DNA of 64,000 bases, taken from a virus (lineage: Duplodnaviria; Heunggongvirae; Uroviricota; Caudoviricetes). The stretch lies in IMG/VR virus record IMGVR_UViG_3300044212_000090. One strand, given 5' to 3'. The notes beneath the pieces were generated by a model. The model did no database searches, was not told where the DNA came from, and worked only from the letters and a program-made list of their open reading frames with translations. A program made the position numbers and the translations under genes. Shown in pieces: positions 1 to 64,000 of the stretch (position 1 is the first letter of the stretch; every line of letters begins with the position of its first letter).

Positions 1-279
1 ATGGATCCCGCATGGGGTGCGGTGCTCCGCTCCCGGCGGCTCGCCATGGAGCTGACCCTGAGGGACGTGCAGCGGCTCTCCGGCGTCACGTACGCCTACA
101 TCTCGGAGATCGAATTGGGCCGCAATAACGCCTCCTACGGCATCCTGACGGCCCTGTGCGAAGCGTTGGGGATGGGCGTGGCGGAGTATCTTCGCTTGGT
201 CGCCTACGTGATGGAGCATCCGAACGAAAGCGGGACGCATAGCTTGGGCGTCGGCGAACGAGCCGAACGCGAAGTTTGA
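1..279 (+). CDS. XRE-family helix-turn-helix transcriptional regulator (starts at window edge, may be 5'-partial)
   Basis: 92-aa ORF with classic HTH_3 signature (LTLRDVQRLSGVTYAYISEIELGRNNASYGILTALCEALGM). Confidence 0.6.
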   Translation: MDPAWGAVLRSRRLAMELTLRDVQRLSGVTYAYISEIELGRNNASYGILTALCEALGMGVAEYLRLVAYVMEHPNESGTHSLGVGERAEREV

Positions 280-626
280 TAATCGAAGACATATTGCCTT
301 GTCGTCCAACGGCAGGATGCCTGACTCTGAATCAGGCGATCGTGGTCCGAATCCACGCGAGGCAGCGAAGCGATGGATGGTCCGCGCAGGGTGTCACCCC
401 AGTGCGGGACGTCGCTCATCGCCTGCACGCGGAAGCATGGTGACACATGGCTCTCGCGCAAGTCGGAACAAGAGGAACATAGGCTTGCAGCCTTGCCCAC
501 AACGGTGCTCCGATCGCCGGCTGAGAACAGCCGGAAGTCGTTTCGACGATCGGACAAGTCAGGACCAGGCCACCGCCGAAAGGTTAGGGATGCGGGTTCG
601 AGCACCGCGCGTCGGAACGACTTCAT

Positions 627-699
627 GCCTTTGTGGCTCAGTGGATAAAGCAGCCGCCCCCTAAGCGGCAGATCGCGGGTCCGAATCCCGCCGAAGGCA
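627..699 (+). tRNA. tRNA-Arg (anticodon CCT; C at position 33 is unusual)
   Basis: Cloverleaf read by eye: acceptor GCCTTTG/CGAAGGC, D-arm GCTCAGTGGATAAAGC, anticodon stem GCCGC/GCGGC with loop CCCCTAA, T-arm GCGGGTCCGAATCCCGC. Confidence 0.55.
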
Positions 700-783
700 C
701 GCTGCCGACTCCCCGCATGGCGGGAGTCTGTTATGGGCGTAGCCCCGGCACACGCCATGCTCGCCGACCGAGAACGGTCATAC

Positions 784-859
784 GCCCCCATAGCTCAAAC
801 GGTTGAAGAGCATCCGCCTCTTAAGCGGAGGGCTGTCGGTTCGAGTCCGACTGGAGGCA
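784..859 (+). tRNA. tRNA-Lys (anticodon CTT)
   Basis: Acceptor GCCCCCA/TGGAGGC (one mismatch), D-arm AGCTCAAACGGTTGAAGAGC, anticodon stem TCCGC/GCGGA loop CTCTTAA, T-loop GGTTCGAGTCC. Confidence 0.7.
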
Positions 860-972
860 CGCAGTATCAGTAGGCTATGAGTTGGCAGCGTAGGTAACAC
901 TACCGGGTTAGTCGTGACCCCCAACGAGCTGAACGCATATAGCGACCGGTCGGGTGCAAGGCCCGGCAATAC

Positions 973-1046
973 GCCTCTATGGCTCAATCGGATAGAGCAG
1001 CCGCCTACGAAGCGGCAGGTTGCAGGTTCAAGTCCTGCTGGAGGCA
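973..1046 (+). tRNA. tRNA-Arg (anticodon ACG)
   Basis: Acceptor GCCTCTA/TGGAGGC, D-arm GGCTCAATCGGATAGAGC, anticodon stem GCCGC/GCGGC loop CTACGAA, T-loop GGTTCAAGTCC. Confidence 0.8.
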
Positions 1047-1179
1047 CAAGTCGGATGGAATATGCATGTTCTTCGGACGTGCAAAAAACCTGAAGCCGAG
1101 CAGTCGCTCTCTTCGGAGGGCATGGATTGAAATTCTGTGACCACCAACGAGCCGAACGCAATAGCGGACAGCCGGACGC

Positions 1180-1470
1180 ATGTGTTCGAGCATGAACGAA
1201 GAGCAGACACTGGCGCACGCGGCCATCACGCGCGAGCGGTCCGAACGGCACGTCACCGGCACGGTCGAATCGAGAGGCGCCACATGGCGCTTCCACGCCA
1301 TCGCCACAGGCGAGATGCAACCCACGAACATCGACGGCGGGCATGTCTCGAAGCTCAACGTCTGGCGGCAGGGCACGGGGACCGCGTTCCATTTCGAGCA
1401 CGGCGAGTGGACGGCCCGCGAAGGCGGCAAAGGCGACCTGCTCGCCGCCGTGCTGGCGCTGTTCGACTGA
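1180..1470 (+). CDS. hypothetical protein
   Basis: 96-aa ORF with normal amino-acid composition; preferred over the overlapping R-rich 240-aa frame; start may be the internal ATG at 1192. Confidence 0.4.
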   Translation: MCSSMNEEQTLAHAAITRERSERHVTGTVESRGATWRFHAIATGEMQPTNIDGGHVSKLNVWRQGTGTAFHFEHGEWTAREGGKGDLLAAVLALFD

Positions 1471-1484
1471 AGGGAGAGACGACG

Positions 1485-1859
1485 ATGGCGAATATGGACG
1501 CCTATCTGAGGCAGGTCACCGAGACCGCCTATCCCGACCGGCTGACGGCGTTCCTGCATCTGGCGGGCGTGGAGCCGTATCTGGCGGGCATGCCGGTCGC
1601 CTACAGGGATGGCGACGCATTCCGCGTGGCCGAGGAAGATATGCTGCGCCCGCATGTCGATGGCGAGGGGACGGCGATCTGCGATTACGGCGAGGGATGG
1701 CATGAGAGCATCGGCAACGCATGGCATCCGGATGTCGCCGAATGGATGCGAGTCGACGGCGTAATGCTTTTCCTCGAAGGCCATGCGGACGAGCTGGCTA
1801 TCGCCGCCATCGAGAACGAAGAGGATGACAGCCGCATGCTGCTCGCCTACAGCCGCTGA
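1485..1859 (+). CDS. hypothetical protein
   Basis: Internal ATG (MANMDAY...) of the 1137..1859 frame preceded by AGGGAGAG RBS; the upstream part of that frame is Arg/His-rich junk. Confidence 0.5.
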   Translation: MANMDAYLRQVTETAYPDRLTAFLHLAGVEPYLAGMPVAYRDGDAFRVAEEDMLRPHVDGEGTAICDYGEGWHESIGNAWHPDVAEWMRVDGVMLFLEGHADELAIAAIENEEDDSRMLLAYSR

Positions 1860-1891
1860 GAACGTCCGCGAGCGACGCATATCAAGCCATC

Positions 1892-2845
1892 ATGAAACCT
1901 TATTATTCCGACGACTCCCTGACCCTGTACCTCGGCGATGCCGCCGAGATGCTGCGCTCATTGCCCAGCGGCTCGGCGGATTGCATCGTCACCTCGCCGC
2001 CCTACTACGGGCTGCGCGACTACGGCGGGGGGTATGGCGAGATAGGGCGCGAATCCACCCCTGCGGAATACATCGCCCGCCTTTCCGAGGTGTTCCGCGA
2101 GGCGCGGCGCGCGCTCGCGGACGACGGCACGCTGTGGCTCAACCTGGGCGACAGCTACGCGAGCCACCCCTCATGGGGGCGCGGCGGCGGATCCACGCTG
2201 GACGGACGCGGCAACGAAGCCGCAGGGATAGCGGCATCAGCCGACTCCCGCCTGTTCGACCGCGCCCCCAAGAACCTGCTGGGCATCCCGTGGCGCGTCG
2301 CGTTCGCGCTGCAGGACGACGGCTGGACGCTGCGCAGCGAGATCGTATGGCGCAAGCCCAACGCCATGCCCGAAAGCGTGTCCGACCGGCTCTCCAAGCG
2401 GCACGAGACGATATTCCTCTTGACCAAGGGGCCGCATTACTTCTTCGACCTGGATGCCATCAAGGAGCCTGTCGTCAGCTCGCCGGACAAGCTGAATTTC
2501 GCCCGCGACTCCAAGGAGGCGAAGCATCCCGCGGGGCAGGGCGCCCAGCACCGGAAGGGGCGGACCGCTTCCGCCCCGGAGACGCGCAACCCCGGCGACG
2601 TGTGGGACATCCCCACCGTGCCGTTCGCGGGCGCCCATTTCGCGGCGTTCCCGCCCGAGCTGCCATCCCGCTGCATCAGGGCGGGATGCCGCCCAGGCGG
2701 CGCGGTGCTCGACCCGTTCAACGGCTCGGGGACAACAGGGCTAGCCGCGGCACAGCTCGGACACCCCTACGTCGGCATCGACCTGAATGAGGAGTATCTG
2801 AAGCTCTCACTGGACACCCGGCTCTCCCAGCCCGCGATCCTCTAG
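1892..2845 (+). CDS. DNA methyltransferase, beta-class N6-adenine/N4-cytosine (N6_N4_Mtase family), orphan
   Basis: SPPY motif IV near N-terminus (IVTSPPYYGLRDY) and FxGxG motif I near C-terminus (DPFNGSGTTG). Confidence 0.8.
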   Translation: MKPYYSDDSLTLYLGDAAEMLRSLPSGSADCIVTSPPYYGLRDYGGGYGEIGRESTPAEYIARLSEVFREARRALADDGTLWLNLGDSYASHPSWGRGGGSTLDGRGNEAAGIAASADSRLFDRAPKNLLGIPWRVAFALQDDGWTLRSEIVWRKPNAMPESVSDRLSKRHETIFLLTKGPHYFFDLDAIKEPVVSSPDKLNFARDSKEAKHPAGQGAQHRKGRTASAPETRNPGDVWDIPTVPFAGAHFAAFPPELPSRCIRAGCRPGGAVLDPFNGSGTTGLAAAQLGHPYVGIDLNEEYLKLSLDTRLSQPAIL

Positions 2846-2946
2846 CGGACGGCGGGCGTGTCGCGCTCCATGATGCCGTTTCGTGCCCGCACCGGGCGAA
2901 GCGGGACGCATTCCTTCAGACATCAACGCCTATCAAGGAGATAGTC

Positions 2947-3432
2947 ATGGACATGGATACGCAGGAGCGCAGCACAGTCTTCGAGCAGGAGCTGCAGGAC
3001 AAACTGGACGCCGTCTATCACAGCCGCCAGTCGGCGCTGGATGCGGCGTTTGAAGTCGAAAGCTACTGCGAGGGGAGCGTGCGCGTCTTCCGCTTCTTCG
3101 AGACGGACATCTACCTGCTTTCCGCCGCCGAGTTCGTCTCCAAGCCCGAGCCGTCCATCGACTTCGACGCAAACGGGCGCTACGACGAGGAAAGTCTCGA
3201 CTTCCACGGCGACGATCCTGACGCCTACCGCTTCGTGCCGAGCATGAACGCGGTCGGCTGGGAGCGGCTTCAGCCGGTGAAGGACTTCCTCGACGGCAAA
3301 GCGGAGACGGTGGACATCGCCTCTGCCTACGTCGAGGGATGGGTGGCGGATGACGACGAAGAGGATGCGGAGGCCATCGAGGACACGGGCCTGTGGGCGC
3401 TCATGGCATGGAAGGATCGCGATGATGACTGA
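2947..3432 (+). CDS. acidic hypothetical protein (possible DNA mimic / anti-restriction-like; speculative)
   Basis: 161-aa ORF very rich in D/E, sitting in an island of anti-restriction-type genes; no recognisable catalytic motif. Confidence 0.45.
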   Translation: MDMDTQERSTVFEQELQDKLDAVYHSRQSALDAAFEVESYCEGSVRVFRFFETDIYLLSAAEFVSKPEPSIDFDANGRYDEESLDFHGDDPDAYRFVPSMNAVGWERLQPVKDFLDGKAETVDIASAYVEGWVADDDEEDAEAIEDTGLWALMAWKDRDDD

Positions 3433-3832
3433 CGACGGCATGGTGTGGGCGGCCTACCCTACCGCAGAGCTGGCGCTGGATGCCGCCGTCCGCTGCGAGA
3501 CGACGCTCTCGGGCGCGACGCACATCTACAAGGCGGACGAAGATGCTTGGATAGTCGAGGATGACGGCATCGAGCGCCCGCATGTCCATCGTCTTCCGGC
3601 GGGCGAGGGCTCCTTCGGGCACGATTTCCGCTTCTCCGATCTGATCGGCGACGAACCCGACTTCACATGGCCGACCGGAAAAACGGACAATACGTTTCTG
3701 GGCGATTGGTGCGACGTGGATCCCGCATTCGACCTGCTAGAGGGCCGCGCCGACGAGGCGACCATAGCCTCGGCGCAGACGGATGACGGGGCGTATGTCG
3801 CCCTGATGGGCTGGCGCGGTGCTCGCGCATAG
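3422..3832 (+). CDS. acidic hypothetical protein
   Basis: Start MMTDDGMVW overlaps the previous stop (ATGATGACTGA); acidic composition. Confidence 0.45.
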   Translation: MMTDDGMVWAAYPTAELALDAAVRCETTLSGATHIYKADEDAWIVEDDGIERPHVHRLPAGEGSFGHDFRFSDLIGDEPDFTWPTGKTDNTFLGDWCDVDPAFDLLEGRADEATIASAQTDDGAYVALMGWRGARA

Positions 3833-3898
3833 AAGCAGACCAAGAGGCGATGCCCCCCCCAGCCAAGCTGCGGAGGGGCATATTGAAAGGAACGCACC

Positions 3899-4858
3899 AT
3901 GAGCGACCAACCGAGAAAGCCCAACGGGCAGTATGATTTCGACCCCAGCGCAGGGGCGAATGACCTGCCGAGCCTGAACGTCCCGAAGGTGGCTGGCGGC
4001 GATTCGCACGGCCTTTCGGAGCGCCGCGAGCGCATGGCCTCGCTGATCGACGGCGAAGGCGAGCCGACCGAAGATGACCTTGCCGGGCTGTCCCCGACCG
4101 CCCGGACCATCGTCGAGTGCGAGTGGCGGGAGCATGCGTACTCCGCGAAGGCCGCAGCCAACCGCAAGTGGAACAACCGCCACACGCCCTCGAAGTACCG
4201 GCGCACAAGCGAAGAGGAGGATGACCGGCATGCCGCCGATCTGCGCTACGAGATCGACTGCTCGCATGCCGCCTCGTCCCTCGACGACGATTCGTTCGCC
4301 GCGCTCTCCGTGCACAGCTCGGAATGGCTGGCGAACGGCGAGGCCATGCCCTCGATGACCCGTGAGCGCCAGCGGATGCTGCTGGACGTGGGCAACCGCA
4401 GCGCCGCCCAGGCCGTGGCATCCCGCTCCTCTTATCCCGACATGGTGAGAAGCGCGCTCGACCGCGCCGAGAGCCGCGACGGCATGGAGGAGCGCGCCGA
4501 CGTCGCGGTGCTGGCGGCGTCCAATCCGAGCTTTCCCGTCGATGATGCGATGGCCGAGGCGCGGAATCATGCGCCCTCCGACCGCAGCGCCATCTACCGG
4601 CAGGTCGCCAATCGCGAGGACGCGCCAGAGGATGTCAAGGAAGGCTGCCGACAGTACATCCGCGACAACCGCACGCCCCGGGAGCAGGGGCTCATGGGCG
4701 CCATCACCTGGGACAACGAGGCGCGCGCCCGGCAGTCGTACATGGAGTCGCACGGCGGCTGGGATCAGGAGGACTACAACCGCTCGCAGGGGCGCAATCC
4801 GAACGCCACCCTGTCCGAGAGCAATCCGTACAGCCCGGACTTCAAGCACCGGGCCTGA
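3899..4858 (+). CDS. hypothetical protein carrying the conserved N-terminal QPRKPNGQ-DFDP-AG-DLPSL motif (family member 1)
   Basis: 319-aa ORF with AAAGGA RBS; N-terminal 28 aa shared with ORFs at 20743, 53909..55108 and 60046..60726. Confidence 0.6.
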   Translation: MSDQPRKPNGQYDFDPSAGANDLPSLNVPKVAGGDSHGLSERRERMASLIDGEGEPTEDDLAGLSPTARTIVECEWREHAYSAKAAANRKWNNRHTPSKYRRTSEEEDDRHAADLRYEIDCSHAASSLDDDSFAALSVHSSEWLANGEAMPSMTRERQRMLLDVGNRSAAQAVASRSSYPDMVRSALDRAESRDGMEERADVAVLAASNPSFPVDDAMAEARNHAPSDRSAIYRQVANREDAPEDVKEGCRQYIRDNRTPREQGLMGAITWDNEARARQSYMESHGGWDQEDYNRSQGRNPNATLSESNPYSPDFKHRA

Positions 4859-4985
4859 CGCATATCGATGTCCATGAACATGAATCCAGAGGCGGCGTTC
4901 GCCGCAGCCGAGCGCCGGGACAGGCGCCATCATCCGTTCCGCGCCATCCTCGCACGGCTCGTGCTCCTGAGGGAGGCGTGACGCC

Positions 4986-5363
4986 ATGCGGTTCGCCGAT
5001 CTGAAGCGTTCTCTGGACGGGCGGCTGGCCCGGCGCGAGCTGAATTGCTACGTAGTCTCCATCCCCGTGCTGGGCCGCGACGACATGCCGCTGGCGAAGC
5101 TGGCGTACGACTCGACCGGCCCGAGCCTGATCGACGATTCCTTAAGCGACGAGAGGGACATCGCCGTGGACTTCCTGCTGCCCGCGCTCATGGAGTGCGA
5201 TGTGAAGCCGATCTGGGGCGACGCTTATGACGGCTTCCCGGGCGTGGCGGGCGTCCGATTGGAGCCGGTGAGCATCTTCGACCTGGCCGAACACGCCAGC
5301 CCCGAGCGGCTGCCCCTGTGGCTGACCGACCTGTTCCGCATGGCGCGAGGGGAGAGCGCATGA
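4986..5363 (+). CDS. hypothetical protein
   Basis: 125-aa ORF with GGAGG RBS and normal composition. Confidence 0.45.
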   Translation: MRFADLKRSLDGRLARRELNCYVVSIPVLGRDDMPLAKLAYDSTGPSLIDDSLSDERDIAVDFLLPALMECDVKPIWGDAYDGFPGVAGVRLEPVSIFDLAEHASPERLPLWLTDLFRMARGESA

Positions 5364-5648
5364 TCGCGCTGAAACGGCTCTTGAAGGGCGAGCGCGGGGA
5401 ATAATGCGGAGGGCGAGCCGGAAAGCCCTTCGCGGCGCCTTCCGGGCGTAGCAAATGGGACGCATTGAGCGGTCATGAGGTCGCGGATGTTCGGAGCATG
5501 CTGCGGGGTTCTTCCCGCAAGCGCCCGGATGCCGACGGCCTGAAACAAGACCTGCCGCGAGCCCCAACCTGATCCGCACATCCAAACCTGAAGCGGCTTG
5601 CGGCGGAGTTCAGGACAGGACTAACGTCTAAGCGGTAGACTTGAGGGT

Positions 5649-6272
5649 ATGAACCAGCCCTCCATGACTCCCCGCAAAGCGGCCATCTACCTGCGCATAT
5701 CGCTCGACCGCGAGATGGACGGTCTGGCTATCGACCGCCAGCGCGAGCAGTGCGATGCGCTCGCCAAATACCGCCAGTGGCAGGTTGTCGAGACCTACGT
5801 CGACCAGTCGAAGAGCGCTACGGACCGCACCAAAGTCCGCCCTGCCTACGACCAGATGGTCGCTGACTACAAGGCTGGTGCCTTCGACGCCATCATCTGC
5901 TACGACCTCGACCGGCTCACTCGCCAACCCCGCCAGCTCGAAGACTGGATCGACGCATCCGAGCTGCGCGGCCTCGCCCTGGTCACCGCCAACGGCGACG
6001 CCGACCTCTCCACCGGTTGCTACACCGCAGGGGGCACTGGCGACATACCCAGCCTGTCCGACTTCGAGGACGCCTACCAAGGCCAATGGGACAGCTCCCG
6101 TGAGTACGCTGAACGGCTGGCCGACGACATCGGTCTCACCGACGGCTGGCCGGAGGAAGCCACCCGCTACTTCGACTGGGGCGCTGGACCCGAGACCTGC
6201 GCTTCGACTACACCGTCGCCGACGCCCCCGATGGTGGCGTCTTCGTGTTCCGCAACTACTGAACTCGCCTGA
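5649..6272 (+). pseudogene. serine recombinase (resolvase/invertase catalytic domain), truncated remnant
   Basis: AIYLRISLDREMDGLAIDRQREQC catalytic-Ser region and DLSTG motif present; sequence diverges right after DLSTG and lacks the E-helix/HTH or large C-terminal domain. Confidence 0.5.
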
Positions 6273-6315
6273 ATCCCTCAGAGGTCAGATGGGCCTCTGA
6301 GGGATTCGTCTTTCA
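6272..6315 (+). terminator. rho-independent terminator
   Basis: Hairpin ATCCCTCAGAGG-TCAGATGG-GCCTCTGAGGGAT followed by a T-rich tract. Confidence 0.55.
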
Positions 6316-6414
6316 GTCGAAATCGACCTACCGAGGCCCTCTTCTTGCTGGCCTCAATGCAACGCAACTGATACAATTTGAGGTAGAAGGTAACCGTAAG
6401 ATGAAGGGCTGGAC

Positions 6415-8412
6415 ATGGCGAACGAGAAGTCGACGGACCAGATCGTCCGTGACATGCTGCGCGAGATCGGCGTCATCCGCCCTTGGGAGCAGGACGGTGG
6501 TCCGCAGTGGAAGCGTGACGCCCTCAAGGGTGGCTCGAAGTCAGCGACAGGCACTGCCGAGGGTAAGCCCGAGTTCGTCTTCCTCTCCGGCGGATTCGTC
6601 GTGGTCGTCGAAGATAAGAAGGATGTGCAGCGCACTCGGCACCTCGTCGATGGCGACCCGACGACCGAGTTCCCGTACCGAGCCGACTATGCACTTAACG
6701 GTGCCATCCACTACGCCCAGACGATGCTCGCCAACGGCATCCCCTATGACAAGGGCATCTTCGCCGTCGGCGTCGGTGGTGGCGAGGTCCACCACGAGAT
6801 CGCCGTCTCCTACCTCGCCCCCGGCTTTGTCAAGCACCTCGACGACCTCGACAACCTCGACGTGTTCGCCGAGGGTCAGATCGGCGAGTACTACGCCGTC
6901 CAAGTTCTCGGTCGGCGTCCGCGCGCCGAGGTGCAGCTCGACGACGTGCGGGCTGCTGCCGCGCGCCTCCATGAGGGGATGCGCAACTACGGCTCGGTGG
7001 AGAACGACCGCAAGGCCCCCCTGGTCTCCGCGATCCTGCTGGCGCTCCAGAACCCGTACTTCGACCTCGACCGTCTCACTAGCATCTCGCCGGGCAACAA
7101 CTACCAGGTCTGGGACGGGCGCATCATCTATGACGCAGCCGAGCAGTACATGAAGTCCGAGGCGCTCATGCCGCAGGCCAAGATCGGAACCCTTCTCGAC
7201 CAGTTCTCCTTCATCAAGACCGCACCCCAGCTCAACCGTGCCCACCGCGACCTGGGCGAGTCGCCGCTGAAGTGGATGGCGCGCATCCTGGCCAACGACG
7301 TCTACCACGTCGTTACCGACCCCTCCATGACCGCCTTCGACGTGCTCGGCAACTTCTACCACGAGTTCATCTCCTACGGCGGCGGCGACGGATCGGGTCT
7401 AGGTATCGTCCTCACCCCTGAGCACGTCACCACGCTCATGGCAGAGCTGATCGACGTCAACGCGACCGACTACGTGCTCGACCCCACCGCGGGCACCGCG
7501 TCCTTCCTTATCGCCGCCATGCAGCGCATGTTCGACGACGCTGGGGACAATGCCGCACTCCGCGAGGACATCCGCAAGAACCGGCTCTACGGCATCGAGC
7601 TGCAAGACAAGCTGTTCGCCATCGGGACGACGAACATGATCCTGCGCGGAGATGGCAAGGCGAACTTCCGCCGCGACTCCATCTTCGAGGCGCCCATGGC
7701 AGAGATGCGAGGCGATGTGAAGCTACCCGACGGCAGCATCGCCCTCGGCCACGGCTTCACCAAGGTATTGCTCAACCCGCCATACTCCCAATCCAAGGAC
7801 AAGAACACCCGCAACCTCTCCGAACTGGCTTTCATCGAACGTGCCCTGTCGTTCCTCAACCCCGGCGGAAAGCTCGCCGTCATCGTTCCCCAGTCCGCCA
7901 TGGTCGGCAAGACCAAGGAGGACAAAGCGCGCAAGAAGTACATCCTCGAGCACCACACCCTCGACACCGTCATCACGATGAACCCGATGACGTTCGCGAA
8001 CTCCGGGCATACGCCGCATACCGTGATCGCCATCTTCACCGCCGGGCGTCCCCACCCCAAGGACCACAAGGTGCGCTTCGTGAACTTCGAGAAGGATGGC
8101 TGGGTAGTCGCGCCTCATCGTGGGCTTGTCGACGACGGCACTGTCGCCTCGCGCCGCAAGCATCTTCTGGAGGTCCTGCGCGGCGACGCTCAAGACGACA
8201 CCAGCTTCATCGTGCGCTCTGAGGTCGCTGCCGAAGACGAGTGGCAGCACAGCTACTTCTACTTCAACGACCAGCCGCCCACCTACGAGGACTTCATGGA
8301 CACCGTAGCTGACTACGTCGCCTGGCAGGTCGACATGCACGCTCACGGTCTCGGCGACCTGATCACACCATCCACCGCAGCGGACGAGACCACTCAGGAG
8401 GAAATAGCATGA
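6415..8412 (+). CDS. Type IIB (BcgI-like) restriction-modification enzyme, fused endonuclease-methyltransferase subunit
   Basis: 665 aa. N-terminal PD-(D/E)xK-like segment (FVFLSGGFVVVVEDKKD), gamma-class N6-adenine MTase motifs (LDPTAGTASFL motif I, NPPY motif IV). Size and S-subunit partner match the BcgI A/B architecture; no separate HsdR present. Confidence 0.5.
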   Translation: MANEKSTDQIVRDMLREIGVIRPWEQDGGPQWKRDALKGGSKSATGTAEGKPEFVFLSGGFVVVVEDKKDVQRTRHLVDGDPTTEFPYRADYALNGAIHYAQTMLANGIPYDKGIFAVGVGGGEVHHEIAVSYLAPGFVKHLDDLDNLDVFAEGQIGEYYAVQVLGRRPRAEVQLDDVRAAAARLHEGMRNYGSVENDRKAPLVSAILLALQNPYFDLDRLTSISPGNNYQVWDGRIIYDAAEQYMKSEALMPQAKIGTLLDQFSFIKTAPQLNRAHRDLGESPLKWMARILANDVYHVVTDPSMTAFDVLGNFYHEFISYGGGDGSGLGIVLTPEHVTTLMAELIDVNATDYVLDPTAGTASFLIAAMQRMFDDAGDNAALREDIRKNRLYGIELQDKLFAIGTTNMILRGDGKANFRRDSIFEAPMAEMRGDVKLPDGSIALGHGFTKVLLNPPYSQSKDKNTRNLSELAFIERALSFLNPGGKLAVIVPQSAMVGKTKEDKARKKYILEHHTLDTVITMNPMTFANSGHTPHTVIAIFTAGRPHPKDHKVRFVNFEKDGWVVAPHRGLVDDGTVASRRKHLLEVLRGDAQDDTSFIVRSEVAAEDEWQHSYFYFNDQPPTYEDFMDTVADYVAWQVDMHAHGLGDLITPSTAADETTQEEIA

Positions 8413-9470
8413 GTGTGCTCGACACTTTTGATTTCCAGCCAATGCTGATCACCGACGTGTTCAGACCACACAAAGGGAAGCGTCTTATTGCCGCTGATAG
8501 AGAGCCCGGCAACGTGCCGTTTGTAGGCGGCTCTGAGAGTTTCAATAGCATCACTGGCTTCTCTGATGTGAAGCCACTATTTCCGGGTGGTTGGCTGACA
8601 CTTACGTACAACGGTTCGGTAGGTCATGCAAAACTGCAACCGGCCCCATTCTTCGCCTCGGACGACGTGATCGCCCTAGAACCACTCAGCGACAAGGCCA
8701 ATGCTTCAGCTTTGCTGGTTCTTGCCTCGATCATTACGCGCGAGTGTGTCGCGAAGTACTCCTACGGTGCGAAACTCAATCTTGCCCGCCTTATGAAGCA
8801 AACCATCATGCTTCCTGTCATCACCACTCCAGGCGGCACGCTGACCCCAGACTGGGACGGCATGACCCGTCTCGGCGAGGAGCTTTTCTCCCAGGTTCGC
8901 GACAACACGCACAGCGTTCGACAGACTCACGCTGGCGACGACGACACACTCCAGGACCTGAGGTTCGAGCCCATGTTCATTACGGATGTGTTCGAGGGCT
9001 ACCGTCAAGCCCCAGCATGGCTCAACACCAATCAAGTCAGGGGAGGAGCGCCCCGCTACCCGCACGTGACCAACACGGCACGTGGAAACAGCGTCGCCAG
9101 CTTCATCGACCGCCAGGAACAAGCACCCAACCGAGGCAATGCAATCACCATTGGCATCGACACCCAAGTCGTTGCCTACCAGCCTGTTCCTTTCTACGGT
9201 GCGACCAAGGTCTTCGAGCTACGCAATCCCAGCCTGAATGAGGACAACGCGCTGGTTCTGATGGCAAGTCTGCGCCAGGCCATCACGAAGTTCTCATGGG
9301 GTCACAAGGCCAGCTCTGCCCGTCTTCAGGCGACCCGCATCATGGTCCCCGTCGTCACCGACGCCTCGGGCGAGGATGTCGTCGACTGGGACGGCATGAG
9401 CGCCTACGGCCACGCCCTTCGAGTCCGCACAGAACGATCCTTGACTCCCGTCCTCGGAGACCTCCCATGA
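8409..9470 (+). CDS. restriction-modification specificity (S) subunit with two target-recognition domains
   Basis: 353 aa with two internal repeats (FDFQPMLITDVF... / LRFEPMFITDVFEG...) typical of HsdS/BcgIB-type TRDs; translationally coupled to the upstream gene (ATGA overlap). Confidence 0.6.
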   Translation: MSVLDTFDFQPMLITDVFRPHKGKRLIAADREPGNVPFVGGSESFNSITGFSDVKPLFPGGWLTLTYNGSVGHAKLQPAPFFASDDVIALEPLSDKANASALLVLASIITRECVAKYSYGAKLNLARLMKQTIMLPVITTPGGTLTPDWDGMTRLGEELFSQVRDNTHSVRQTHAGDDDTLQDLRFEPMFITDVFEGYRQAPAWLNTNQVRGGAPRYPHVTNTARGNSVASFIDRQEQAPNRGNAITIGIDTQVVAYQPVPFYGATKVFELRNPSLNEDNALVLMASLRQAITKFSWGHKASSARLQATRIMVPVVTDASGEDVVDWDGMSAYGHALRVRTERSLTPVLGDLP

Positions 9471-9682
9471 GCCGCATACCCAACCCGGCCCGTGGTGTCG
9501 GCCAGGACGTCCGCGACGCCAGACGCGCCCTCGGCTGGAGCCAGATGGAGCTGGCTACCCGCGCCCAGGTCTCGCGACCAACCATCGCCCGCGTCGGGAC
9601 GGGAGCGAACATCTCCACCGGCACGCTGGACAAGGTAGCCCAGGCCCTCGTCAAACGCCTACGAGTCACCGACCACCCCTGA
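9467..9682 (+). CDS. XRE-family HTH regulator (possible controller protein of the R-M pair)
   Basis: 71-aa ORF, LGWSQMELATRAQVSRPTIARV HTH; overlaps the stop of the S subunit. Confidence 0.55.
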   Translation: MSRIPNPARGVGQDVRDARRALGWSQMELATRAQVSRPTIARVGTGANISTGTLDKVAQALVKRLRVTDHP

Positions 9683-9688
9683 CAAACA

Positions 9689-9726
9689 GAACCCCGCAGC
9701 CTAGACGGTTGCGGGGTTCTCGTTTC
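9689..9726 (+). terminator. rho-independent terminator
   Basis: AACCCCGCAGC-CTAGACGGTT-GCGGGGTT hairpin followed by CTCGTTTCC. Confidence 0.6.
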
Positions 9727-10155
9727 CTCATCGCTCACCAGTGGCGAAAGTCCTCGCCGATCCAGCCACGCACGGCGTCGAAGGAGTCGGCACCGACGAA
9801 CTCGGTGTCGAACCCGACGACGATCGAGTCCCTGCACGACCGCATCCCCCGCACCGACGGGTACGAACCGAACCCGCCCGTCGCACGGGTGGCCGTCCGC
9901 TCGACCGTCTTGGTCAGCACGACGAACGAGGCTGGGTGCTTGCGCGAAGTCGTGGTGTCGGCCACCTGGCTCACCTGCCACCCGTTGGCGGCAGCGGCGG
10001 CAATGGGGCCTTCCCCATAGGGGGGGGTGCCGCCAGTGGCCTCTGACCAGGGGTTTTACCCTCTTCGCGCGTCCCAATAACGTCTTTTCAGGACGCAACG
10101 AGGTCCTCGACGGCGATCTCTCCGACGGCCTGCGAGGTGGTGTCCCGCCCACTCA

Positions 10156-10458
10156 TCACGCACCTCCCAGGAGGTCGCGCAGACGACGGGTCTGCTCCGG
10201 TGCGAGGGGTGGAGCGGCGGCGACGAGGCGCTGCACCGCATCTTCGATGGACTCGAACGAAGCGGCCTGGTTCGGGGTCGCGAGGGCGTCCAGGTGACGA
10301 CGCAGGACCTTGACCCGGCCGCCAATCTTGACGCTGGGCAACCTGCCGTCGCGCGTCCATCGGTGAAGGGTCGAGTACGCGCCGTAGCCGAGGGTGGCTG
10401 CCTCTTGGAGGCTGAGATAGTGGGTTTGGTCGGAAACGGGTGGGGTGTAGGTGCCCAT
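10156..10458 (-). CDS. xis: excisionase / MerR-like HTH_17 DNA-binding protein
   Basis: YLSLQEAATLGYGAYSTLHRWTRDGRLPSVKIGGRVKV matches the excisionase-family HTH; located just upstream of the integrase. Confidence 0.55.
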   Translation of the reverse strand: MGTYTPPVSDQTHYLSLQEAATLGYGAYSTLHRWTRDGRLPSVKIGGRVKVLRRHLDALATPNQAASFESIEDAVQRLVAAAPPLAPEQTRRLRDLLGGA

Positions 10459-11333
10459 GATGAACTCCAGTGACTCACCACCCCGATATCGGGTGGTGTC
10501 ACTGGGGTCAATCGGCACCCCAGCCCGGCGACCTTCGCCTCAGGCAATGACGGCGGGCCCACTCCGTCGCGCGGGCCAGTGATAAGTCACCTCATCAACC
10601 GGGCAATCCAGTCCCCGGTCCAGGCAGTCCATCCGGGCGGGAAGGATCGTCACGCCCGACGATCTCGAACCTTCTGGGATCGTCATCAAGACACCACGAT
10701 CCTACACGTCCGGTCAAGTCTGCGCAAGCCTGATGATCTCAGAGGTTCGTTCTGTCCATAACGTGGTGCCATTCCCATAAGAAGGACACGGCGGCATCGC
10801 ACGCGGGGGATGAACGACGGCGTGCTGAGCATGGGCGCAACGAAGAGCGAACCAGATGCACCGGAGCCAAGACGGCGCTTCCGCCTGTTCTGACGACATG
10901 CCGATGAAGCCCCTGCGGCGCTAGGGGAGCGGCAATGCCAGTACCTTACTGCAGTCGACTGCCGACGCCATATTCGCCTCATGCGCATGACGGACAGCCG
11001 AATCACGAGGTGCCCCGAGAGGTGCCCCGAACCGCCTCATGAAAAACAGCCCCGGAATTGCAACGTTCCTGGGGCCTGTGTTCGATTCCTGCATCACCCA
11101 CGCTCTTCTCTCCTTCTTGGCTTTCCACATCGGCTTCATGCCGCTCTTTCCGCGCCATTCCGCCGTTCCCTCGGCGTGTCCTTCCGGGCCTGTTTTCGGG
11201 GACGTTTGCCACGTTCGTGCAAATTCCGGCCCGTAGAGGTACCGCGAGAGGTACCGCGAAATCGGCAGGCGGACGCCCGGCGCGTCGCGTCCGGCTGCAA
11301 CGCTCTCCGCACTCTCCGACTATCCGCTGCCGC

Positions 11334-12617
11334 ATGGGTATCGTCATGAACGATGACAGATTCGGCAGCGTGATTGCGCGCAAGAACAGGAACGGCGACG
11401 CGGCCTCGTGGCGGGCGAAGTACCACAGTCCCATCGACGGCAGCCAGGTGACGCGCTCCTTCAGATCGAAGAGCGCGGCGTATGCTTGGCTCGATGATGA
11501 ACGCGACCTCGTGCGCGATCACATCAAGGGCCGGGCGGCATGGGTGCATCCGTCCGAGCGGGAGAGGCGCAAGAGGGGCGCGGACACGCTCTTGCGCGAA
11601 TACGCATGGGCATGGTACCGCAGGCACGGGCGGACGCGCGACGGGCATCCGCTGGCTCCGGCCACGCTGCGCTACAAGGACCTGGCGATGCTTAGGCTCG
11701 ACGCCGCGTTCGGCTCTCGCCCCCTGCGTTCCATATCGCAGCGCGACGTGGACGAATGGCTTGCCTCTCCCGGCTTCGGGGGACGAACCCCGCTGCGCAC
11801 GGCCTACCTGCTGCTGCGCTCCGTCATGGCGGCGGCCCAGAAGGATGGCTTAATCGATCGCAACCCTTGCGAGGCGGCTGTCCCCGCCAAGCCGAAGAGC
11901 GCCAATCGGCTCATCGCGCCCGCGACCCGAGAGCAGATCGCCCGCATCGAGGCGGCGATGCCGGAGTATTCGCGCATCGCCATACGGGTGGCGCTCGCGT
12001 TCGGCCTGCGGGCCGCGGAGATATGCGCGCTGAGGGTATGCGACTTCGACATGGACGCGATGATTCTGCGTCTGCGCCATTCCGTGCGCCGGGGCGAGGG
12101 GGATGTGGGGCCGCTGCGCCTGGACGGCATGAAGACCGATTCGAGCCGGGAGAACATGCCCATCCCGAGCGGACTCAAGCCGGTATTGGAGGAGCATATC
12201 GCCCGGTTCTGCGATACGGCGGGCGACGCCATGCTCATCCGCCCCGTGCGCTCCGCCGTTCTGAGCCCGAACACGCTGCGCGCCCAGTTCGACAGAGCGC
12301 GAATCAAGGCGGGACGCCCCGACCTGCATCTGCACACGCTTCGCGCCACGGCCATCAGCGAAGCGGTGCACCAGGGCGCCGAGCCCGCCGAGACCCAGCG
12401 CTTCGGGCGGCACGCGGATCCGCGCGTGAGCCTTCAGGCATACCAGCGCGCCCGGGGCGAGAGCCGCATGCGCGAACTGTCCGACGACGTGTACGCGAAC
12501 CTGTTCGGCCCATCGGGCCACGAGAGCGCCAAGGCGGAGCTGGAGCGCACGGTGCGGGAGGCGAAGCTGCTGAACGAGCGGATACTGCGATTGGAGCGGC
12601 AGGTGGCGCGAGGCTAG
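11334..12617 (+). CDS. int: tyrosine-type site-specific integrase
   Basis: C-terminal catalytic region with HxxR (HLHTLRAT) and terminal Tyr (LQAYQ) and an Arg-rich AP2-like N-terminal domain; 427 aa from ATG at ~11334. Confidence 0.8.
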   Translation: MGIVMNDDRFGSVIARKNRNGDAASWRAKYHSPIDGSQVTRSFRSKSAAYAWLDDERDLVRDHIKGRAAWVHPSERERRKRGADTLLREYAWAWYRRHGRTRDGHPLAPATLRYKDLAMLRLDAAFGSRPLRSISQRDVDEWLASPGFGGRTPLRTAYLLLRSVMAAAQKDGLIDRNPCEAAVPAKPKSANRLIAPATREQIARIEAAMPEYSRIAIRVALAFGLRAAEICALRVCDFDMDAMILRLRHSVRRGEGDVGPLRLDGMKTDSSRENMPIPSGLKPVLEEHIARFCDTAGDAMLIRPVRSAVLSPNTLRAQFDRARIKAGRPDLHLHTLRATAISEAVHQGAEPAETQRFGRHADPRVSLQAYQRARGESRMRELSDDVYANLFGPSGHESAKAELERTVREAKLLNERILRLERQVARG

Positions 12618-13561
12618 CGCCGCCGGATGCACACGCGCTTGTACTTCGCCTCGCCGCCCACCATGCTCTTGGCGAGGTCATAAGGGGCTACGCCCCCGTT
12701 GACCGCGCCGAGCAGCTCGAACGCGGCATCGGGCGAGGGCGAGAGCATGTCCATGACATTGATTGGCGCGCCCATCGGGCCGTGATAATCGTCGGGGATG
12801 AGATTCTTCGAGTCGCAGTCGATGATGTCCGTCCCGTCGAAATACGGGTGCAGTTTCGGGTCGTATGCCACGCCGGTATGGGCGTCCCCGCCCTTGCCAA
12901 TCAGTCCTGAGGGCAGATTCGTGAACCAGCGGATGCTGTTGAGGGCGACCGCGCGACGGCCCTCCCGCTCCTTGACCAGCACCGCGTCGATGTCGAAGCC
13001 GTAGCTGTCCGGGATGCGGAAGTATGTGTGATTGTCGGCGGTGCGCCCCAGCCAGCATCGCCCTTCGACGAACGCGGGCAGCACGGCGTGGTTGAGCGTC
13101 ATATTGAGGCTTCCTATCGCCAGGAACCCCTTGCGCGAGCGGTCGATCACGCGGAACCAGTCGTCCCAGAGCGAGAAGGGGGGGTTGCCCAGGACGACAT
13201 CGCACTGTGAGAGCATATCCAGCGCCTCAGGGCAGTCGAACGAGCCGGAGCCGGACAGGGGGGTGGGGATGAACTCCCCGTCTTTGAGATCCCATCGCGC
13301 CCCGCCGTCCCCGCCGAAGATGGTGTCCGTATCGGGCGAGTAGCTGATGCCGGTCACAGAGCGCAGGGAGAGGCGTCCCGCATTGTCGGCGGCCCACTGC
13401 ATGAACCGCGACTCCGGCCCGTCGTTGGTGTTGCACAGGATGCGCCTGCCCGCCAGGTCGGCGTCGTAGTGCGCGAGCTCGCGGTCCACGGTCTCGCGGA
13501 GCGTGTAGTACTCGTCGCGCTTGGCGCGCTGGGACATCAGGAGACCGGCATTTCGAGGCAT
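12614..13561 (-). CDS. orphan N6-adenine DNA methyltransferase, EcoRI-methylase-like family
   Basis: VLGNPPFS motif IV; N-terminal EYYTLxE segment typical of EcoRI_methylase-family proteins. Confidence 0.65.
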   Translation of the reverse strand: MPRNAGLLMSQRAKRDEYYTLRETVDRELAHYDADLAGRRILCNTNDGPESRFMQWAADNAGRLSLRSVTGISYSPDTDTIFGGDGGARWDLKDGEFIPTPLSGSGSFDCPEALDMLSQCDVVLGNPPFSLWDDWFRVIDRSRKGFLAIGSLNMTLNHAVLPAFVEGRCWLGRTADNHTYFRIPDSYGFDIDAVLVKEREGRRAVALNSIRWFTNLPSGLIGKGGDAHTGVAYDPKLHPYFDGTDIIDCDSKNLIPDDYHGPMGAPINVMDMLSPSPDAAFELLGAVNGGVAPYDLAKSMVGGEAKYKRVCIRRR

Positions 13562-13596
13562 GGGGATAGATATGCGTCCGACGCATAAGAGGCTCC

Positions 13597-14376
13597 ATGC
13601 TCACTCTTGGAGACTCCTATGAAACCGTCCCCCCCTCCGGCGCCGCGCTGGTCCTGACTGATCCGCCCTACGGCACCACGCACAACGCATGGGATGACAG
13701 GCCCGACCACGCGCGCCTGTGGGCGCTGCTCGACTCGTTCGGCTGCCCGGTCGTCTCCTTCGGGGGCTTCCGGCTCATCGCGGGGCTGGCGGGAGCGGCG
13801 GGCGATGCGTTCCGCTACGATCTGATCTGGGAGAAATCCTGGCCCGTGGGGTACCTCAACTCCGGGCGCCAGCCGCTGCGCGACCATGAGACGATCGGCG
13901 TGTTCGGGCGCGAGGCCGTGCCCTACCGCCCCCAGCGCGGCGGCGAGACGCTGGCCCATCCCGTCGCCAACGTCGCCTCCTTGCTCCGGCGGGGCGACAG
14001 GAACTACGGCAAGTGCGAGAACCGCACTATATGGATGGATGACGGCACGCGCTCCCAGTACTCGGTGCTGCACGCGGGCTACGGCCCTTATGACGCCAGA
14101 CGCAACGGCTCCATGCACCCCACCGCCAAGCCCGTCGACCTGCTCCGCATGCTCATCCGCATGTACAGCGAGCCGGGCGATCTCGTCTGCGATCCGTTCG
14201 CAGGCTCCGGCTCCACCGGCGTCGCCGCGAAGCTGGAGGGCCGAAGCTTCTTCGGGGTGGAGCGCGACCCGAAGTGGTTCAAGACGGCATCATCCCGCAT
14301 CGAGAGCGCGCAGCTCCAGCCGACCATCGACGGCGGGGACGAGCCACTGCCGGACATGAACCGGTTCGCATCGTGA
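13597..14376 (+). CDS. DNA methyltransferase, beta-class N6/N4 (N6_N4_Mtase family), orphan
   Basis: DPPY motif IV (LVLTDPPYGTTHN), HPTAKP, and DPFAGSGSTG motif I. Confidence 0.8.
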   Translation: MLTLGDSYETVPPSGAALVLTDPPYGTTHNAWDDRPDHARLWALLDSFGCPVVSFGGFRLIAGLAGAAGDAFRYDLIWEKSWPVGYLNSGRQPLRDHETIGVFGREAVPYRPQRGGETLAHPVANVASLLRRGDRNYGKCENRTIWMDDGTRSQYSVLHAGYGPYDARRNGSMHPTAKPVDLLRMLIRMYSEPGDLVCDPFAGSGSTGVAAKLEGRSFFGVERDPKWFKTASSRIESAQLQPTIDGGDEPLPDMNRFAS

Positions 14377-14399
14377 GAGTCGTCCCCATCCCGGTCGTC

Positions 14400-14729
14400 A
14401 TGAGGCCGGACGAAGCCGCACGGAGGCTGCACTGCTCGCTCAGGCATGTCTACGACCTCGACATCCGCATGGTCAGGCCGAGCGCCCGCATCGCGTGGGT
14501 GCGCTCGGACAGGCTCAACCGGGCGTCCGGCTCGCATTTCCCCGAGGAGCGCTTCGTGAGCCACTGGCCCGCGGTCGGCGAGACGGCGGACATGCTGCAT
14601 GTCTCCGCCAGCATGGTGCACCAGTGGATGAGCGACGGGAGGCTGGAGTACCGCAAGCCGCATGCGCGGCTGGCGCTTATCGACCCGGAGAGCATCGTCA
14701 GGCTTGTCGGGGGAGCGGTGCGGCGCTAG
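14400..14729 (+). CDS. DNA-binding protein with two excisionase-type HTH_17 repeats
   Basis: Two tandem units (EAARRLHCSLRHVYDLDIRMVRPSARIAWVRSDRL and GETADMLHVSASMVHQWMSDGRLEYRKP); start at internal ATG after the MTase stop. Confidence 0.5.
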   Translation: MRPDEAARRLHCSLRHVYDLDIRMVRPSARIAWVRSDRLNRASGSHFPEERFVSHWPAVGETADMLHVSASMVHQWMSDGRLEYRKPHARLALIDPESIVRLVGGAVRR

Positions 14730-14744
14730 AAAAGAACAGCAAGA

Positions 14745-14790
14745 AGCCCCCTGCGGCCCGTAATGGGCTTGCAGGGGGCTTCTCTTATAT
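14745..14790. terminator. bidirectional rho-independent terminator between convergent genes
   Basis: AAGAAGCCCCCTGC-GGCCCGTAATGGGCTT-GCAGGGGGCTTCTCTT hairpin. Confidence 0.55.
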
Positions 14791-14803
14791 CTGCTGTGAA
14801 ATC

Positions 14804-16189
14804 TCAGCCCTGCGCGACGGCGGAGAGGCTGTCGGGACCGTTCTTGGGCCGTGCGGCGATGCCCGCGGCGCTTCCGGCGACCAGCGAGCCCATGAGGGAC
14901 TTCAAGTCGATGCCCACGGCGTCGGAGAGCGCATCGGAGAGCTGGGAGGCGGCCTTGGAGGTGTCGCCCACCAGCTTCGTCTCGTTGCCCTCGCCGTACA
15001 TGGTGATGCGGTCGACCTTGGACAGCGGCTCGGAGACGGCCCGCATGATCTCGGGCAGCGCCTTGATGTACTCCTGCGCCAGGATGTAGGGGTTCGACAT
15101 GGCGTTGTACGCCTCGCCCTGCGCCTTGATGCCCGCGGCCTCGCCCTCGCCCTTGGCTTGGATGGCCTCGCCGTCGGCCCTGCCCCTTACCTTGGTGGCC
15201 TCGCCCTCGGCGGCGGCCTGCACCTTGAGGGCCTCGGATGCCTTGGTGCGGGTGAACAGGTCGGCCTCAGCGGCCTGTTGGGCCGCGTACAGATCGGCGT
15301 CCGCCTGCTTCCTCACGGTGGCGTTGAGTTCCTGCTCCCTGACTGCGGCGTTCTTCTCGGCGAGCACGGCCTGGCGTTCTGCGGCTGCGATCTGCGCGTC
15401 CTGCTCGGCGACCTTGAGCTCCTTGGTTCGCGTGGCCGTCTCGGTCTGGTACACCAGATCGGCCTCGGCCTTCGCCCGGTCGGACTCCTTCTTCAGCGCG
15501 GCCTTCTTCAATGCCAGCTCGTTGTCGCGCTCCGCGACCTCCTGCTCGGCCTGGATGCGGGCGAGCTGCGCGGCCTTCTGGATGGAGACCGACTGCTCCG
15601 CGCCCATGGCTTTGATGACGCCTTCCGTATCCGCGAAGTCCTGGACATTGAACGTGACCAGCTCAAGGCCCAGATTGTTCATGTCGGATTCGCTGACATC
15701 GAAGACGGTCTGGTTGAACTTCGCGCGGTCGCGCATGAGGTCGACCAGCTCCATGCCGCCGATCGTTTCGCGCATCTTGCCCACCAGCACCTCGGTCACG
15801 TCCGCCATCATGGCGTCGCGCTTCGCGTTCAAATAGTTGCGGGCGGCTATCTCCTTCAGCCCGTCGGAGGTGCCGATCTGGAAGTTGGCGACGGCCTTGA
15901 CGCGGATCAAAATGGCGTCCTTGGTGGGGATGAGCTCCTGGGTGACCAGCTCGCTCTGGATGGCCCCAAGCGAGAGCCTGTCGATGCGCTGGAGGAAGGG
16001 GATGATGAAGGTGCTGCCGCCGGTGATGAAGCGGCGCCTGCCCAGGCCCGTGACGACGAGCACGGCATCCGTGGGCGCGACGTGGTAGGAGGAGACGGCC
16101 AGGACGACCAGAAGGACGGCCGCGGCGCCGATGAGGATGTAGGTAAGCAAGGGATATGCCTTTCGTTTGGATGTGATGACGAAAGGCAT
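14804..16189 (-). CDS. SPFH/Band-7 (flotillin-like, YqiK-type) membrane protein
   Basis: N-terminal TM helix, SPFH core, and a long Ala/Glu/Gln/Lys-rich coiled-coil C-terminal half; start taken at MPFVITSK. Confidence 0.7.
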   Translation of the reverse strand: MPFVITSKRKAYPLLTYILIGAAAVLLVVLAVSSYHVAPTDAVLVVTGLGRRRFITGGSTFIIPFLQRIDRLSLGAIQSELVTQELIPTKDAILIRVKAVANFQIGTSDGLKEIAARNYLNAKRDAMMADVTEVLVGKMRETIGGMELVDLMRDRAKFNQTVFDVSESDMNNLGLELVTFNVQDFADTEGVIKAMGAEQSVSIQKAAQLARIQAEQEVAERDNELALKKAALKKESDRAKAEADLVYQTETATRTKELKVAEQDAQIAAAERQAVLAEKNAAVREQELNATVRKQADADLYAAQQAAEADLFTRTKASEALKVQAAAEGEATKVRGRADGEAIQAKGEGEAAGIKAQGEAYNAMSNPYILAQEYIKALPEIMRAVSEPLSKVDRITMYGEGNETKLVGDTSKAASQLSDALSDAVGIDLKSLMGSLVAGSAAGIAARPKNGPDSLSAVAQG

Positions 16190-16254
16190 ATATGCGCCTG
16201 CTGTTCGGCTAAGCGCGCGTCCCTGAGCATCCGCTGGACGCATATATCAGGGAT

Positions 16255-17181
16255 ATGAACAAGAAGACAGCGCTCATGCTGACCGCCATCGTCGTAGCCG
16301 CGGCCCTCGCCATCGGGGCATGGTGGATATTCCTTCGTCCGAAGGCAGCGGCCCCGAGAGCGAAGCCGAAGGCATCCGCGTCCGTCTCCGCCCCGACCGC
16401 GCCGAACGCCGACCAGATAGCCGCGCTGACCGATATGGCTACCCGCTTCGAGCACGCCTCGCGCGACTGGGGCGTGGATCCCAACGCGATGACGGACGTG
16501 GATGCGAACAAGCTCAAGGACGGCGCGGCGGTCGTGAGCTTGTACCGCACGCCGTCCACGCTGGACAACGGGCCGCTGGATGCTGTCTCGTCGATCGACC
16601 GCAAGGGCGTGGGCTGGGATGCTCCCAGCCCCGTGTGCGCCGACACGACTCTGGAGCCATGCCACGCCATGCCGACCATGCTTTCCTACTGGGCCAATCA
16701 GCACTGGTCGATGGGCGCGCGGCTTTCGAGCGTCGACGCGCAGGTGAGGGATGCGAGGACGGTGGAGGTCAAGGGCACGGTGCGCGTGGGGCTGTGGACC
16801 ATGCCGGATGCCGACGTGACGCGCGTGTATGGCCCGCATGCCGCCTGGGGCTTCTCGCCCGCTGCGGGCGATCAGACCTTCGACGACGTGCTGACCGTGA
16901 GCGACGGCAAGGTGACGAAGCGGGAGGCGTCCGCCGCGACGGACTGGATCGCGGACCCCTACTACGGCTCATGGGCGAAGAGCGACAACCCCGCGGACGG
17001 CACCATGTCGTGGGGCAATCGCGTCCAGCCGAACATCCCGCTGCTGGGAGATCCCCCCTCGCTCGGACTCGACAGGCGCGACCCCGGCATGGATATGCTC
17101 AAGAGCAGCAACGATGCGTCGTCCCCCGACTGGAAGAGGATCATCGACGAGGCAAGCCATGACCTGCCGAACCACCCGTGA
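16255..17181 (+). CDS. membrane-anchored hypothetical protein
   Basis: N-terminal TM segment (LMLTAIVVAAALAIGAWWIF) and large extracytoplasmic domain; GACGCATAT motif 9 nt upstream of ATG. Confidence 0.55.
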   Translation: MNKKTALMLTAIVVAAALAIGAWWIFLRPKAAAPRAKPKASASVSAPTAPNADQIAALTDMATRFEHASRDWGVDPNAMTDVDANKLKDGAAVVSLYRTPSTLDNGPLDAVSSIDRKGVGWDAPSPVCADTTLEPCHAMPTMLSYWANQHWSMGARLSSVDAQVRDARTVEVKGTVRVGLWTMPDADVTRVYGPHAAWGFSPAAGDQTFDDVLTVSDGKVTKREASAATDWIADPYYGSWAKSDNPADGTMSWGNRVQPNIPLLGDPPSLGLDRRDPGMDMLKSSNDASSPDWKRIIDEASHDLPNHP

Positions 17182-18423
17182 TCAGCCCTTCTCGTAGCGC
17201 CAGTACTCGGTGAACTCGCTGTAGAAGCCCGGCTTCTCGATGCTCACCTCGCCGCCCTGATCGCCCGGATTGCCGTCTTCGATGCCGCCGGGGTGAGCGT
17301 GGTGGGCGCCTACGGTGGCATTGTCGCCGTCGTAGAACTCCACGTGCTCCGCCGGATTCAACAGAATATCGCCTCGCTTGAGATCCTTGGCGGGGTCGGA
17401 CGGCATGTCATGACGCGCGAATCCCATCGTCGCAAGCTGCGAACCCATGCTGTAGGTCGTCCATGGCCACCCGTCTCCGAGCGGGAACTTGGCCCCGTCG
17501 CGCATCGAGTACCATACGAAGCTGGAGCAGTCCATATCGGGATCGTGGGCCCTTCGCGCCTGCGAATAGCCGATGGAGTCGTCGGCGGCGTACTTGTCCG
17601 CCTGCTTCATATAGGCTTCGACCTTGGCGTTGTCCGCCACCGCCCCGCCCGACGTCTCGGATCCGCACGATGCTGCGGGGGAGGCGGCGGATGCCCCCGC
17701 GCCCGCAGCCGGCGCCGCGCTGGCCGTGGCGGGGAAGCTCACGGATCCGATCTGCGCGTAGTACTGCTCCGCGGCGGTCCGGCGGGCATCCCATGTCGCG
17801 GAGATGCTCGCCGGACGCTCCCAGCCCGCCTCCCAGGCCCCCGCGGCCACTTTGGGATCGGTGGCGGTCAGCCAGGTCGCATACAGGGAGTTGCCGGAGA
17901 CCGGCAGGCCCAGCCCCGCCGCCTGGTCGATGAAGACGTTATTGAAGTCGCTCTGCGCGGTCATCGCCAGCAGCGTGGCCTGTGCGGACGGATCGGAATC
18001 CGACTTCCCCGCCAGCCCGTGCTGCGCGAACTGCGCCGCTATCTTCGAGCGGGGCGTCCACTGGGCCAGCCCGTACCCGTTATCAGGGCTGGCCGCGGTC
18101 GGGTTCATGCTCGATTCGGCCTGCAGATTGCCCATCACGCCCGCAGTGGAGGCGCGAGTGTACCCCTTGTCCGCGAACGCCTTCGCCACCGTCAGGACGA
18201 TGTCGCTCGCCGGCGCCGAGGTCGCCCCTGCGGCGGCATCGGCGACGGCGCCCGGGCAGTCGGAACCCGAATCGCCCGCATTGACGACCTGGTTGCCCGC
18301 CGCGGCGGAGATGGAGGCGGACTGCCCGCCTATCGCGCCCATGCCGGAGATGACGAGCACCGCGACGACGAGCGCGGCGGCGCCTATCGCCAGCGCCTTG
18401 AGTCTGAAGAGTCTGCCCAGCAT
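17182..18423 (-). CDS. bifunctional cell-wall hydrolase (lysozyme-like domain plus NlpC/P60/CHAP-like peptidase), CwlT-like conjugation hydrolase
   Basis: Signal/TM N-terminus, GYGLAQWT lysozyme-type motif, C-terminal Cys...His peptidase signature (DCSSFVWYSM ... NPAEHVEFYDG). Confidence 0.65.
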   Translation of the reverse strand: MLGRLFRLKALAIGAAALVVAVLVISGMGAIGGQSASISAAAGNQVVNAGDSGSDCPGAVADAAAGATSAPASDIVLTVAKAFADKGYTRASTAGVMGNLQAESSMNPTAASPDNGYGLAQWTPRSKIAAQFAQHGLAGKSDSDPSAQATLLAMTAQSDFNNVFIDQAAGLGLPVSGNSLYATWLTATDPKVAAGAWEAGWERPASISATWDARRTAAEQYYAQIGSVSFPATASAAPAAGAGASAASPAASCGSETSGGAVADNAKVEAYMKQADKYAADDSIGYSQARRAHDPDMDCSSFVWYSMRDGAKFPLGDGWPWTTYSMGSQLATMGFARHDMPSDPAKDLKRGDILLNPAEHVEFYDGDNATVGAHHAHPGGIEDGNPGDQGGEVSIEKPGFYSEFTEYWRYEKG

Positions 18424-18500
18424 GCGAAGAGGCTATGCGCCGGGCTCACCGGGACGCATATGGCCTATGACACCTCACTATATATAAAGGAGCATCTACC

Positions 18501-18596
18501 ATGACCATCATCATCGCCATCGTCGCGTTTTTCGCAGGCTCGACTCTCGGCACCGTGGCTGCGGCGCTCGCGTTCGCCGCCCGGCGCAACGACTAG
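18501..18596 (+). CDS. small hydrophobic peptide (31 aa)
   Basis: ATG..TAG mini-ORF encoding MTIIIAIVAFFAGSTLGTVAAALAFAARRND, not in ORF track (<60 aa). Confidence 0.25.
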   Translation: MTIIIAIVAFFAGSTLGTVAAALAFAARRND

Positions 18597-18604
18597 AGGG
18601 CGAC

Positions 18605-19042
18605 ATGGCATTTCTGGTCGTCCACCAGCTCATGCTGGCAATGGAGCCGCGTCAGGCGCGGCTCGTCTACGAGGGGCGCAAGAGCGTGGAGCCGCGCCGC
18701 GTGACGGCGCTTTCGCCTTTCGATCGCACATACCTCTACGAGGCAGCGCCCGTCGGCATGGTCACCGGGTGCGCGGATGCCGTGCGCATCGGCTACGGCG
18801 ACCCGGAAGGGTTCTGGGAGCGCTACGGCGACCTGACATGCCTGACGTATGAGGAGTTCAAGGGCCTGGTCTGCGAGAAGGACTCTGATTGGGCCTATGC
18901 GCCGGGCCGGCGCCTCGTCGGCGGCTATGTGCTCACGAATCCGCATCGCTTCGAGACCCCGCAGCCGCTCTCGCGGTTCGGCGTCAGGTGCGCCCCGCAG
19001 AACTTCGCGTACTGCAATTCCGACGCATACGGGCTGCTATGA
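18605..19042 (+). CDS. hypothetical protein (possibly ASCH/PUA-like)
   Basis: 145-aa ORF with AGAGGG RBS; composition normal. Confidence 0.5.
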   Translation: MAFLVVHQLMLAMEPRQARLVYEGRKSVEPRRVTALSPFDRTYLYEAAPVGMVTGCADAVRIGYGDPEGFWERYGDLTCLTYEEFKGLVCEKDSDWAYAPGRRLVGGYVLTNPHRFETPQPLSRFGVRCAPQNFAYCNSDAYGLL

Positions 19043-19464
19043 CCGAGAACGCAAGCGAATACACGCCCACGATGGGGGGCTACGGGCTGCTCTCCAACAC
19101 GCCGGACGAGGACAGGGCGACCGACATGCTGCACGCACTGGTCATGCCGCGCACGACCGGAGGCCTGTTCGCGGCGCGCAACCGCAACAACGGCCGCCTG
19201 CTCGTCGGGCGGCGGCAGACGGGCGGCGTAGCCGAGCTGGCGCCGGATGTCGAGGAGGGCAGGGTCTACGGCATATCCTGGGTGCTCTGCAAGTACGACA
19301 TGGAGCATATCGAAGAGGCGGAGCTGGGCTTCTTCGATGAACGCTGGGCGACCCGTGCTTCGAGCGCATATGGCGAGTGGTCCGGCATGGCCCCGACCGC
19401 GCTCGACGACCCGCTGCTGGAGGAGACGCTGCTTCAGGGGCTGCTCTTCATACTGGAGCTATGA
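19039..19464 (+). CDS. hypothetical protein
   Basis: Start MTENASEY overlaps the previous stop (ATGA); 141 aa. Confidence 0.5.
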   Translation: MTENASEYTPTMGGYGLLSNTPDEDRATDMLHALVMPRTTGGLFAARNRNNGRLLVGRRQTGGVAELAPDVEEGRVYGISWVLCKYDMEHIEEAELGFFDERWATRASSAYGEWSGMAPTALDDPLLEETLLQGLLFILEL

Positions 19465-19563
19465 GACGAAGCCAAAGGGCCTGAACGCCCTGTATGGCAC
19501 CGTCGCTCGGCGGCATGCAACGAACGTTCTAAGCTCTCCGCGCATGGACGCATATCGACGTCC

Positions 19564-20733
19564 ATGACTGATCAACATATGCCGCCGCTGCTCCACGCGC
19601 TGGACGGAGCGGACTTCGCCAACCCCTGGATGTGGGCCGTGCTCTCGCTCGTGCTCGTGTGCTATCTCCTCGCCGCCCACGCTTGCGAGAGCACGGCAGG
19701 CAGGGTCTTCTTCGCGCTCCTCGCGCTGCCGGCCGCATGGCTGGGCTTCTGCGCCCTGGACTTCGCCTTCGCCATCTTCACGCCGAGCGGGCAGAGCGTG
19801 AGCTTCTTCGCCCGCATCATCGACTGGCCGTTTCGGCTCATCGTCGGCATCGGGCTCTTCGTTCTCACGCTCATGCCGCCGTGGCTCAAGAGCGAGGAGA
19901 AGAACATCTCCGCCCCCGCGAAGAAGACGCCGGCGAAAGCGGGAGGGCTGGCCTCTCTCGCCCGGCGCTACGGCATCGCCAAGGCCGCGCCCGGCGAGAG
20001 AGCCGTGCAGGGCTTCAAGTGCGTCGACCACGATGCGGGCGGCGAGGCCACGGCGCTCTATGGCAGCTCGCAGTGGATGAATCTGGAGGACGAGCGCAGG
20101 GCGGGCCGTCTCTACGGCACTCCGGGCGTGGGTCTGGAGTCCTCTGGATTCGGCTCCGGCTCGATAGGCTCGGGCCGCCGGGGCGAGGAGACGCTCGCCC
20201 GCATGATAGCCGCAAGCCATCTCAACGTCATCGCGTTCTACTCGCTGTATGGCCGTGATGCGGCCGGCAGCCGCACGGATGCCGACATCGACTGCGTGCT
20301 GCTCGGCGCCGACCTGCAGGGCCATGCGCGCGCATGGTTCGTGGATGCGAAGAACTACAAGGGAGGCTCCGACACGCGCTACGTGGATGCGGGCAACGGC
20401 TCGCTGGCCCGCATCTCCAAGTCCCTTCACGCCTTCGTGTCCGGCTCGAGGGGATCCGTCACGCTGCCCATGAGCGGCAACATGGCGGCGCAGCGCGCCC
20501 ACTGGGAGGGCGTCCTCAGGTCCCACGTCATCGCCTCGACGTGGTGCGTGTGCATGACGCCCACCGGCGAGCACGGAGCGCCTGACGCGTCCGGCGTCGC
20601 ATGGCCGGGGAGCGTCCCCGCATGGAGCGTGGAGCAGCTCGTGTCGAGCATCAGGAGCGCGGCGCTCGCGCCGGTCGACTCCATACGGGCGGCGGACATC
20701 AATCTGTTCCGGTCGGCCCTGAAAGGCGCATAG
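19564..20733 (+). CDS. membrane protein with C-terminal NERD-like (nuclease-related) domain
   Basis: Three N-terminal TM helices; C-terminal DCVLLGADLQGHARAWFVDAKNYKG resembles the NERD core; GACGCATAT 8 nt upstream of ATG. Confidence 0.45.
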   Translation: MTDQHMPPLLHALDGADFANPWMWAVLSLVLVCYLLAAHACESTAGRVFFALLALPAAWLGFCALDFAFAIFTPSGQSVSFFARIIDWPFRLIVGIGLFVLTLMPPWLKSEEKNISAPAKKTPAKAGGLASLARRYGIAKAAPGERAVQGFKCVDHDAGGEATALYGSSQWMNLEDERRAGRLYGTPGVGLESSGFGSGSIGSGRRGEETLARMIAASHLNVIAFYSLYGRDAAGSRTDADIDCVLLGADLQGHARAWFVDAKNYKGGSDTRYVDAGNGSLARISKSLHAFVSGSRGSVTLPMSGNMAAQRAHWEGVLRSHVIASTWCVCMTPTGEHGAPDASGVAWPGSVPAWSVEQLVSSIRSAALAPVDSIRAADINLFRSALKGA

Positions 20734-20742
20734 CGCGACGGC

Positions 20743-21300
20743 ATGAGCGACACACAGCCAAGGAAGCCCGACGGGCGGTTCGACAACGACCCGAATGCAG
20801 GAGGCGACGACCTGCCGGCGCTGGTCGACCCGGCGGACGAGTGGGACGGCGGCATTCTGACCGGCCCGGGCAAGGCGCGCGACCCGCACGAGCTGGCCGC
20901 GGCCACGCCATTCATCGACAAGGCGAAGGCTGGCCGCATCTCGTCGCGCCTATCAGATGCGGGCGTAAGCGCGGGCGTCATCGGCGACGAGGAGACGCGG
21001 TTCGAGTCCTCAGGCGGGCTGATCGTGAAGGCCGCGGGATCGCGCGGCGAGGCCACGGTGCAGGGGCGCTCGAAGTACTATAGCGTGAGCAGGCTCTCGC
21101 GGCGGCGCATGTCGCTCCGCGAGACCATCTCCCGCAAGGGCTTGTCGCACATGAACGAGCGCGCCCGCGTGGACTTCGGGCCCGACACCTATTACGAAAC
21201 GGAAGAGCAGGCGGCGGATGCCGCCATCGCATGGTGCCGGGACGGCGAGCTGATGCCGGGCGTTGGCAGGGACCATTACAGCGATATCAAGGGATTCTAG
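20743..21300 (+). CDS. hypothetical protein with conserved N-terminal QPRKP-G-FD-DPNAG-DLP-L motif (family member 2)
   Basis: MSDTQPRKPDGRFDNDPNAGGDDLPALV N-terminus; 185 aa. Confidence 0.55.
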   Translation: MSDTQPRKPDGRFDNDPNAGGDDLPALVDPADEWDGGILTGPGKARDPHELAAATPFIDKAKAGRISSRLSDAGVSAGVIGDEETRFESSGGLIVKAAGSRGEATVQGRSKYYSVSRLSRRRMSLRETISRKGLSHMNERARVDFGPDTYYETEEQAADAAIAWCRDGELMPGVGRDHYSDIKGF

Positions 21301-21773
21301 TCCACAGGCCTCGTGCCCACTCCGTCCTCGAACCCTTTGACGGCGAGCTGGAGACGGGCGGCAAGGGCGCCGTCGTCCGCCATGCGTCTCATGCCGGATT
21401 GGGCGTTCTTCGCGCTGAGGTGTTTTCGTGCATCGCCGACGATGATGCCCAGCTCATGGCGGGCGTGGGCGTTTGCCCACCACGCATCGTCATGAGGCGT
21501 GTCGAAGTCGGCGCGCGCGATGACTTCGCCCGTGCGTATATCGCGCACTGCGATGGCCGTGCGGCTCGACAGATCGATGCCGTAGCGCTCGGAAATCGGG
21601 ACGGGTCTGAATTCCAGATTGGCGAGTGTGCCGAAGTCCTCGTTTTCGAGGAAGCGGAGCGGGAATAGCGACGGGTCGAGAATCGCCCACGCCAGCGGCG
21701 GCAAGATGCTAATCGGAAGACGAAGGGCCTTCGGTCTGTTGACAGTCATGCCCATGATCGTATCCGAGGGCAT
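21297..21773 (-). CDS. hypothetical protein, paralog A (weak RuvC/YqgF-like resemblance)
   Basis: Shares LPPLAWAI...F..L..E...PVPI pattern with the adjacent upstream ORF 21877..22314. Confidence 0.4.
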   Translation of the reverse strand: MPSDTIMGMTVNRPKALRLPISILPPLAWAILDPSLFPLRFLENEDFGTLANLEFRPVPISERYGIDLSSRTAIAVRDIRTGEVIARADFDTPHDDAWWANAHARHELGIIVGDARKHLSAKNAQSGMRRMADDGALAARLQLAVKGFEDGVGTRPVD

Positions 21774-21876
21774 CTCCAGGGTCGGGATGCTGCGTCAGGG
21801 CTTCGGAGAACGGATTGGCGTATACCGGCGTGTAGTCCGCCTTGGTGAATCCTATGAGCTTGCACATGCCGTCCGC

Positions 21877-22314
21877 CTATGCCACCGTTCCCTCGCCGTC
21901 GCCCCACTCATGCACCGCCAGCGGCAGTCGCGCCGCGCGCGCGCCGCTGCCCGCGAGCGAGAGCATCGCCATATCCACGTTCGCCGCGTGTTTGAACAGC
22001 GCGAGATTGCCCGTGATGACGCCCAGCTCGCCCCGGGAGCGGGCGGCTCTGGCCCACTGCGGAGGATGGGCCTCTCCGAACGCGACCGAGAGGAACGCAC
22101 TGCCGTCGGAGTCGATCAGCTTCAGCGCCCTGCGGTCCGCGAGGTCAGCGCCCAGCCCGCTCGCTATTGGCACGGGCTGCTTTTCCAAGGCGAACAGCGA
22201 GAGGAAGCCGTGCTCCTTCGCGAAGCCTGCGGGCAGCGCGGCGTCGGAGACGATGGCCCACGCCAGCGGCGGCATCAGATCGACGGACAGACGGAGCGCG
22301 AGCATGCGGCTCAC
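21877..22314 (-). CDS. hypothetical protein, paralog B
   Basis: 145-aa ORF paralogous to 21297..21773 (MPPLAWAIVSD... / PVPIASGLGADL). Confidence 0.4.
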   Translation of the reverse strand: MSRMLALRLSVDLMPPLAWAIVSDAALPAGFAKEHGFLSLFALEKQPVPIASGLGADLADRRALKLIDSDGSAFLSVAFGEAHPPQWARAARSRGELGVITGNLALFKHAANVDMAMLSLAGSGARAARLPLAVHEWGDGEGTVA

Positions 22315-22595
22315 GATTTCGCCCCGTCGATCTCACGGAAGAACGCATCCGCGTCGTCTACGACGTAGACCTTCTGCCCGCGCTTCTCCAGCCGCCTGTG
22401 GATGGCGAGCTGCGCGGGACGGGCCTTGCCGCCGGGCCTCTTGACCTCGACGAAGTAGATGCGCCCGCCGGGAAGGAACACGATGCGGTCCGGCACGCCG
22501 GCAGTGCCCGAGCAGGCCCACTTGGCGGCCCAGCCGCCATGGCGCTTCGCCAGTTCGACCAGACGGAGCTCGACGGTGCGCTCGCGCGTCCTCAT
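22311..22595 (-). CDS. VRR-NUC domain nuclease (PD-(D/E)xK fold)
   Basis: 94-aa protein with DRIVFLPGGRIYFVEVKRPGGKARPAQ core motif. Confidence 0.65.
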   Translation of the reverse strand: MRTRERTVELRLVELAKRHGGWAAKWACSGTAGVPDRIVFLPGGRIYFVEVKRPGGKARPAQLAIHRRLEKRGQKVYVVDDADAFFREIDGAKS

Positions 22596-23007
22596 GAGAA
22601 GAAGCCCTTCCTCTTGCGCTTCTCCCGGGCCGGGGGAGCGGGCATCGCGCGGAGGATGTTCGCCGCCGCGCTCATGCCGAGGGCATCGAGCACCTCGACG
22701 TCCATGCTCCCGGCCATCCGCTCGCGCTGGGCATCGCCGAGCGTCTGGCGCTTCGCCAGCGCGCGGAGCACGACCGGCTCTTCGTCCCACGAGAGGTCCT
22801 CGATCAGATCGTCGGGCAGTCCGCTTCGCCCCGCGACCTCGGCGCGCACGGAAGCCGCGGAGTCGCGGGCCAGGTCGCCCAGCGCGCGGCTTCCGATCGC
22901 CGCCATGCGGGCGGCGGCCCAGCGCACCGGCTCCGCATCGTCGTACGCGGCGCCGTCCGCATCCTTCGCTCCGGTCAGCACGCCGGTCGCATCGTCTACC
23001 CAAGTCA
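22592..23007 (-). CDS. hypothetical protein
   Basis: 138-aa ORF (MTWVDDATGVL...) forming the real 3' part of an otherwise artefactual 1576-aa minus-strand ORF. Confidence 0.45.
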
Positions 23008-23115
23008 TGCAGGTACGTATGCGTCGTGGGCGAAGAGGCATCGAAGAGGAGGAGAAGCGAACATTCCCGATGTGCGCTTTCCGCGCTGGGAATCCGCTTC
23101 GACGAGCGGGTTTGC

Positions 23116-23361
23116 GCCGAATATGGGCACATGGGCCGTATGCAGTGACTAGTACCCATATGCGTTTTTCGTCGTTTTTCCAACGAAAATGGGCGAAACT
23201 GCATACAGAACATACAGGTGCATACGGGCCATATGCACCCCTCATCCCTACTGCCAGTAGGGCTTTAGCCCCCCTGCATATGAGCATATGGTTTATAGAG
23301 GCTTTGGCATGTTTTACCCCTATTTCGGGGTCTCTATAGGAAAAGCCGTATGCATATGCAG
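23116..23361. repeat. ~245-bp intergenic repeat, copy 1 (divergent promoter region; contains dyad CCCTACTG-C-CAGTAGGG)
   Basis: Near-identical to 28868..29111, reverse-complement of 42996..43232, related to 55440..55690. Confidence 0.8.
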
Positions 23362-23530
23362 TCTCGTGCTTTTCGGGGCGGAATCGACGGCGAGAACGAC
23401 GCCTCCTCTGTCGTCGCCCGCGTGCATCGCACATCCCAAATCGATGCCTCGCGAGGACGGACGCCGCAGACGCATAGCGGCGAGCTGAACACCAAGATCG
23501 GTCGAATCCACGATTGAAGGAGATAGACAA

Positions 23531-26500
23531 GTGAAACAAGGAAAGGCGACACGCGCCGCGGCGCTGGGAGCCACGCTGGCGATGCTGGCGGGAGCGGGGG
23601 CAGTATCTCCCGCCGCACTGGCGGACCCGCCCGCCCAGGATCAGCCGGGCGATTCGGGCTCGAACCCGGGCACGGGATCCACGCACACGGTGACGTTCGA
23701 TACCGGCGTGGACGGGCAGACCTACCCGCCGCAGACGGTCAACGACGCGAACGCCGCGGACCTGCCGACGCCCACGAACGGGGGGTCCCGCTTCGACGGC
23801 TGGTACAGCGGCGAAACGAGGTACGACGACAGCACCCCCATCACCCAGGATGTGACCCTCACGGCCCACTGGTCGAAGGCGGTCACAGTGACCGTCAAGT
23901 ACGGCAACGGCCAGGAGGACGTGAGCGTGCCTGCATTCGAGCACGACCTCTTCTCGCTCCCCGCCACGCTCGACCGCGCCGGCTATCGGTTCACCGGCTG
24001 GTCGCCCGACCCGACTACGCCGCTGAGCGAGGATACGACCTTCACGGCCCAGTGGGTCGCCGTGCATCAGGTGACGTTCGACTCCGACGGCGGCTCCGCC
24101 GTCGACTCCCCGCAGAGCGTGGACGACGGCACTCCCATCGCCAAGCCTGACGACCCGACGAAGGACGGACAGCTCTTCTCGGGCTGGACGCTCGCCTCTA
24201 CCGGCGCCCCCTACGACTTCAGCCAGCCGGTGACCGGCGACCTGTCGCTCAGGGCGACGTGGCGCGACGCCGTGCATCAGGTGACGTTCGATGTGAACGG
24301 CGGCACGAGCGTCGACGCGCAGTCCGTGCCCGACAGCCAGAGCGCCGCGAAGCCCGCCGACCCGACGAAGGCAGGCTCCCGCTTCGATGCGTGGCTGGAT
24401 GCCCACGGCGATCCGTACGACTTCAGCCACCCGGTGACCGGCGACGTGAGGCTGACCGCCAGGTGGGTGGCCCAGCACACGGTGACGTTCGACACCGGGG
24501 ATGGCGGCTCGCCCGTGCCCTCGCAGAGCGTGGACGACAAGGGCACCGCCGCGATGCCCGCCGACCCGACCCGCGACGGCTTCCGCTTCGACGGCTGGGA
24601 CTACGACTTCTCGGCTCCCGTGACCGGGGATGTGACCGTCACGGCCAAGTGGCATGCACTGCACCACACGGTGACCTTCGACACGGGCGGCGGCAGCGCC
24701 ATCGCGCCCAAGACCGTGGACGACGGCTCCGCCATCGGCGCGATGCCCGCCAATCCTACCCGCGCGGGCTACCGCTTCGCCGGCTGGCTCGGGCCCGACG
24801 GCAAGGCGTTCAACGCCTCGACGCCCATCACGGATGACACGACCATCACCGCCAAGTGGGTGGCCCAGGTCACGGTGACGTTCGACCCCGCGGGCGGGGC
24901 GCTGGCGGCTCCCGCCTCCCAGACCTTCGACGCGAACGCGAACGCCTCCAAGCCCGCCGACCCGACGAAGGAGGACAGCGAATTCCTCGGCTGGTTCGCG
25001 CCCGGCGCGAGCGCCCCGTTCGATTTCGCGAACACTCCGGTGACCGCCGACCTCACGCTCTCGGCCCGCTGGAAGGCGCTGCGCCACAAGGTGACGTTCG
25101 ACGCGAAGGGCGGCAGGGTCCCGGGGCTTCCGAGCTCCACGGTCATCGTGGCGACTGGAAGCCCCGTGTCCGCCCCCAACGTCCCGACGTTGGCTGCCCA
25201 CCGCTTCGATGGCTGGTACGGCCCGGACGGCGCCAAGTACGACTTCGCAACCCCCGTGGATGACGACATCACGCTCACGGCCCGCTGGACCGCGCTCTAC
25301 GACGTGACGTTCGACTCCGACGGCGGCTCGCAGGTGGCTTCGCAGACCGTGCCCGACGGCGAAACGATCAAGCCCGTCGCCGACCCGACCAAGGCTTGGA
25401 ACGCCTTCCGGGGCTGGACGCTCGACGGGCGGCCGTTCAACGCGACAACACCGATCACGAAGTCCATCACGCTCAAGGCGACGTGGGCCCCGGCTTCGCT
25501 GACCGTCGTCGCCTTCGGCGCCCTTCCCGCCGACGGCGTGAAGACGTTCAACAGCAACAAGCCGCTGCCCGCCTCGCTGACCGTCACCGACGGCACGGAC
25601 AGCTTCACGGCGCCGCAGGTCTCTCTTACGCACGACGACAGCCAGGCGTTCGGGCGGATCGTGGACACGGGCATCTACGCCCAGTCGGCGACGGGCGGAC
25701 AGCCGAGCGCGAACGTGACCGTGGTCTCCACCCAGGGCTCCGCGCTGAACGTGGACGGCATCGCCTTCGCCCGGAACGGCGACGGCACATGGTCCGCGAC
25801 CGTCTCCCGCGCGCTGGACAAGGGCAACGACTCCGCGAGCCGCACCATCGCCCTCTCGGACGGCACATCCGCCGACTGGACGTGGAACGCCCCCGCCGCG
25901 GCGGCGGGCTCGGGCTTCGTGGCCCGGCAGGGCACGGCGACGTTCGCGCTGCCCAACGGGCAGAGGGGCGTGGTGCACGTCAACGCGCAGCGCAGCTACG
26001 ACGCCTCGCTCTCGCTGTCCGTGAGCCGCACGGATGCGAGCGGCAATACGTCGGCCATCCCGGTCATGACCGGCACGGCCGACGCGCCGGGCGGCCCCTA
26101 CACGCTGGGCAAGCTGCCGCACTCCGCCATCTCGGATGCCTACCGCGTGTCCTACGCGGCCGGCCCCGACGTGACGGGCGTGGACGTCGCCCCGGGCCTG
26201 GGCGCGCACGGCGAGCGCACTTTCGCCGTGACCATCCATTACCTGGATGCGGCCGGTGCGGCGCAGACCTCGAACGCCTCCATCACGCTGCCCTTCGACG
26301 CGGCCTCCGTGCAGCCGAGCGCCCCGAGCTCCGCGGCCCTGAAGGCCATCCTGGTCAACGGGCAGCCGATCGCGGGCTGGAACCCCGACGTGCTCGACTA
26401 CACCATCGTCGCCCCGGACGCCTCCACCACGTATCTGGTGAGCCCGCAGGCGGGCGACGGGCAGAGCGTGGTCGCGGGCGACAGCGTGAAGTCCGCCTAC

Positions 26501-27451
26501 GCCACCAAGCAGCTGTGGACGGTGACCGGGCCGGACGGAGCGAAGCGCGCCTACTCGGTCACGGTCGTGCGCCCGCACACGACGCCCACCGCCGACGAGA
26601 AGTTCGTCCCCGCTCTCTCCAAGGACGTCGGCGGGAGCGAGGCCGCGCCGGATGCGACCTCCACGGCGCTCAGGTCCTACGGGTACGTGGACAAGGATGG
26701 CAAATACACGCCCGTCACGGACGGCTCGATGGTCATCCCCGACGGGGGGACGTTCGCCTACGAGACGTACGCAGGACAGGTCGCCAAGGTCACCCGCACG
26801 AAGGTCTCGGGCACCACGTGGAGCTACGACGTGGATGTGTTGAGCCCTGACGGGGCGCACGTGGCCCGCACCACCGTGAAGGCCACGTACGTCACCCCGG
26901 CCACGCACGCCGCGGCCCTCACGGGCGTCAAGTTCGACGGCGCGGCCCTGAAGGGCTTCGACCCGAACAGGCACGACTACACGGTGGGCGTGGACAACCC
27001 CGACCGCTACGTGATCACCCCGCTGTTCGACGCGATGGACGGCATGAGCGTGTCCGTGCGCAAGACGGGCCATACCGCCACGGTCACCGTGACCAGCGCG
27101 GACGGCCTGACGGTCGCGGTCTACACGTTCCACGTGACCACCCGCGAGCTCGCAGACGCCATCAACGGCGTGAAGGGCGCCGCCGCCGCGCTGACCGGGA
27201 ACGGGAGCGGCGATGCGCTTGCGCAGACCGGCGCGAAGCTCACGGTCGGCATGGTCGTCGGACTCGCCGCCGCCGCGATCCTCTGGGTCGCAGCGGGTGC
27301 CTCGCTGGCGCTTCGCCGCCATCTGAGGAAGTCCGAGGGCGAATCCGACGTGACGGACGAGGGCGCGCAGCCCGAGGCGGCGGGCGAAGAGCCTGAAGCC
27401 CCGGAGCCGGAGGTCCCGGACGAGAGTGCGGAAGGCGCACCGGAGGAGTAA
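23531..27451 (+). CDS. LAQTG-anchored cell-surface protein with multiple Listeria-Bacteroides (Flg_new) repeats
   Basis: GTG start, signal peptide, >10 repeats of VTFDxxGG...P.R.GY.F.GW, C-terminal LAQTG + TM helix + RRHLRK tail (sortase class-E type sorting signal). Confidence 0.8.
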   Translation: MKQGKATRAAALGATLAMLAGAGAVSPAALADPPAQDQPGDSGSNPGTGSTHTVTFDTGVDGQTYPPQTVNDANAADLPTPTNGGSRFDGWYSGETRYDDSTPITQDVTLTAHWSKAVTVTVKYGNGQEDVSVPAFEHDLFSLPATLDRAGYRFTGWSPDPTTPLSEDTTFTAQWVAVHQVTFDSDGGSAVDSPQSVDDGTPIAKPDDPTKDGQLFSGWTLASTGAPYDFSQPVTGDLSLRATWRDAVHQVTFDVNGGTSVDAQSVPDSQSAAKPADPTKAGSRFDAWLDAHGDPYDFSHPVTGDVRLTARWVAQHTVTFDTGDGGSPVPSQSVDDKGTAAMPADPTRDGFRFDGWDYDFSAPVTGDVTVTAKWHALHHTVTFDTGGGSAIAPKTVDDGSAIGAMPANPTRAGYRFAGWLGPDGKAFNASTPITDDTTITAKWVAQVTVTFDPAGGALAAPASQTFDANANASKPADPTKEDSEFLGWFAPGASAPFDFANTPVTADLTLSARWKALRHKVTFDAKGGRVPGLPSSTVIVATGSPVSAPNVPTLAAHRFDGWYGPDGAKYDFATPVDDDITLTARWTALYDVTFDSDGGSQVASQTVPDGETIKPVADPTKAWNAFRGWTLDGRPFNATTPITKSITLKATWAPASLTVVAFGALPADGVKTFNSNKPLPASLTVTDGTDSFTAPQVSLTHDDSQAFGRIVDTGIYAQSATGGQPSANVTVVSTQGSALNVDGIAFARNGDGTWSATVSRALDKGNDSASRTIALSDGTSADWTWNAPAAAAGSGFVARQGTATFALPNGQRGVVHVNAQRSYDASLSLSVSRTDASGNTSAIPVMTGTADAPGGPYTLGKLPHSAISDAYRVSYAAGPDVTGVDVAPGLGAHGERTFAVTIHYLDAAGAAQTSNASITLPFDAASVQPSAPSSAALKAILVNGQPIAGWNPDVLDYTIVAPDASTTYLVSPQAGDGQSVVAGDSVKSAYATKQLWTVTGPDGAKRAYSVTVVRPHTTPTADEKFVPALSKDVGGSEAAPDATSTALRSYGYVDKDGKYTPVTDGSMVIPDGGTFAYETYAGQVAKVTRTKVSGTTWSYDVDVLSPDGAHVARTTVKATYVTPATHAAALTGVKFDGAALKGFDPNRHDYTVGVDNPDRYVITPLFDAMDGMSVSVRKTGHTATVTVTSADGLTVAVYTFHVTTRELADAINGVKGAAAALTGNGSGDALAQTGAKLTVGMVVGLAAAAILWVAAGASLALRRHLRKSEGESDVTDEGAQPEAAGEEPEAPEPEVPDESAEGAPEE

Positions 27452-27466
27452 TCCACCAGAGACAAC

Positions 27467-27513
27467 GAAAAGCCCCGCAGCAAGCCCATATCGGGCCGCT
27501 GCGGGGCTTTTTT
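27467..27513 (+). terminator. rho-independent terminator
   Basis: AAAAGCCCCGCAGC...GCTGCGGGGCTTTTTT. Confidence 0.7.
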
Positions 27514-27523
27514 CGTATTCTGG

Positions 27524-27802
27524 CTAGTTCTCTTCGGGCGCCATGCCACCGGCCCTTACGCAGGCCGCCGCGGTCAGGGCGTTGAGCCTCGCCGCATCCC
27601 CCAGCCCCATGCCGGAGTTGGCCTGGGCGAACGCCTCGTCGAGAACGGCGCGGTCGGGCGCGGGGAGCGCGGAGACGATGGAGCGGGCGCGGGCGAACAG
27701 CCGCGCGTCGGATGCGGAGCGCTCGCGCAGATCCATGAGCCGGGCCCCGCCGAGCCTGTTCACCGCTCGGGCCGCATTGTCGATGTCTGCAGTGCTTGTC
27801 AT
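27524..27802 (-). CDS. hypothetical protein
   Basis: 92-aa ORF; GACGCATA-like motif 12 nt upstream of start. Confidence 0.45.
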   Translation of the reverse strand: MTSTADIDNAARAVNRLGGARLMDLRERSASDARLFARARSIVSALPAPDRAVLDEAFAQANSGMGLGDAARLNALTAAACVRAGGMAPEEN

Positions 27803-27843
27803 GACGGGCAGTATGCGTCAGATGCAGGCAATCCTCGCGCCTC

Positions 27844-28818
27844 TCAGCGCCCATCCAGCGCGGGCGGAAGGCGCCAGCCGGCGGCGGAGGGCAATCCCAG
27901 CCGCGCGACGAGCGTATCCATGTTCGCGCGCATCCAGTCGCGTTCGGGGGGCGCGCCCTGTGCGACTGGCGCGAAGCCGTCATCGCAGGATATCCGCTCC
28001 AGCCAGCGGGACGCGGGGGCCGCGTGCATGCGCGGCTCTCCGGCGCAGGCGCGGTCCAGGCGCGAGAGCACGGAGCCGTCGCGCGTGGCGTCGAGCCAGC
28101 ACACGTGGATATGCTCGCAGCCGGGGTGGGCCAGCGCCTGGCGCCAGCGCTGGAACTTGCCCTCGATGCCGGTCGTGCTGGCGGTCGTCTCCGCGCACAG
28201 CGCGGTCGAGGCGTCCATGAGGATGGCATCGGGCCCGCCCCGGCCCATGAGCGCGTCGCCCGTCATGTCGCAGAACCGCCCGAACGCCTCGCCGTACGCG
28301 GCCCAGCCCTGCCGGACGCCAGCCAGTCCTATCTCGGCGCTCATGAGATTGTGCCGCTCGGCCTGCCGGGCGCGGTGATGAGGCCCGGGCCCGAGGGAGG
28401 CTATCTCGACGGGGGAGGCCCCCAGCGCTTCGAGCGCATCGTCGACGTCATGCACGGACAGGCGCAGCGCCATGAACGAGGCGCGGAACGGGCTGGCGGA
28501 CATACGCCCGTCCGTGGATACCGGGAAGCCCGCCTCCAGGATCCCCGCCCCTATCAGATCGAGATAGAGCCGGGAGGCTGGCGTGGCAGGCACCGACGGG
28601 TCGAAGCGGTGCATCTGGCCGGTCTCCAGCGTCCGCCACGAGTGGACGAGCCGGATGGCGCGGAGCGTCTGCGCAAGGCGCGCCCGCAGCCTCGCCTCCG
28701 CTTCGGCACGCTCCGGCATCCAGCCCGGACGAGAGTCTTCGGACGGCTCAAGCCAGTTGAGGAAGGCCCCGGCGAGCCAGTGGGAGGGGTCGAAGGGATC
28801 GAAAATCTGCTGCGGCAT
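27844..28818 (-). CDS. hypothetical protein
   Basis: 324-aa ORF with normal composition. Confidence 0.5.
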   Translation of the reverse strand: MPQQIFDPFDPSHWLAGAFLNWLEPSEDSRPGWMPERAEAEARLRARLAQTLRAIRLVHSWRTLETGQMHRFDPSVPATPASRLYLDLIGAGILEAGFPVSTDGRMSASPFRASFMALRLSVHDVDDALEALGASPVEIASLGPGPHHRARQAERHNLMSAEIGLAGVRQGWAAYGEAFGRFCDMTGDALMGRGGPDAILMDASTALCAETTASTTGIEGKFQRWRQALAHPGCEHIHVCWLDATRDGSVLSRLDRACAGEPRMHAAPASRWLERISCDDGFAPVAQGAPPERDWMRANMDTLVARLGLPSAAGWRLPPALDGR

Positions 28819-28867
28819 GAGGGACGGCTATGCGGCGCCGAAAGAAGCGATTTGGTACTTTATTGCT

Positions 28868-29111
28868 CCGAATATGGGCACATGGGCCGTATGCAGTGAC
28901 TAGTACCCATATGCGTTTTTCGGCGTTTTTCCGCGAAAAACAGCCGAAACTGCATACAGAACATACGGGTGCATACGGGCCATATGCACCCCTCATCCCT
29001 ACTGCCAGTAGGGCTTTAGCCCCCCTGCATATGAGCATATGGTTTATAGAGGCTTTGGCATGTTTTACCCCTATTTCGGGGGTTCCATAGGAAAAGCCGT
29101 ATGCATATGCA
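28868..29111. repeat. ~245-bp intergenic repeat, copy 2
   Basis: Near-identical to copy 1; lies between divergent genes 27844..28818(-) and 29239..30609(+). Confidence 0.8.
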
Positions 29112-29238
29112 GTTCTGCCCTTTTCGGGGCCATATCCGCGAAAAAGAGGACGCTATCGCGTTCGCAGCCCACAGCTCTCGGAGAGGCCTCGCCCCTAATC
29201 GAGGCCATCCTCGCACCTTCCGACGCATACCGCCCTTC

Positions 29239-30609
29239 ATGACAGACACTCCCGAAGACTCTTTGGCATTCGACGCCGAGGCGATGGCGCGGCTCGACGA
29301 TCCGAACGCCGTCACGTTCCTGACAGGCAAGGCGGGCAGCGGCAAGAGCACGCTCATCCGCCACTGGCTTCGCACCTCGGCGCCCGCCAACACGCTGGTC
29401 GCGGCGCCCACGGGCATCGCGGCACTCAATGTGAACGGGGTCACGCTCCATCATCTCATCCACGCCAAGCCCGGCATCACCCCCGACGAGGCGGAGGGGC
29501 TGGGCCATCGCTGGAAGGGTTCGCCCTACAGCGACCTCGGCGCCCTGGTCGTCGACGAGATCAGCATGGTCCGCGCCGACCTCATGGACTGCCTGGATCG
29601 GTTCCTCAAGGCCGCGCGCGGCTCCACGCTGCCGTTCGGAGGCCTCAAGCTCGTGCTGGTGGGCGACCTGGCGCAGCTGCCCCCGGTGGTCACGCGCGAG
29701 GACGCGAAGGCGTTCGATGGCTCGATATGGCCCGGCCCGTGGTTCTTCCAGTCCCATGCGATGGCCGAGGTCATGAAGGGGCTGGACGTGGGACTGCGCG
29801 GCATCGAGCTCACGGAGATCCACCGCCAGAGCGACCCCGCGTTCATCGCGGCTCTGAACGCTCTGCGCGACGGGCGTCCGTCCCGCGGGTCGCTTGCGAC
29901 GCTCAACGCCCGCGTGGCGCCGATGGGCGCGGACTGCGGCATCGTGCTCGCGGCCACGAACCGGCGCGCGGACGTCATCAACGCCGCCATGCTGGCGCGC
30001 CTACCCGGACCATCCGACGTCTTCACGGCGCAGATCGGCGGCGAGTGGGCGAAGTCGCTGAGGCCCGCCCCCGAGCGCCTGGAGACGCGGCCCGGCATGC
30101 GGGTCATGATGCTCACGAACGATCAGGGGGGCCTGTGGGCGAATGGCTCGATGGGGGAGCTTCTTCGCGTCGAGGACGGCGTGGCTGAGATCAGGCTCGA
30201 CGACGGCAGCATCATCGAGGTCGGGCAGCACTCGTGGGAGGTCACCCGCCCTGTCGTGCGCGAGGTGGAGATGAACGACGGAGCGGGCGGCACGCGGAAG
30301 CGTAAACGGCTAGATTCGGTGGTCATCGGCTCCTACCGCCAGATGCCGTTCGCGCCCGGCTGGGCCGTGACCATCCACAAGTCGCAGGGCAAGAGCTTCG
30401 AGCGCTGCCGCATCGAGCTGCCGCCCGGCCCGCTGTTCGCCGCAGGGCAGGCGTACGTGGCCCTGAGCCGCGCCACGGGGCTGGACGGGCTGACCCTGAG
30501 CCGTCCGCTCTACCCCCGGGACGTCATCGCCGACCCCGCCGCGCTGGGCTTCCTGGAGGAGCTGCGCAAGGGCTTCCCGCAGCCGGCGGTGCAGGAAGGG
30601 CTGTTCTAG
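29239..30609 (+). CDS. PIF1/RecD-family (AAA_30/UvrD_C_2) DNA helicase
   Basis: Walker A GKAGSGKST, Walker B LVVDEISM, C-terminal VTIHKSQGKSFE and YVALSRA motifs. Confidence 0.8.
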   Translation: MTDTPEDSLAFDAEAMARLDDPNAVTFLTGKAGSGKSTLIRHWLRTSAPANTLVAAPTGIAALNVNGVTLHHLIHAKPGITPDEAEGLGHRWKGSPYSDLGALVVDEISMVRADLMDCLDRFLKAARGSTLPFGGLKLVLVGDLAQLPPVVTREDAKAFDGSIWPGPWFFQSHAMAEVMKGLDVGLRGIELTEIHRQSDPAFIAALNALRDGRPSRGSLATLNARVAPMGADCGIVLAATNRRADVINAAMLARLPGPSDVFTAQIGGEWAKSLRPAPERLETRPGMRVMMLTNDQGGLWANGSMGELLRVEDGVAEIRLDDGSIIEVGQHSWEVTRPVVREVEMNDGAGGTRKRKRLDSVVIGSYRQMPFAPGWAVTIHKSQGKSFERCRIELPPGPLFAAGQAYVALSRATGLDGLTLSRPLYPRDVIADPAALGFLEELRKGFPQPAVQEGLF

Positions 30610-30778
30610 TCGCAGAAATGCGAGAAACGCCCGTCTGCGGGCCTGACGTGCGCTGGTGGTACGGGATGTATCGCCTTTCGCATATCAGGCCCGCAGACAG
30701 GCGTTTCCGTTCGTCCTGCGGACATGTGTCCGTTTCCGCCGCGCCTCTCGAAGGGGGTGGCTTGTCTCCCTGTTTCGC

Positions 30779-31618
30779 TTATCCCGCGGTTCGAGCCGCG
30801 GCGTCGTTCCGCCCGTCCGATGCGTCCTTCTTTCCGTATTCGGGCAGCTCCGCCTGACGGAGCAGATGGTTGAGCGCATCTGCGATGATCCCGCACTGCA
30901 TCTCGACGGCGCCGGGTCGCACGCCCCGCTCCGTGAGCGCATCGTCGAGCCGCTTCGCCCCGAGGTCACCCCACGGGCTCACGCCGTGGCTTCGCATTAC
31001 GTTTTCGAGCGCATCGAGCCGGACCAGTTCCTCTTTCTTCGCTTCGACGTCCAGCCGCTCGCGCTCCAGCTCTTCGAGCCGCCTGCTCATCGCCGTGCCG
31101 AAGCGCAGTCCGACGTTGCGCCAGTCCTCTTTCTCCTCCAGGAACCCCCTGGCATCCGCGTAATGCCGGTACCGGTCGCGCTCCCGGTTCGCGAAGCACA
31201 GGCGGGTGAGGATGGCGTCGCGCACGGCGGAGATGTTTGCGTCCTCATTGAACACAGGCCTGCGCCGGTAGCGCAGCGCCCCGGAGGACGGCGTGTACCA
31301 CATCAGCCCGATGGCCTGGGGCACCTCTTCGCGCGCGATCATGCCGGACGGGCACACGAGTGTGAGCGAATTCACATACTGGGCGTACAGCGTGTACTTC
31401 GCGTCTCGCAGGAAGTCGCCCCGGTCGACCTTGATCTCGAACCCGTGCGCCTGCATGCCCGGCGCGCGGCGCACCAGATTCACGCCGTCGAGCCGGAGAT
31501 TCCCGTTGGCGTCCGGACCCACGGCTATCTCCTCGAAGAAGCCGCAGCTCTCGAAATGGTAGCGCTTGGATAGGGCCCGCTTAATGTCGGACGATGTGAC
31601 TTTCGCTTGGATTGACAT
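30779..31618 (-). CDS. MmcB-like PD-(D/E)xK nuclease family protein
   Basis: N-terminal VTSSDIKRALSKRY..E...G..R.D..A....G.EIKVDRGDF pattern typical of MmcB/DUF family. Confidence 0.5.
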   Translation of the reverse strand: MSIQAKVTSSDIKRALSKRYHFESCGFFEEIAVGPDANGNLRLDGVNLVRRAPGMQAHGFEIKVDRGDFLRDAKYTLYAQYVNSLTLVCPSGMIAREEVPQAIGLMWYTPSSGALRYRRRPVFNEDANISAVRDAILTRLCFANRERDRYRHYADARGFLEEKEDWRNVGLRFGTAMSRRLEELERERLDVEAKKEELVRLDALENVMRSHGVSPWGDLGAKRLDDALTERGVRPGAVEMQCGIIADALNHLLRQAELPEYGKKDASDGRNDAAARTAG

Positions 31619-31702
31619 GGGGGAGGATATGCGTCGGAGACGGAACAAGGGGCCTCCTGCGGAACGAATTCCGCAGGAGGCCCCTTGTTCCGATGAGTCC
31701 GA

Positions 31703-31876
31703 CTACACCCGGCTCCTTCGCCTCTCGTAGGCCAGCAGCGCCCCGATCAGGGCGAGTGCGGCGCCGCCCGCGATGGCGGCGGGCAGGACGATGCGGCGCA
31801 TTCCTTCTCCGCCCGTCTGCCCAAGGCTGCTCGCGAGCGGCAGCTGCGCATTGGCGAAGACGGGGCTGCCGGTCAT
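31703..31876 (-). pseudogene. orphan cell-wall sorting-signal remnant (LGQTG + TM + charged tail)
   Basis: Encodes ...SLGQTGGEGMRRIVLPAAIAGGAALALIGALLAYERRRSRV with no plausible upstream coding region. Confidence 0.25.
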
Positions 31877-32014
31877 GTTCGTTCCATCCCGCGACCGCTG
31901 CGCCGTGAACGGCAGCGGCCCGTCGCCGTTCGGCTCGCATGGGCGCGAGGCTCGGGAGCGCGGCGCAAGGCCGCTGAGTCGTTCGACGCTCGCAAGGCCG
32001 CGCACGAGAAGGCG

Positions 32015-32440
32015 ATGGCGCGCTACGCGGACGATCTCGGCGCGTACGCCATCGCCCATGAGCGGTACGAACGGGAGCGCTCCGACTACTCGCAGACGCT
32101 GAATGCGTTCCGTCAGGCCCGCGAGCACAGGGAGGCCCAGATAGAGCAGCGGCGCAACGAGTCCGAGCGGCGCCGCCGGCAGGCAATCGCGGATGCCATG
32201 GCGCAGGCCCAGCGGATGGTCCCGCAGGCCATCTGCTGGGCGACGCGGAATCCGATAGGGAAGCTGCGCGAGTACGCGGGCATCATGGCCGGCGCCCAGC
32301 GTGTGCAGACCCCCCCGCCGCTGCCTGACGCGGTCATCCCCGACATCGCGCCGCTCGAATCAATCCCCGAGCAGGCCCCGCACATGCGCGCCGAGCTCGA
32401 AGCGATGCGCGAGGAGGACGGCGCGCAGGACGTCTTCTGA
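32015..32440 (+). CDS. hypothetical charged helical protein (true start uncertain, may lie upstream)
   Basis: 141-aa ORF followed by a strong bidirectional terminator; frame stays open upstream of the first ATG. Confidence 0.4.
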   Translation: MARYADDLGAYAIAHERYERERSDYSQTLNAFRQAREHREAQIEQRRNESERRRRQAIADAMAQAQRMVPQAICWATRNPIGKLREYAGIMAGAQRVQTPPPLPDAVIPDIAPLESIPEQAPHMRAELEAMREEDGAQDVF

Positions 32441-32454
32441 CAAGGCCCGGAGAT

Positions 32455-32500
32455 ACGGCAGAGCGCCCCTGCGGATGATTCCGCAGGGGCGCTCTGCCGT
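32455..32500. terminator. bidirectional rho-independent terminator
   Basis: ACGGCAGAGCGCCCCTGCGG-ATGATT-CCGCAGGGGCGCTCTGCCGT. Confidence 0.7.
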
Positions 32501-32514
32501 ATTCGGATCGGATC

Positions 32515-34296
32515 CTAGCGCATCCGCCGCGCGAGCGGGATGGTCGCCCCGGCGCACGAGAGCAGCAGCCCGATTGCCAGCAGCGGCATCACGCCGCCCG
32601 CGCCGGTCTGCGCGAGCCTGGCGCTCTGTTCGGGCTTGGGCTGCGTGGGGACCGGCGTCTTCGCATCCGCCAGCGCGACCGCCGTGCCGTCCGCGCCGAT
32701 CCGGTCGGCCTTGTCCGTCGTCACGTGGATGCCATTAGCATCCGTGCGGATGGTGATGGCGAACGACCGTCCGTCGAGCGCGTAGCCTTCCGGGGCCTTG
32801 GTCTCCCTGAGCGTGAAGTCGCCGTCCAGCCCCTCGATATGCGTCGCGTTGCCATTCAGAACGTTCTGCCCGTTCGCGTCGGGGATGAGGCGCGAGCCGT
32901 CCTTCACGAACGTCATGGCTTCGTCCGTGCCTTTGCGGTTCAGGCTGAACTGCGCCCCATCCAGGGCCCTGCCGTTAAGGTCGGTCTTTTTGAGATCCAG
33001 CGCGCCGGTGTACACGATGGCCGGGTCGCCGTGCATGAGGCCGTCGTCCTGCCCGTCGTTCTCGGTTTCAGCGGATGAAGCGAGGGCCTCTGGAGCCCCG
33101 GTCGCGCCCGCGAACACGCCCGCGGGCGCGACCGGGTTGCCGTCCCTGCCGATGACCGCGCCCTTGTCGAGGATCGCGTCGAAGGAGAACGAGACGACAA
33201 TCGGCTTGTCCGAGTCGGGCAGAGCGAGACCCCAGTCCGTACCCCAGTACGGGCTCTCGCCCCCGGCGTCCCACACTTGTCCGAACGTGGCGGTCGCGGT
33301 GGAGCCGTCATGAGCGATGAGATAGTCGCCGTCCGCCGTGTCTTCCGGCAGATCGCCGTTCTCGTCCGGCTGGGCGTCCAGGGCCTTGAGGCGCTTCCCG
33401 TCGATGCTCACCTCCTCGTTGCCCGCCCAGGCCAGTCCCTTCGAGAGCGCGGCCTGAAGCATGCCCTTGTTCAGATGGGAGGAGTGCAGCGTCTGGGAGA
33501 TGCTCACGCGCACCGTCTGCCCGATGGACGCCCCGGTCGTCGGCTTGGCATCCACGGCGGCGATGGGCTTGTCCATGAGGTCGGCGGCGGATGGTTTGCC
33601 GAGATAATAACTGCCGTTGCCCCAGGTGCCTATCCACGAGTTGTCTGTAGGGACATTGGGCGCGATCTCCGTGAAGACGATCGCAGGCGTGCTCGCGTGC
33701 GGGGAATCGGCGGACGTGCGGATGAGATACGCGCCGGGCGCAAGCCCCGTGAAGCCATCCCCGTCGCCCGTGGAGAAGGTTGCGGCGGGCGCGGGCAGCC
33801 CATTGCTCGCAGCAAGATTCTCCGCGAAGGCCTGCATGTCATCGGAGACGTCCCCCTTTGCAGTCGCATCTGCGACGCTCTGGAACGGATTGCCCGGATC
33901 CGCATGGGTCCTGAAGTCTGTCGGCATGGCATCGAGGAGAACGGAGGCATCGGCGATGGGATGCATCCTCACGTCTTCGATTCCGTATTCTCGCAGGTTC
34001 TCCGGGATGTCATCCGTGCAGGGGGTGTCCCTATATCCAGGATAAGGAGTGAGGCAGGTCATCGTCTCGCTCGCCGAGGCGTACCCCGCCAGCGGGATGG
34101 CCTCAAGCCTATAAGCGCCCTTCTCGGTCAGCGCCGGGATGTCCTGACTGACGCTGATGGTCGTGAGCGACGTGATATCAGGCTGATAGGGCGATTCCTC
34201 GGCCTGCGCCGGGATGGCGCCGATCATGGTCATGGGGATGACGGCCAGGAGCGCCATCAGCGCTTTTACCGCCCCCCCTCCTATGCTTTTTCGCAT
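32515..34296 (-). CDS. LAQTG-anchored surface protein, pilin-like with CnaB-type domain
   Basis: Signal peptide, TLRETKAPEGYAL CnaB-type motif, C-terminal LAQTG + TM + RRMR. Confidence 0.7.
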   Translation of the reverse strand: MRKSIGGGAVKALMALLAVIPMTMIGAIPAQAEESPYQPDITSLTTISVSQDIPALTEKGAYRLEAIPLAGYASASETMTCLTPYPGYRDTPCTDDIPENLREYGIEDVRMHPIADASVLLDAMPTDFRTHADPGNPFQSVADATAKGDVSDDMQAFAENLAASNGLPAPAATFSTGDGDGFTGLAPGAYLIRTSADSPHASTPAIVFTEIAPNVPTDNSWIGTWGNGSYYLGKPSAADLMDKPIAAVDAKPTTGASIGQTVRVSISQTLHSSHLNKGMLQAALSKGLAWAGNEEVSIDGKRLKALDAQPDENGDLPEDTADGDYLIAHDGSTATATFGQVWDAGGESPYWGTDWGLALPDSDKPIVVSFSFDAILDKGAVIGRDGNPVAPAGVFAGATGAPEALASSAETENDGQDDGLMHGDPAIVYTGALDLKKTDLNGRALDGAQFSLNRKGTDEAMTFVKDGSRLIPDANGQNVLNGNATHIEGLDGDFTLRETKAPEGYALDGRSFAITIRTDANGIHVTTDKADRIGADGTAVALADAKTPVPTQPKPEQSARLAQTGAGGVMPLLAIGLLLSCAGATIPLARRMR

Positions 34297-34378
34297 TTTC
34301 TTGCTTTCGTTCGGTTCCTACGAGGTCATCCCGCGCTATGCGTCGGACGCATGCTCGGACGAGGCATAGGAGGAGTGC

Positions 34379-34942
34379 ATGGCGAAGAAAGCGAAGACGA
34401 AACCGAAGAGGCCGGTGCGGTCCGAATCCCGTACGCGGGCCGAGGCGCTGGCGGCGGCCAAGGCGTTCCTGCGCGCGATGCTGGAGCTCTACGATCTCGA
34501 CCGCGGGGATGCTGGCGTGTGGGGCGAGCGCGAGTGGCTGGCGGTGCGCATGGAGGGTCCGAATCTGGCGCAGGTCGCCGCGCGGCTGTCCATCCGCCCC
34601 GGCTATGCATTCCGCGACTTCATCGAGCCGCTGCGCGACGCGCTGCTCGGCTACTCGCCGGACGACGACCTGCTCGACCTCTGGGAGCCGAACATGCTGG
34701 GACGCATGGGCGGATCGAGGAAGCGCATGAAGGACATGCTCGACGCCGACCAGGCGCATTTCGCAGATGTCGCCGCGAGGCTGGACGCAGACGACATAGC
34801 GAGGGCCGCGGGAGCGTTCGCGGCCCGCTCCAAGAGCCTCGGCATCGCCGAATACGACGAGGAGGAGGCTGAGGAGCGCAGGAACGGCGGGAGGGTCGAC
34901 CTCTCGCTGACGATGAACGGAGGAGATTCTACTGATGAATGA
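34379..34942 (+). CDS. hypothetical protein
   Basis: 187-aa ORF with AGGAGG RBS. Confidence 0.5.
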   Translation: MAKKAKTKPKRPVRSESRTRAEALAAAKAFLRAMLELYDLDRGDAGVWGEREWLAVRMEGPNLAQVAARLSIRPGYAFRDFIEPLRDALLGYSPDDDLLDLWEPNMLGRMGGSRKRMKDMLDADQAHFADVAARLDADDIARAAGAFAARSKSLGIAEYDEEEAEERRNGGRVDLSLTMNGGDSTDE

Positions 34943-35153
34943 CGGCTATCAGATGCTCACGGTGAGCGCGGAGGCGACGCAGCGCGCCACGAAGACGCTC
35001 TCCGTCGTATGGCTTGACTCTCTTGGCGAGCCGACCCCCGAGCACGTGCTCGCGGAACTGAAGCGCGGCGGCCTTGAGGTCGAAGAGGTGGACAGCGACG
35101 AGGACGAGCCGACGTACGAGGACTGCGCCGTGCTGAATGCGGAAAGGGAGTAG
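34935..35153 (+). CDS. small acidic hypothetical protein
   Basis: 72-aa ORF overlapping the upstream stop. Confidence 0.4.
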   Translation: MNDGYQMLTVSAEATQRATKTLSVVWLDSLGEPTPEHVLAELKRGGLEVEEVDSDEDEPTYEDCAVLNAERE

Positions 35154-35159
35154 CGCACG

Positions 35160-35621
35160 ATGGAGCTTGACGGACGGAGATACCGGCGCATCGACGACGT
35201 GAACGAGGCGATGCCGGGCGACCTGGCGCAGATGGGCCACTGGCGCCAGGTTGAGATAGACGAGGTGGAGCGGGACGACGAGGGCGATGTCATCCGCCTT
35301 CTCGCCGGCACCTGCGGATACGAGGTGGGCGAGCTGCCCATCTACATGCGCGGGATCAGGTTCCTGCTGCGCCCCGAGGGCGAGCTGCCGAGCGAGCCGG
35401 GGCTCTACCGCTCCGCGGTCATGGACGAGACCACGCTCTACCTCCGCTCCGGGGACGAGTGGCTGGCGAAGCGCTGCAACCCGTGGATGCTGATCGAGCC
35501 GGATTGCGGCTACTTCCTCCATGGCTCGCTCTCCGACGCGCAGCTGCTGAACATGCTGGGCGGCAGGGAGCTGCTGCCCGTCAAGACCGAATACGCGAAC
35601 GACAAGGAGGCGACCCGATGA
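35160..35621 (+). CDS. hypothetical protein
   Basis: 153-aa ORF. Confidence 0.45.
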   Translation: MELDGRRYRRIDDVNEAMPGDLAQMGHWRQVEIDEVERDDEGDVIRLLAGTCGYEVGELPIYMRGIRFLLRPEGELPSEPGLYRSAVMDETTLYLRSGDEWLAKRCNPWMLIEPDCGYFLHGSLSDAQLLNMLGGRELLPVKTEYANDKEATR

Positions 35622-36040
35622 GCCGCAGGAGGAAGAGCGCCAAGGCGCCGAAGGAAAGCCCCAAGGCGCTCGGCATGCCGCCGGATGCCATCCATCCCGG
35701 CGACATGATCACGCTGGGCGACGGCAACACGTACACGGTCGCCGGGGTCGGCGACGATGGCGGCGTCCGGTTCAGCACGGAATTCGCGGCAGGCGTCGTC
35801 AAACCCCAAGATATCGTCACATTGACCCCTAGGCCGTTCGAGCTGCCGAGCGAGGAGGGGCCGTACGCCGACGCCGCGCACGATTTCTCGCTCTGGTTCC
35901 ATCAGCCGAATCTCGCCGCATCATGGATCCCCCTGTGCGATGGGAACGGCGGAAGGCCCGAGCGGGACGCCCCGCTCTCGGACGAGGAGATGTCCGAGAG
36001 CCGCCCCGATCTCAAGTCATTGGCGGTCAGGACATCATGA
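35618..36040 (+). CDS. hypothetical protein
   Basis: Start MSRRRKSAKAP overlaps previous stop (ATGA). Confidence 0.45.
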   Translation: MSRRRKSAKAPKESPKALGMPPDAIHPGDMITLGDGNTYTVAGVGDDGGVRFSTEFAAGVVKPQDIVTLTPRPFELPSEEGPYADAAHDFSLWFHQPNLAASWIPLCDGNGGRPERDAPLSDEEMSESRPDLKSLAVRTS

Positions 36041-36207
36041 GAGCGCTCTCCGAATCCCAGCTCGACGCGCTGGCCCTGCTCCGCTGCGGGCCGGCGTACG
36101 CCTGCGACGGCTACCGTCGCCGCACCTTCGAGTCGCTGGTGTCGCGCGGCCTGGCCGCAAGGCATGGCGACCGGTACTACGCTCAGGGGCGTTCCATCGA
36201 GGACTAG
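36037..36207 (+). CDS. small hypothetical protein
   Basis: 56-aa ORF, ATGA overlap with previous gene. Confidence 0.35.
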   Translation: MRALSESQLDALALLRCGPAYACDGYRRRTFESLVSRGLAARHGDRYYAQGRSIED

Positions 36208-36275
36208 CTCTGCACGGACGCATAACCCCTCTCAGCAATCATCACGATTCCTGAGAGGGGTTCGCGTATGTGGAA

Positions 36276-36539
36276 TCAGATTTCCTTCAGCTCGAAAATC
36301 TCCTCCAACTTCGGCACCTCGTTCTGGCTCAGCACCGCCAGGGGATTGCCATTGACGCGAAGCGTGAACCAGAAGGCGTAGCTTCCGCTCTTCGATGAGA
36401 TGAAATCCCTAGCCGATCGCTCGATGTCGACTGACAGCTCCAGCAGGTCGCCCACGCGCACGCCATGCGCATACCGCGCCCTGCTCTTGCGCCTGATCGC
36501 CGTCACTGTCAGCGGCGCCGAGGTCATGCGGATGCTCAT
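36276..36539 (-). CDS. hypothetical protein
   Basis: 87-aa ORF in a locally lower-GC segment. Confidence 0.4.
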   Translation of the reverse strand: MSIRMTSAPLTVTAIRRKSRARYAHGVRVGDLLELSVDIERSARDFISSKSGSYAFWFTLRVNGNPLAVLSQNEVPKLEEIFELKEI

Positions 36540-36757
36540 TGCCTCTCCTCTGTTTTCCGCTTCGCCGCGCGTATGGCGGCGCTCGCGTCATCCAATGCAT
36601 CCAGTATGTCGCTTACGGACAGAATGAGCGCGTTCGTGCCGCCGGGAATGGCGGATGCTCCGCCGAGCTGCCCGTACAGGCTCTCAGCGGAGACGAACGC
36701 TGCCATCGTCTGGCTCTGGATGGCATCCAGCGCGCGCAGCGCGATTTCATCGTCCAT
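36536..36757 (-). CDS. small hypothetical protein
   Basis: 73-aa ORF (MDDEIALRALDAIQ...). Confidence 0.4.
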   Translation of the reverse strand: MDDEIALRALDAIQSQTMAAFVSAESLYGQLGGASAIPGGTNALILSVSDILDALDDASAAIRAAKRKTEERQ

Positions 36758-36770
36758 GTTGGAATTCCTT

Positions 36771-36947
36771 TCAGCCAAGAGCATCTTCAAGCCAGTCGCA
36801 GTCGCGGCACAGCCATTCGCCGACGCATCCATCATAGGACGCCGTGCACTCGAAGCAGACGAGACGGAGGCAGACATGGCATGGCACCAGGCAATCCCCC
36901 CTGCCGCACCTGGCACCGCATATGGCGCATGTCAGCATGTCCTGCAT
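36771..36947 (-). CDS. small Cys-rich (zinc-ribbon-like) protein
   Basis: 58 aa with CxxC...CxxC...CxxC...CxxC spacing. Confidence 0.4.
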   Translation of the reverse strand: MQDMLTCAICGARCGRGDCLVPCHVCLRLVCFECTASYDGCVGEWLCRDCDWLEDALG

Positions 36948-37037
36948 GCCGTCACCTCTGATCTCTTTCGATCCACGCTCCCGAAGGAGCGGCCAAAGAG
37001 AAAATGCGCAACGGCACCTTCTCTTTGGTACCATGCG

Positions 37038-38636
37038 TCAGCCCCGGAAGAAGTCGCTGATGACGTTCGGCGTGCTCGTATCGAACCCCACGACGTCAAG
37101 CTGCCCGACGTCGGTCGGATCGGCTATCGAGAAGCCGCTGGAGGTCATGCCGACCACGGCGAGCCGTGCGTCGATGCCCGAGGCCCTGCGGTACTCGGCG
37201 AGCGCCTGCGTGGGCTTGATGTCGCCCGCGAAGGTCTCATTGTCGGTCAGGATTTCAAACGAATCGAACTCCTTGCCATGCTCCTTCGCCCAGACCATCG
37301 GCAGGGCGCAGTCGGTGGCCCCCATCGGCAGGCCGGAGATGGCGCAAAGATTGTCGTCGAGGCGGCGGCGCGGGGAGACGTCCAAGGGGGTCAGCTCCGC
37401 GCCCGTATTCCAGCCGAAGCTGTCCGCGCTCTTCGCGGTGAAGCCCACGATTTCATATTCGCGCTCTGACTTCGCGGTGACCATCGCCAGCGCGGCGGAT
37501 GCCTCGCGTGGCGTGATGGGCAGCCCCGCGATGGAGTCATAGCCCATCGAGCCGGAGATGTCCAGGGCCAGCAGCGTGCGCCTGCCGGTCGGCTCCACCG
37601 CGTCGAACGAGAGGTAGAACGCCTCGTCCAGCACATCGCAGATGCGATGGACCGGCGTCCATGTCAGCGAGCCCTTGAGGCCATGTCCGGAGGCGTACGT
37701 CTTCAGGGCCACGAGCAGGGCGAGCGGGTGCAGCCGCGCCCGCTTGATGGCCTCCGCATCGGTCAGGCGCTCAGCCACGCCGCCAAGCACGCCCAACTTG
37801 GTCAGCCGGGGGAGCTGGCGCATCAGGGCTCCCAGCGGCACGGAGTCGTTGTCCAGCAGCGCCCGCCAGACCTCGGGGGAGTTCAGGGCCTCGGAGGGCA
37901 GCGCCTCCCACGGAAGACGGGAGAATGCCCTGTCGGCCCGCAGGGCCGTCGCGAGGTCCTTGGGGACCATGCGCTGCGCCTCCTCAAACGCCCTGGTGAA
38001 GTCCGAGCCGCCCGTGCGGTGGGCCATCCAGTCGAGGATTGCCGCGGTGGCCTCGTCATCGGTCTTCGGGTGCGAGAGGCGCAGCAGATCGCGGTGGGTC
38101 CACCCGTCGCGCTGGCGGTACTTGACGGCCTGATACTCCAGTGCCGAGGCGTCGCGGGCGGTGTACCAGGACGCCACGGCGCGGCGAAGGGCGCGCCCCC
38201 AGCCTCGGAACTGCTCGGCGTAGGCCACGAACATGAACAGGTGCGTGGAGGTGCGGGCGACCTTCGGCAGCGCCTCAAGCGCGTAGGAGCGCCCCGCGTC
38301 GTCCGCGACGGAGGCCGCGACGGCGAGCGCGAAGAGCGCCGGGTTCTGGCGGGGCGCGCGCCCGTTCGCGGACACGTCCACGATGGCGTCCACCAGCGCT
38401 TGAGGTTCGGACTTCGCCAGCGCGAAGACGACCCCGGCGTTCTCGCGGGCGTATTCGGTCGGCTTGGCGTAGTAGGTGCCGCCGTCCACTCCGAGGATGA
38501 GGAAGCGATGCAGGCGCTTCATGTCGTCGACTGCGAATACGTAGCCGCCGGCGGAGTTCCTCGTCTCGTCGGCCCGGCCCGGCGTGCGCTCGGTCTGCGG
38601 GGTGCGGCGGGTGGATATGGTCTTCAGGGCGTCCAT
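37038..38636 (-). CDS. rsr: Ro60-like ribonucleoprotein Rsr (TROVE domain + vWA)
   Basis: ~530-aa product with long TROVE-like helical region and vWA MIDAS motif (LALDISGSMGY); start MDALKTIS taken inside the 783-aa frame whose 5' part overlaps the Y-RNA locus. Confidence 0.7.
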   Translation of the reverse strand: MDALKTISTRRTPQTERTPGRADETRNSAGGYVFAVDDMKRLHRFLILGVDGGTYYAKPTEYARENAGVVFALAKSEPQALVDAIVDVSANGRAPRQNPALFALAVAASVADDAGRSYALEALPKVARTSTHLFMFVAYAEQFRGWGRALRRAVASWYTARDASALEYQAVKYRQRDGWTHRDLLRLSHPKTDDEATAAILDWMAHRTGGSDFTRAFEEAQRMVPKDLATALRADRAFSRLPWEALPSEALNSPEVWRALLDNDSVPLGALMRQLPRLTKLGVLGGVAERLTDAEAIKRARLHPLALLVALKTYASGHGLKGSLTWTPVHRICDVLDEAFYLSFDAVEPTGRRTLLALDISGSMGYDSIAGLPITPREASAALAMVTAKSEREYEIVGFTAKSADSFGWNTGAELTPLDVSPRRRLDDNLCAISGLPMGATDCALPMVWAKEHGKEFDSFEILTDNETFAGDIKPTQALAEYRRASGIDARLAVVGMTSSGFSIADPTDVGQLDVVGFDTSTPNVISDFFRG

Positions 38637-38711
38637 GATAGGGGCTCCTTCTTTGTTCGGACCGCCCGATGTGGCGGTCATGTGTCTGACGTGGGATATA
38701 TGCGTCCCGGA

Positions 38712-38768
38712 AACAGGAAAAGCCCTCGCGAGCGGTCGTGCAGACCGCCTGCGAGGGCTTTTCCTGAT
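38712..38768 (-). terminator. rho-independent terminator downstream of the Y-RNA-like gene
   Basis: AAAAGCCCTCGCAGGCGGTC-TGCAC-GACCGCTCGCGAGGGCTTTT followed by CCTGTTTCC on the minus strand. Confidence 0.6.
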
Positions 38769-38770
38769 AA

Positions 38771-38918
38771 GAAGAGAACGGCGGACATGTTGTGGAATCC
38801 GGAAAATACGCGCTCTGCCAACTGAGCTACACGGGCATGGAGCCCGTGGCGGGACTTGAACCCGCGACCTCGCCGTTACCAGTGGATAACCGGATTCCCC
38901 CGGCCCGCCATTCTCTTC
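38771..38918 (-). ncRNA. yrlA: YrlA-type bacterial Y RNA (Ro-binding-like terminal helix + permuted tRNA-like module)
   Basis: Termini pair as GAAGAGAAUGGCGG/CCGCCGUUCUCUUC and GGAAUCCGG/CCGGAUUCC around an internal loop. Core contains T-arm GCGGG-UUCAAGU-CCCGC, then an acceptor-like stem closed by a loop (CACGGGC-UCCAU-GCCCGUG), then D-arm GCUC-AGUUGG-CA-GAGC. Sits immediately upstream of rsr on the same strand. Confidence 0.6.
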
Positions 38919-39705
38919 GACTCTTAAGTTGTATGTGCGTCGGACATGTGACTGGCATCGGAGGATATCGTATGCAGGAGATAACCGATGCCATCCGGCC
39001 CGCCGCACATCCACCCTATGCGTCCCGCTTCTCGTTCCTCCAGCCGTCCAGGGATTGGATATAGCAGCCTTCGAGAAGACGCAGCATCCGCCATGGCTCC
39101 GACTGCCGATGCGATTCCAGTAGTCGTCGCCGAATTTGTGCGCAATGTCAAGGATGGCACCGCCCGGCTCGGTGATGACATAGTAGCCATCGGCGTCAGG
39201 TTCGTCCGCATCCCTGTTCAGCAGGATGCGGCGATCGCGAATTTCAGGGGACACCTCATGCAGCCAATCGACCAGCCATCCGAACTGCTGGCCCCCCAGC
39301 TCGATGTCCAGGATGTGCTCTGATGCCCTCGCCTCGCCCGGCTTGTAGAACGCGATGCGCATGCCATCGCCCATACGCGCGAAGAACATGGCTATCCGCT
39401 TGTCGCTCCATCCGAGAACCGCCCGAAGTCGATGCTGTCGAATGCTCCGCTTGGCCCGACGAGCCGAAATGCGAGTCGCTCACTTCATTGTGCTCGAACC
39501 CTTGGGGATTGCCGAGGCCATGCCCAAGGAGCCATGAGACGAAGGGGGCCACGAACGACGCCGGCTCATTGAAGCCGCCGAGCGGGCGCAGCCCGCCGGG
39601 CGTGTACTGCACGACGGAGAAGCGCAGTCCGCCGCCGTCGCGGCGCGAGAGCGTGAGCCTCAGGTCCGTTGCCGCCATCCAGATCGACATGCCTGTCATC
39701 TTCCG

Positions 39706-39975
39706 TCATGCCGTCTTCTTCCTATCTAGCCACGCTTCCTTGAGCGCGGATATCGCCTCGTCCTTGTCGCCGGGATTGAAGAGATCCGCCATATGCCCGT
39801 CATCGCGCCTAAGCCAGCCGAGCAGCTCACGCCGCCCGTCCGGGCCTAACGAGACCGTCTGGTCGATGTGCAGTTTGGCGCACTGGATGCGCAATCGGAG
39901 GCACTGCGGGCCGTCTGTGATCGTCAGGGCCTTCCCAATGGAGGAATCGGTCAGCGTCAGCGTACCGTCTGTCAC
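39706..39975 (-). CDS. hypothetical protein (start uncertain)
   Basis: Only the C-terminal ~90 aa of the 170-aa ORF look protein-like. Confidence 0.3.
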   Translation of the reverse strand: MTDGTLTLTDSSIGKALTITDGPQCLRLRIQCAKLHIDQTVSLGPDGRRELLGWLRRDDGHMADLFNPGDKDEAISALKEAWLDRKKTA

Positions 39976-40331
39976 GCCCGCCCTGTGCGTCCCGCATCCG
40001 AGATCGCGCCGAGCACCAGCGTCAGCATGTCCTCCGCCTCGTCGCGTTCGCAGTGCTCTCGTCGCATGATGGAGCGAATGACATCCTCCCATCCCGTCCT
40101 GTCGAGCTTCAGCGGCTGGGCATCGTGCGCGGCGAGCGCACGGGTCGCCTTGGCGCGGACGGCATCCTTGAGCCTGTCGAAATGCTCTTGGTCCCAGCGG
40201 GGAATGCGGTCCCCCCACTCCCTCGCCATGATGGAGCGCAGCGTAAGTCCTACATAGGCGTTGACTATGTTCTCCATCGTGGGGTCGGGCGCATCCCGCG
40301 CCTCGCCGATGATGGCGTCCAGCTCGCTCAT
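39972..40331 (-). CDS. hypothetical protein
   Basis: 119-aa ORF with normal composition. Confidence 0.5.
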   Translation of the reverse strand: MSELDAIIGEARDAPDPTMENIVNAYVGLTLRSIMAREWGDRIPRWDQEHFDRLKDAVRAKATRALAAHDAQPLKLDRTGWEDVIRSIMRREHCERDEAEDMLTLVLGAISDAGRTGRA

Positions 40332-40699
40332 AGGCTTCGCTCCTTCCGGGATTTCGCCACGGCCTTCAAGATGGCGTGGATGATGTACGTGTTCGTGATG
40401 ACAGGAGCGCCGAGTTTTCGGGCGGCATCCTGCGCCGCCCTGATGTCCTCGTCATCCCAGCCCAGGCGTTCGTGGAATCGCCTCTCCTCTCTCACGGAGC
40501 GCAGCGTCCAACCGCCGAAGCGGATGCGGAAGGTATCCCAGCTCTCGTGCCAGTCGCCAATGGCATCGGAGCACGTCCAGACGGCGGCGCCCGCCTCGCC
40601 CTTCCTGCGATAGGCCATCAGCGTCTCGCAGGAAGGGCGCGAGAGCACATAGCGGCCCGGCTTCAATGGCTCAACAGAGTCGTACTGCAATTTGGTCAT
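40328..40699 (-). CDS. hypothetical protein
   Basis: Start MTKLQYD within the 199-aa frame; 123 aa. Confidence 0.5.
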   Translation of the reverse strand: MTKLQYDSVEPLKPGRYVLSRPSCETLMAYRRKGEAGAAVWTCSDAIGDWHESWDTFRIRFGGWTLRSVREERRFHERLGWDDEDIRAAQDAARKLGAPVITNTYIIHAILKAVAKSRKERSL

Positions 40700-41070
40700 G
40701 ACATCTTCCTGTATTTCCTGACCGCCGCGAACGCCTCGTCCATGACGGTCAGGCGCCTGTCGCCGTCCGGCGCGTAGCGCTGCTCCTCTCCGAATGCCTC
40801 CGACGCTATGGCGGACTCCTTGCCGCGGAGCACGAGCGCCTCGTCGCGCACGGCGGCGATGAAGTCGTCGAACAGAATGATGCGGTAGGCATCGCTCGTA
40901 TCGAGCAGATCGGCGATGTCGGCCCACGCCATCCTCTCGCCGCCGTACGTGAAGCCGTCCGCATCGCGCCAGAAGGCATCCACTGCGACGTCGGCTTCAG
41001 GATCCAGCGCCAGATACAGGCCGAGCGCGTCCGGCTCGGTCATCGCTTCGTTCGTCAGCTGCACCGTCAT
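40696..41070 (-). CDS. hypothetical acidic protein
   Basis: 124-aa ORF, coupled (ATGA) to neighbours. Confidence 0.45.
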   Translation of the reverse strand: MTVQLTNEAMTEPDALGLYLALDPEADVAVDAFWRDADGFTYGGERMAWADIADLLDTSDAYRIILFDDFIAAVRDEALVLRGKESAIASEAFGEEQRYAPDGDRRLTVMDEAFAAVRKYRKMS

Positions 41071-41507
41071 TCTTCAGTCCTTTCGATCTCCGCCCTCACG
41101 ATGCCCGCCTTGCGGCGGTACTCGTCGCGGATCATGGGCGGCAGCCCGAGCCACGCGCTCCAGTGCTCCGATTCGCCCGGGTCGGGCGAAGCCATGTTCG
41201 CATCCGCCTTCCATATGCCGTAGGCGATGGCATCCAGCACTCCGTCCGGAGCGCCCTGCGGCTCGGGGGCCGTGCTGATGGCGGGCACGCGCTCCTGTTC
41301 CTCTTCGTTCCAGCGCGAATGCTCGGGGCAGTAGAGCAGGGGGGCCTTGCCCTTGCGTTTCACGCTCGCCCAGTCGCCGTCCCACGCCGCCTCTACAAGA
41401 TCGTCGATGTCGTAGAACCAGTTCGCATCGCCGTCCTCGCCAGCCTCGGCGGAGCAGCCCGGGGCATCGCAGATGCCTTTGAGGAAGATGTGCCGTTCGC
41501 AGGTCAT
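41067..41507 (-). CDS. hypothetical Cys-containing protein
   Basis: Start MTCERH inside the 178-aa frame. Confidence 0.45.
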   Translation of the reverse strand: MTCERHIFLKGICDAPGCSAEAGEDGDANWFYDIDDLVEAAWDGDWASVKRKGKAPLLYCPEHSRWNEEEQERVPAISTAPEPQGAPDGVLDAIAYGIWKADANMASPDPGESEHWSAWLGLPPMIRDEYRRKAGIVRAEIERTEE

Positions 41508-41707
41508 CGCTTCGCCTCCGTCATGCCGTCGAGCAGCTCTCCGATGCGCTTTGCCGCCGCATCGCGCCGCTCGCACGAAAGCGGAATCGCCCCCGAGCGC
41601 CATGCTTCGAGCGCACCGAGCAGGCCATGCAGCTCAAGGCCCTTGGCGATGCTCTCCAGCGCTTCGGTCTTCCGCGCCGTCATCGGGTCCTCGTATCGAG
41701 CCATCAT
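41504..41707 (-). CDS. small hypothetical protein
   Basis: 67-aa ORF. Confidence 0.4.
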   Translation of the reverse strand: MMARYEDPMTARKTEALESIAKGLELHGLLGALEAWRSGAIPLSCERRDAAAKRIGELLDGMTEAKR

Positions 41708-41982
41708 CGATGCTCCTCCCTGTAGTCTTCGAGCGCCGCTTCAAACCCGGCGCGGTTCGCCTCCGCCGCGACGCGGAACGCATCGCGGATGTCGCCGGTC
41801 CTCTCATAGACGACTTCCGCCATCGCGGCGGTGCGATCGCCCGGCGTGAGCGCGGAGGTGACGAACGCCGAGAGCGCCTCCATCGCCGCCTCCATCGCCT
41901 CGTCGCGGCTGGCGTACCGCCCCTCCGATGCCTCCATGTAGGCGAGCACCAGCTCGGCTATCTTCGGAATGTCCTTCGGCAT
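41704..41982 (-). CDS. hypothetical protein
   Basis: 92-aa ORF. Confidence 0.45.
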   Translation of the reverse strand: MPKDIPKIAELVLAYMEASEGRYASRDEAMEAAMEALSAFVTSALTPGDRTAAMAEVVYERTGDIRDAFRVAAEANRAGFEAALEDYREEHR

Positions 41983-41985
41983 GGC

Positions 41986-42339
41986 TCAGTCCTTTCCCAC
42001 GATTTCGCGCATGTGCATCAGCGCTTCTTTCGCCTCATCACGGTAGGTCTCGATCAGCGCGTCGTCCCACGCGCCGGGCAGTCCCTTTTCGTCCTTGCCC
42101 AGCAGCCGGGCGATGGCCTGACGGTACAGACCGTACAGCCGCTTGGACATGGCCGCTATCTCGGCCTCGGACGGCTCGGCGGTGCGGCCCGCGACGTAGG
42201 CGTCTTGCTCGGACCTGATGTCCGCGTTCTGGCATTCGAGGTCGTAGTTGGGCACTTCGCCTTCGTCCAGTTCACTGCGGTCGGCGACTGGCACGAGAAG
42301 CGGATAACGCTCCTCTGCTTCGTTCTGCGCGATGCTCAT
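41986..42339 (-). CDS. hypothetical acidic protein
   Basis: 117-aa ORF. Confidence 0.45.
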   Translation of the reverse strand: MSIAQNEAEERYPLLVPVADRSELDEGEVPNYDLECQNADIRSEQDAYVAGRTAEPSEAEIAAMSKRLYGLYRQAIARLLGKDEKGLPGAWDDALIETYRDEAKEALMHMREIVGKD

Positions 42340-42343
42340 GGCT

Positions 42344-42745
42344 CTACCTCGCCTCGAATCCGGGCACGACGTTCTCGGGCTTGAGGACGACCTTGTAGTG
42401 ATCGGGGCTCACATTGGCGGAGTCGACCTGCTCGACGAAGTACGTCACGTTGTCCGAGAGCCCGAGGAAATGCTTCTTGTACTGGTCGGGCCCGGTCTTG
42501 CAGGTGACCTCCAGCTGGTGGTCGTCGCGGTCGACGAGGATGGAGCAGAAGCCCTCGATGGAGAGCAGGTACTTGTCCGTGATCCCGTTGACGAAGACTA
42601 TCTTGCGGGCGACCTTGAAGTTGTCCGAGTCCTGCGAGAGGTTGTGCGATGCGGTATCCGCATCCGAGCACGCCGACAGGGAGAGCGCCGCGGCTATGGC
42701 GGCGAGCCCTGCGACGATGCGCTTGGGCTTGATGCGAATTGTCAT
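42344..42745 (-). CDS. lipoprotein
   Basis: MTIRIKPKRIVAGLAAIAAALSLSAC signal peptide with lipobox; GACGCATAT 8 nt upstream of ATG. Confidence 0.6.
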   Translation of the reverse strand: MTIRIKPKRIVAGLAAIAAALSLSACSDADTASHNLSQDSDNFKVARKIVFVNGITDKYLLSIEGFCSILVDRDDHQLEVTCKTGPDQYKKHFLGLSDNVTYFVEQVDSANVSPDHYKVVLKPENVVPGFEAR

Positions 42746-42995
42746 GCTCTCCATATGCGTCCCGGATGGGCGGGTATGATCGATTCCCGCGAGCGACAAG
42801 AGCATTAGGGATATGGGGCCGGACGAGCTGAAGGCTGCGGCGACAGAGAGCGAACAGGCGCGCGCCGCAGTGGACGCCGAGCGCCGGCGGCGATGGGATT
42901 CGTTCAAGGAAATCCCGAAAACGCCTTTCAAGAGCATCCTCGACTGGTCGCGGCGCGCCCGGCGTCCATTAACGGAATCCCCGTAAATCATCGAA

Positions 42996-43232
42996 CTGCA
43001 TATGCATACGGCTTTTCCTATAGAGACCCTGAAACAGGGCTAAATCACACTAAAGCCCCTATAAACCATATGCTCATATGCAGGGGGGCTAAAGCCCTAC
43101 TGGCAGTAGGGATGAGGGGTGCATATGGCCCGTATGCACCCGTATGTTCTGTATGCAGTTTCGCCCATTTTCGGCGGAAAAACGCCGAAAAACGCATACG
43201 GGTGCTAGCCGGCGCATACGGCGCATATGCCT
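42996..43232. repeat. ~245-bp intergenic repeat, copy 3 (inverted orientation)
   Basis: Reverse complement of copies 1/2 with a diverged distal end; between divergent genes 42344..42745(-) and 43227..43703(+). Confidence 0.75.
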
Positions 43233-43703
43233 CTTTCTGATGCGATGCGCCGCATCTCCCGACGCACACAGCGGGGCATGACACTGCTCAATGATTATCT
43301 GAAGCCCCTGGAGGAGTCCGGCGTTCTGGAGCCCTCCGAGCTCGCGGAGCGCATCCTCGCAGGCCTTTCCAGGCCCGACGCCAAGTCGTTGCTCGCCGAG
43401 GTGCTGCCCGGAGCCATCGCCACGGCCCAGTCCCGCGAGCGCATGCGCCCCTCGCGCACGCCGACCATGACCAGCGGCAAGGTCGCGGCCCAGCGGGCCA
43501 TGTTCTCGCCGCTGTTCCATGTGGTCATTCCACTGGCCTCCGGGCGCAAGCTGCTCGCCGACTGCGTGAAGGGCGATCTGCTCGAATACGCGGAGACCTT
43601 GCGCACGCACGCCCGCATGACGATGGCGAAGGCGGACGAGTACGAGCGCATGGCGAACGAGCTGCCGGACGATACGACCACAGTCATCGAGGCGTTCGGA
43701 TAG
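43227..43703 (+). CDS. hypothetical protein (start may be the internal ATG at ~43278)
   Basis: 158-aa ORF overlapping the end of the repeat. Confidence 0.4.
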   Translation: MPLSDAMRRISRRTQRGMTLLNDYLKPLEESGVLEPSELAERILAGLSRPDAKSLLAEVLPGAIATAQSRERMRPSRTPTMTSGKVAAQRAMFSPLFHVVIPLASGRKLLADCVKGDLLEYAETLRTHARMTMAKADEYERMANELPDDTTTVIEAFG

Positions 43704-43959
43704 GCGGGGTGCATGCAGGAGAGCGAGGAAGCGGCGATTCCTCCCCGCCCACAAGGGGCGGAGTTTCCTCGCCGCAAATCTCATGAAGCCCCCGCGCGAA
43801 GCCCAAGCATCTCTCGGACAACCAAGAAAAAGACGGCTTCGCGCGGGGCCTTTTTCCTCAAGCGGGACGCATCAGAGAGGCAACGAGGGCGCTCAGAGGT
43901 CGTCCGAACAGCCAATATGCTGGCAGCGCCCTCGCCCAACCTATAGAAGGAGAACCCAT

Positions 43960-44790
43960 ATGAAGACTCTAGATGACCCGGCTCTGTCTAAGCTCGCGGA
44001 CATGCTCGATGATCTGGAAGGCGAGCGCAAGGCCACTGCGAACCGCGTGCGCATCCTCACCGCCGCCACGCCCGACGAGGACGGCGTCATGCGAGGCTTC
44101 GCGCTGTCCGCCGACGATCCGTCCGTAAGGACCATGGAGGCGCTCAACGAGGGGCTCTCCAAGTTGGAGCACGAGGCGGTCCTCCAGCTCCAGCGGGTCA
44201 TGCGCAAGCACCCGCTCGGCGCATGGCAGAGGGCGCAGAAGGGCGTGGGGGAGAAGACCCTCGCCCGTCTGCTCGGAGCCATCGGAGACCCGTACATCCG
44301 CCGCGACGACGGGCAGCCGCGCACCGTGCACCAGCTCTGGGCGCTGTGCGGGCTCCACGTCATCGAGGGACGCGCTGCAAAGCGCGCGAAGGGCGTGCAG
44401 TGCAATTGGAGCACCATCGCCAAGACCCGGGCCTACTTGATTTCCGAGGCCATCGTCAAGGCCGGCGTGCGCACCGCCGAGGACGGCTCCAAGATCGCCC
44501 TCTCGCCCTACGCGCAGGCGTATCTCGACCGCCGCGCCCACACCGCGCTCACGCATCCCGAGGCGAGCGCAGCGGACGAGAGGAAGGGTCTGGGCTGGAC
44601 GAAGGCCCACGCCCACGCGGATGCCATGCGCATCGTCTCCAAGACCTTCCTGAAGGCCCTGTGGCGCGAGGCCAAGCGATTGCACGAGGAGGAGGGCGGG
44701 GGCGACGGCTCGCTTCTTCTGGTAATCGATGGAGTGAAAGACTCCGACTTCGCCGCGCTTAAGAGCGAAGCGTCGCTTGCGAGCGCCTGA
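43960..44790 (+). CDS. hypothetical protein (possible replication/relaxation-associated protein; speculative)
   Basis: 276-aa ORF with AAGGAGA RBS, convergent with the FtsK-like translocase. Confidence 0.45.
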   Translation: MKTLDDPALSKLADMLDDLEGERKATANRVRILTAATPDEDGVMRGFALSADDPSVRTMEALNEGLSKLEHEAVLQLQRVMRKHPLGAWQRAQKGVGEKTLARLLGAIGDPYIRRDDGQPRTVHQLWALCGLHVIEGRAAKRAKGVQCNWSTIAKTRAYLISEAIVKAGVRTAEDGSKIALSPYAQAYLDRRAHTALTHPEASAADERKGLGWTKAHAHADAMRIVSKTFLKALWREAKRLHEEEGGGDGSLLLVIDGVKDSDFAALKSEASLASA

Positions 44791-44848
44791 CGAAGATTTG
44801 CCGCATGCCCATCGCCCCACCGTGCAGCCTAAAGCAAGGCGCTTCTTG

Positions 44849-46726
44849 CTAACCCTGTTCCATGATTCGCGCCAGCTCGGAGGCATCCATGAGCTGGGCC
44901 CCGGTGCCCATATCCTTTGGTTTTGGCTTCGTGCCCGTGCCGTCATCTCCGCCGCTCGGCGCGGGCGTAGGGGCCTCTCCGCCGAACTCGGCTTTTGAAT
45001 CCTCCCACCCCTCCTTGAGCAGCCGAAGGATGCTGTCGGTGGCGAGCGCCTTCTGCAGCGGCAGATCGATGCGCTGGGTGAGGAAGTTCATGAAGGCGCC
45101 GTCGATCTGGTCATCAGGCCCGTGCTTGCGCAATGTGTCAAGGTACTTGCCCCTGTCCACGTCGTCCGGCAATCCCAGCAGGTCGACCAGGCGGCGTCCG
45201 AAGACCTCTACATCCGACATGCCGTCGCGACCGGCCCAGTAGGTCTTGTATACGCGCCCGCGCTGCCCCGAGAGCTCGGCTCGCCCCACGCCCTTCGACA
45301 CGCCGCCATCCCTGATGTAGACGGGAATCTCCGGCATGTCATGCTGATCATGGAAGGTCGCCAGGATGGCGGAGCTGGGGTTCGCGCCCTGCACCATGCG
45401 GTGTCCGAAGAGATCGCGGGTCGTGGGCCCCAGCCCGGAGCGGTCGTTCACGGTCTGCGAGGCCAGGATGAGGATGTATCCCTGCGCCCGGGCGGTGCGC
45501 AGAATGCGCAGGGCCTTCATCTTGATGTCGTACTCGGCCTGCCCGTTGTATTGCTGCTCGAAGATGGCGGGGGGCACCTTCTCCGGATTCGGGATCGATT
45601 TGACCATGATGGCGGCATCGACGAGCGAGGAGAACTCATCGACGACCACGACGTGCCGCGGGTATTTGGCCTTGGCCCAGTCGGGGATGGAGTACCAGTT
45701 TTGCCAAGCATTCTCCTTCCACACCTTCGCGCGTTCGCCATGCTCCACATCCTCGATGAGGAGATTGAGGACCCCTGCTGACTGCTGCACGGACTCGCAG
45801 CCCCAGTGCCCCGGCGTGACCCACGGGCGCAGCCAGTAGTAGTCGGTGGCTTTGTTCGACAGGTCGATGATGGAGAGGAGCGGCTTCTGCGCGACCAATC
45901 CCGCGAGGATGTTGTTGATCGCCACGCTCTTGCCGGAGCCTCCCTCGCCGCCGATCAGCAGGAACGAGGATTCCTTCCAGTCGACGGACGCGGTTTCGTA
46001 GTCGAGCCCGCCCGCCTTGGGCAGCAGCACGCCGAACGGGGTTCTGGAGAACTGCTCTGGAGAGCCGAGTCCGTCAAGGGGGAAGGGGTGCACGGGAAGA
46101 AACGTCGGCGGCTCGCCGGGATGGATGTCGATCGTGCCCTCGCGCGCGTCCGCATCGAAGTACCAGCCGGGCCGGCCTATCTGCAGGCAGGCGGACTGCA
46201 CCTTGGAATCGTATTTGTCGGACGTGTAGATGATCGAGGAGTCGAGCGTACAGTGCCAGCCGCCGTCCTTCGCCGGCTCGACTTTCGCCTCCCAGGGCTT
46301 GAGTCCCATCGCGGCGGTGAGGAACCCCCGCGCGGTCGTCTGCTCGGGGCTCAGCCGCTCGAAGATGGCTTTGCCCTCGTACGGGCGGAACTCCGTCATC
46401 TTGAAGCCCGGCAGCGAGCTCTCGTAGTTCGCCTGCACCTTGGCCGCCGCGCTCGGCGTGCACTGGGACGCCGCGAGCTTGACGACCTTGCGGTCCCCGT
46501 TGTCCTCCACGGAGGCCACGGAGCGGTCCACCAGCACGGCGACGTGACGCTCTGCGTCGATGTAGTCCAACTCCGCGTCGGAGGCCTCTGGCGTCTCTCG
46601 CCTGAATTTGTCGAGCATGCGGTCGAGCAGGGCGCGGTGCGAGGCGTCGCCCACGGGGTCGAAGACGAACGACGCGCCCGCCTTGTTCTTGATCTTGGAT
46701 GGGTAGCTGCACTCAAATTTCTGCAT
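44849..46726 (-). CDS. FtsK/SpoIIIE-family DNA translocase (conjugative transfer ATPase, TraB/TcpA-like)
   Basis: Walker A GGEGGSGKS, Walker B HVVVVDEFSSL, 625 aa. Confidence 0.8.
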   Translation of the reverse strand: MQKFECSYPSKIKNKAGASFVFDPVGDASHRALLDRMLDKFRRETPEASDAELDYIDAERHVAVLVDRSVASVEDNGDRKVVKLAASQCTPSAAAKVQANYESSLPGFKMTEFRPYEGKAIFERLSPEQTTARGFLTAAMGLKPWEAKVEPAKDGGWHCTLDSSIIYTSDKYDSKVQSACLQIGRPGWYFDADAREGTIDIHPGEPPTFLPVHPFPLDGLGSPEQFSRTPFGVLLPKAGGLDYETASVDWKESSFLLIGGEGGSGKSVAINNILAGLVAQKPLLSIIDLSNKATDYYWLRPWVTPGHWGCESVQQSAGVLNLLIEDVEHGERAKVWKENAWQNWYSIPDWAKAKYPRHVVVVDEFSSLVDAAIMVKSIPNPEKVPPAIFEQQYNGQAEYDIKMKALRILRTARAQGYILILASQTVNDRSGLGPTTRDLFGHRMVQGANPSSAILATFHDQHDMPEIPVYIRDGGVSKGVGRAELSGQRGRVYKTYWAGRDGMSDVEVFGRRLVDLLGLPDDVDRGKYLDTLRKHGPDDQIDGAFMNFLTQRIDLPLQKALATDSILRLLKEGWEDSKAEFGGEAPTPAPSGGDDGTGTKPKPKDMGTGAQLMDASELARIMEQG

Positions 46727-46931
46727 GCTGCGCTGCTATGCGAAGAGAGGAGCGCCGCCTGTCGACGCGCGGTCGTTCGCATCATCCATGGGCGGCGCTC
46801 CTGCCGTGGCATATGCGTCAGAAGGAAGAAAGGGCGCCGGCGGCGCACGTGTGGTTGTGCGCGCCACTTCCCGGGCCTTGCGGCGCTCTGCGATATCCGA
46901 TGCGTCCCGCACGGGACGCATATGCCCCTTC

Positions 46932-47465
46932 ATGAAGAATCTACGAGAACTGAAGCAGCACTACATGCCGGATATCTGCACCGTATCTGCGGCGCTCATC
47001 CGCTCCGGCGTGTACCTGTGCCTGTGCGACAACTGTCTGACCTATCAGGAGACGGGCCGCGAGGGCGCCATCGCCTTCCTCGCGCGCCACTACCCGCACG
47101 GCATGCACCATGTGATCGACGTGCCCATATCCGGCGATTTCGACGCGGTGCGCATGGACGGCTTTCGCACGTTCCGCAACTCCCGCGAGGCCGCTGCGGG
47201 GCTGGGCACGGCGAACGGTATGCTCCTCGCCGAACCGGAGGAGATCGTCGCCGCGGCCTGCGCGAACGGCGAGGCCTACGGGCACCGCTGGGCGCTGCCC
47301 AACCGCATCGTCATGGATGGCCGTGAGACGTTCTCGTGCGACAAGGCCGCTGCGGACGCCATGAAGAGGAACGAGAACTCCAAGGCGAACGCGGGCAACA
47401 TCGCCCGCGCCGCGAGCCGCGGGAACGGCGTGGCGTACGGTCATCGCTGGGAGTGGGCGCTATGA
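46932..47465 (+). CDS. hypothetical protein with internal AYGHRW repeat
   Basis: Start MKNLRELK 8 nt after GACGCATAT; two copies of (G)xAYGHRW(A/E). Confidence 0.45.
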   Translation: MKNLRELKQHYMPDICTVSAALIRSGVYLCLCDNCLTYQETGREGAIAFLARHYPHGMHHVIDVPISGDFDAVRMDGFRTFRNSREAAAGLGTANGMLLAEPEEIVAAACANGEAYGHRWALPNRIVMDGRETFSCDKAAADAMKRNENSKANAGNIARAASRGNGVAYGHRWEWAL

Positions 47466-48046
47466 GCGCCCGCCTCTTCCTCGACTTCGACGGCGTGCTC
47501 AACGTGCTGGGCGATGCCGCGCATTTCCACGACGATGCCCATTTCGACGCCGATCGCGAGGCGTACGCGCCCATCGACGGCATCGCCTACCATCTGCGCT
47601 GGTCGGGCGAGCTGGCGGACCGCCTCTCCGCGCTCTTCGCCGACTGCGAGGCGACATGGCTCTCCACGTGGGAGCCGTACGTGGGCCTCCTGGAGCCGAA
47701 GCTCGGCTGGGACCCGCATGCCATCGGCACCGTGAAATGGTACGACCCGGTGACGTGGATAGGCCGGAGCACCGGCAAGCTGGAGACCATCCTCTCCGCC
47801 GTGCGGGGCGGCGGCGCCGAGCCCATCATCTGGGTCGACGACGAGGAGTGCGGGACATGCGCGAAACGGAAGATACAGCGCCTATGTCCGGCCATGCCGG
47901 TGCTCATGGTTCGACCCAGCCCCGTGACCGGCATATCGAAGCGGCAGTTGGCACTGATCGAGCACGCCGTGCATGGCAGCATCGCGCCCGGCGTGACGCT
48001 GGACGACGAGGCGCGTTTCAGCCCTACTTCGCACCAAGGCCTCTGA
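47462..48046 (+). CDS. HAD-superfamily hydrolase-like protein
   Basis: N-terminal LFLDFDGVL (HAD motif I DxDGVL). Confidence 0.5.
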   Translation: MSARLFLDFDGVLNVLGDAAHFHDDAHFDADREAYAPIDGIAYHLRWSGELADRLSALFADCEATWLSTWEPYVGLLEPKLGWDPHAIGTVKWYDPVTWIGRSTGKLETILSAVRGGGAEPIIWVDDEECGTCAKRKIQRLCPAMPVLMVRPSPVTGISKRQLALIEHAVHGSIAPGVTLDDEARFSPTSHQGL

Positions 48047-48541
48047 GCCACTCCTCCTCGCCGATGGCGTAGCGCTCGCGGGCCAGAGGCGCGAAACACC
48101 CGAGCGTGTAGGCGTCCGCGATGTCCGCAAGAAGCACGGAGTCGCCCGCCATCTCGGCGATAAGCATGCCGTCCTGGAAGAACGCCAGCCGCCCCGGGCG
48201 CCCGGTGCGCGAGTACGCCGCCCAGGATGCGTCCCCGCCCGGCTGGACGGCCTTCACGCCTTGCCTTGAGTCGTCACAGCCCGTCCAGCCGATTTCGTAG
48301 GCGCGGTACGCCGCCCGGCGCAAGGGGCTCACGCCCCGGTGCCGGCGCTTCACCGAACCGCCCTCGTCGGCCTCACGCGAAGACGGGCCGCGGGATAGAG
48401 CCGCGCCATCGCCTTGCGCTCGCGGCGGGCCTGGGCGTATGTGGGCAGAGGCGAGCGCCGGGCAAGCACGATGCCGCCGCGCTCCATGACGTCCGTCCAC
48501 CGCGTCAGATTCGCCGCCTTGATCTGCACGCTCCACTCCAT
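48024..48541 (-). pseudogene. hypothetical gene apparently split by a frameshift
   Basis: Protein-like N-terminus (MEWSVQIKAANLTRWTDVMERGG...) in one frame (48350..48541) and protein-like C-terminus in another (48024..~48340). Confidence 0.25.
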
Positions 48542-48783
48542 GATTTTGCCTCGCTTTCCGCATCGGCTCGGGGGCTATGCGCATAGCCGCGCATGATGCA
48601 GCAAAGAAAGCCGCTGCGCTGAGGCAGCAGAGGCGCATCGGATATGCCCCCGGCGACTGCTCGCCGAGGGCCTCCTTATATCCGTCCCGACCTTAGGCAT
48701 AGCCCCTTTCCGGGCGGGCCGCGAAGCAGGACGCATGCCGCTTATGTGAAAGCGGGAAAGTCTCCCGCGACAAGGAGAGAACC

Positions 48784-49116
48784 CTAATAAGAGACCGGCC
48801 TCGGGTCGTCCTCGAACCATGTGGCGTCTTCATCGCACTCGAAGCCGAGCGCCTTGAACTCCTCTGGAGTCTCGGCGGCTCCGCGCATGTCCGTAGGCAC
48901 AATCCCGCCGTTCGGCCTATGGAAGAGCCTTACGCGCATGTCGAGAATCACGTCCTGATCAGGGTCGCACAGGCTCTCCAGTACGGGCAGTGCCAGTCGT
49001 CGCGCCTCGCGATTATCCCTCGCGGCGACGAGGATGACCCATTCAGGGGAGTCTGGACCATAGGCGTGGGCGCAGTACACGCGGTTGCCGGGATGACCGG
49101 CTTCAAGTCCGCTCAT
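48784..49116 (-). CDS. hypothetical protein
   Basis: Start MSGLEAGHPG within the 125-aa frame. Confidence 0.45.
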   Translation of the reverse strand: MSGLEAGHPGNRVYCAHAYGPDSPEWVILVAARDNREARRLALPVLESLCDPDQDVILDMRVRLFHRPNGGIVPTDMRGAAETPEEFKALGFECDEDATWFEDDPRPVSY

Positions 49117-49267
49117 GACTACTCCTCCTCGCTCTCGAAGAGCCTGTCGAATTCGGGGCACAGATGCCGCAGCCGCTTCGTCTCGCGCCTGAAGCGCCGG
49201 TCGGACGCCGTAAGCATCCGCGCCAGCCGATCCGTCGGTGAAATCATCATGCCCGACGGTATGCGTC

Positions 49268-50548
49268 TCAGGCGAACGGCAGCAGATGCGCCAGCAGCAG
49301 TCCTGCGTACGTGAGAGCAGTCAGCCCCATGACGTCCATGTTCAGCCGCCGTTCGTCGTATATGCGCAGTCCTCCACCCGGCATAAGCATCGCGGCCAGC
49401 GGCAGCACCGGCGCGAAGTACCGGCTCTGCATCCCCTCGGCATACCCTCCCGGAGTGCCGAGCCATGTGGAGACCATCGCCAGTACGGTCAGTGCGAGGA
49501 ACGCGCACAGCGCGGCGCCTGCGGCCCATCGCATCGAGCACGGCGCATGGCGCGCGGCGCCGATGCCCGCGAGCACGAACGCCACGAGGATGGGCGCCAT
49601 GACCGGCAGCGGCAGCAGCGCGTATTCGCTGCCCGTCACCAGCTGCACGTTGCGCGTGATATTCCGCCCGCCCTCGACCGTGGAGACATCCAATGGCTGG
49701 ACGAGGCTGCGTCCTACGGATTCAAACAGCAGCACGGGATGGGAGAGCAGCTGATGCTGCGCGGCGGCGACGCCTGCGACATCCTTCACGCCGGGGGCTA
49801 TCATCCGCGTGGCGTGGCGCCAGAGCAGCGCGGGAGCCAGCGCCGCGAGCGCGGGCAGGGCGAGCAGCGCGTTCCGCAGGGCGTCCCCGCGCTTGAGGCA
49901 GACGGCGAGCAGGACGAGCAGCGCCAGGTTCGTGGGCTTCGTGGCGCCCAGCATGGCGGCGCATGCGGTCAGAGCCGCAAGCGACCACGGCCAGCGGAGT
50001 CCGGAGTCTTTCAGATGCAGCGCCAGCGCGATGAACAGGAACGCGACGGACGTGTTCACGGCGTCCGCAGTGGGATAGAGATAGGAGAGGAACACGGTCG
50101 GCATCAGGGCGGCCATCGCCATGAGCATCGCCAGCCGCCCGCTCAGAGCGATGGCCAGAGCAGTGAGGGCCGCGCAGCACAGCAGCGTCAGGGCCGAGGC
50201 GATATGGTAATGCCCGGGCGCGAGCGCCGAGGGGAAGTAGAGGAGCGGCGAGTAGACAGACGTGTTGTTGAACTGCAGGAAGCCACCCTGCGCATCGATC
50301 GAGCCGTACTGCGCGGGATTGGCGGGGTTGGGCAGCGCCCTCAACTGCCCGGATGCTATCTGACAGGCGCGCCACCAGTGTTGCCCCTCGTCGTTGCGCG
50401 ACGGCCTGTGATCGAAGAGGATGAGCGTCATGCCGCACAGGGCCGTGAACAGGAAGTACAGGCCGGCGATGCGGGCGGGGGTGGGCATATGGCACGCGCC
50501 GGTGCGCTCGCCCAATGCGTGCCGGGGGATAGACTCTTCGCTTCTCAT
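49268..50548 (-). CDS. polytopic integral membrane protein (DUF2142/glycosyltransferase-39-like topology; function unknown)
   Basis: >=10 predicted TM segments; start MRSEES 9 nt after a GACGCATGC motif. Confidence 0.55.
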   Translation of the reverse strand: MRSEESIPRHALGERTGACHMPTPARIAGLYFLFTALCGMTLILFDHRPSRNDEGQHWWRACQIASGQLRALPNPANPAQYGSIDAQGGFLQFNNTSVYSPLLYFPSALAPGHYHIASALTLLCCAALTALAIALSGRLAMLMAMAALMPTVFLSYLYPTADAVNTSVAFLFIALALHLKDSGLRWPWSLAALTACAAMLGATKPTNLALLVLLAVCLKRGDALRNALLALPALAALAPALLWRHATRMIAPGVKDVAGVAAAQHQLLSHPVLLFESVGRSLVQPLDVSTVEGGRNITRNVQLVTGSEYALLPLPVMAPILVAFVLAGIGAARHAPCSMRWAAGAALCAFLALTVLAMVSTWLGTPGGYAEGMQSRYFAPVLPLAAMLMPGGGLRIYDERRLNMDVMGLTALTYAGLLLAHLLPFA

Positions 50549-50672
50549 GACCGCTCGCATGCGTCGGACGTAGGGCGCGAGGTTATCGCTACTGCATACA
50601 AGCGAAGGCCCGCGACTGATTCCTTGCAAAGAAGTCAGGCGCGGGCCTTCGCTATCATGTCCTCTATTGCGC

Positions 50673-51053
50673 CTACTGCGCAGACAACATCTCAGGCCAC
50701 TTGTCCTCGGCGATGCTCTCGCACTGCTCCTTCGAGGGCGCGTAGACCCAGCCCTCTCCGACCACAGGCCCGTCTTCGCAGAGGCCCCGGTAGTCGGGTC
50801 CCAGACAGACGGCTTCGCAGAAGCCGCGTTCCATCGACCAGAGGTCGCCTAGGCCGGCATCCGTCAGCACCGTGAGTCCTTCGATGAAATAGCGCTCGTA
50901 CTCGCCCGGGGACGAGGCCTTCACCCGCGACGCGATGCGCCTGGCGTCCTCCGCGCTCGCGCACGCGCAGATCGTGCGGAACTCCTCGCCCGTGTCGCCG
51001 GATATCAGATAGATCCTATCGGGCACGATGCCGCCTCTTCCTTCGTCAGACAT
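50673..51053 (-). CDS. hypothetical Cys-rich protein
   Basis: 126-aa ORF. Confidence 0.45.
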   Translation of the reverse strand: MSDEGRGGIVPDRIYLISGDTGEEFRTICACASAEDARRIASRVKASSPGEYERYFIEGLTVLTDAGLGDLWSMERGFCEAVCLGPDYRGLCEDGPVVGEGWVYAPSKEQCESIAEDKWPEMLSAQ

Positions 51054-51258
51054 TCTCCTGCCTTTCGTTGAGCGTGATGGCGTCCCATCGCGTGTATATG
51101 GCTGTCACCTGGCCAGACGGAGCGACCTTGCCGCCCGCCCGGTCGACGATGCAGAGCATCGTGCGTTTCTCGTTCGGCTCCGCCGCGTACGCATCGGCGG
51201 GCCATTCGCTGTAGTCGCCGCCGACGTAGACGCGGTGGAATCTGCGAATGGCTTTCAT
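51046..51258 (-). CDS. small hypothetical protein
   Basis: 70-aa ORF. Confidence 0.4.
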   Translation of the reverse strand: MKAIRRFHRVYVGGDYSEWPADAYAAEPNEKRTMLCIVDRAGGKVAPSGQVTAIYTRWDAITLNERQENV

Positions 51259-51713
51259 CGTCGCGCCGTCCCCTCGAATTCGAGGTTATTGACGTACAGG
51301 GTGGCCTGCCCGTCGTGGATGCGGAGTTTTCCGGCGCTGGGACGACCGTCCGGGAGATGCAGCCAGACTCGCTGCACGCTGGCGTCCGTGCACCCGTCCC
51401 ATCCTTCGAGGCCGGTGACATGGTAGGCGTCCTCGACCTTCGAGATGTTGGTTTCCGCGATGCGCTTGTTCTCCGGCTGCCGGATGATGCCGCGCACGCC
51501 GAAGAACAATCCCGCGAGGACTCCAACGCCCGCTAGGGCGGCGATGATGGAACGAATGGCGATTCTTCCTTTATGCGAGTCGAACGCAAGCTCAGGCAGA
51601 ATCATGAACAGTATCATCCCGGCGAATGCGATGAAGAACGCGGTCGCCAGTCCCGGCGCTATCGCATTGGCGGCGGATGCCGTCTGCTGAATTTCGGCTG
51701 ATGCGAGCGTCAT
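51255..51713 (-). CDS. membrane protein
   Basis: Two N-terminal TM helices then soluble domain. Confidence 0.5.
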   Translation of the reverse strand: MTLASAEIQQTASAANAIAPGLATAFFIAFAGMILFMILPELAFDSHKGRIAIRSIIAALAGVGVLAGLFFGVRGIIRQPENKRIAETNISKVEDAYHVTGLEGWDGCTDASVQRVWLHLPDGRPSAGKLRIHDGQATLYVNNLEFEGTARR

Positions 51714-51970
51714 GACTTGGCCTCCGCATCCGGATACCGCTGCGCGAATTCCGCATCGTCGAAGAGGAGTATGGATTCGATCTCGCCATACGGGATCATC
51801 GTGAGCACGCCCACCTCCGGGCCTTCATGGGACATGAAGTTCCTGAAGCAGGCGGGGTCCTCCACGATGCGACCTATGGGGCGGAAAGACAGGAAGTGTT
51901 CGTCCTCGCCGTATCCGTCCGCGACGAGGACGCGGCTGCAGCTTCCGACATTGACGAGGATCCTCATTCC
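51710..51970 (-). CDS. small hypothetical protein
   Basis: Start MRILVNVG within 146-aa frame. Confidence 0.4.
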   Translation of the reverse strand, partial: GMRILVNVGSCSRVLVADGYGEDEHFLSFRPIGRIVEDPACFRNFMSHEGPEVGVLTMIPYGEIESILLFDDAEFAQRYPDAEAKS

Positions 51971-52500
51971 GTCCCCTTCGGCGCTCCGGGCAGCAGCCGC
52001 TGCATCACGCGGCCGAAGGATTCGAGCGCGAACGGGCGGGACTCCGCGCCGCCCGCGAGCTTGACGGTCACGCCGCCCCTGCGGCCCGGCTTCCACGCCA
52101 CGCCGTCGGGGATGGCCCCGTCGTGCGCGGCGATGGACTTGGACAGCCACGCGGGGGAGGTGACCTCGGGCACCGGATAGTTCACCGTGATGACGCTCGG
52201 GCGTCCGCCCACGGTGATGTCGTGCTCCACGAGGAAGTCCCCGAACGCAAGCGGGTCGGACACCTCGTATCTGCCCTCGCCGTCCTTGGACACGCTGATG
52301 GTCGCGGAGGGAGCGCCGTCGAACACGGCGTCCTCGCTCTCGGAGTCCGCATCGTGCGTGCGCAGATACTCGGCCTTCGCGGCCTTGAACGCGCCGTCGA
52401 TGCGCTTGGAGAGGATCTGCATGCCCGCCATCGCGGCGCGCAGCTGGTCCTCGGGCAGGTCGGAGAAGTCGAACTCGTCCGCCTTGGTCTTCTTGGTCAT
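51964..52500 (-). CDS. hypothetical protein (weak resemblance to phage Gp157/Gam-like proteins; speculative)
   Basis: Start MTKKTKADEFDF; 178 aa. Confidence 0.4.
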   Translation of the reverse strand: MTKKTKADEFDFSDLPEDQLRAAMAGMQILSKRIDGAFKAAKAEYLRTHDADSESEDAVFDGAPSATISVSKDGEGRYEVSDPLAFGDFLVEHDITVGGRPSVITVNYPVPEVTSPAWLSKSIAAHDGAIPDGVAWKPGRRGGVTVKLAGGAESRPFALESFGRVMQRLLPGAPKGTE

Positions 52501-52559
52501 GGCCTTTCCTTTCATTGGGCAGAATCGCCTATGATCGCCATATGCGTCCCATTCGCGCA

Positions 52560-53140
52560 ATCCTGTGACGCATATGCGTATCCAGCGCGCGACGTCAACG
52601 TTCTCCATAAAGACGATGGCGGCGGCAGAAGCCCCTTACTGCTTCGTAACGGACCGGGCCAGCGCCGCGCGCATTGCTTTCCTTCGGGACGCACACGAAA
52701 CACTGCGCGGCGTCAACGTCGCTGCATCGAATGGTTTCAACAGCATTCGGCGCGGAGCGATGGCGGGGAGCAGCCCGATCGATCACCTCGGCAAGCCACG
52801 ACCCCCGCCAGCGCCGCGCCTTTTCCTCTTATCGGACGCATAGCGCGTATCGCACGGCGTCAACGTCGCCGCCGCGGATCCTTTGAGACAGTCCGTGGGC
52901 GGATCGATGGCGGGGATAGGACGATTTAGACAACCTTTTTCGTCTGCTGAAGCCCCGCCAGCGCCGTGCATTTTCCTTATCGGACGCATAGGCATTATCA
53001 GAACGCGGCGTCAACGCCGCTGCCCTGCGGGCTTTACGGGATCATTCACTCGCGGGATTGCAGAACGATGGCGGGCGAGGATGGTCTGATAACCTTCCAC
53101 CCGATGACCCCGCCAGCGCCGCGCTCTTCCTCTTTTCAGA
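52560..53140. repeat. tandem array of four degenerate ~140-bp repeats
   Basis: Each unit carries GCGGCGTCAACG(T/C)CGC ... GATGGCGGG ... CCCCGCCAGCGCCG(C/T)GC ... TT(A)TCGGACGCATAG. Confidence 0.7.
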
Positions 53141-53831
53141 ATTCCGGCTCGTCCGGGTCTGCGATGAACGAGCCGCGCACCTCCCTGATGCCCGCCAGCC
53201 TCTTCCAGACATCCTCGGGGATGTCCACTCGCTCGCCGTTCGGCCCGTCCACGCGCTTCACGCCCCAGATGCCCACCAGCGCCGCGTCGTGCAGCGCGTG
53301 GGAGAAGTCCGGGCCGCTCACGGGCAGCGCTCCGGGGATGGCCCAGGCGTTGAACGGGGCATCTAGGGGATCGAGCGTGGGGCGCGGATGCTCGGGGGGC
53401 TGGTATCGCTTCGGCGCGACGGCGAGCAGCGCATGCGCGAACTCGACCGGCATCTCGCGGGCGACGTGCGCGACTGTCTCAAGGGACAGGGCGCGGGCCA
53501 TGGCCTCGTCGCCGTCCATGCCCCGGACGTGCAGCGCCGAGGCGAATGCGGCGGCCGTGGCGAACGGCATTCCGTTCAGGCCCAGCGCCCCGTAGCAAGA
53601 GCGCAGCCACGACCATGACTCGCCGTCGTCCTCAGGCACGCGACAGGGAACATCCGGCAGGAACTCGAAGTACGGGCGCCAACTCAGCTCGCCCTCATGC
53701 ATCGCCGCATCCCGCTCGCGCCCGTGGCCCGGCTGCTCCGCGCGATGCATGGCGATGGCGGCGTCCGCCGCGCGGAGCAGCCCGTCGTCGGCGGACGAGA
53801 GCGAGAAGGCATTGAAGTCTATGGTCAGCAT
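53136..53831 (-). CDS. hypothetical protein
   Basis: Start MLTIDFNAF 10 nt after GACGCATA motif. Confidence 0.45.
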   Translation of the reverse strand: MLTIDFNAFSLSSADDGLLRAADAAIAMHRAEQPGHGRERDAAMHEGELSWRPYFEFLPDVPCRVPEDDGESWSWLRSCYGALGLNGMPFATAAAFASALHVRGMDGDEAMARALSLETVAHVAREMPVEFAHALLAVAPKRYQPPEHPRPTLDPLDAPFNAWAIPGALPVSGPDFSHALHDAALVGIWGVKRVDGPNGERVDIPEDVWKRLAGIREVRGSFIADPDEPEF

Positions 53832-53908
53832 GGGCCCCGGTATGCGTCGGAAGACGCCAGCGGCCCGTGCAGGAGACATCCCGCACGGGCCGCTCTGTTC
53901 GATGTCTT

Positions 53909-55108
53909 CTAGGCTTCCTGCTCCTCCATGCTCACGTCGATGTAGCCGTCCTGCGCGTGGTAGTCATGCATCGCATCGACGTCATAGGAGGTGTACTGCT
54001 CTCCGGCCTCGCGGCACAGCCGCATGGCGCGGCGGGTCTCTTTCGAGGGCACGAGCATATCCGTCTGCGCCCCCGTCAGCTCCTTGCCCGCGTCGTAGCG
54101 GCGCTGCACGTCGTCGAAGACGGCCTGTATCTGCGCATCGGTGGCGGAGCCGCCGAGCTCGGAGACGGCGGCACGACGCGCACGCCCCTCTGGGGAATTG
54201 ACCCCTCGGACAATCGCATCATGCATGCCCGGAGTCGCGTACGCCCTGCCCTTCGGCGGATGGACGGTGATGTGGGCCTGCCAGCCGGTGCCGTAGTCGT
54301 CGGTGCGGCAGCTGACCTTGTAATCCGCCGGTATCTCGCCGCGCCTCTGGAGGGCCTTGATGTCGCGCCGCATGCCTTTGACCCGCTCGGCGGGGGAGAG
54401 ATGCGAGTCGTAGCGCCCGCCCGTGAAGGCCGTGCCGCCGGTCTGGCCCACGGTGGTCGTCCCCGGCTTGATGGGGTTGGGGATGCCGGAAAGCTCTCCC
54501 TTGATGTAGTGCGCGGCATCGTCCGCGTTTGTGAAATGCCTGGAATCCGCGTCGTTCCAGTAATCCTTGTCATCCTCGTGCACCTCGACGGAGCACGCCC
54601 CGCCCAGATGCTCGACGGCCACCAGATGCGTGCCGTCGCCCTTGTCGAAGAAGCGCCTGAAGTCGGTGCCCGCCCGGCGGGAGCCGTCCTCCCTGAGGCC
54701 GAGCTCCGCGAAATCATCCGGCGGCGCTTCGATGGGGCGGGAGCTTCCCCCCAGCTGGACCGCGATGTAGGTCGCCGCCTCGAACGCGGTTGCGAAGTGG
54801 TTGGAGTTCACGGCGTTCTGGTAGTCGTCATCGTCTGCCGTGCGCAGCTCGACATCGCAGCTCCCGTCCGCGTTATCGGTGGCCCACAGCTGCTCGCCGT
54901 CTCCCTTGGCGAAGGACCGCCTGAGCTGGTTGCCGCTATTCCAGACATCCTCCGCTTCGAGGCCATACTCCTCGAAGACGTCCTGCGGCCCCTGTGCTGC
55001 GGATGCACCGAGGCTCGGCAGGTCGCCTGCGCCCGCGTTGCCCTTGCTGTCAAACTCGCCGCCCGTGCTTGCGGGCGATCCTTTCGGTTTTCTTGCCTGA
55101 TTGCTCAT
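53909..55108 (-). CDS. hypothetical protein with conserved N-terminal motif (family member 3) and two internal ~55-aa repeats
   Basis: MSNQARKPKG...FDSKGNAGAGDLPSLG N-terminus; repeats FxKGDG..L.A......C.VE...DDDDY.N...S.HF..A..AA.YI. Confidence 0.5.
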   Translation of the reverse strand: MSNQARKPKGSPASTGGEFDSKGNAGAGDLPSLGASAAQGPQDVFEEYGLEAEDVWNSGNQLRRSFAKGDGEQLWATDNADGSCDVELRTADDDDYQNAVNSNHFATAFEAATYIAVQLGGSSRPIEAPPDDFAELGLREDGSRRAGTDFRRFFDKGDGTHLVAVEHLGGACSVEVHEDDKDYWNDADSRHFTNADDAAHYIKGELSGIPNPIKPGTTTVGQTGGTAFTGGRYDSHLSPAERVKGMRRDIKALQRRGEIPADYKVSCRTDDYGTGWQAHITVHPPKGRAYATPGMHDAIVRGVNSPEGRARRAAVSELGGSATDAQIQAVFDDVQRRYDAGKELTGAQTDMLVPSKETRRAMRLCREAGEQYTSYDVDAMHDYHAQDGYIDVSMEEQEA

Positions 55109-55116
55109 GATGCCCT

Positions 55117-55398
55117 CTATGCGAACCGGAGCTGGCGATACGGCCCGTACGCCTCGATGAGGCTGGCGGGCACCACGTCCAAACGGGCCAAGCGATTGCG
55201 CTCCGATATCCATGTGACATGGGGCATCTCCGCTTCGCGGTAGAGGCCGGGCGCCAGATGCTTCGCGTTCCCCTCTTCATGCCGGGCGACGACCAGCTCG
55301 GTGCGGTCGCCCTCGGCGAGGTAGAGGTGTCCGTCCGGAGTGCGGTAGGCGCGCTGGTGGGTGTTGCGGATGAGATAGGGAGTCGGGTAGGTCTTCAT
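55117..55398 (-). CDS. hypothetical protein
   Basis: 93-aa ORF with normal composition. Confidence 0.45.
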   Translation of the reverse strand: MKTYPTPYLIRNTHQRAYRTPDGHLYLAEGDRTELVVARHEEGNAKHLAPGLYREAEMPHVTWISERNRLARLDVVPASLIEAYGPYRQLRFA

Positions 55399-55439
55399 GT
55401 CCCGAGGAATGCGTCCTGCAGCAGAATCGCTTCGAGCAG

Positions 55440-55690
55440 GGCAGGCATGCCGTCCTATGGCTTTCCTAAGAGGACCCCCGAAAACCCCCTATATATCCTA
55501 TTATCCCCTATAATCCATAGGACGGTATGTATAGGGGGTTTAATACTTACTCGCAGTAGGGCTCAGGGCGTCCCTATGGCCCATAGGACACCGTATGATC
55601 CATAGGACGTTTCCGCTGTTTTCGAAGCCGAAAAGCCGCAAAACGTCCTATGGATCATACGGCGTCCTTTCGCGCGCATGCCGCTTTTCG
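55440..55690. repeat. divergent variant of the ~245-bp intergenic repeat (copy 4)
   Basis: Same architecture (CTATGG/CCATAG blocks, TACTCGCAGTAGGG dyad-like core) between divergent genes 55117..55398(-) and 55900..56199(+). Confidence 0.55.
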
Positions 55691-55899
55691 CCGACGCATA
55701 ACCTGACTTAACCCCCGCGCGAAGCCTGCCCGAGGCGCCATGTCGTTCCACATCGTTTCTGGCGCCGACGGGCCTTCGCGTGGGGCGCCTCGTATCCGGA
55801 TAGGGGAAAGCGCGGCAGCTGCCGGTCCACTGGCCGTACGTTTCCTCGATGAGCTGCGACGCTATTGTCGGCAATCCGTCCCATCCGCGCATAGACATC

Positions 55900-56199
55900 C
55901 ATATGTCTGCAACAAACATCGCCGCCACCGGATGGCGCGCATTCTGGGCCAACCTTCTCAATCCCGGCACCATGAGCCTTTTCATCGCCGTGGTGCTGTT
56001 CATCGTGCTGCTCGGCTTCGTGTTCCGCAACACCGTCAGCGCCTTCAGTTTTGCGCTCCGCGCCGGGGCCTTCGTGCTCGCCGCATGCATGGTCATCGGC
56101 TTCGCCGGCGTGCTGGGCATCACGTTCAATGGGCTGGCCCCGATAGTCAACTGGTTCCTGGAGATCGTGCACGCCCCGCTCTACATGCCGGAGGCCTGA
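55900..56199 (+). CDS. small integral membrane protein
   Basis: Start MSATNIAATGW; three predicted TM helices. Confidence 0.5.
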   Translation, partial: HMSATNIAATGWRAFWANLLNPGTMSLFIAVVLFIVLLGFVFRNTVSAFSFALRAGAFVLAACMVIGFAGVLGITFNGLAPIVNWFLEIVHAPLYMPEA

Positions 56200-56205
56200 C
56201 CCATC

Positions 56206-57205
56206 ATGGCGAATCGCAGAAGCGGATCCTCCGGCGGGATCGGATGGTTCATGGGGTTCCTGGGCACCATGTTAGCGGTGTGCTGCCTGATGGTGGTGCT
56301 CGTCTCCTCGGGCATGTGGCGCACCCTCGCCGAGACGTTCGGCATCGGCGACGGCGGCGCATCCTCATCGCAGCTGACGACTCCCGCCCCCGCGCCCACG
56401 CGCGAGCCGGGGGCGAAGACGCCCGCGCAGTGGCTCTCCGAACTCTTCGGTCAGATGACGGGAGCGGCTCCCGAGGCGCCCGCTCCGGCCCTGACGGCGA
56501 AGCCGGACGCCATCCCGTCCGCGCCCAAGGTGGCGATTCCCGCCATCCCCGCGCCCTCGGCTCCCGCGAACGGCTGGGGCGGGCATATCGAGGCTTATAA
56601 CGCGGCGCTGGGGCAGTTAAACGGCATCGCCGTAGCCAAGCCTTCGATAGGCGGCTACGACCGCGATGCGCAGTTCGGCGGCTGGGCGAACAGCCCGTCC
56701 CTGTGCGGCAAGGGCACGACCCGCGATGCCATCCTCAAGCGCGATCTGATCGGCGCGGCATCAGGCAAGGACTGCCAGGTGACGCTGGGACTGCTCCACG
56801 ACCCGTACACGGGGGCGCGACATCCCCTTCAAGCGCGGCTCCGCCACCAGCTCGGCGGTGCAGATCGATCATGTCGTCGCCCTGCTCGACGCCTACGGCT
56901 CGGGGGCCAGGAACTGGTCGCAGGCCAGGCGGGTGCAGTACGCCAACGACCCGGACGTGCTGTTGGCGGTGGACGGCCCCGCCAACATGGCGAAGGGCGC
57001 GGGCCTCGACTTCGCGGGCACGGCGCAGTACCGCGCCCAGGGCACGGTCGCGCCCGATGTGTGGATGCCGGACAACAAGGCATATAGGTGCGATTATATG
57101 ACCAAGCGCGTGAATATTAAAGCCAAGTACGGCCTGACGATGACGGCGCGCGAGAAGCAGCAGACAGTGCAATACATCGCGGCATGCGCCGCAGGGAAGA
57201 ACTGA
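56206..57205 (+). pseudogene. secreted HNH endonuclease (DUF1524/GmrSD C-terminal-like), +1 frameshift
   Basis: N-terminal TM plus Pro/Ala linker plus GYDRDAQFGGW...DCQVTLGLLHDPYTG in frame 1; continuation DIPFKRGSATSSAVQIDHVVALLDAYGSGARNW...ANDPDVLLAVDGPANMAKG in frame 2; switch occurs at a run of five G (ACGGGGGCGCG). Confidence 0.6.
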
Positions 57206-57212
57206 GGAATCC

Positions 57213-57605
57213 TTGGCATCACTCATCGCGCAGTGCAATCAGGCCCTTGAGGCCGCCGGCTGGCAGCCGAAGGACAACAGGGATTACTTCACGAAGTGGC
57301 ATGGAAGGATGGTGCGCGTGCTCATCATCGCGGCGTGGGCCGAGGACAGGCACTACGGCGAGCTCATCATCCGGCGCGCGGAGTGCGAATCCTCCGCCCG
57401 GCCCGACCAGATGCGGCACATGGCCGCGTTCGCAGACACTGAGGCGATTCATTTAGGCGAGTGCGAAGGGAGTGCGGATGCGCTGGCGAAGCTCCTGACC
57501 GGCCTCGACTACTGGTCGGAGCGGAACCCGTTCCACGACTCAGCGGAAAAGAGGAACGCGGATATGGCGCTCTTCCGGGAAGAGAGCGCGACGAGGAAGA
57601 AGTAG
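57213..57605 (+). CDS. hypothetical protein
   Basis: 130-aa ORF. Confidence 0.45.
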   Translation: MASLIAQCNQALEAAGWQPKDNRDYFTKWHGRMVRVLIIAAWAEDRHYGELIIRRAECESSARPDQMRHMAAFADTEAIHLGECEGSADALAKLLTGLDYWSERNPFHDSAEKRNADMALFREESATRKK

Positions 57606-57743
57606 GGAGGGCGGAGAATCGCCGCCGCGACTACATAGGTCGTTCGGCACCTGAATGGGCAGCAGCTCTTTGCTCTCTATATCCCATGCATCCCGCCCTT
57701 TTCCGACGCATATCCTATGGCAACCCAACAAAGGAGAAATGTC

Positions 57744-58349
57744 TTGAAATCCAAGAAGACCCTGTGGATCACCCTCGGCTCCATCGGAGCGGTGGTCGTC
57801 CTGCTCGTCATCTCGCTCATCGGCTCCTATAATTCGATGGCAAGCTCAAAGAACGACGTAGAGAATGCATGGAGCCAGGTCGAGGTGAGCTACCAGCGCC
57901 GCGCCGACCTCATCCCCAATCTCGTGAAGGTCGCCCAGCAGGCATCCGTGCGCGAGCAGGATATCCTCACCGCAGCCCTGAACGCCCGCTCCAAGGCCCT
58001 GAGCGCCAACGTCGCGCCCGGAGACGCCAATGCCCTTGCCCAGTCGCAGGCCCCTGTGGACAGCGCCCTGAGCCGCCTTCTGGCGCTCAATGAGTCGTAT
58101 CCCGACTTGAAGAGCAACCGGAACTGGGAGAATCTGCAATCCCAGCTGGAGGGCACGGAGAATCGAGTGGCGGTATCCCGATCGGACTACAACGACGCGG
58201 TGCGCGGCTACAACGACCGCATCGTGCGCTTCCCCGGCAACGCGCTCGCCGGGATGTTCGGCTTTGAGAAGGTCGGATACTTCGCCGCCCAGCAGGGCGC
58301 GCAGGATGCCCCGTCCATCATGTTCGACAATCCGAGCGCGACCAAGTGA
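57744..58349 (+). CDS. lemA: LemA family protein
   Basis: N-terminal TM helix and LemA-type helical domain; probable TTG start after AAAGGAGA RBS. Confidence 0.7.
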   Translation: MKSKKTLWITLGSIGAVVVLLVISLIGSYNSMASSKNDVENAWSQVEVSYQRRADLIPNLVKVAQQASVREQDILTAALNARSKALSANVAPGDANALAQSQAPVDSALSRLLALNESYPDLKSNRNWENLQSQLEGTENRVAVSRSDYNDAVRGYNDRIVRFPGNALAGMFGFEKVGYFAAQQGAQDAPSIMFDNPSATK

Positions 58350-59110
58350 GCCGCGCTCTTCCCAGGCGGCTGATTGCCCTTGCGCTCGCCCTGCTCTCGC
58401 TCATCGCACTGGCCGCGTGCGGCGCGATCGCGGCCCCGCAGACCATCCCCAAGGCCCCCTCGCTCATGCGCCCGGTGGTCGACAGGACCGGCACGCTCTC
58501 GGACTCCGACATCGATGCGATATCCAAGGCCGCGGGCAACAATGCGAAGAATCCCACGTCCCCGCAGGTGGCGGTGCTCATGGTCGGCTCGCTGCCCGGC
58601 GGCGACACCGTGGAGCAGGCATCCCTCAAGGCCGCCCGGGCGTGGGGGATAGGCGGCAAGGGCATGAAGAACGGCGTGCTGTTCTATATCGCCAAGGACG
58701 ACCACGAGATGCGGCTGGAGGTCGCGGACGGCGTGGGCGACCGCCTCACCGACCTGGAGTCCGACCGCATCCTGGACGACCATGTGAAGCCGCTGTTCAA
58801 AAAGGACAGGTACGCCGAGGGGATCGAGACGGGGGTGAAGCTCGTGCGCGCCGAGATAGGCGGCAGGCCGGGGACGACGCACGTTGGGAGTGGGCGGAAG
58901 AGCGCCGACGCTGCGGACAAGGCGAAGGCGCCCAATATCTTCGTCGGCATACTCTCCTTCGTCCTGCTGTTCGCGCTGCTCTTCTTCATCCTGCCGTTCG
59001 CGCTGCTCTTCGGCGGCTCGTCGTCAAGCTCCTCCTCGTCATCCTCCAGTGACTCGTCGTTCGGCGGAGGCGGCGGCTTCTCGGGCGGCGGAGCATCGTC
59101 GGGCTGGTGA
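58346..59110 (+). CDS. TPM-domain (TLP18.3/Psb32-like phosphatase) membrane protein with Ser/Gly-rich tail
   Basis: Signal peptide/lipobox-like N-terminus, TPM core (GVLFYIAKDDHEMRLEVADG), C-terminal TM and poly-Ser/Gly; classic LemA-TPM pairing. Confidence 0.7.
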   Translation: MSRALPRRLIALALALLSLIALAACGAIAAPQTIPKAPSLMRPVVDRTGTLSDSDIDAISKAAGNNAKNPTSPQVAVLMVGSLPGGDTVEQASLKAARAWGIGGKGMKNGVLFYIAKDDHEMRLEVADGVGDRLTDLESDRILDDHVKPLFKKDRYAEGIETGVKLVRAEIGGRPGTTHVGSGRKSADAADKAKAPNIFVGILSFVLLFALLFFILPFALLFGGSSSSSSSSSSSDSSFGGGGGFSGGGASSGW

Positions 59111-59124
59111 GGCCGAATAACACG

Positions 59125-59172
59125 AAAAGACCGACGCCGCAGATACCTCTATCTGCGGCGTCGGTCTTTTTT
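59125..59172. terminator. bidirectional rho-independent terminator
   Basis: AAAAGACCGACGCCGCAGATA...TATCTGCGGCGTCGGTCTTTTTT. Confidence 0.7.
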
Positions 59173-59180
59173 ATGTCAGC

Positions 59181-59945
59181 CTAGAAGACGAAGTCTCGGA
59201 CTGCTTTCGCAACCGTCTGCGCGATGAGCCGCCCCTCGTCGCGGGCCGCGCTCTTGCGCATCTCGATCATGACCGATGCCAGCCCGTGCTTCGGGTCATC
59301 GAGATTGTTGGGGACGATGGATCCTTTGAAGACCTCATTGAGACCCACGCCCAGCCCGAGGAATTCCAGTTGCTCGCCGAGCATAATCGCCAGCTCCATG
59401 CCCCGCGCGTCGCCGTTGTGCCCGAGGCACACCTGCGGGCGTCCATCGTCCGCGTGCAGCTCATAGGGCCACGGCTCGTCCGAGTAGGTGTGCACGTCGA
59501 GCAGAACGCACTGGCCGAACTGGGCGATCATGCGCTGAGCGACATGGGTAAGCATCGCATGGTAGGGCCAGTAGACCTCGGCCATGCGGTCGCGCACTTC
59601 CAGATCGTCCGGCTCCTGACCGGGCCTGTAGATGGGATCGCCGTTCTCGTCGCGCGTGTAGACGACGCCCATGCCGACGGCGTTCATCTCCTCGCGCTCG
59701 TCGGGGTATCGTTCGACGTCGCAGTACACCCGGCTGACATCGGTGCCTAGCAGCTGGCCCATGGCGCGCTGCGCGATGGTCTCGCCCACGACATCGGCGT
59801 AAGAGTCCGCGAGATTGCAGATGGTCCGCTGCGTGCGCCTGACATCCGCCAGTCGCATGGAGTCGAAATCACGAGCGAGGCCCGCATGCGGCACGGAGAC
59901 CAGCGCCGGGAAGTCGCCGAAGGAGTTCAGTGAAAGAGTCTGCAT
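59181..59945 (-). CDS. N-formylglutamate amidohydrolase (FGase)-family zinc hydrolase
   Basis: ALVSVPHAG ... HNGDARG motifs typical of the FGase/HutG-like family; start MQTLSLNSF 11 nt after GACGCATA. Confidence 0.6.
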   Translation of the reverse strand: MQTLSLNSFGDFPALVSVPHAGLARDFDSMRLADVRRTQRTICNLADSYADVVGETIAQRAMGQLLGTDVSRVYCDVERYPDEREEMNAVGMGVVYTRDENGDPIYRPGQEPDDLEVRDRMAEVYWPYHAMLTHVAQRMIAQFGQCVLLDVHTYSDEPWPYELHADDGRPQVCLGHNGDARGMELAIMLGEQLEFLGLGVGLNEVFKGSIVPNNLDDPKHGLASVMIEMRKSAARDEGRLIAQTVAKAVRDFVF

Positions 59946-60045
59946 CCGATGTTGTATGCGTCCGGAGAGAAGGAGAAACAGCCGCCGCGCGCGTTTGGGA
60001 TATACGGATTGGATGAGGGCGGCTGTATAACTTCTCTTATGGGTT

Positions 60046-60726
60046 CTAGTCTTCCGCGACCAGCCTTGCCGCTTCGACCGCATCGTCGTACTCAACATAC
60101 GGCGGATTCTCCGGCGCATTATCTGCGACCGCCATCGCCACCACGTCGGGCCGTCCCAGCCTCTCATAATTCCACCCGTCAGGGGCGTATTCGTCATTCC
60201 ACGCCACGCGGGCGACAGGCCTGAAGCCGTGGCGACCATAGAGGCTCGGCAGACCCCCTCGGATGTCGTAGCAGTCGAGCCTTCTCGCGCCCCTCTCCAC
60301 GGCCTTCTCGACCAGTGCGTCGCCGCCGTGCTCGCCTTTGTACGAGAACACGGATACCAGCTCGTCGCCATCCGCGATGGCGAAGCCGGTGCGCCCGTCC
60401 TCGTCCAGATAGAGGTCGTCGCGCAGATAGTCGTCCGCGTCGTGCACATCCACCGCCGAAGCCATCGGATTGTTCTCCTTGAGCGCCGCGATGCGATCGC
60501 GGAACAATTCGGCGTTCTCCGGCGTGGCGTCCAGCTTGAAGAAGAGCTTCGGCGATGCGCTGGGAGCCGCGCCGTCCAGACTCACGCCGCCTACAGGCTC
60601 GCACGGGACCTTGTTTCCGCCGATGCTCAGGTACGCCTTGCGCGGGTTCAGGCTCGGGAGGTCGGATGCCCCCGCGTTCGGGTCGAAATCGAATTGCCCG
60701 TTGGGCTTCCTAGGCTGATTGGTCAT
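60046..60726 (-). CDS. GNAT-family acetyltransferase with conserved N-terminal motif (family member 4)
   Basis: MTNQPRKPNGQFDFDPNAGASDLPSLNP N-terminus; C-terminal GNAT-like core (ELVSVF...GGDALVEKAVERGARRLDCYDI...LYGRHGFRPV). Confidence 0.55.
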   Translation of the reverse strand: MTNQPRKPNGQFDFDPNAGASDLPSLNPRKAYLSIGGNKVPCEPVGGVSLDGAAPSASPKLFFKLDATPENAELFRDRIAALKENNPMASAVDVHDADDYLRDDLYLDEDGRTGFAIADGDELVSVFSYKGEHGGDALVEKAVERGARRLDCYDIRGGLPSLYGRHGFRPVARVAWNDEYAPDGWNYERLGRPDVVAMAVADNAPENPPYVEYDDAVEAARLVAED

Positions 60727-60758
60727 GCCGTCGCGCTATGCGAGCGGCGGCATGTGTT

Positions 60759-60983
60759 CTACTCGAAGTGGACGACCTGCCAGATGCCGAGCGGCTCCAT
60801 GCTCTCTGCCGTCTTGATGGCCTCCGTCTCGCTCTCGCAGTCGAGCGCTGCGGTGCGGATGCCATATTCGGCGTCCTCGCGGCTCAGCGTATCGGGGTAC
60901 TGGGCCATGATCTCCTCGACCCGCTTGGCGACCGCTTTTTCGATGGCGGGCGTGCTTTCTTTGAGTCCCACTCGGTTCGTCAT
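60759..60983 (-). CDS. small hypothetical protein
   Basis: Start MTNRVGLKE within the 112-aa frame; 74 aa. Confidence 0.4.
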   Translation of the reverse strand: MTNRVGLKESTPAIEKAVAKRVEEIMAQYPDTLSREDAEYGIRTAALDCESETEAIKTAESMEPLGIWQVVHFE

Positions 60984-61670
60984 ATTCGTTCCTTTCGTTT
61001 CCGCATCATATGCGTCCTGCAATCCAAGGCCGTTGCCTGGCTCCAGCCTATCATTTTCGCTCTGGACGCATTCCCGGTATGCTAGCCCGTAGAACATAGG
61101 GAAAGATTACGAAAAGGAGTGCAGGAAGCGCGGCAAAGCCCTCCCAGCCGTGCGCGAGGCGTTCGGAGAGCCTGGTCTCGAATTCCTCGAAGCCGGGCGA
61201 GCATGCGACGTCGATGTCGCGGCAGACAAGTCCGCCCACGGATCGCAGGGACGCCAGCCGAAGGGCGCTCCGGGAGGAATCGGCGGACGGTTCGCCTAGC
61301 GGCGCTCAGAGCGCCTAGCTGCGGCTGATGCTGCAATGATGCCCAGTGTTGCCATCAGGCCTGGATTTTGCGCCCGTCGCATGACAGAGTATGTGCATCC
61401 AGCGCATAGCGCGAATCCCATGAGACTCTTCCTGTGCTCCGCCCAGCCGTACATCGCCAGCATGTTCCTGCTCGCGATCGTCGTCTACATGCTGCACGTC
61501 CAGCCGCATCATCGCTCAGCGCCCGCGTGGCTGAACGCCGCCATGGCGCTCTCGGCGCTGGGCATGGGCTCCTGCGAGCTGACCATCGATCTCACGGGCT
61601 ATCCCATCGCCATCCCCGCGGCGCTGGCATTCTTCGCGCTGTCCGCCGTCATGGGACGGATGGCGTTTCG

Positions 61671-62126
61671 TCAGCTCTTCGGGCCGAGCGCCGCGTCCAG
61701 CCGCGCCGTGAAACCGTCCAGCGACTTCGCGTCCCGCTCGTAGCCCGCCTTCGCCGCATCCGTGCCCACGGTGCAGTCGCGCGACTTCGGAGCCGGCACC
61801 GGCTTCTCGACCAGCGAGACGACCGCGCCCAAGTCCTTCACGTCCGCATCGAGCGACTGCACGGCCTTCACGCCCCTGCCGTACGCCGCGTTCGCGCGGT
61901 CGTAGGATGCCGCCGTCCGGGCACTGGCGGACGCGCATGCGGAGATGGAGGCGCGGAGTGCGGTCTCATGGCGCGCCGCAGCGTACAGATGCCAGCCGCC
62001 GACGCCCAGAGCCAGCGCCAGCACGGCCAGGACCGCCCCGAGGCGCAGGGCGAATCGCCAGCGTCGTTCGCGTCGCTCGATGCGGTAGTCGTTGAGGCCG
62101 CGGGCCAGCGCCCGCTCGAAGCTATC
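61671..62126 (-). CDS. membrane-anchored hypothetical protein (TM then extracytoplasmic domain); possibly the 3' part of a frameshifted gene
   Basis: RRERRW-TM(RFALRLGAVLAVLALALGVGGW)-soluble domain; upstream part of its frame is junk and overlaps the neighbouring gene's real frame. Confidence 0.3.
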   Translation of the reverse strand, partial: DSFERALARGLNDYRIERRERRWRFALRLGAVLAVLALALGVGGWHLYAAARHETALRASISACASASARTAASYDRANAAYGRGVKAVQSLDADVKDLGAVVSLVEKPVPAPKSRDCTVGTDAAKAGYERDAKSLDGFTARLDAALGPKS

Positions 62127-62394
62127 CAACGCTCTGCCTTCTGAGCGAATACTCGACGACCGCGCCATCGCGCGTCCGATCGAAGAGCTCATGCCCCCGC
62201 TTCGAGATCTCCAGCGCATGCATGACCGCCTCGGGGGCCGTGCGGATGTCCAGGCGCGGGCGATGCGCTGCATCGGCCCACTGGTTCTGGATGACCGTGA
62301 GCTCCACGCGATTCGCGCTGGACACCTGCCATGACTGGCGTTCGATGCGATGCGCGACGACGAAGGCAGCGGCGGCATCTGCGAGCGATCTCAT
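62122..62394 (-). CDS. hypothetical protein (possible N-terminal domain of the downstream membrane protein)
   Basis: Start MRSLADAAAAF within 117-aa frame. Confidence 0.35.
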   Translation of the reverse strand: MRSLADAAAAFVVAHRIERQSWQVSSANRVELTVIQNQWADAAHRPRLDIRTAPEAVMHALEISKRGHELFDRTRDGAVVEYSLRRQSVG

Positions 62395-62666
62395 GATGCA
62401 TCCCCTCGCGGGGTCATGCCCGCCGTAGCCGCTCCCGCGAACAGGGAGGTGATGATGCCGAGGGCATTCACCCACCTGTGCCCCACGAAGAAGAGGACTG
62501 CCTGCAGCGCCGCAGCAGCGAACAGCAGCGCAAGCGTGACGGGAAGCAGCCGGGGCGAGTAGGATGCCCCTTTATACCCCTTCCATGCCAGAACGCTCTG
62601 GCATGCAACCCCCGCCAGCATCACGAGCATGGAAACGAAAGACAGCGCATCATAGGTGCCGCTCAT
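62391..62666 (-). CDS. small membrane protein
   Basis: 91 aa, three hydrophobic segments. Confidence 0.4.
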   Translation of the reverse strand: MSGTYDALSFVSMLVMLAGVACQSVLAWKGYKGASYSPRLLPVTLALLFAAAALQAVLFFVGHRWVNALGIITSLFAGAATAGMTPRGDAS

Positions 62667-63142
62667 CGCCCCGCCTCCTCATCTGCCTGCCTGATGGCCC
62701 TGCCGGTCGGCTTGAGCCTGACGAAGCGGGTGCCGCTGTCCGGGTCGAGCCACATGGCCTGCGCGGCGTTCTCGCCGAGCAGCACGAAGCGCTTCGGCTC
62801 GCCGTCCAGCGCCGCGAGCGACCATGCCTGACAGGTGGCGCGGACCGTGCGATTGACGGCGTAGGACAATGCCCCCAGCTGGGCGACGACGAGCACGATG
62901 ATGGCGACCATCCTATCGTCGGGGGAGAGCTGGGCCTCCCCGTGCTCGACTCCCTGCACGACGAGGCCCAGCACGCTCAGCGCGGCGATGGAGACGACGG
63001 CGGCGAAGCCCGCGCGGATGAGCGGGGAGGCCCACGAGCGGGCATCCTGCAGGTTCTCTACCGCGCATGAGAGCGCGGCGAAGACCAGCGCGAGAAGCAG
63101 GGCTAGAGCGATGACGGCGAAGCAGACGAGATAGTAGCGCAT
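62663..63142 (-). CDS. membrane protein
   Basis: 159 aa, several TM helices. Confidence 0.45.
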   Translation of the reverse strand: MRYYLVCFAVIALALLLALVFAALSCAVENLQDARSWASPLIRAGFAAVVSIAALSVLGLVVQGVEHGEAQLSPDDRMVAIIVLVVAQLGALSYAVNRTVRATCQAWSLAALDGEPKRFVLLGENAAQAMWLDPDSGTRFVRLKPTGRAIRQADEEAGR

Positions 63143-63490
63143 CTATCGCGCCTCCCGGATGTCGAGCTTCACGACGTTGCGATGCGAGACCTCAAGCGGC
63201 TCCGCATGCGGCTCGGGATGCTCCAGCCCGCCGAGCATCGCCAGGCATTCGGCATCCGAGTACGTGCCATCCCCATAGCCGCCGCCGATGAGGTTGATGG
63301 CGCCGCGCACGCCCTGCTCGAGGTCGGCGACGGAGTACATGAGCTCGCCCTTGGGGTGGAAGGGCCACTGGTGCGTGAGCACGACGTAGCGCTCTCCCCG
63401 CGCGCGGACATCCCACCAGTAGCTGGATTCTGATTCGGGGATGGCGAAGCGCACCTGCCTCGCATCCTGCGGCATTTCAATGTTGGTCAT
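63143..63490 (-). CDS. hypothetical protein
   Basis: 115-aa ORF; GACGCATAT 10 nt upstream of start. Confidence 0.45.
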   Translation of the reverse strand: MTNIEMPQDARQVRFAIPESESSYWWDVRARGERYVVLTHQWPFHPKGELMYSVADLEQGVRGAINLIGGGYGDGTYSDAECLAMLGGLEHPEPHAEPLEVSHRNVVKLDIREAR

Positions 63491-63523
63491 GAAAGAACAT
63501 ATGCGTCGGCGGTTGCTCTTGTC

Positions 63524-64000
63524 TTAGAGCACCCTCCGTATCACATACCCGCCCGGGAACACATTGCCCACCGTGTTCACTCGCGTGCCGACGCCCGGTG
63601 TCTCGGCGCCGATCTCCATGCCGTTGCCGATGTAGATGGCGGCATGATGGCTGTTGGCGAGGATGTCGCCGGGCGTCGCGTCCGCCAGCGAGGCGACCGC
63701 GACGCCCGCTCCCGCCTGCGCCCCCGAGTAATGCGGGAGGCCCACGCCGAAATGCGCGAACACGTACATGACGAACCCCGAGCAATCCCAGCCGGAGGGC
63801 GTCGTGCCGCCCCAGGCATACGGAGCGCCCTGGAAGCCCAGGGCGAACGCCGCGGGCGACGCGCCGTCGGGTACGGGCACAGGAGCCGCAGATGCGCTGG
63901 ATGGAGCCGCAGGGGGCGTCTCAAGCGGCTCTCTCTCGGCGGAGCGGCTGGCTGCCTGCGCGGCCTCGCGCTCGCGCTGCGCTCTCTCGGCGGCGGCCTT
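63524..64000 (-). CDS. NlpC/P60-family peptidoglycan peptidase (5' end beyond window)
   Basis: APYAWGGTTPSGWDCSGFVMYVF ... HHAAIYIGNG catalytic Cys/His signature; frame remains open to the window edge. Confidence 0.7.
   Translation of the reverse strand, partial: KAAAERAQREREAAQAASRSAEREPLETPPAAPSSASAAPVPVPDGASPAAFALGFQGAPYAWGGTTPSGWDCSGFVMYVFAHFGVGLPHYSGAQAGAGVAVASLADATPGDILANSHHAAIYIGNGMEIGAETPGVGTRVNTVGNVFPGGYVIRRVL

What the first reader, a model, noticed from the sequence alone, without database searches (positions are those of the whole stretch)
52560..53140. Fourfold tandem ~140-bp repeat between two minus-strand operons, each unit encoding a conserved mini-ORF
Units begin with GCGGCGTCAACG(T/C)CGC, contain GATGGCGGG and CCCCGCCAGCGCCG(C/T)GC, and end with TT(A)TCGGACGCATAG. 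In three units an ATG within GATGGCGGG opens a 28-30-codon frame. Two of them, units B and C, end PPAPR-x-F-(L/S)-L-S-D-A-stop at the conserved GACGCATAG; in unit A the TAG is mutated (GACGCACAC) so the frame reads through; unit D is a degenerate fourth copy. Candidate functions: iteron-type origin (oriV/oriT) of the element, a stack of promoters, or a set of repeated leader peptides. No CRISPR-like unique spacers are present.
Basis: seen in the sequence. Interest (0 to 1): 0.55.

Follow-up and report, generated by a model that had tools for sequence, protein, structure and literature searches.

The report
Four tandem small structured RNA genes
The 635-base gap between two genes of an uncultivated mobile element most likely holds four side-by-side copies of a previously undescribed small RNA gene, each apparently with its own promoter and terminator, rather than mini-proteins or a replication origin.

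Summary
The repeat is real. Four units of about 120-155 nt fill the gap at 52501-53135. Short blocks are near-invariant and the sequence between them has diverged. The mini-ORF is not conserved: the frame differs between units, and a relative has a 6-codon version.

Each unit starts with GACGCA(T/C)A(N). Elsewhere in the window this motif sits exactly 8 nt before the ATG of 13 genes, so it looks like a -10-only promoter for leaderless mRNAs. In five units, the same 8 nt separate it from the first base of a helix, P1. P1 pairs the 5' end with the sequence just before a U/C-rich tail.

The predicted RNA is about 115-135 nt long and folds as a three-way junction. Five base pairs show compensatory changes. 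G-U pairs outnumber A-C by 8 to 1, which favours the + strand.

No Rfam family, phage, plasmid or reference genome matches. The array occurs only in close metagenomic relatives, with 4 or 3 units, and is absent from a syntenic distant relative.

Best reading: sibling non-coding RNA genes of unknown, probably protein-binding, function. Transcription has not been shown.

The parts
52540..52548 (-). Promoter-like motif GACGCATAT for the 178-aa gene 51964-52500(-). It sits back-to-back with the U1 promoter. The predicted leader of about 33 nt contains the SD ggaaagg.
52567..52575 (+). Promoter-like motif GACGCATAT of unit U1.
52585..52687 (+). U1, a decayed unit. P1 is GCGCGCGACG/CGCCGCGCGC with one mismatch, P2 is missing, P3 is weakened, and the tail is attgctttccttcgg.
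   Evidence: covariance model 25 bits, E = 4e-6
52688..52696 (+). Variant promoter motif of U2: GACGCACAC here, GACGCATAC in relative L003. Compare GACGCACAT in front of the YrlA-like RNA.
52705..52834 (+). U2 predicted RNA. P1 5' strand GCGCGGCG is at 52705-52712 and P1 3' strand CGCCGCGC at 52812-52819. The tail cttttcctcttatcg is at 52820-52834.
   Evidence: model 120.5 bits
52835..52843 (+). Promoter-like motif GACGCATAG of U3.
52852..52982 (+). U3 predicted RNA. P1 is GCACGGCG (52852-52859) with CGCCGTGC (52962-52969), carrying the compensatory G-C to A-U change. The tail is attttccttatcg. Fold z-score is -4.2.
52983..52991 (+). Promoter-like motif GACGCATAG of U4.
53000..53138 (+). U4 predicted RNA. 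P1 is AGAACGCGGCG (53000-53010) with CGCCGCGCTCT (53117-53127). The U/C-rich tail overlaps the stop codon of the convergent gene.
51964..52500 (-). 178-aa protein gene, divergent from the array. It is the only gene found next to the array in all three lineages. Function unknown.
53136..53831 (-). 231-aa protein gene, convergent with the array. It is leaderless: GACGCATAC + 8 nt + ATG. Function unknown.

Best explanation
The array is four tandem paralogous genes for a small non-coding RNA of about 115-135 nt, on the + strand. Three are intact and one (U1) has decayed.

Each gene is an autonomous transcription unit built as follows:
- A -10-only promoter, GACGCA(T/C)A(N). This is the same element that drives the leaderless protein genes of this region.
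- A transcription start about 8 nt downstream, at the first base of helix P1.
- A three-way-junction fold. P1 pairs the 5' end with the 3' end. P2 and P3 are hairpins with conserved bases and free-to-vary tips. The junction strands are conserved: NNAACGYC and RGANCGA.
- A U/C-rich tail straight after the 3' strand of P1, acting as terminator.

Shown here: the repeat, the block conservation, the fold with compensatory changes, the strand bias, and the fixed promoter-to-helix spacing.

Inferred: that the units are transcribed, where the RNA ends lie, and what the RNA does.

The invariant parts are helices and junctions, not an accessible single-stranded seed. No above-chance complementarity to the rest of the window was found. 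I therefore think the RNA most likely acts in trans by binding a protein, as decoy, scaffold or regulator, with copy number supplying dosage.
For: 1. Promoter motif.
- GACGCA[TC]AN occurs 38 times in the window. In 13 cases an ATG opening an ORF of at least 50 codons follows at exactly +8, and in 17 cases at +7 to +9. Only 0.9% of random positions show this (sequences).
- No SD and no conserved -35 accompany it.
- The motif also precedes the tRNA genes and the YrlA-like RNA.
- It is kept in distant relatives.

2. Spacing. In U2, U3, U4 and in L006 units 2 and 3, the first base of P1 lies exactly 8 nt after the motif (sequences).

3. Fold.
- RNAalifold on five units gives P1/P2/P3 with 25 pairs.
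- 94.4% of cells are paired, against 33-51% when partners are slid.
- 5 pairs and 7 cells have changes on both sides. No shuffle out of 500 reaches the observed covariation score.
- Single-sequence z-scores on the + strand are -5.5, -4.1, -4.2 and -2.6 for four of the units.

4. Strand. There are 8 G-U cells, which pair only on +, against 1 A-C cell, which would pair only on -.

5. Terminator syntax. The U/C-rich tail plus next promoter (ccuuuuccucuuaucg|GACGCATAG) matches the syntax after the canonical hairpin terminator of the YrlA-like RNA (cuuuuccuguuuccgg|GACGCATAT). The last unit keeps the tail although no promoter follows it.

6. Conservation pattern. Blocks are invariant across paralogues and across a relative whose flanking protein is 85% identical, while the intervening sequence differs.

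7. Precedent. NsiR1 of Nostoc is encoded in 12 tandem copies, each with its own promoter (PMC9045159).
Against: - There are no expression data, so the promoter function of the motif and both RNA ends are inferred.
- The consensus scan found no sigma-70 promoter and no canonical intrinsic terminator in the region. The proposed terminator is a long-range helix closing about 100 nt, which is unusual.
- Only seven units from two lineages exist. Some are orthologous or recombinant, so the compensatory changes represent few independent events. The A-U pair in P1 of U3 and of L006 unit 2 may be a single event.
- The structure tested was derived from the same sequences.
- U1 scores poorly, and L006 unit 1 lacks the motif.
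- No Rfam family matches.
- The array is absent from a syntenic distant relative, so it is dispensable for the neighbouring genes.
Confidence: 0.6

Rival explanations
1. The array is a cis-acting insulator or antisense module. The + strand promoters fire head-on against read-through from the upstream minus-strand operon. Their short transcripts pair with that read-through RNA and uncouple the two operons. The RNAs would have no trans function.
For: In the syntenic relative L053 the two flanking genes are only 35 nt apart in one direction. The array therefore sits exactly where read-through would occur. The proximal NsiR1 copy acts as an antisense RNA on the neighbouring gene (PMC9045159). All + strand evidence for transcription units applies here too.
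Against: This does not explain why a three-way-junction fold and specific junction sequences are conserved while loops vary. The 178-aa gene keeps its own promoter between array and gene. One promoter-terminator pair would be enough.
Confidence: 0.15
2. The fold forms in single-stranded DNA, not RNA. The units would be strand-specific signals used during rolling-circle or conjugative transfer of the element, such as single-strand initiation sites, sso-like sites or recombination sites.
For: The window looks like a mobile element. It encodes an integrase, an RDF, a transposase, an FtsK/SpoIIIE-like ATPase, a Dda/PIF1-like helicase, an ArdA-like domain and many orphan methylases. Compensatory changes and G-T tolerance are also compatible with folded ssDNA.
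Against: This does not predict the promoter motif at a fixed 8 nt before P1 in five units, nor the U/C-rich tail after P1. Four tandem copies of such a signal are not usual. No relaxase or Rep gene was recognised among the neighbouring proteins scanned. GC skew does not change at the site.
Confidence: 0.1
3. The array is a set of duplex DNA binding sites for a protein: iterons of an origin, a centromere, or an operator array controlling the divergent 178-aa operon.
For: Short invariant blocks recur at a regular period. One block has dyad symmetry (GGCG-N4-CGCC). The array abuts the promoter of the 178-aa gene.
Against: The period is 144-161 nt and varies. The central four bases and the arms of the 'palindrome' change in ways that keep hairpin pairing (GGCG-AUAA-CGUC, GGCG-CGAA-CGCC). 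P2 keeps pairing with different sequences. There is no AT-rich region, and the neighbouring proteins scanned match no replication, partition or DNA-binding family.
Confidence: 0.08
4. The units encode repeated leader or micro-peptides of 27-30 aa starting at the ATG in GATGGCGGG.
For: An ATG lies in a conserved block, and one unit (U2) has a 27-codon ORF ending at the conserved TAG.
Against: Frame and length are not conserved among paralogues or in the relative: 27, 60, 31+, 6 and 28 codons, with three different frames across the conserved block. There is no properly spaced SD. The conserved parts coincide with the helix strands.
Confidence: 0.02

Closest known systems
NsiR1 tandem sRNA array of Nostoc/Anabaena (12 copies upstream of hetF)
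   Same: Both are head-to-tail repeats in an intergenic region upstream of a gene. Each repeat is a small-RNA gene with its own copy of a specialised promoter motif. Peripheral copies are more diverged than the others (PMC9045159).
   Different: NsiR1 is about 60 nt, a simple base-pairing sRNA with known mRNA targets, and its proximal copy overlaps the hetF 5' UTR in antisense. Here the units are about 115-135 nt with a three-way junction. Conservation lies in helices and junctions. No target complementarity was found, and the first unit does not overlap the neighbouring 5' UTR.
Bacterial Y RNAs (Yrn1/Yrn2 cluster of Deinococcus; YrlA/YrlB next to rsr)
   Same: Size is 80-130 nt. A terminal stem is made by the 5' and 3' ends. 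Several sibling RNAs can be clustered. A Ro60/TROVE gene with a YrlA-like RNA lies in the same window (PMC4201824).
   Different: The units lack the GNCGAAN0-1G motif and a tRNA-like domain, and they do not hit Rfam YrlA or Y_RNA. They lie about 14 kb from the Ro60 gene on the opposite strand, whereas Y RNAs are reported within 4 kb on the same strand.
Other sibling sRNA clusters (e.g. LhrC1-4 of Listeria, PrrF1/2 of Pseudomonas, Qrr of Vibrio). Named from my own knowledge; not tested here.
   Same: These are multiple adjacent paralogous sRNA genes, each with its own promoter and terminator, giving dosage or diversification.
   Different: Those are Hfq-type or seed-pairing sRNAs with canonical hairpin terminators. 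They share no sequence or structure with these units.
Iteron, centromere and ToxI-type repeat arrays (plasmid iterons, F sopC 43-bp repeats, type III antitoxin RNA repeats). From my own knowledge.
   Same: All are short conserved sequences repeated in tandem in a mobile element.
   Different: Those units are 17-50 nt at a fixed period. They bind a neighbouring Rep, Par or toxin protein, and ToxI is co-transcribed with its toxin on the same strand. None of these features holds here.

Membership tests
Tandem sibling sRNA genes (NsiR1-type array) | Every repeat carries its own promoter | tested here: met
   The motif GACGCA(T/C)A(N) lies in the + orientation in front of U1-U4 and of L006 units 2 and 3. 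The same motif sits 8 nt before 13 leaderless ORFs. Promoter activity itself is inferred.
Tandem sibling sRNA genes (NsiR1-type array) | Every repeat ends in a terminator | tested here: inconclusive
   The canonical scan finds none. All seven units have a G+C-rich helix followed by a U/C-rich tail like the one after the YrlA-like RNA's hairpin terminator.
Tandem sibling sRNA genes (NsiR1-type array) | Discrete small transcripts are produced from each repeat | not testable with these tools
   No expression data are available for these metagenomic contigs.
Bacterial Y RNA (YrlA/YrlB/Yrn) | GNCGAAN0-1G (Ro60/Rsr-binding) motif near the 5' end | tested here: not met
   The units have GUCAACG, GAUAACG or GCGAACG at that place. 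The window's own YrlA-like RNA does have GUCGAAG near its predicted 5' end. Motif definition is from PMC4201824.
Bacterial Y RNA (YrlA/YrlB/Yrn) | tRNA-like domain, or a match to the Rfam YrlA or Y_RNA models | tested here: not met
   No hit in 52300-53400 even at E <= 10. The same library finds YrlA at 38782-38894.
Bacterial Y RNA (YrlA/YrlB/Yrn) | Encoded within about 4 kb of the Ro60 gene on the same strand | tested here: not met
   The array is about 14 kb from the Ro60 gene (37038-38634, -) and on the + strand.
Bacterial Y RNA (YrlA/YrlB/Yrn) | 80-130 nt with a long stem formed by the 5' and 3' ends | tested here: met
   P1 of 8-11 bp joins the predicted ends, and the predicted length is about 115-135 nt.
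Iteron-type origin or partition-site array | Short duplex binding sites at a fixed period, next to an AT-rich region and a rep or par gene | tested here: not met
   The period is 144-161 nt and GC is about 0.65. The neighbouring proteins that were scanned have no Rep, Par or relaxase domain. Compensatory changes indicate a single-stranded fold.
Type III toxin-antitoxin RNA array (ToxI-like) | Tandem repeats of about 34-50 nt directly upstream of, and co-transcribed with, the toxin gene | tested here: not met
   Units are three times longer. Strand evidence points away from the 178-aa gene, and that gene has its own promoter. The protein has no fold or family match.
Leader peptide or micro-ORF repeats | Reading frame and stop conserved among copies and relatives | tested here: not met
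   Frames and lengths differ: 27, 60, 31+, 6 and 28 codons.
CRISPR array | Identical 28-37 nt repeats separated by unique spacers of similar length | tested here: not met
   Three different conserved blocks of 10-17 nt occur per 150-nt unit. No cas genes were recognised among the proteins scanned.

The most novel reading that the evidence does not exclude
The units are a new class of ribonucleoprotein RNA made by a mobile element, with a constant three-way-junction scaffold and two hairpin tips that differ in every copy. There are two candidate roles. They could be additional partners of the element's own Ro60/YrlA RNA-surveillance module. Or they could be scaffold-plus-variable-loop RNAs whose tips give each copy a different specificity, as guide or decoy against host or competitor factors. 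Nothing found here excludes this, and nothing supports it beyond the architecture and the presence of Ro60, YrlA, tRNA genes and an RNA-repair-type HAD domain in the same window.
Probability: 0.1. Interest if true: 0.75.

Novelty: new member of a known kind. Interest (0 to 1): 0.45.

Why it matters
If the units are transcribed as predicted, this is a new structured RNA family with no Rfam match. It is carried in multiple copies by an uncultivated high-G+C mobile element that also encodes Ro60, a Y RNA and tRNAs. That suggests the element invests in RNA-level interactions with its host.

The analysis also exposes the element's transcription syntax. A 9-nt -10-only motif lies exactly 8 nt before start codons or RNA 5' ends, and it is usually preceded by a U/C-rich terminator tail. 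This syntax can be used to annotate genes and non-coding RNAs in this lineage.

For the scan itself, the result corrects a tempting misreading. The apparent peptide conservation is nucleotide conservation of helix strands.

Tried and rejected
- **Rfam** at gathering score over the window, and at E <= 10 over the array: nothing except a chance sX7 hit at E = 2.
- **Tandem Repeats Finder and the promoter/terminator scan:** no call in the array.
- **Pattern scans for the P3 hairpin plus P1 strand:**
  - 185,579 reference genomes gave 41 single hits scattered over unrelated phyla.
  - IMG/VR gave 1 hit, and JGI metagenome contigs gave 1 hit.
  - None of these loci has more than one match, and the two read (IMG/VR, JGI) have the match inside or straddling coding-like sequence, so I treat them all as chance.
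- **BLAST of the array and of 25 kb around it against phage and plasmid collections:** no match, apart from an L5 gp64-like RDF gene.
- **Homologues of the flanking proteins:**
  - Only 2-3 close clusters exist.
  - L051, which carries a partial homologue of the 231-aa protein, has no array.
  - Remote homologues of the 178-aa protein (44-50% identity) in L052 and L053 have no array.
- **The 178-aa protein:**
  - It has no Pfam match. It has no PHROG match on its own, and only 3 of the 32 aligned homologues give weak PHROG hits, to families without a description. A PDB sequence profile finds nothing.
  - The AlphaFold model is good with 32 homologues (pLDDT 86; it was poor with 3 sequences).
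  - Foldseek finds nothing in the PDB and only weak uncharacterised phage proteins in BFVD.
- **Target search:** the array has no above-chance identity or complementarity to the rest of the window. The J1/2 motif is not enriched elsewhere.
- **Y RNA idea:** rejected on motif, model, distance and strand.
- **Minus-strand sigma-70 promoter idea** (TTGACG from the reverse of GTCAACG): rejected, because the hexamer is not kept in L006 (GTTATC, GTTCGC) and no -10 follows at a usable spacing.
- **Host taxon:** not determined.

Full report
**1. What is there**

The finding lies in the 635-nt gap between two minus-strand genes. The upstream gene is 53136-53831(-), 231 aa, with its stop at 53136-53138. 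The downstream gene is 51964-52500(-), 178 aa, with the SD ggaaagg.

The repeat finder reports four copies of each conserved block, with start-to-start spacings of 144-161 nt. A MAFFT alignment of the four units has 66% mean column identity. It shows near-invariant blocks separated by sequence that has diverged almost completely.

Exact copies of GGCGTCAACG, CGATGGCGGGG and CCCCGCCAGCGCCG occur nowhere else in the 64 kb. A self-BLAST recovers the repeat at E = 5e-11. Tandem Repeats Finder misses it because the units are too diverged.

**2. The mini-ORF is not real**

I translated from the ATG inside GATGGCGG in every unit.
- U1: a 75-codon read-through that crosses the conserved block as ASAAR.
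- U2: MAGSSPIDHLGKPRPPPAPRLFLLSDA-stop, 27 codons.
- U3: a 60-codon ORF that reads PPAPCIFLIGRIG and passes the TAG, because its tail is 2 nt shorter.
- U4: an open frame running into the neighbouring gene.
- The relative L006: MAGEEW-stop, a frame reading DPASAAHF, and one reading SASAARF.

Three different frames cross the same conserved nucleotides. What is conserved is the nucleic acid, not a peptide.

**3. A promoter motif gives the orientation**

The block GACGCATA(G/T) is not specific to the array.
- GGACGCATAG with at most 1 mismatch occurs 22 times in the window, against 4.9 expected.
- Using GACGCA[TC]AN there are 38 sites. In 13 of them an ATG that opens an ORF of at least 50 codons follows at exactly +8, and in 17 at +7 to +9. 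Only 0.9% of random positions do so (sequences).
- These starts have no Shine-Dalgarno sequence. No -35 element is conserved upstream (position counts).

The simplest reading is a -10-only promoter whose start site falls on or next to the start codon, giving leaderless mRNAs. This is an inference from position statistics, not a measured start site.

Four further observations fit.
- The motif precedes genes with leaders, including the 178-aa gene at 52548(-).
- It precedes the tRNA genes at 234 and 932.
- It precedes a YrlA-like RNA (below).
- It is present in front of homologous genes in relatives only 44-50% identical.

In the array the motif occurs four times, always in the + orientation: 52567, 52688 (variant GACGCACAC; GACGCATAC in L003), 52835 and 52983. 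No ORF follows any of them. The copy at 52567 is back-to-back with the minus-strand copy at 52548, which explains inverted repeat I14.

**4. A conserved fold that starts where transcription should start**

Folding each unit gives the same architecture.
- Helix P1 joins GCGCGGCG at the start with CGCCGCGC just before the T-rich tail.
- A central hairpin P2 follows.
- Hairpin P3 is formed by (C)GATGGCGGG(G) and CCCCGCCA(GCG).

RNAalifold on the five good units (U2-U4 plus L006 units 2 and 3) predicts the same 25 pairs. Counting them gives the following:
- 94.4% of cells are paired, against 33-51% when the 3' partners are slid by 1-3 columns.
- 5 pairs and 7 cells have changes on both sides.
- No shuffle out of 500 reaches the observed covariation score.

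Examples of compensation: P1 is GCACGGCG/CGCCGUGC in U3 and L006 unit 2 but GCGCGGCG/CGCCGCGC elsewhere. P2 is built from quite different sequences in every unit, for example a perfect 12-bp CCGCAUUGCGGG/CCCGCGAUGCGG in L006 unit 2.

Single-sequence z-scores on the + strand are -5.5, -4.1, -4.2, -2.6 and -0.8.

The first base of P1 lies exactly 8 nt after the promoter motif in U2, U3, U4 and L006 units 2 and 3 (sequences). That is the same distance as motif-to-ATG in the leaderless genes. The predicted RNA therefore begins at the first base of its terminal helix and ends in the U/C-rich tail that follows the other strand of that helix.

**5. Which strand**

In the consensus pairs there are 8 G-U cells, which pair only if the + strand is read. 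There is 1 A-C cell, which would pair only on the minus strand.

The tail is U/C-rich only on the + strand: ccuuuuccucuuaucg, cauuuuccuuaucg, ucuuccucuuuuca. It resembles the tail after the canonical 13-bp hairpin terminator of the YrlA-like RNA (cuuuuccuguuuccgg), which is likewise followed at once by the next GACGCATAT promoter. The last unit keeps its tail although no promoter follows it.

Motif orientation, wobble bias and tail all point to the + strand. That direction is divergent from the 178-aa gene and convergent with the 231-aa gene.

**6. Relatives**

The flanking proteins are very rare. The 5.8-billion-protein collection holds two close clusters for the 178-aa protein and three for the 231-aa protein.
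- Contigs L001-L005 (Logan and JGI metagenomes) carry a nearly identical 4-unit array.
- L006 and L007, whose 178-aa protein is 85% identical, carry a 3-unit array with the same block order, the same spacing rule and diverged loops.
- A covariance model built from the five units finds all array units: 110-120 bits for the good ones, 49 bits for L006 unit 1 and 25 bits for U1. It finds nothing else in the window or the related loci.
- Remote homologues of the 178-aa protein have no unit. One of them, L053, is syntenic (GmrSD, 229 aa, 172 aa, Metallophos). There the two genes are 35 nt apart with only a GGACGCATAA motif between them.

The array is thus a young, lineage-specific and copy-number-variable insertion at an operon junction. 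It is not an indispensable part of the neighbouring genes.

Pattern scans of reference genomes, IMG/VR and JGI contigs gave only single hits, which I treat as chance matches. BLAST against phages and plasmids gave nothing.

**7. Context**

The window looks like part of a large mobile element or phage-like element of a high-G+C, probably actinobacterial-type, host. It contains:
- four tRNA genes
- at least four DNA methyltransferases
- a resolvase/ArdA-like protein
- a tyrosine integrase
- an L5 gp64-type RDF
- a transposase
- a Dda/PIF1-like helicase
- an FtsK/SpoIIIE-like ATPase
- a lysozyme
- surface adhesins
- GmrSD
- a Ro60/TROVE protein
- a HAD domain of the RNA-repair type

Directly upstream of the Ro60 gene, Rfam's YrlA model matches 38782-38894(-). 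The score is 42 bits with E = 4e-7, below the gathering score, but the match is full length with T- and D-arm sequences.

That prompted the Y-RNA idea for the array. I tested it against the published criteria (PMC4201824).
- The terminal stem and the size fit.
- The GNCGAAN0-1G motif is absent. The window's own YrlA-like RNA does have GUCGAAG near its predicted 5' end.
- There is no tRNA-like domain and no model hit.
- The array is about 14 kb from the Ro60 gene, on the other strand.

Membership is not supported. A functional link to Ro60 remains pure speculation.

**8. Mechanism**

The best-supported reading is an array of autonomous small-RNA genes, like NsiR1 of Nostoc, where 12 tandem copies each have their own promoter (PMC9045159).

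The function is unknown. The invariant nucleotides lie in P1, in the base of P3 and in the two junction strands (NNAACGYC and RGANCGA), while the hairpin tips vary. No above-chance complementarity to the rest of the window exists. I therefore favour a protein-binding RNA (decoy, scaffold or regulator) over a seed-pairing sRNA, with several copies providing dosage.

The 5' strand of P1 can alternatively form a local hairpin with an NNAA tetraloop: GCGGCG-UCAA-CGUCGC, GGCG-AUAA-CGUC and GGCG-CGAA-CGCC. This excludes P1, so a conformational switch that affects termination is possible but untested.

The rivals are scored in the report sections: a cis insulator or antisense module, a single-stranded DNA signal, duplex binding sites, and leader peptides. 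The last is effectively refuted.

**9. Limits**

- There are no expression data.
- Only two diverged lineages exist, and the paralogues are related by descent and perhaps by recombination.
- The tested structure was derived from the same sequences.
- The proposed terminator is non-canonical.
- The partner protein, the host and the type of element are unknown.
- The 178-aa neighbour gave a confident model (pLDDT 86) but no informative fold, PDB or family match.

**10. Verdict**

This is a real feature and a probable new small-RNA family in four tandem copies. It counts as a new member of a known kind, sibling sRNA gene arrays. Interest is moderate, because the function is open and the family is so far confined to a handful of metagenomic contigs.

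Noticed in passing
window 38782-38894 (-), extended about 38924-38718: A YrlA-like Y RNA lies directly upstream of the Ro60/TROVE gene. The Rfam RF02553 match scores 42.3 bits, E = 4e-7, below the gathering score of 69, but is full length with T- and D-arm sequences. The Ro60 ORF is 37038-39389 and its likely start is ATG 38634. The RNA is preceded by GACGCACAT (38941-38933), has GUCGAAG near its predicted 5' end, can form a long terminal stem (GAAGAGAAUGGCGGGC/GUCCGCCGUUCUCUUC), and ends in a 13-bp hairpin terminator.
   Followed up: partly
whole window, e.g. 1874, 13578, 13580, 19547, 29222, 31635, 46915, 53848, 59962, 63507: A region-wide motif GACGCA(T/C)A(N) sits exactly 8 nt before ATG start codons without an SD (13 of 38 sites at +8). 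It often follows a U/C-rich terminator tail directly. It looks like a -10-only promoter for leaderless mRNAs. No -35 is conserved. It is also present in relatives L052 and L053.
   Followed up: partly
window 23112-23379, 28863-29130 and 42979-43231 (inverted): A dispersed repeat of 255-268 bp is present in three copies at 90-93% identity. Each copy lies just upstream of a gene: a 1306-aa surface protein, a Dda-like helicase and the RDF. Each contains A-rich short repeats (gaaaaacgcc) and an AACGCATAT motif. It could be a shared regulatory region or a MITE-like element.
   Followed up: no
window 295-1047 and flanks (234-1190): A cluster of four tRNA genes (Gln-CTG, Arg-CCT, Lys-CTT, Arg-ACG) is interspersed with a repeated CGAACGAGCCGAACGC-like sequence and promoter motifs. 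This fits tRNA genes carried by the element itself.
   Followed up: no
window 1892-2845, 6415-8412, 12614-13561, 13597-14376, 5649-6272: There are four DNA methyltransferase genes (two N6_N4, one N6_Mtase/Eco57I-like, one EcoRI-methylase-like) and a protein with resolvase plus ArdA-like matches. No restriction endonuclease was recognised among the proteins scanned. The set looks like an anti-restriction toolkit.
   Followed up: no
L003 11437-12228 versus window about 51050-51250; L053 3516-4289: Relatives L003/L004 carry an extra Metallophos phosphoesterase gene in the operon downstream of the 178-aa gene, and the window lacks it. The distant relative L053 has it directly after the 172-aa homologue. 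This is gene-content flux in the operon.
   Followed up: no
window 24024-25424: Internal protein-coding repeats of about 190-210 nt (65-74% identity) lie within the 1306-aa Listeria-Bacteroides-repeat surface protein gene (23531-27451).
   Followed up: no
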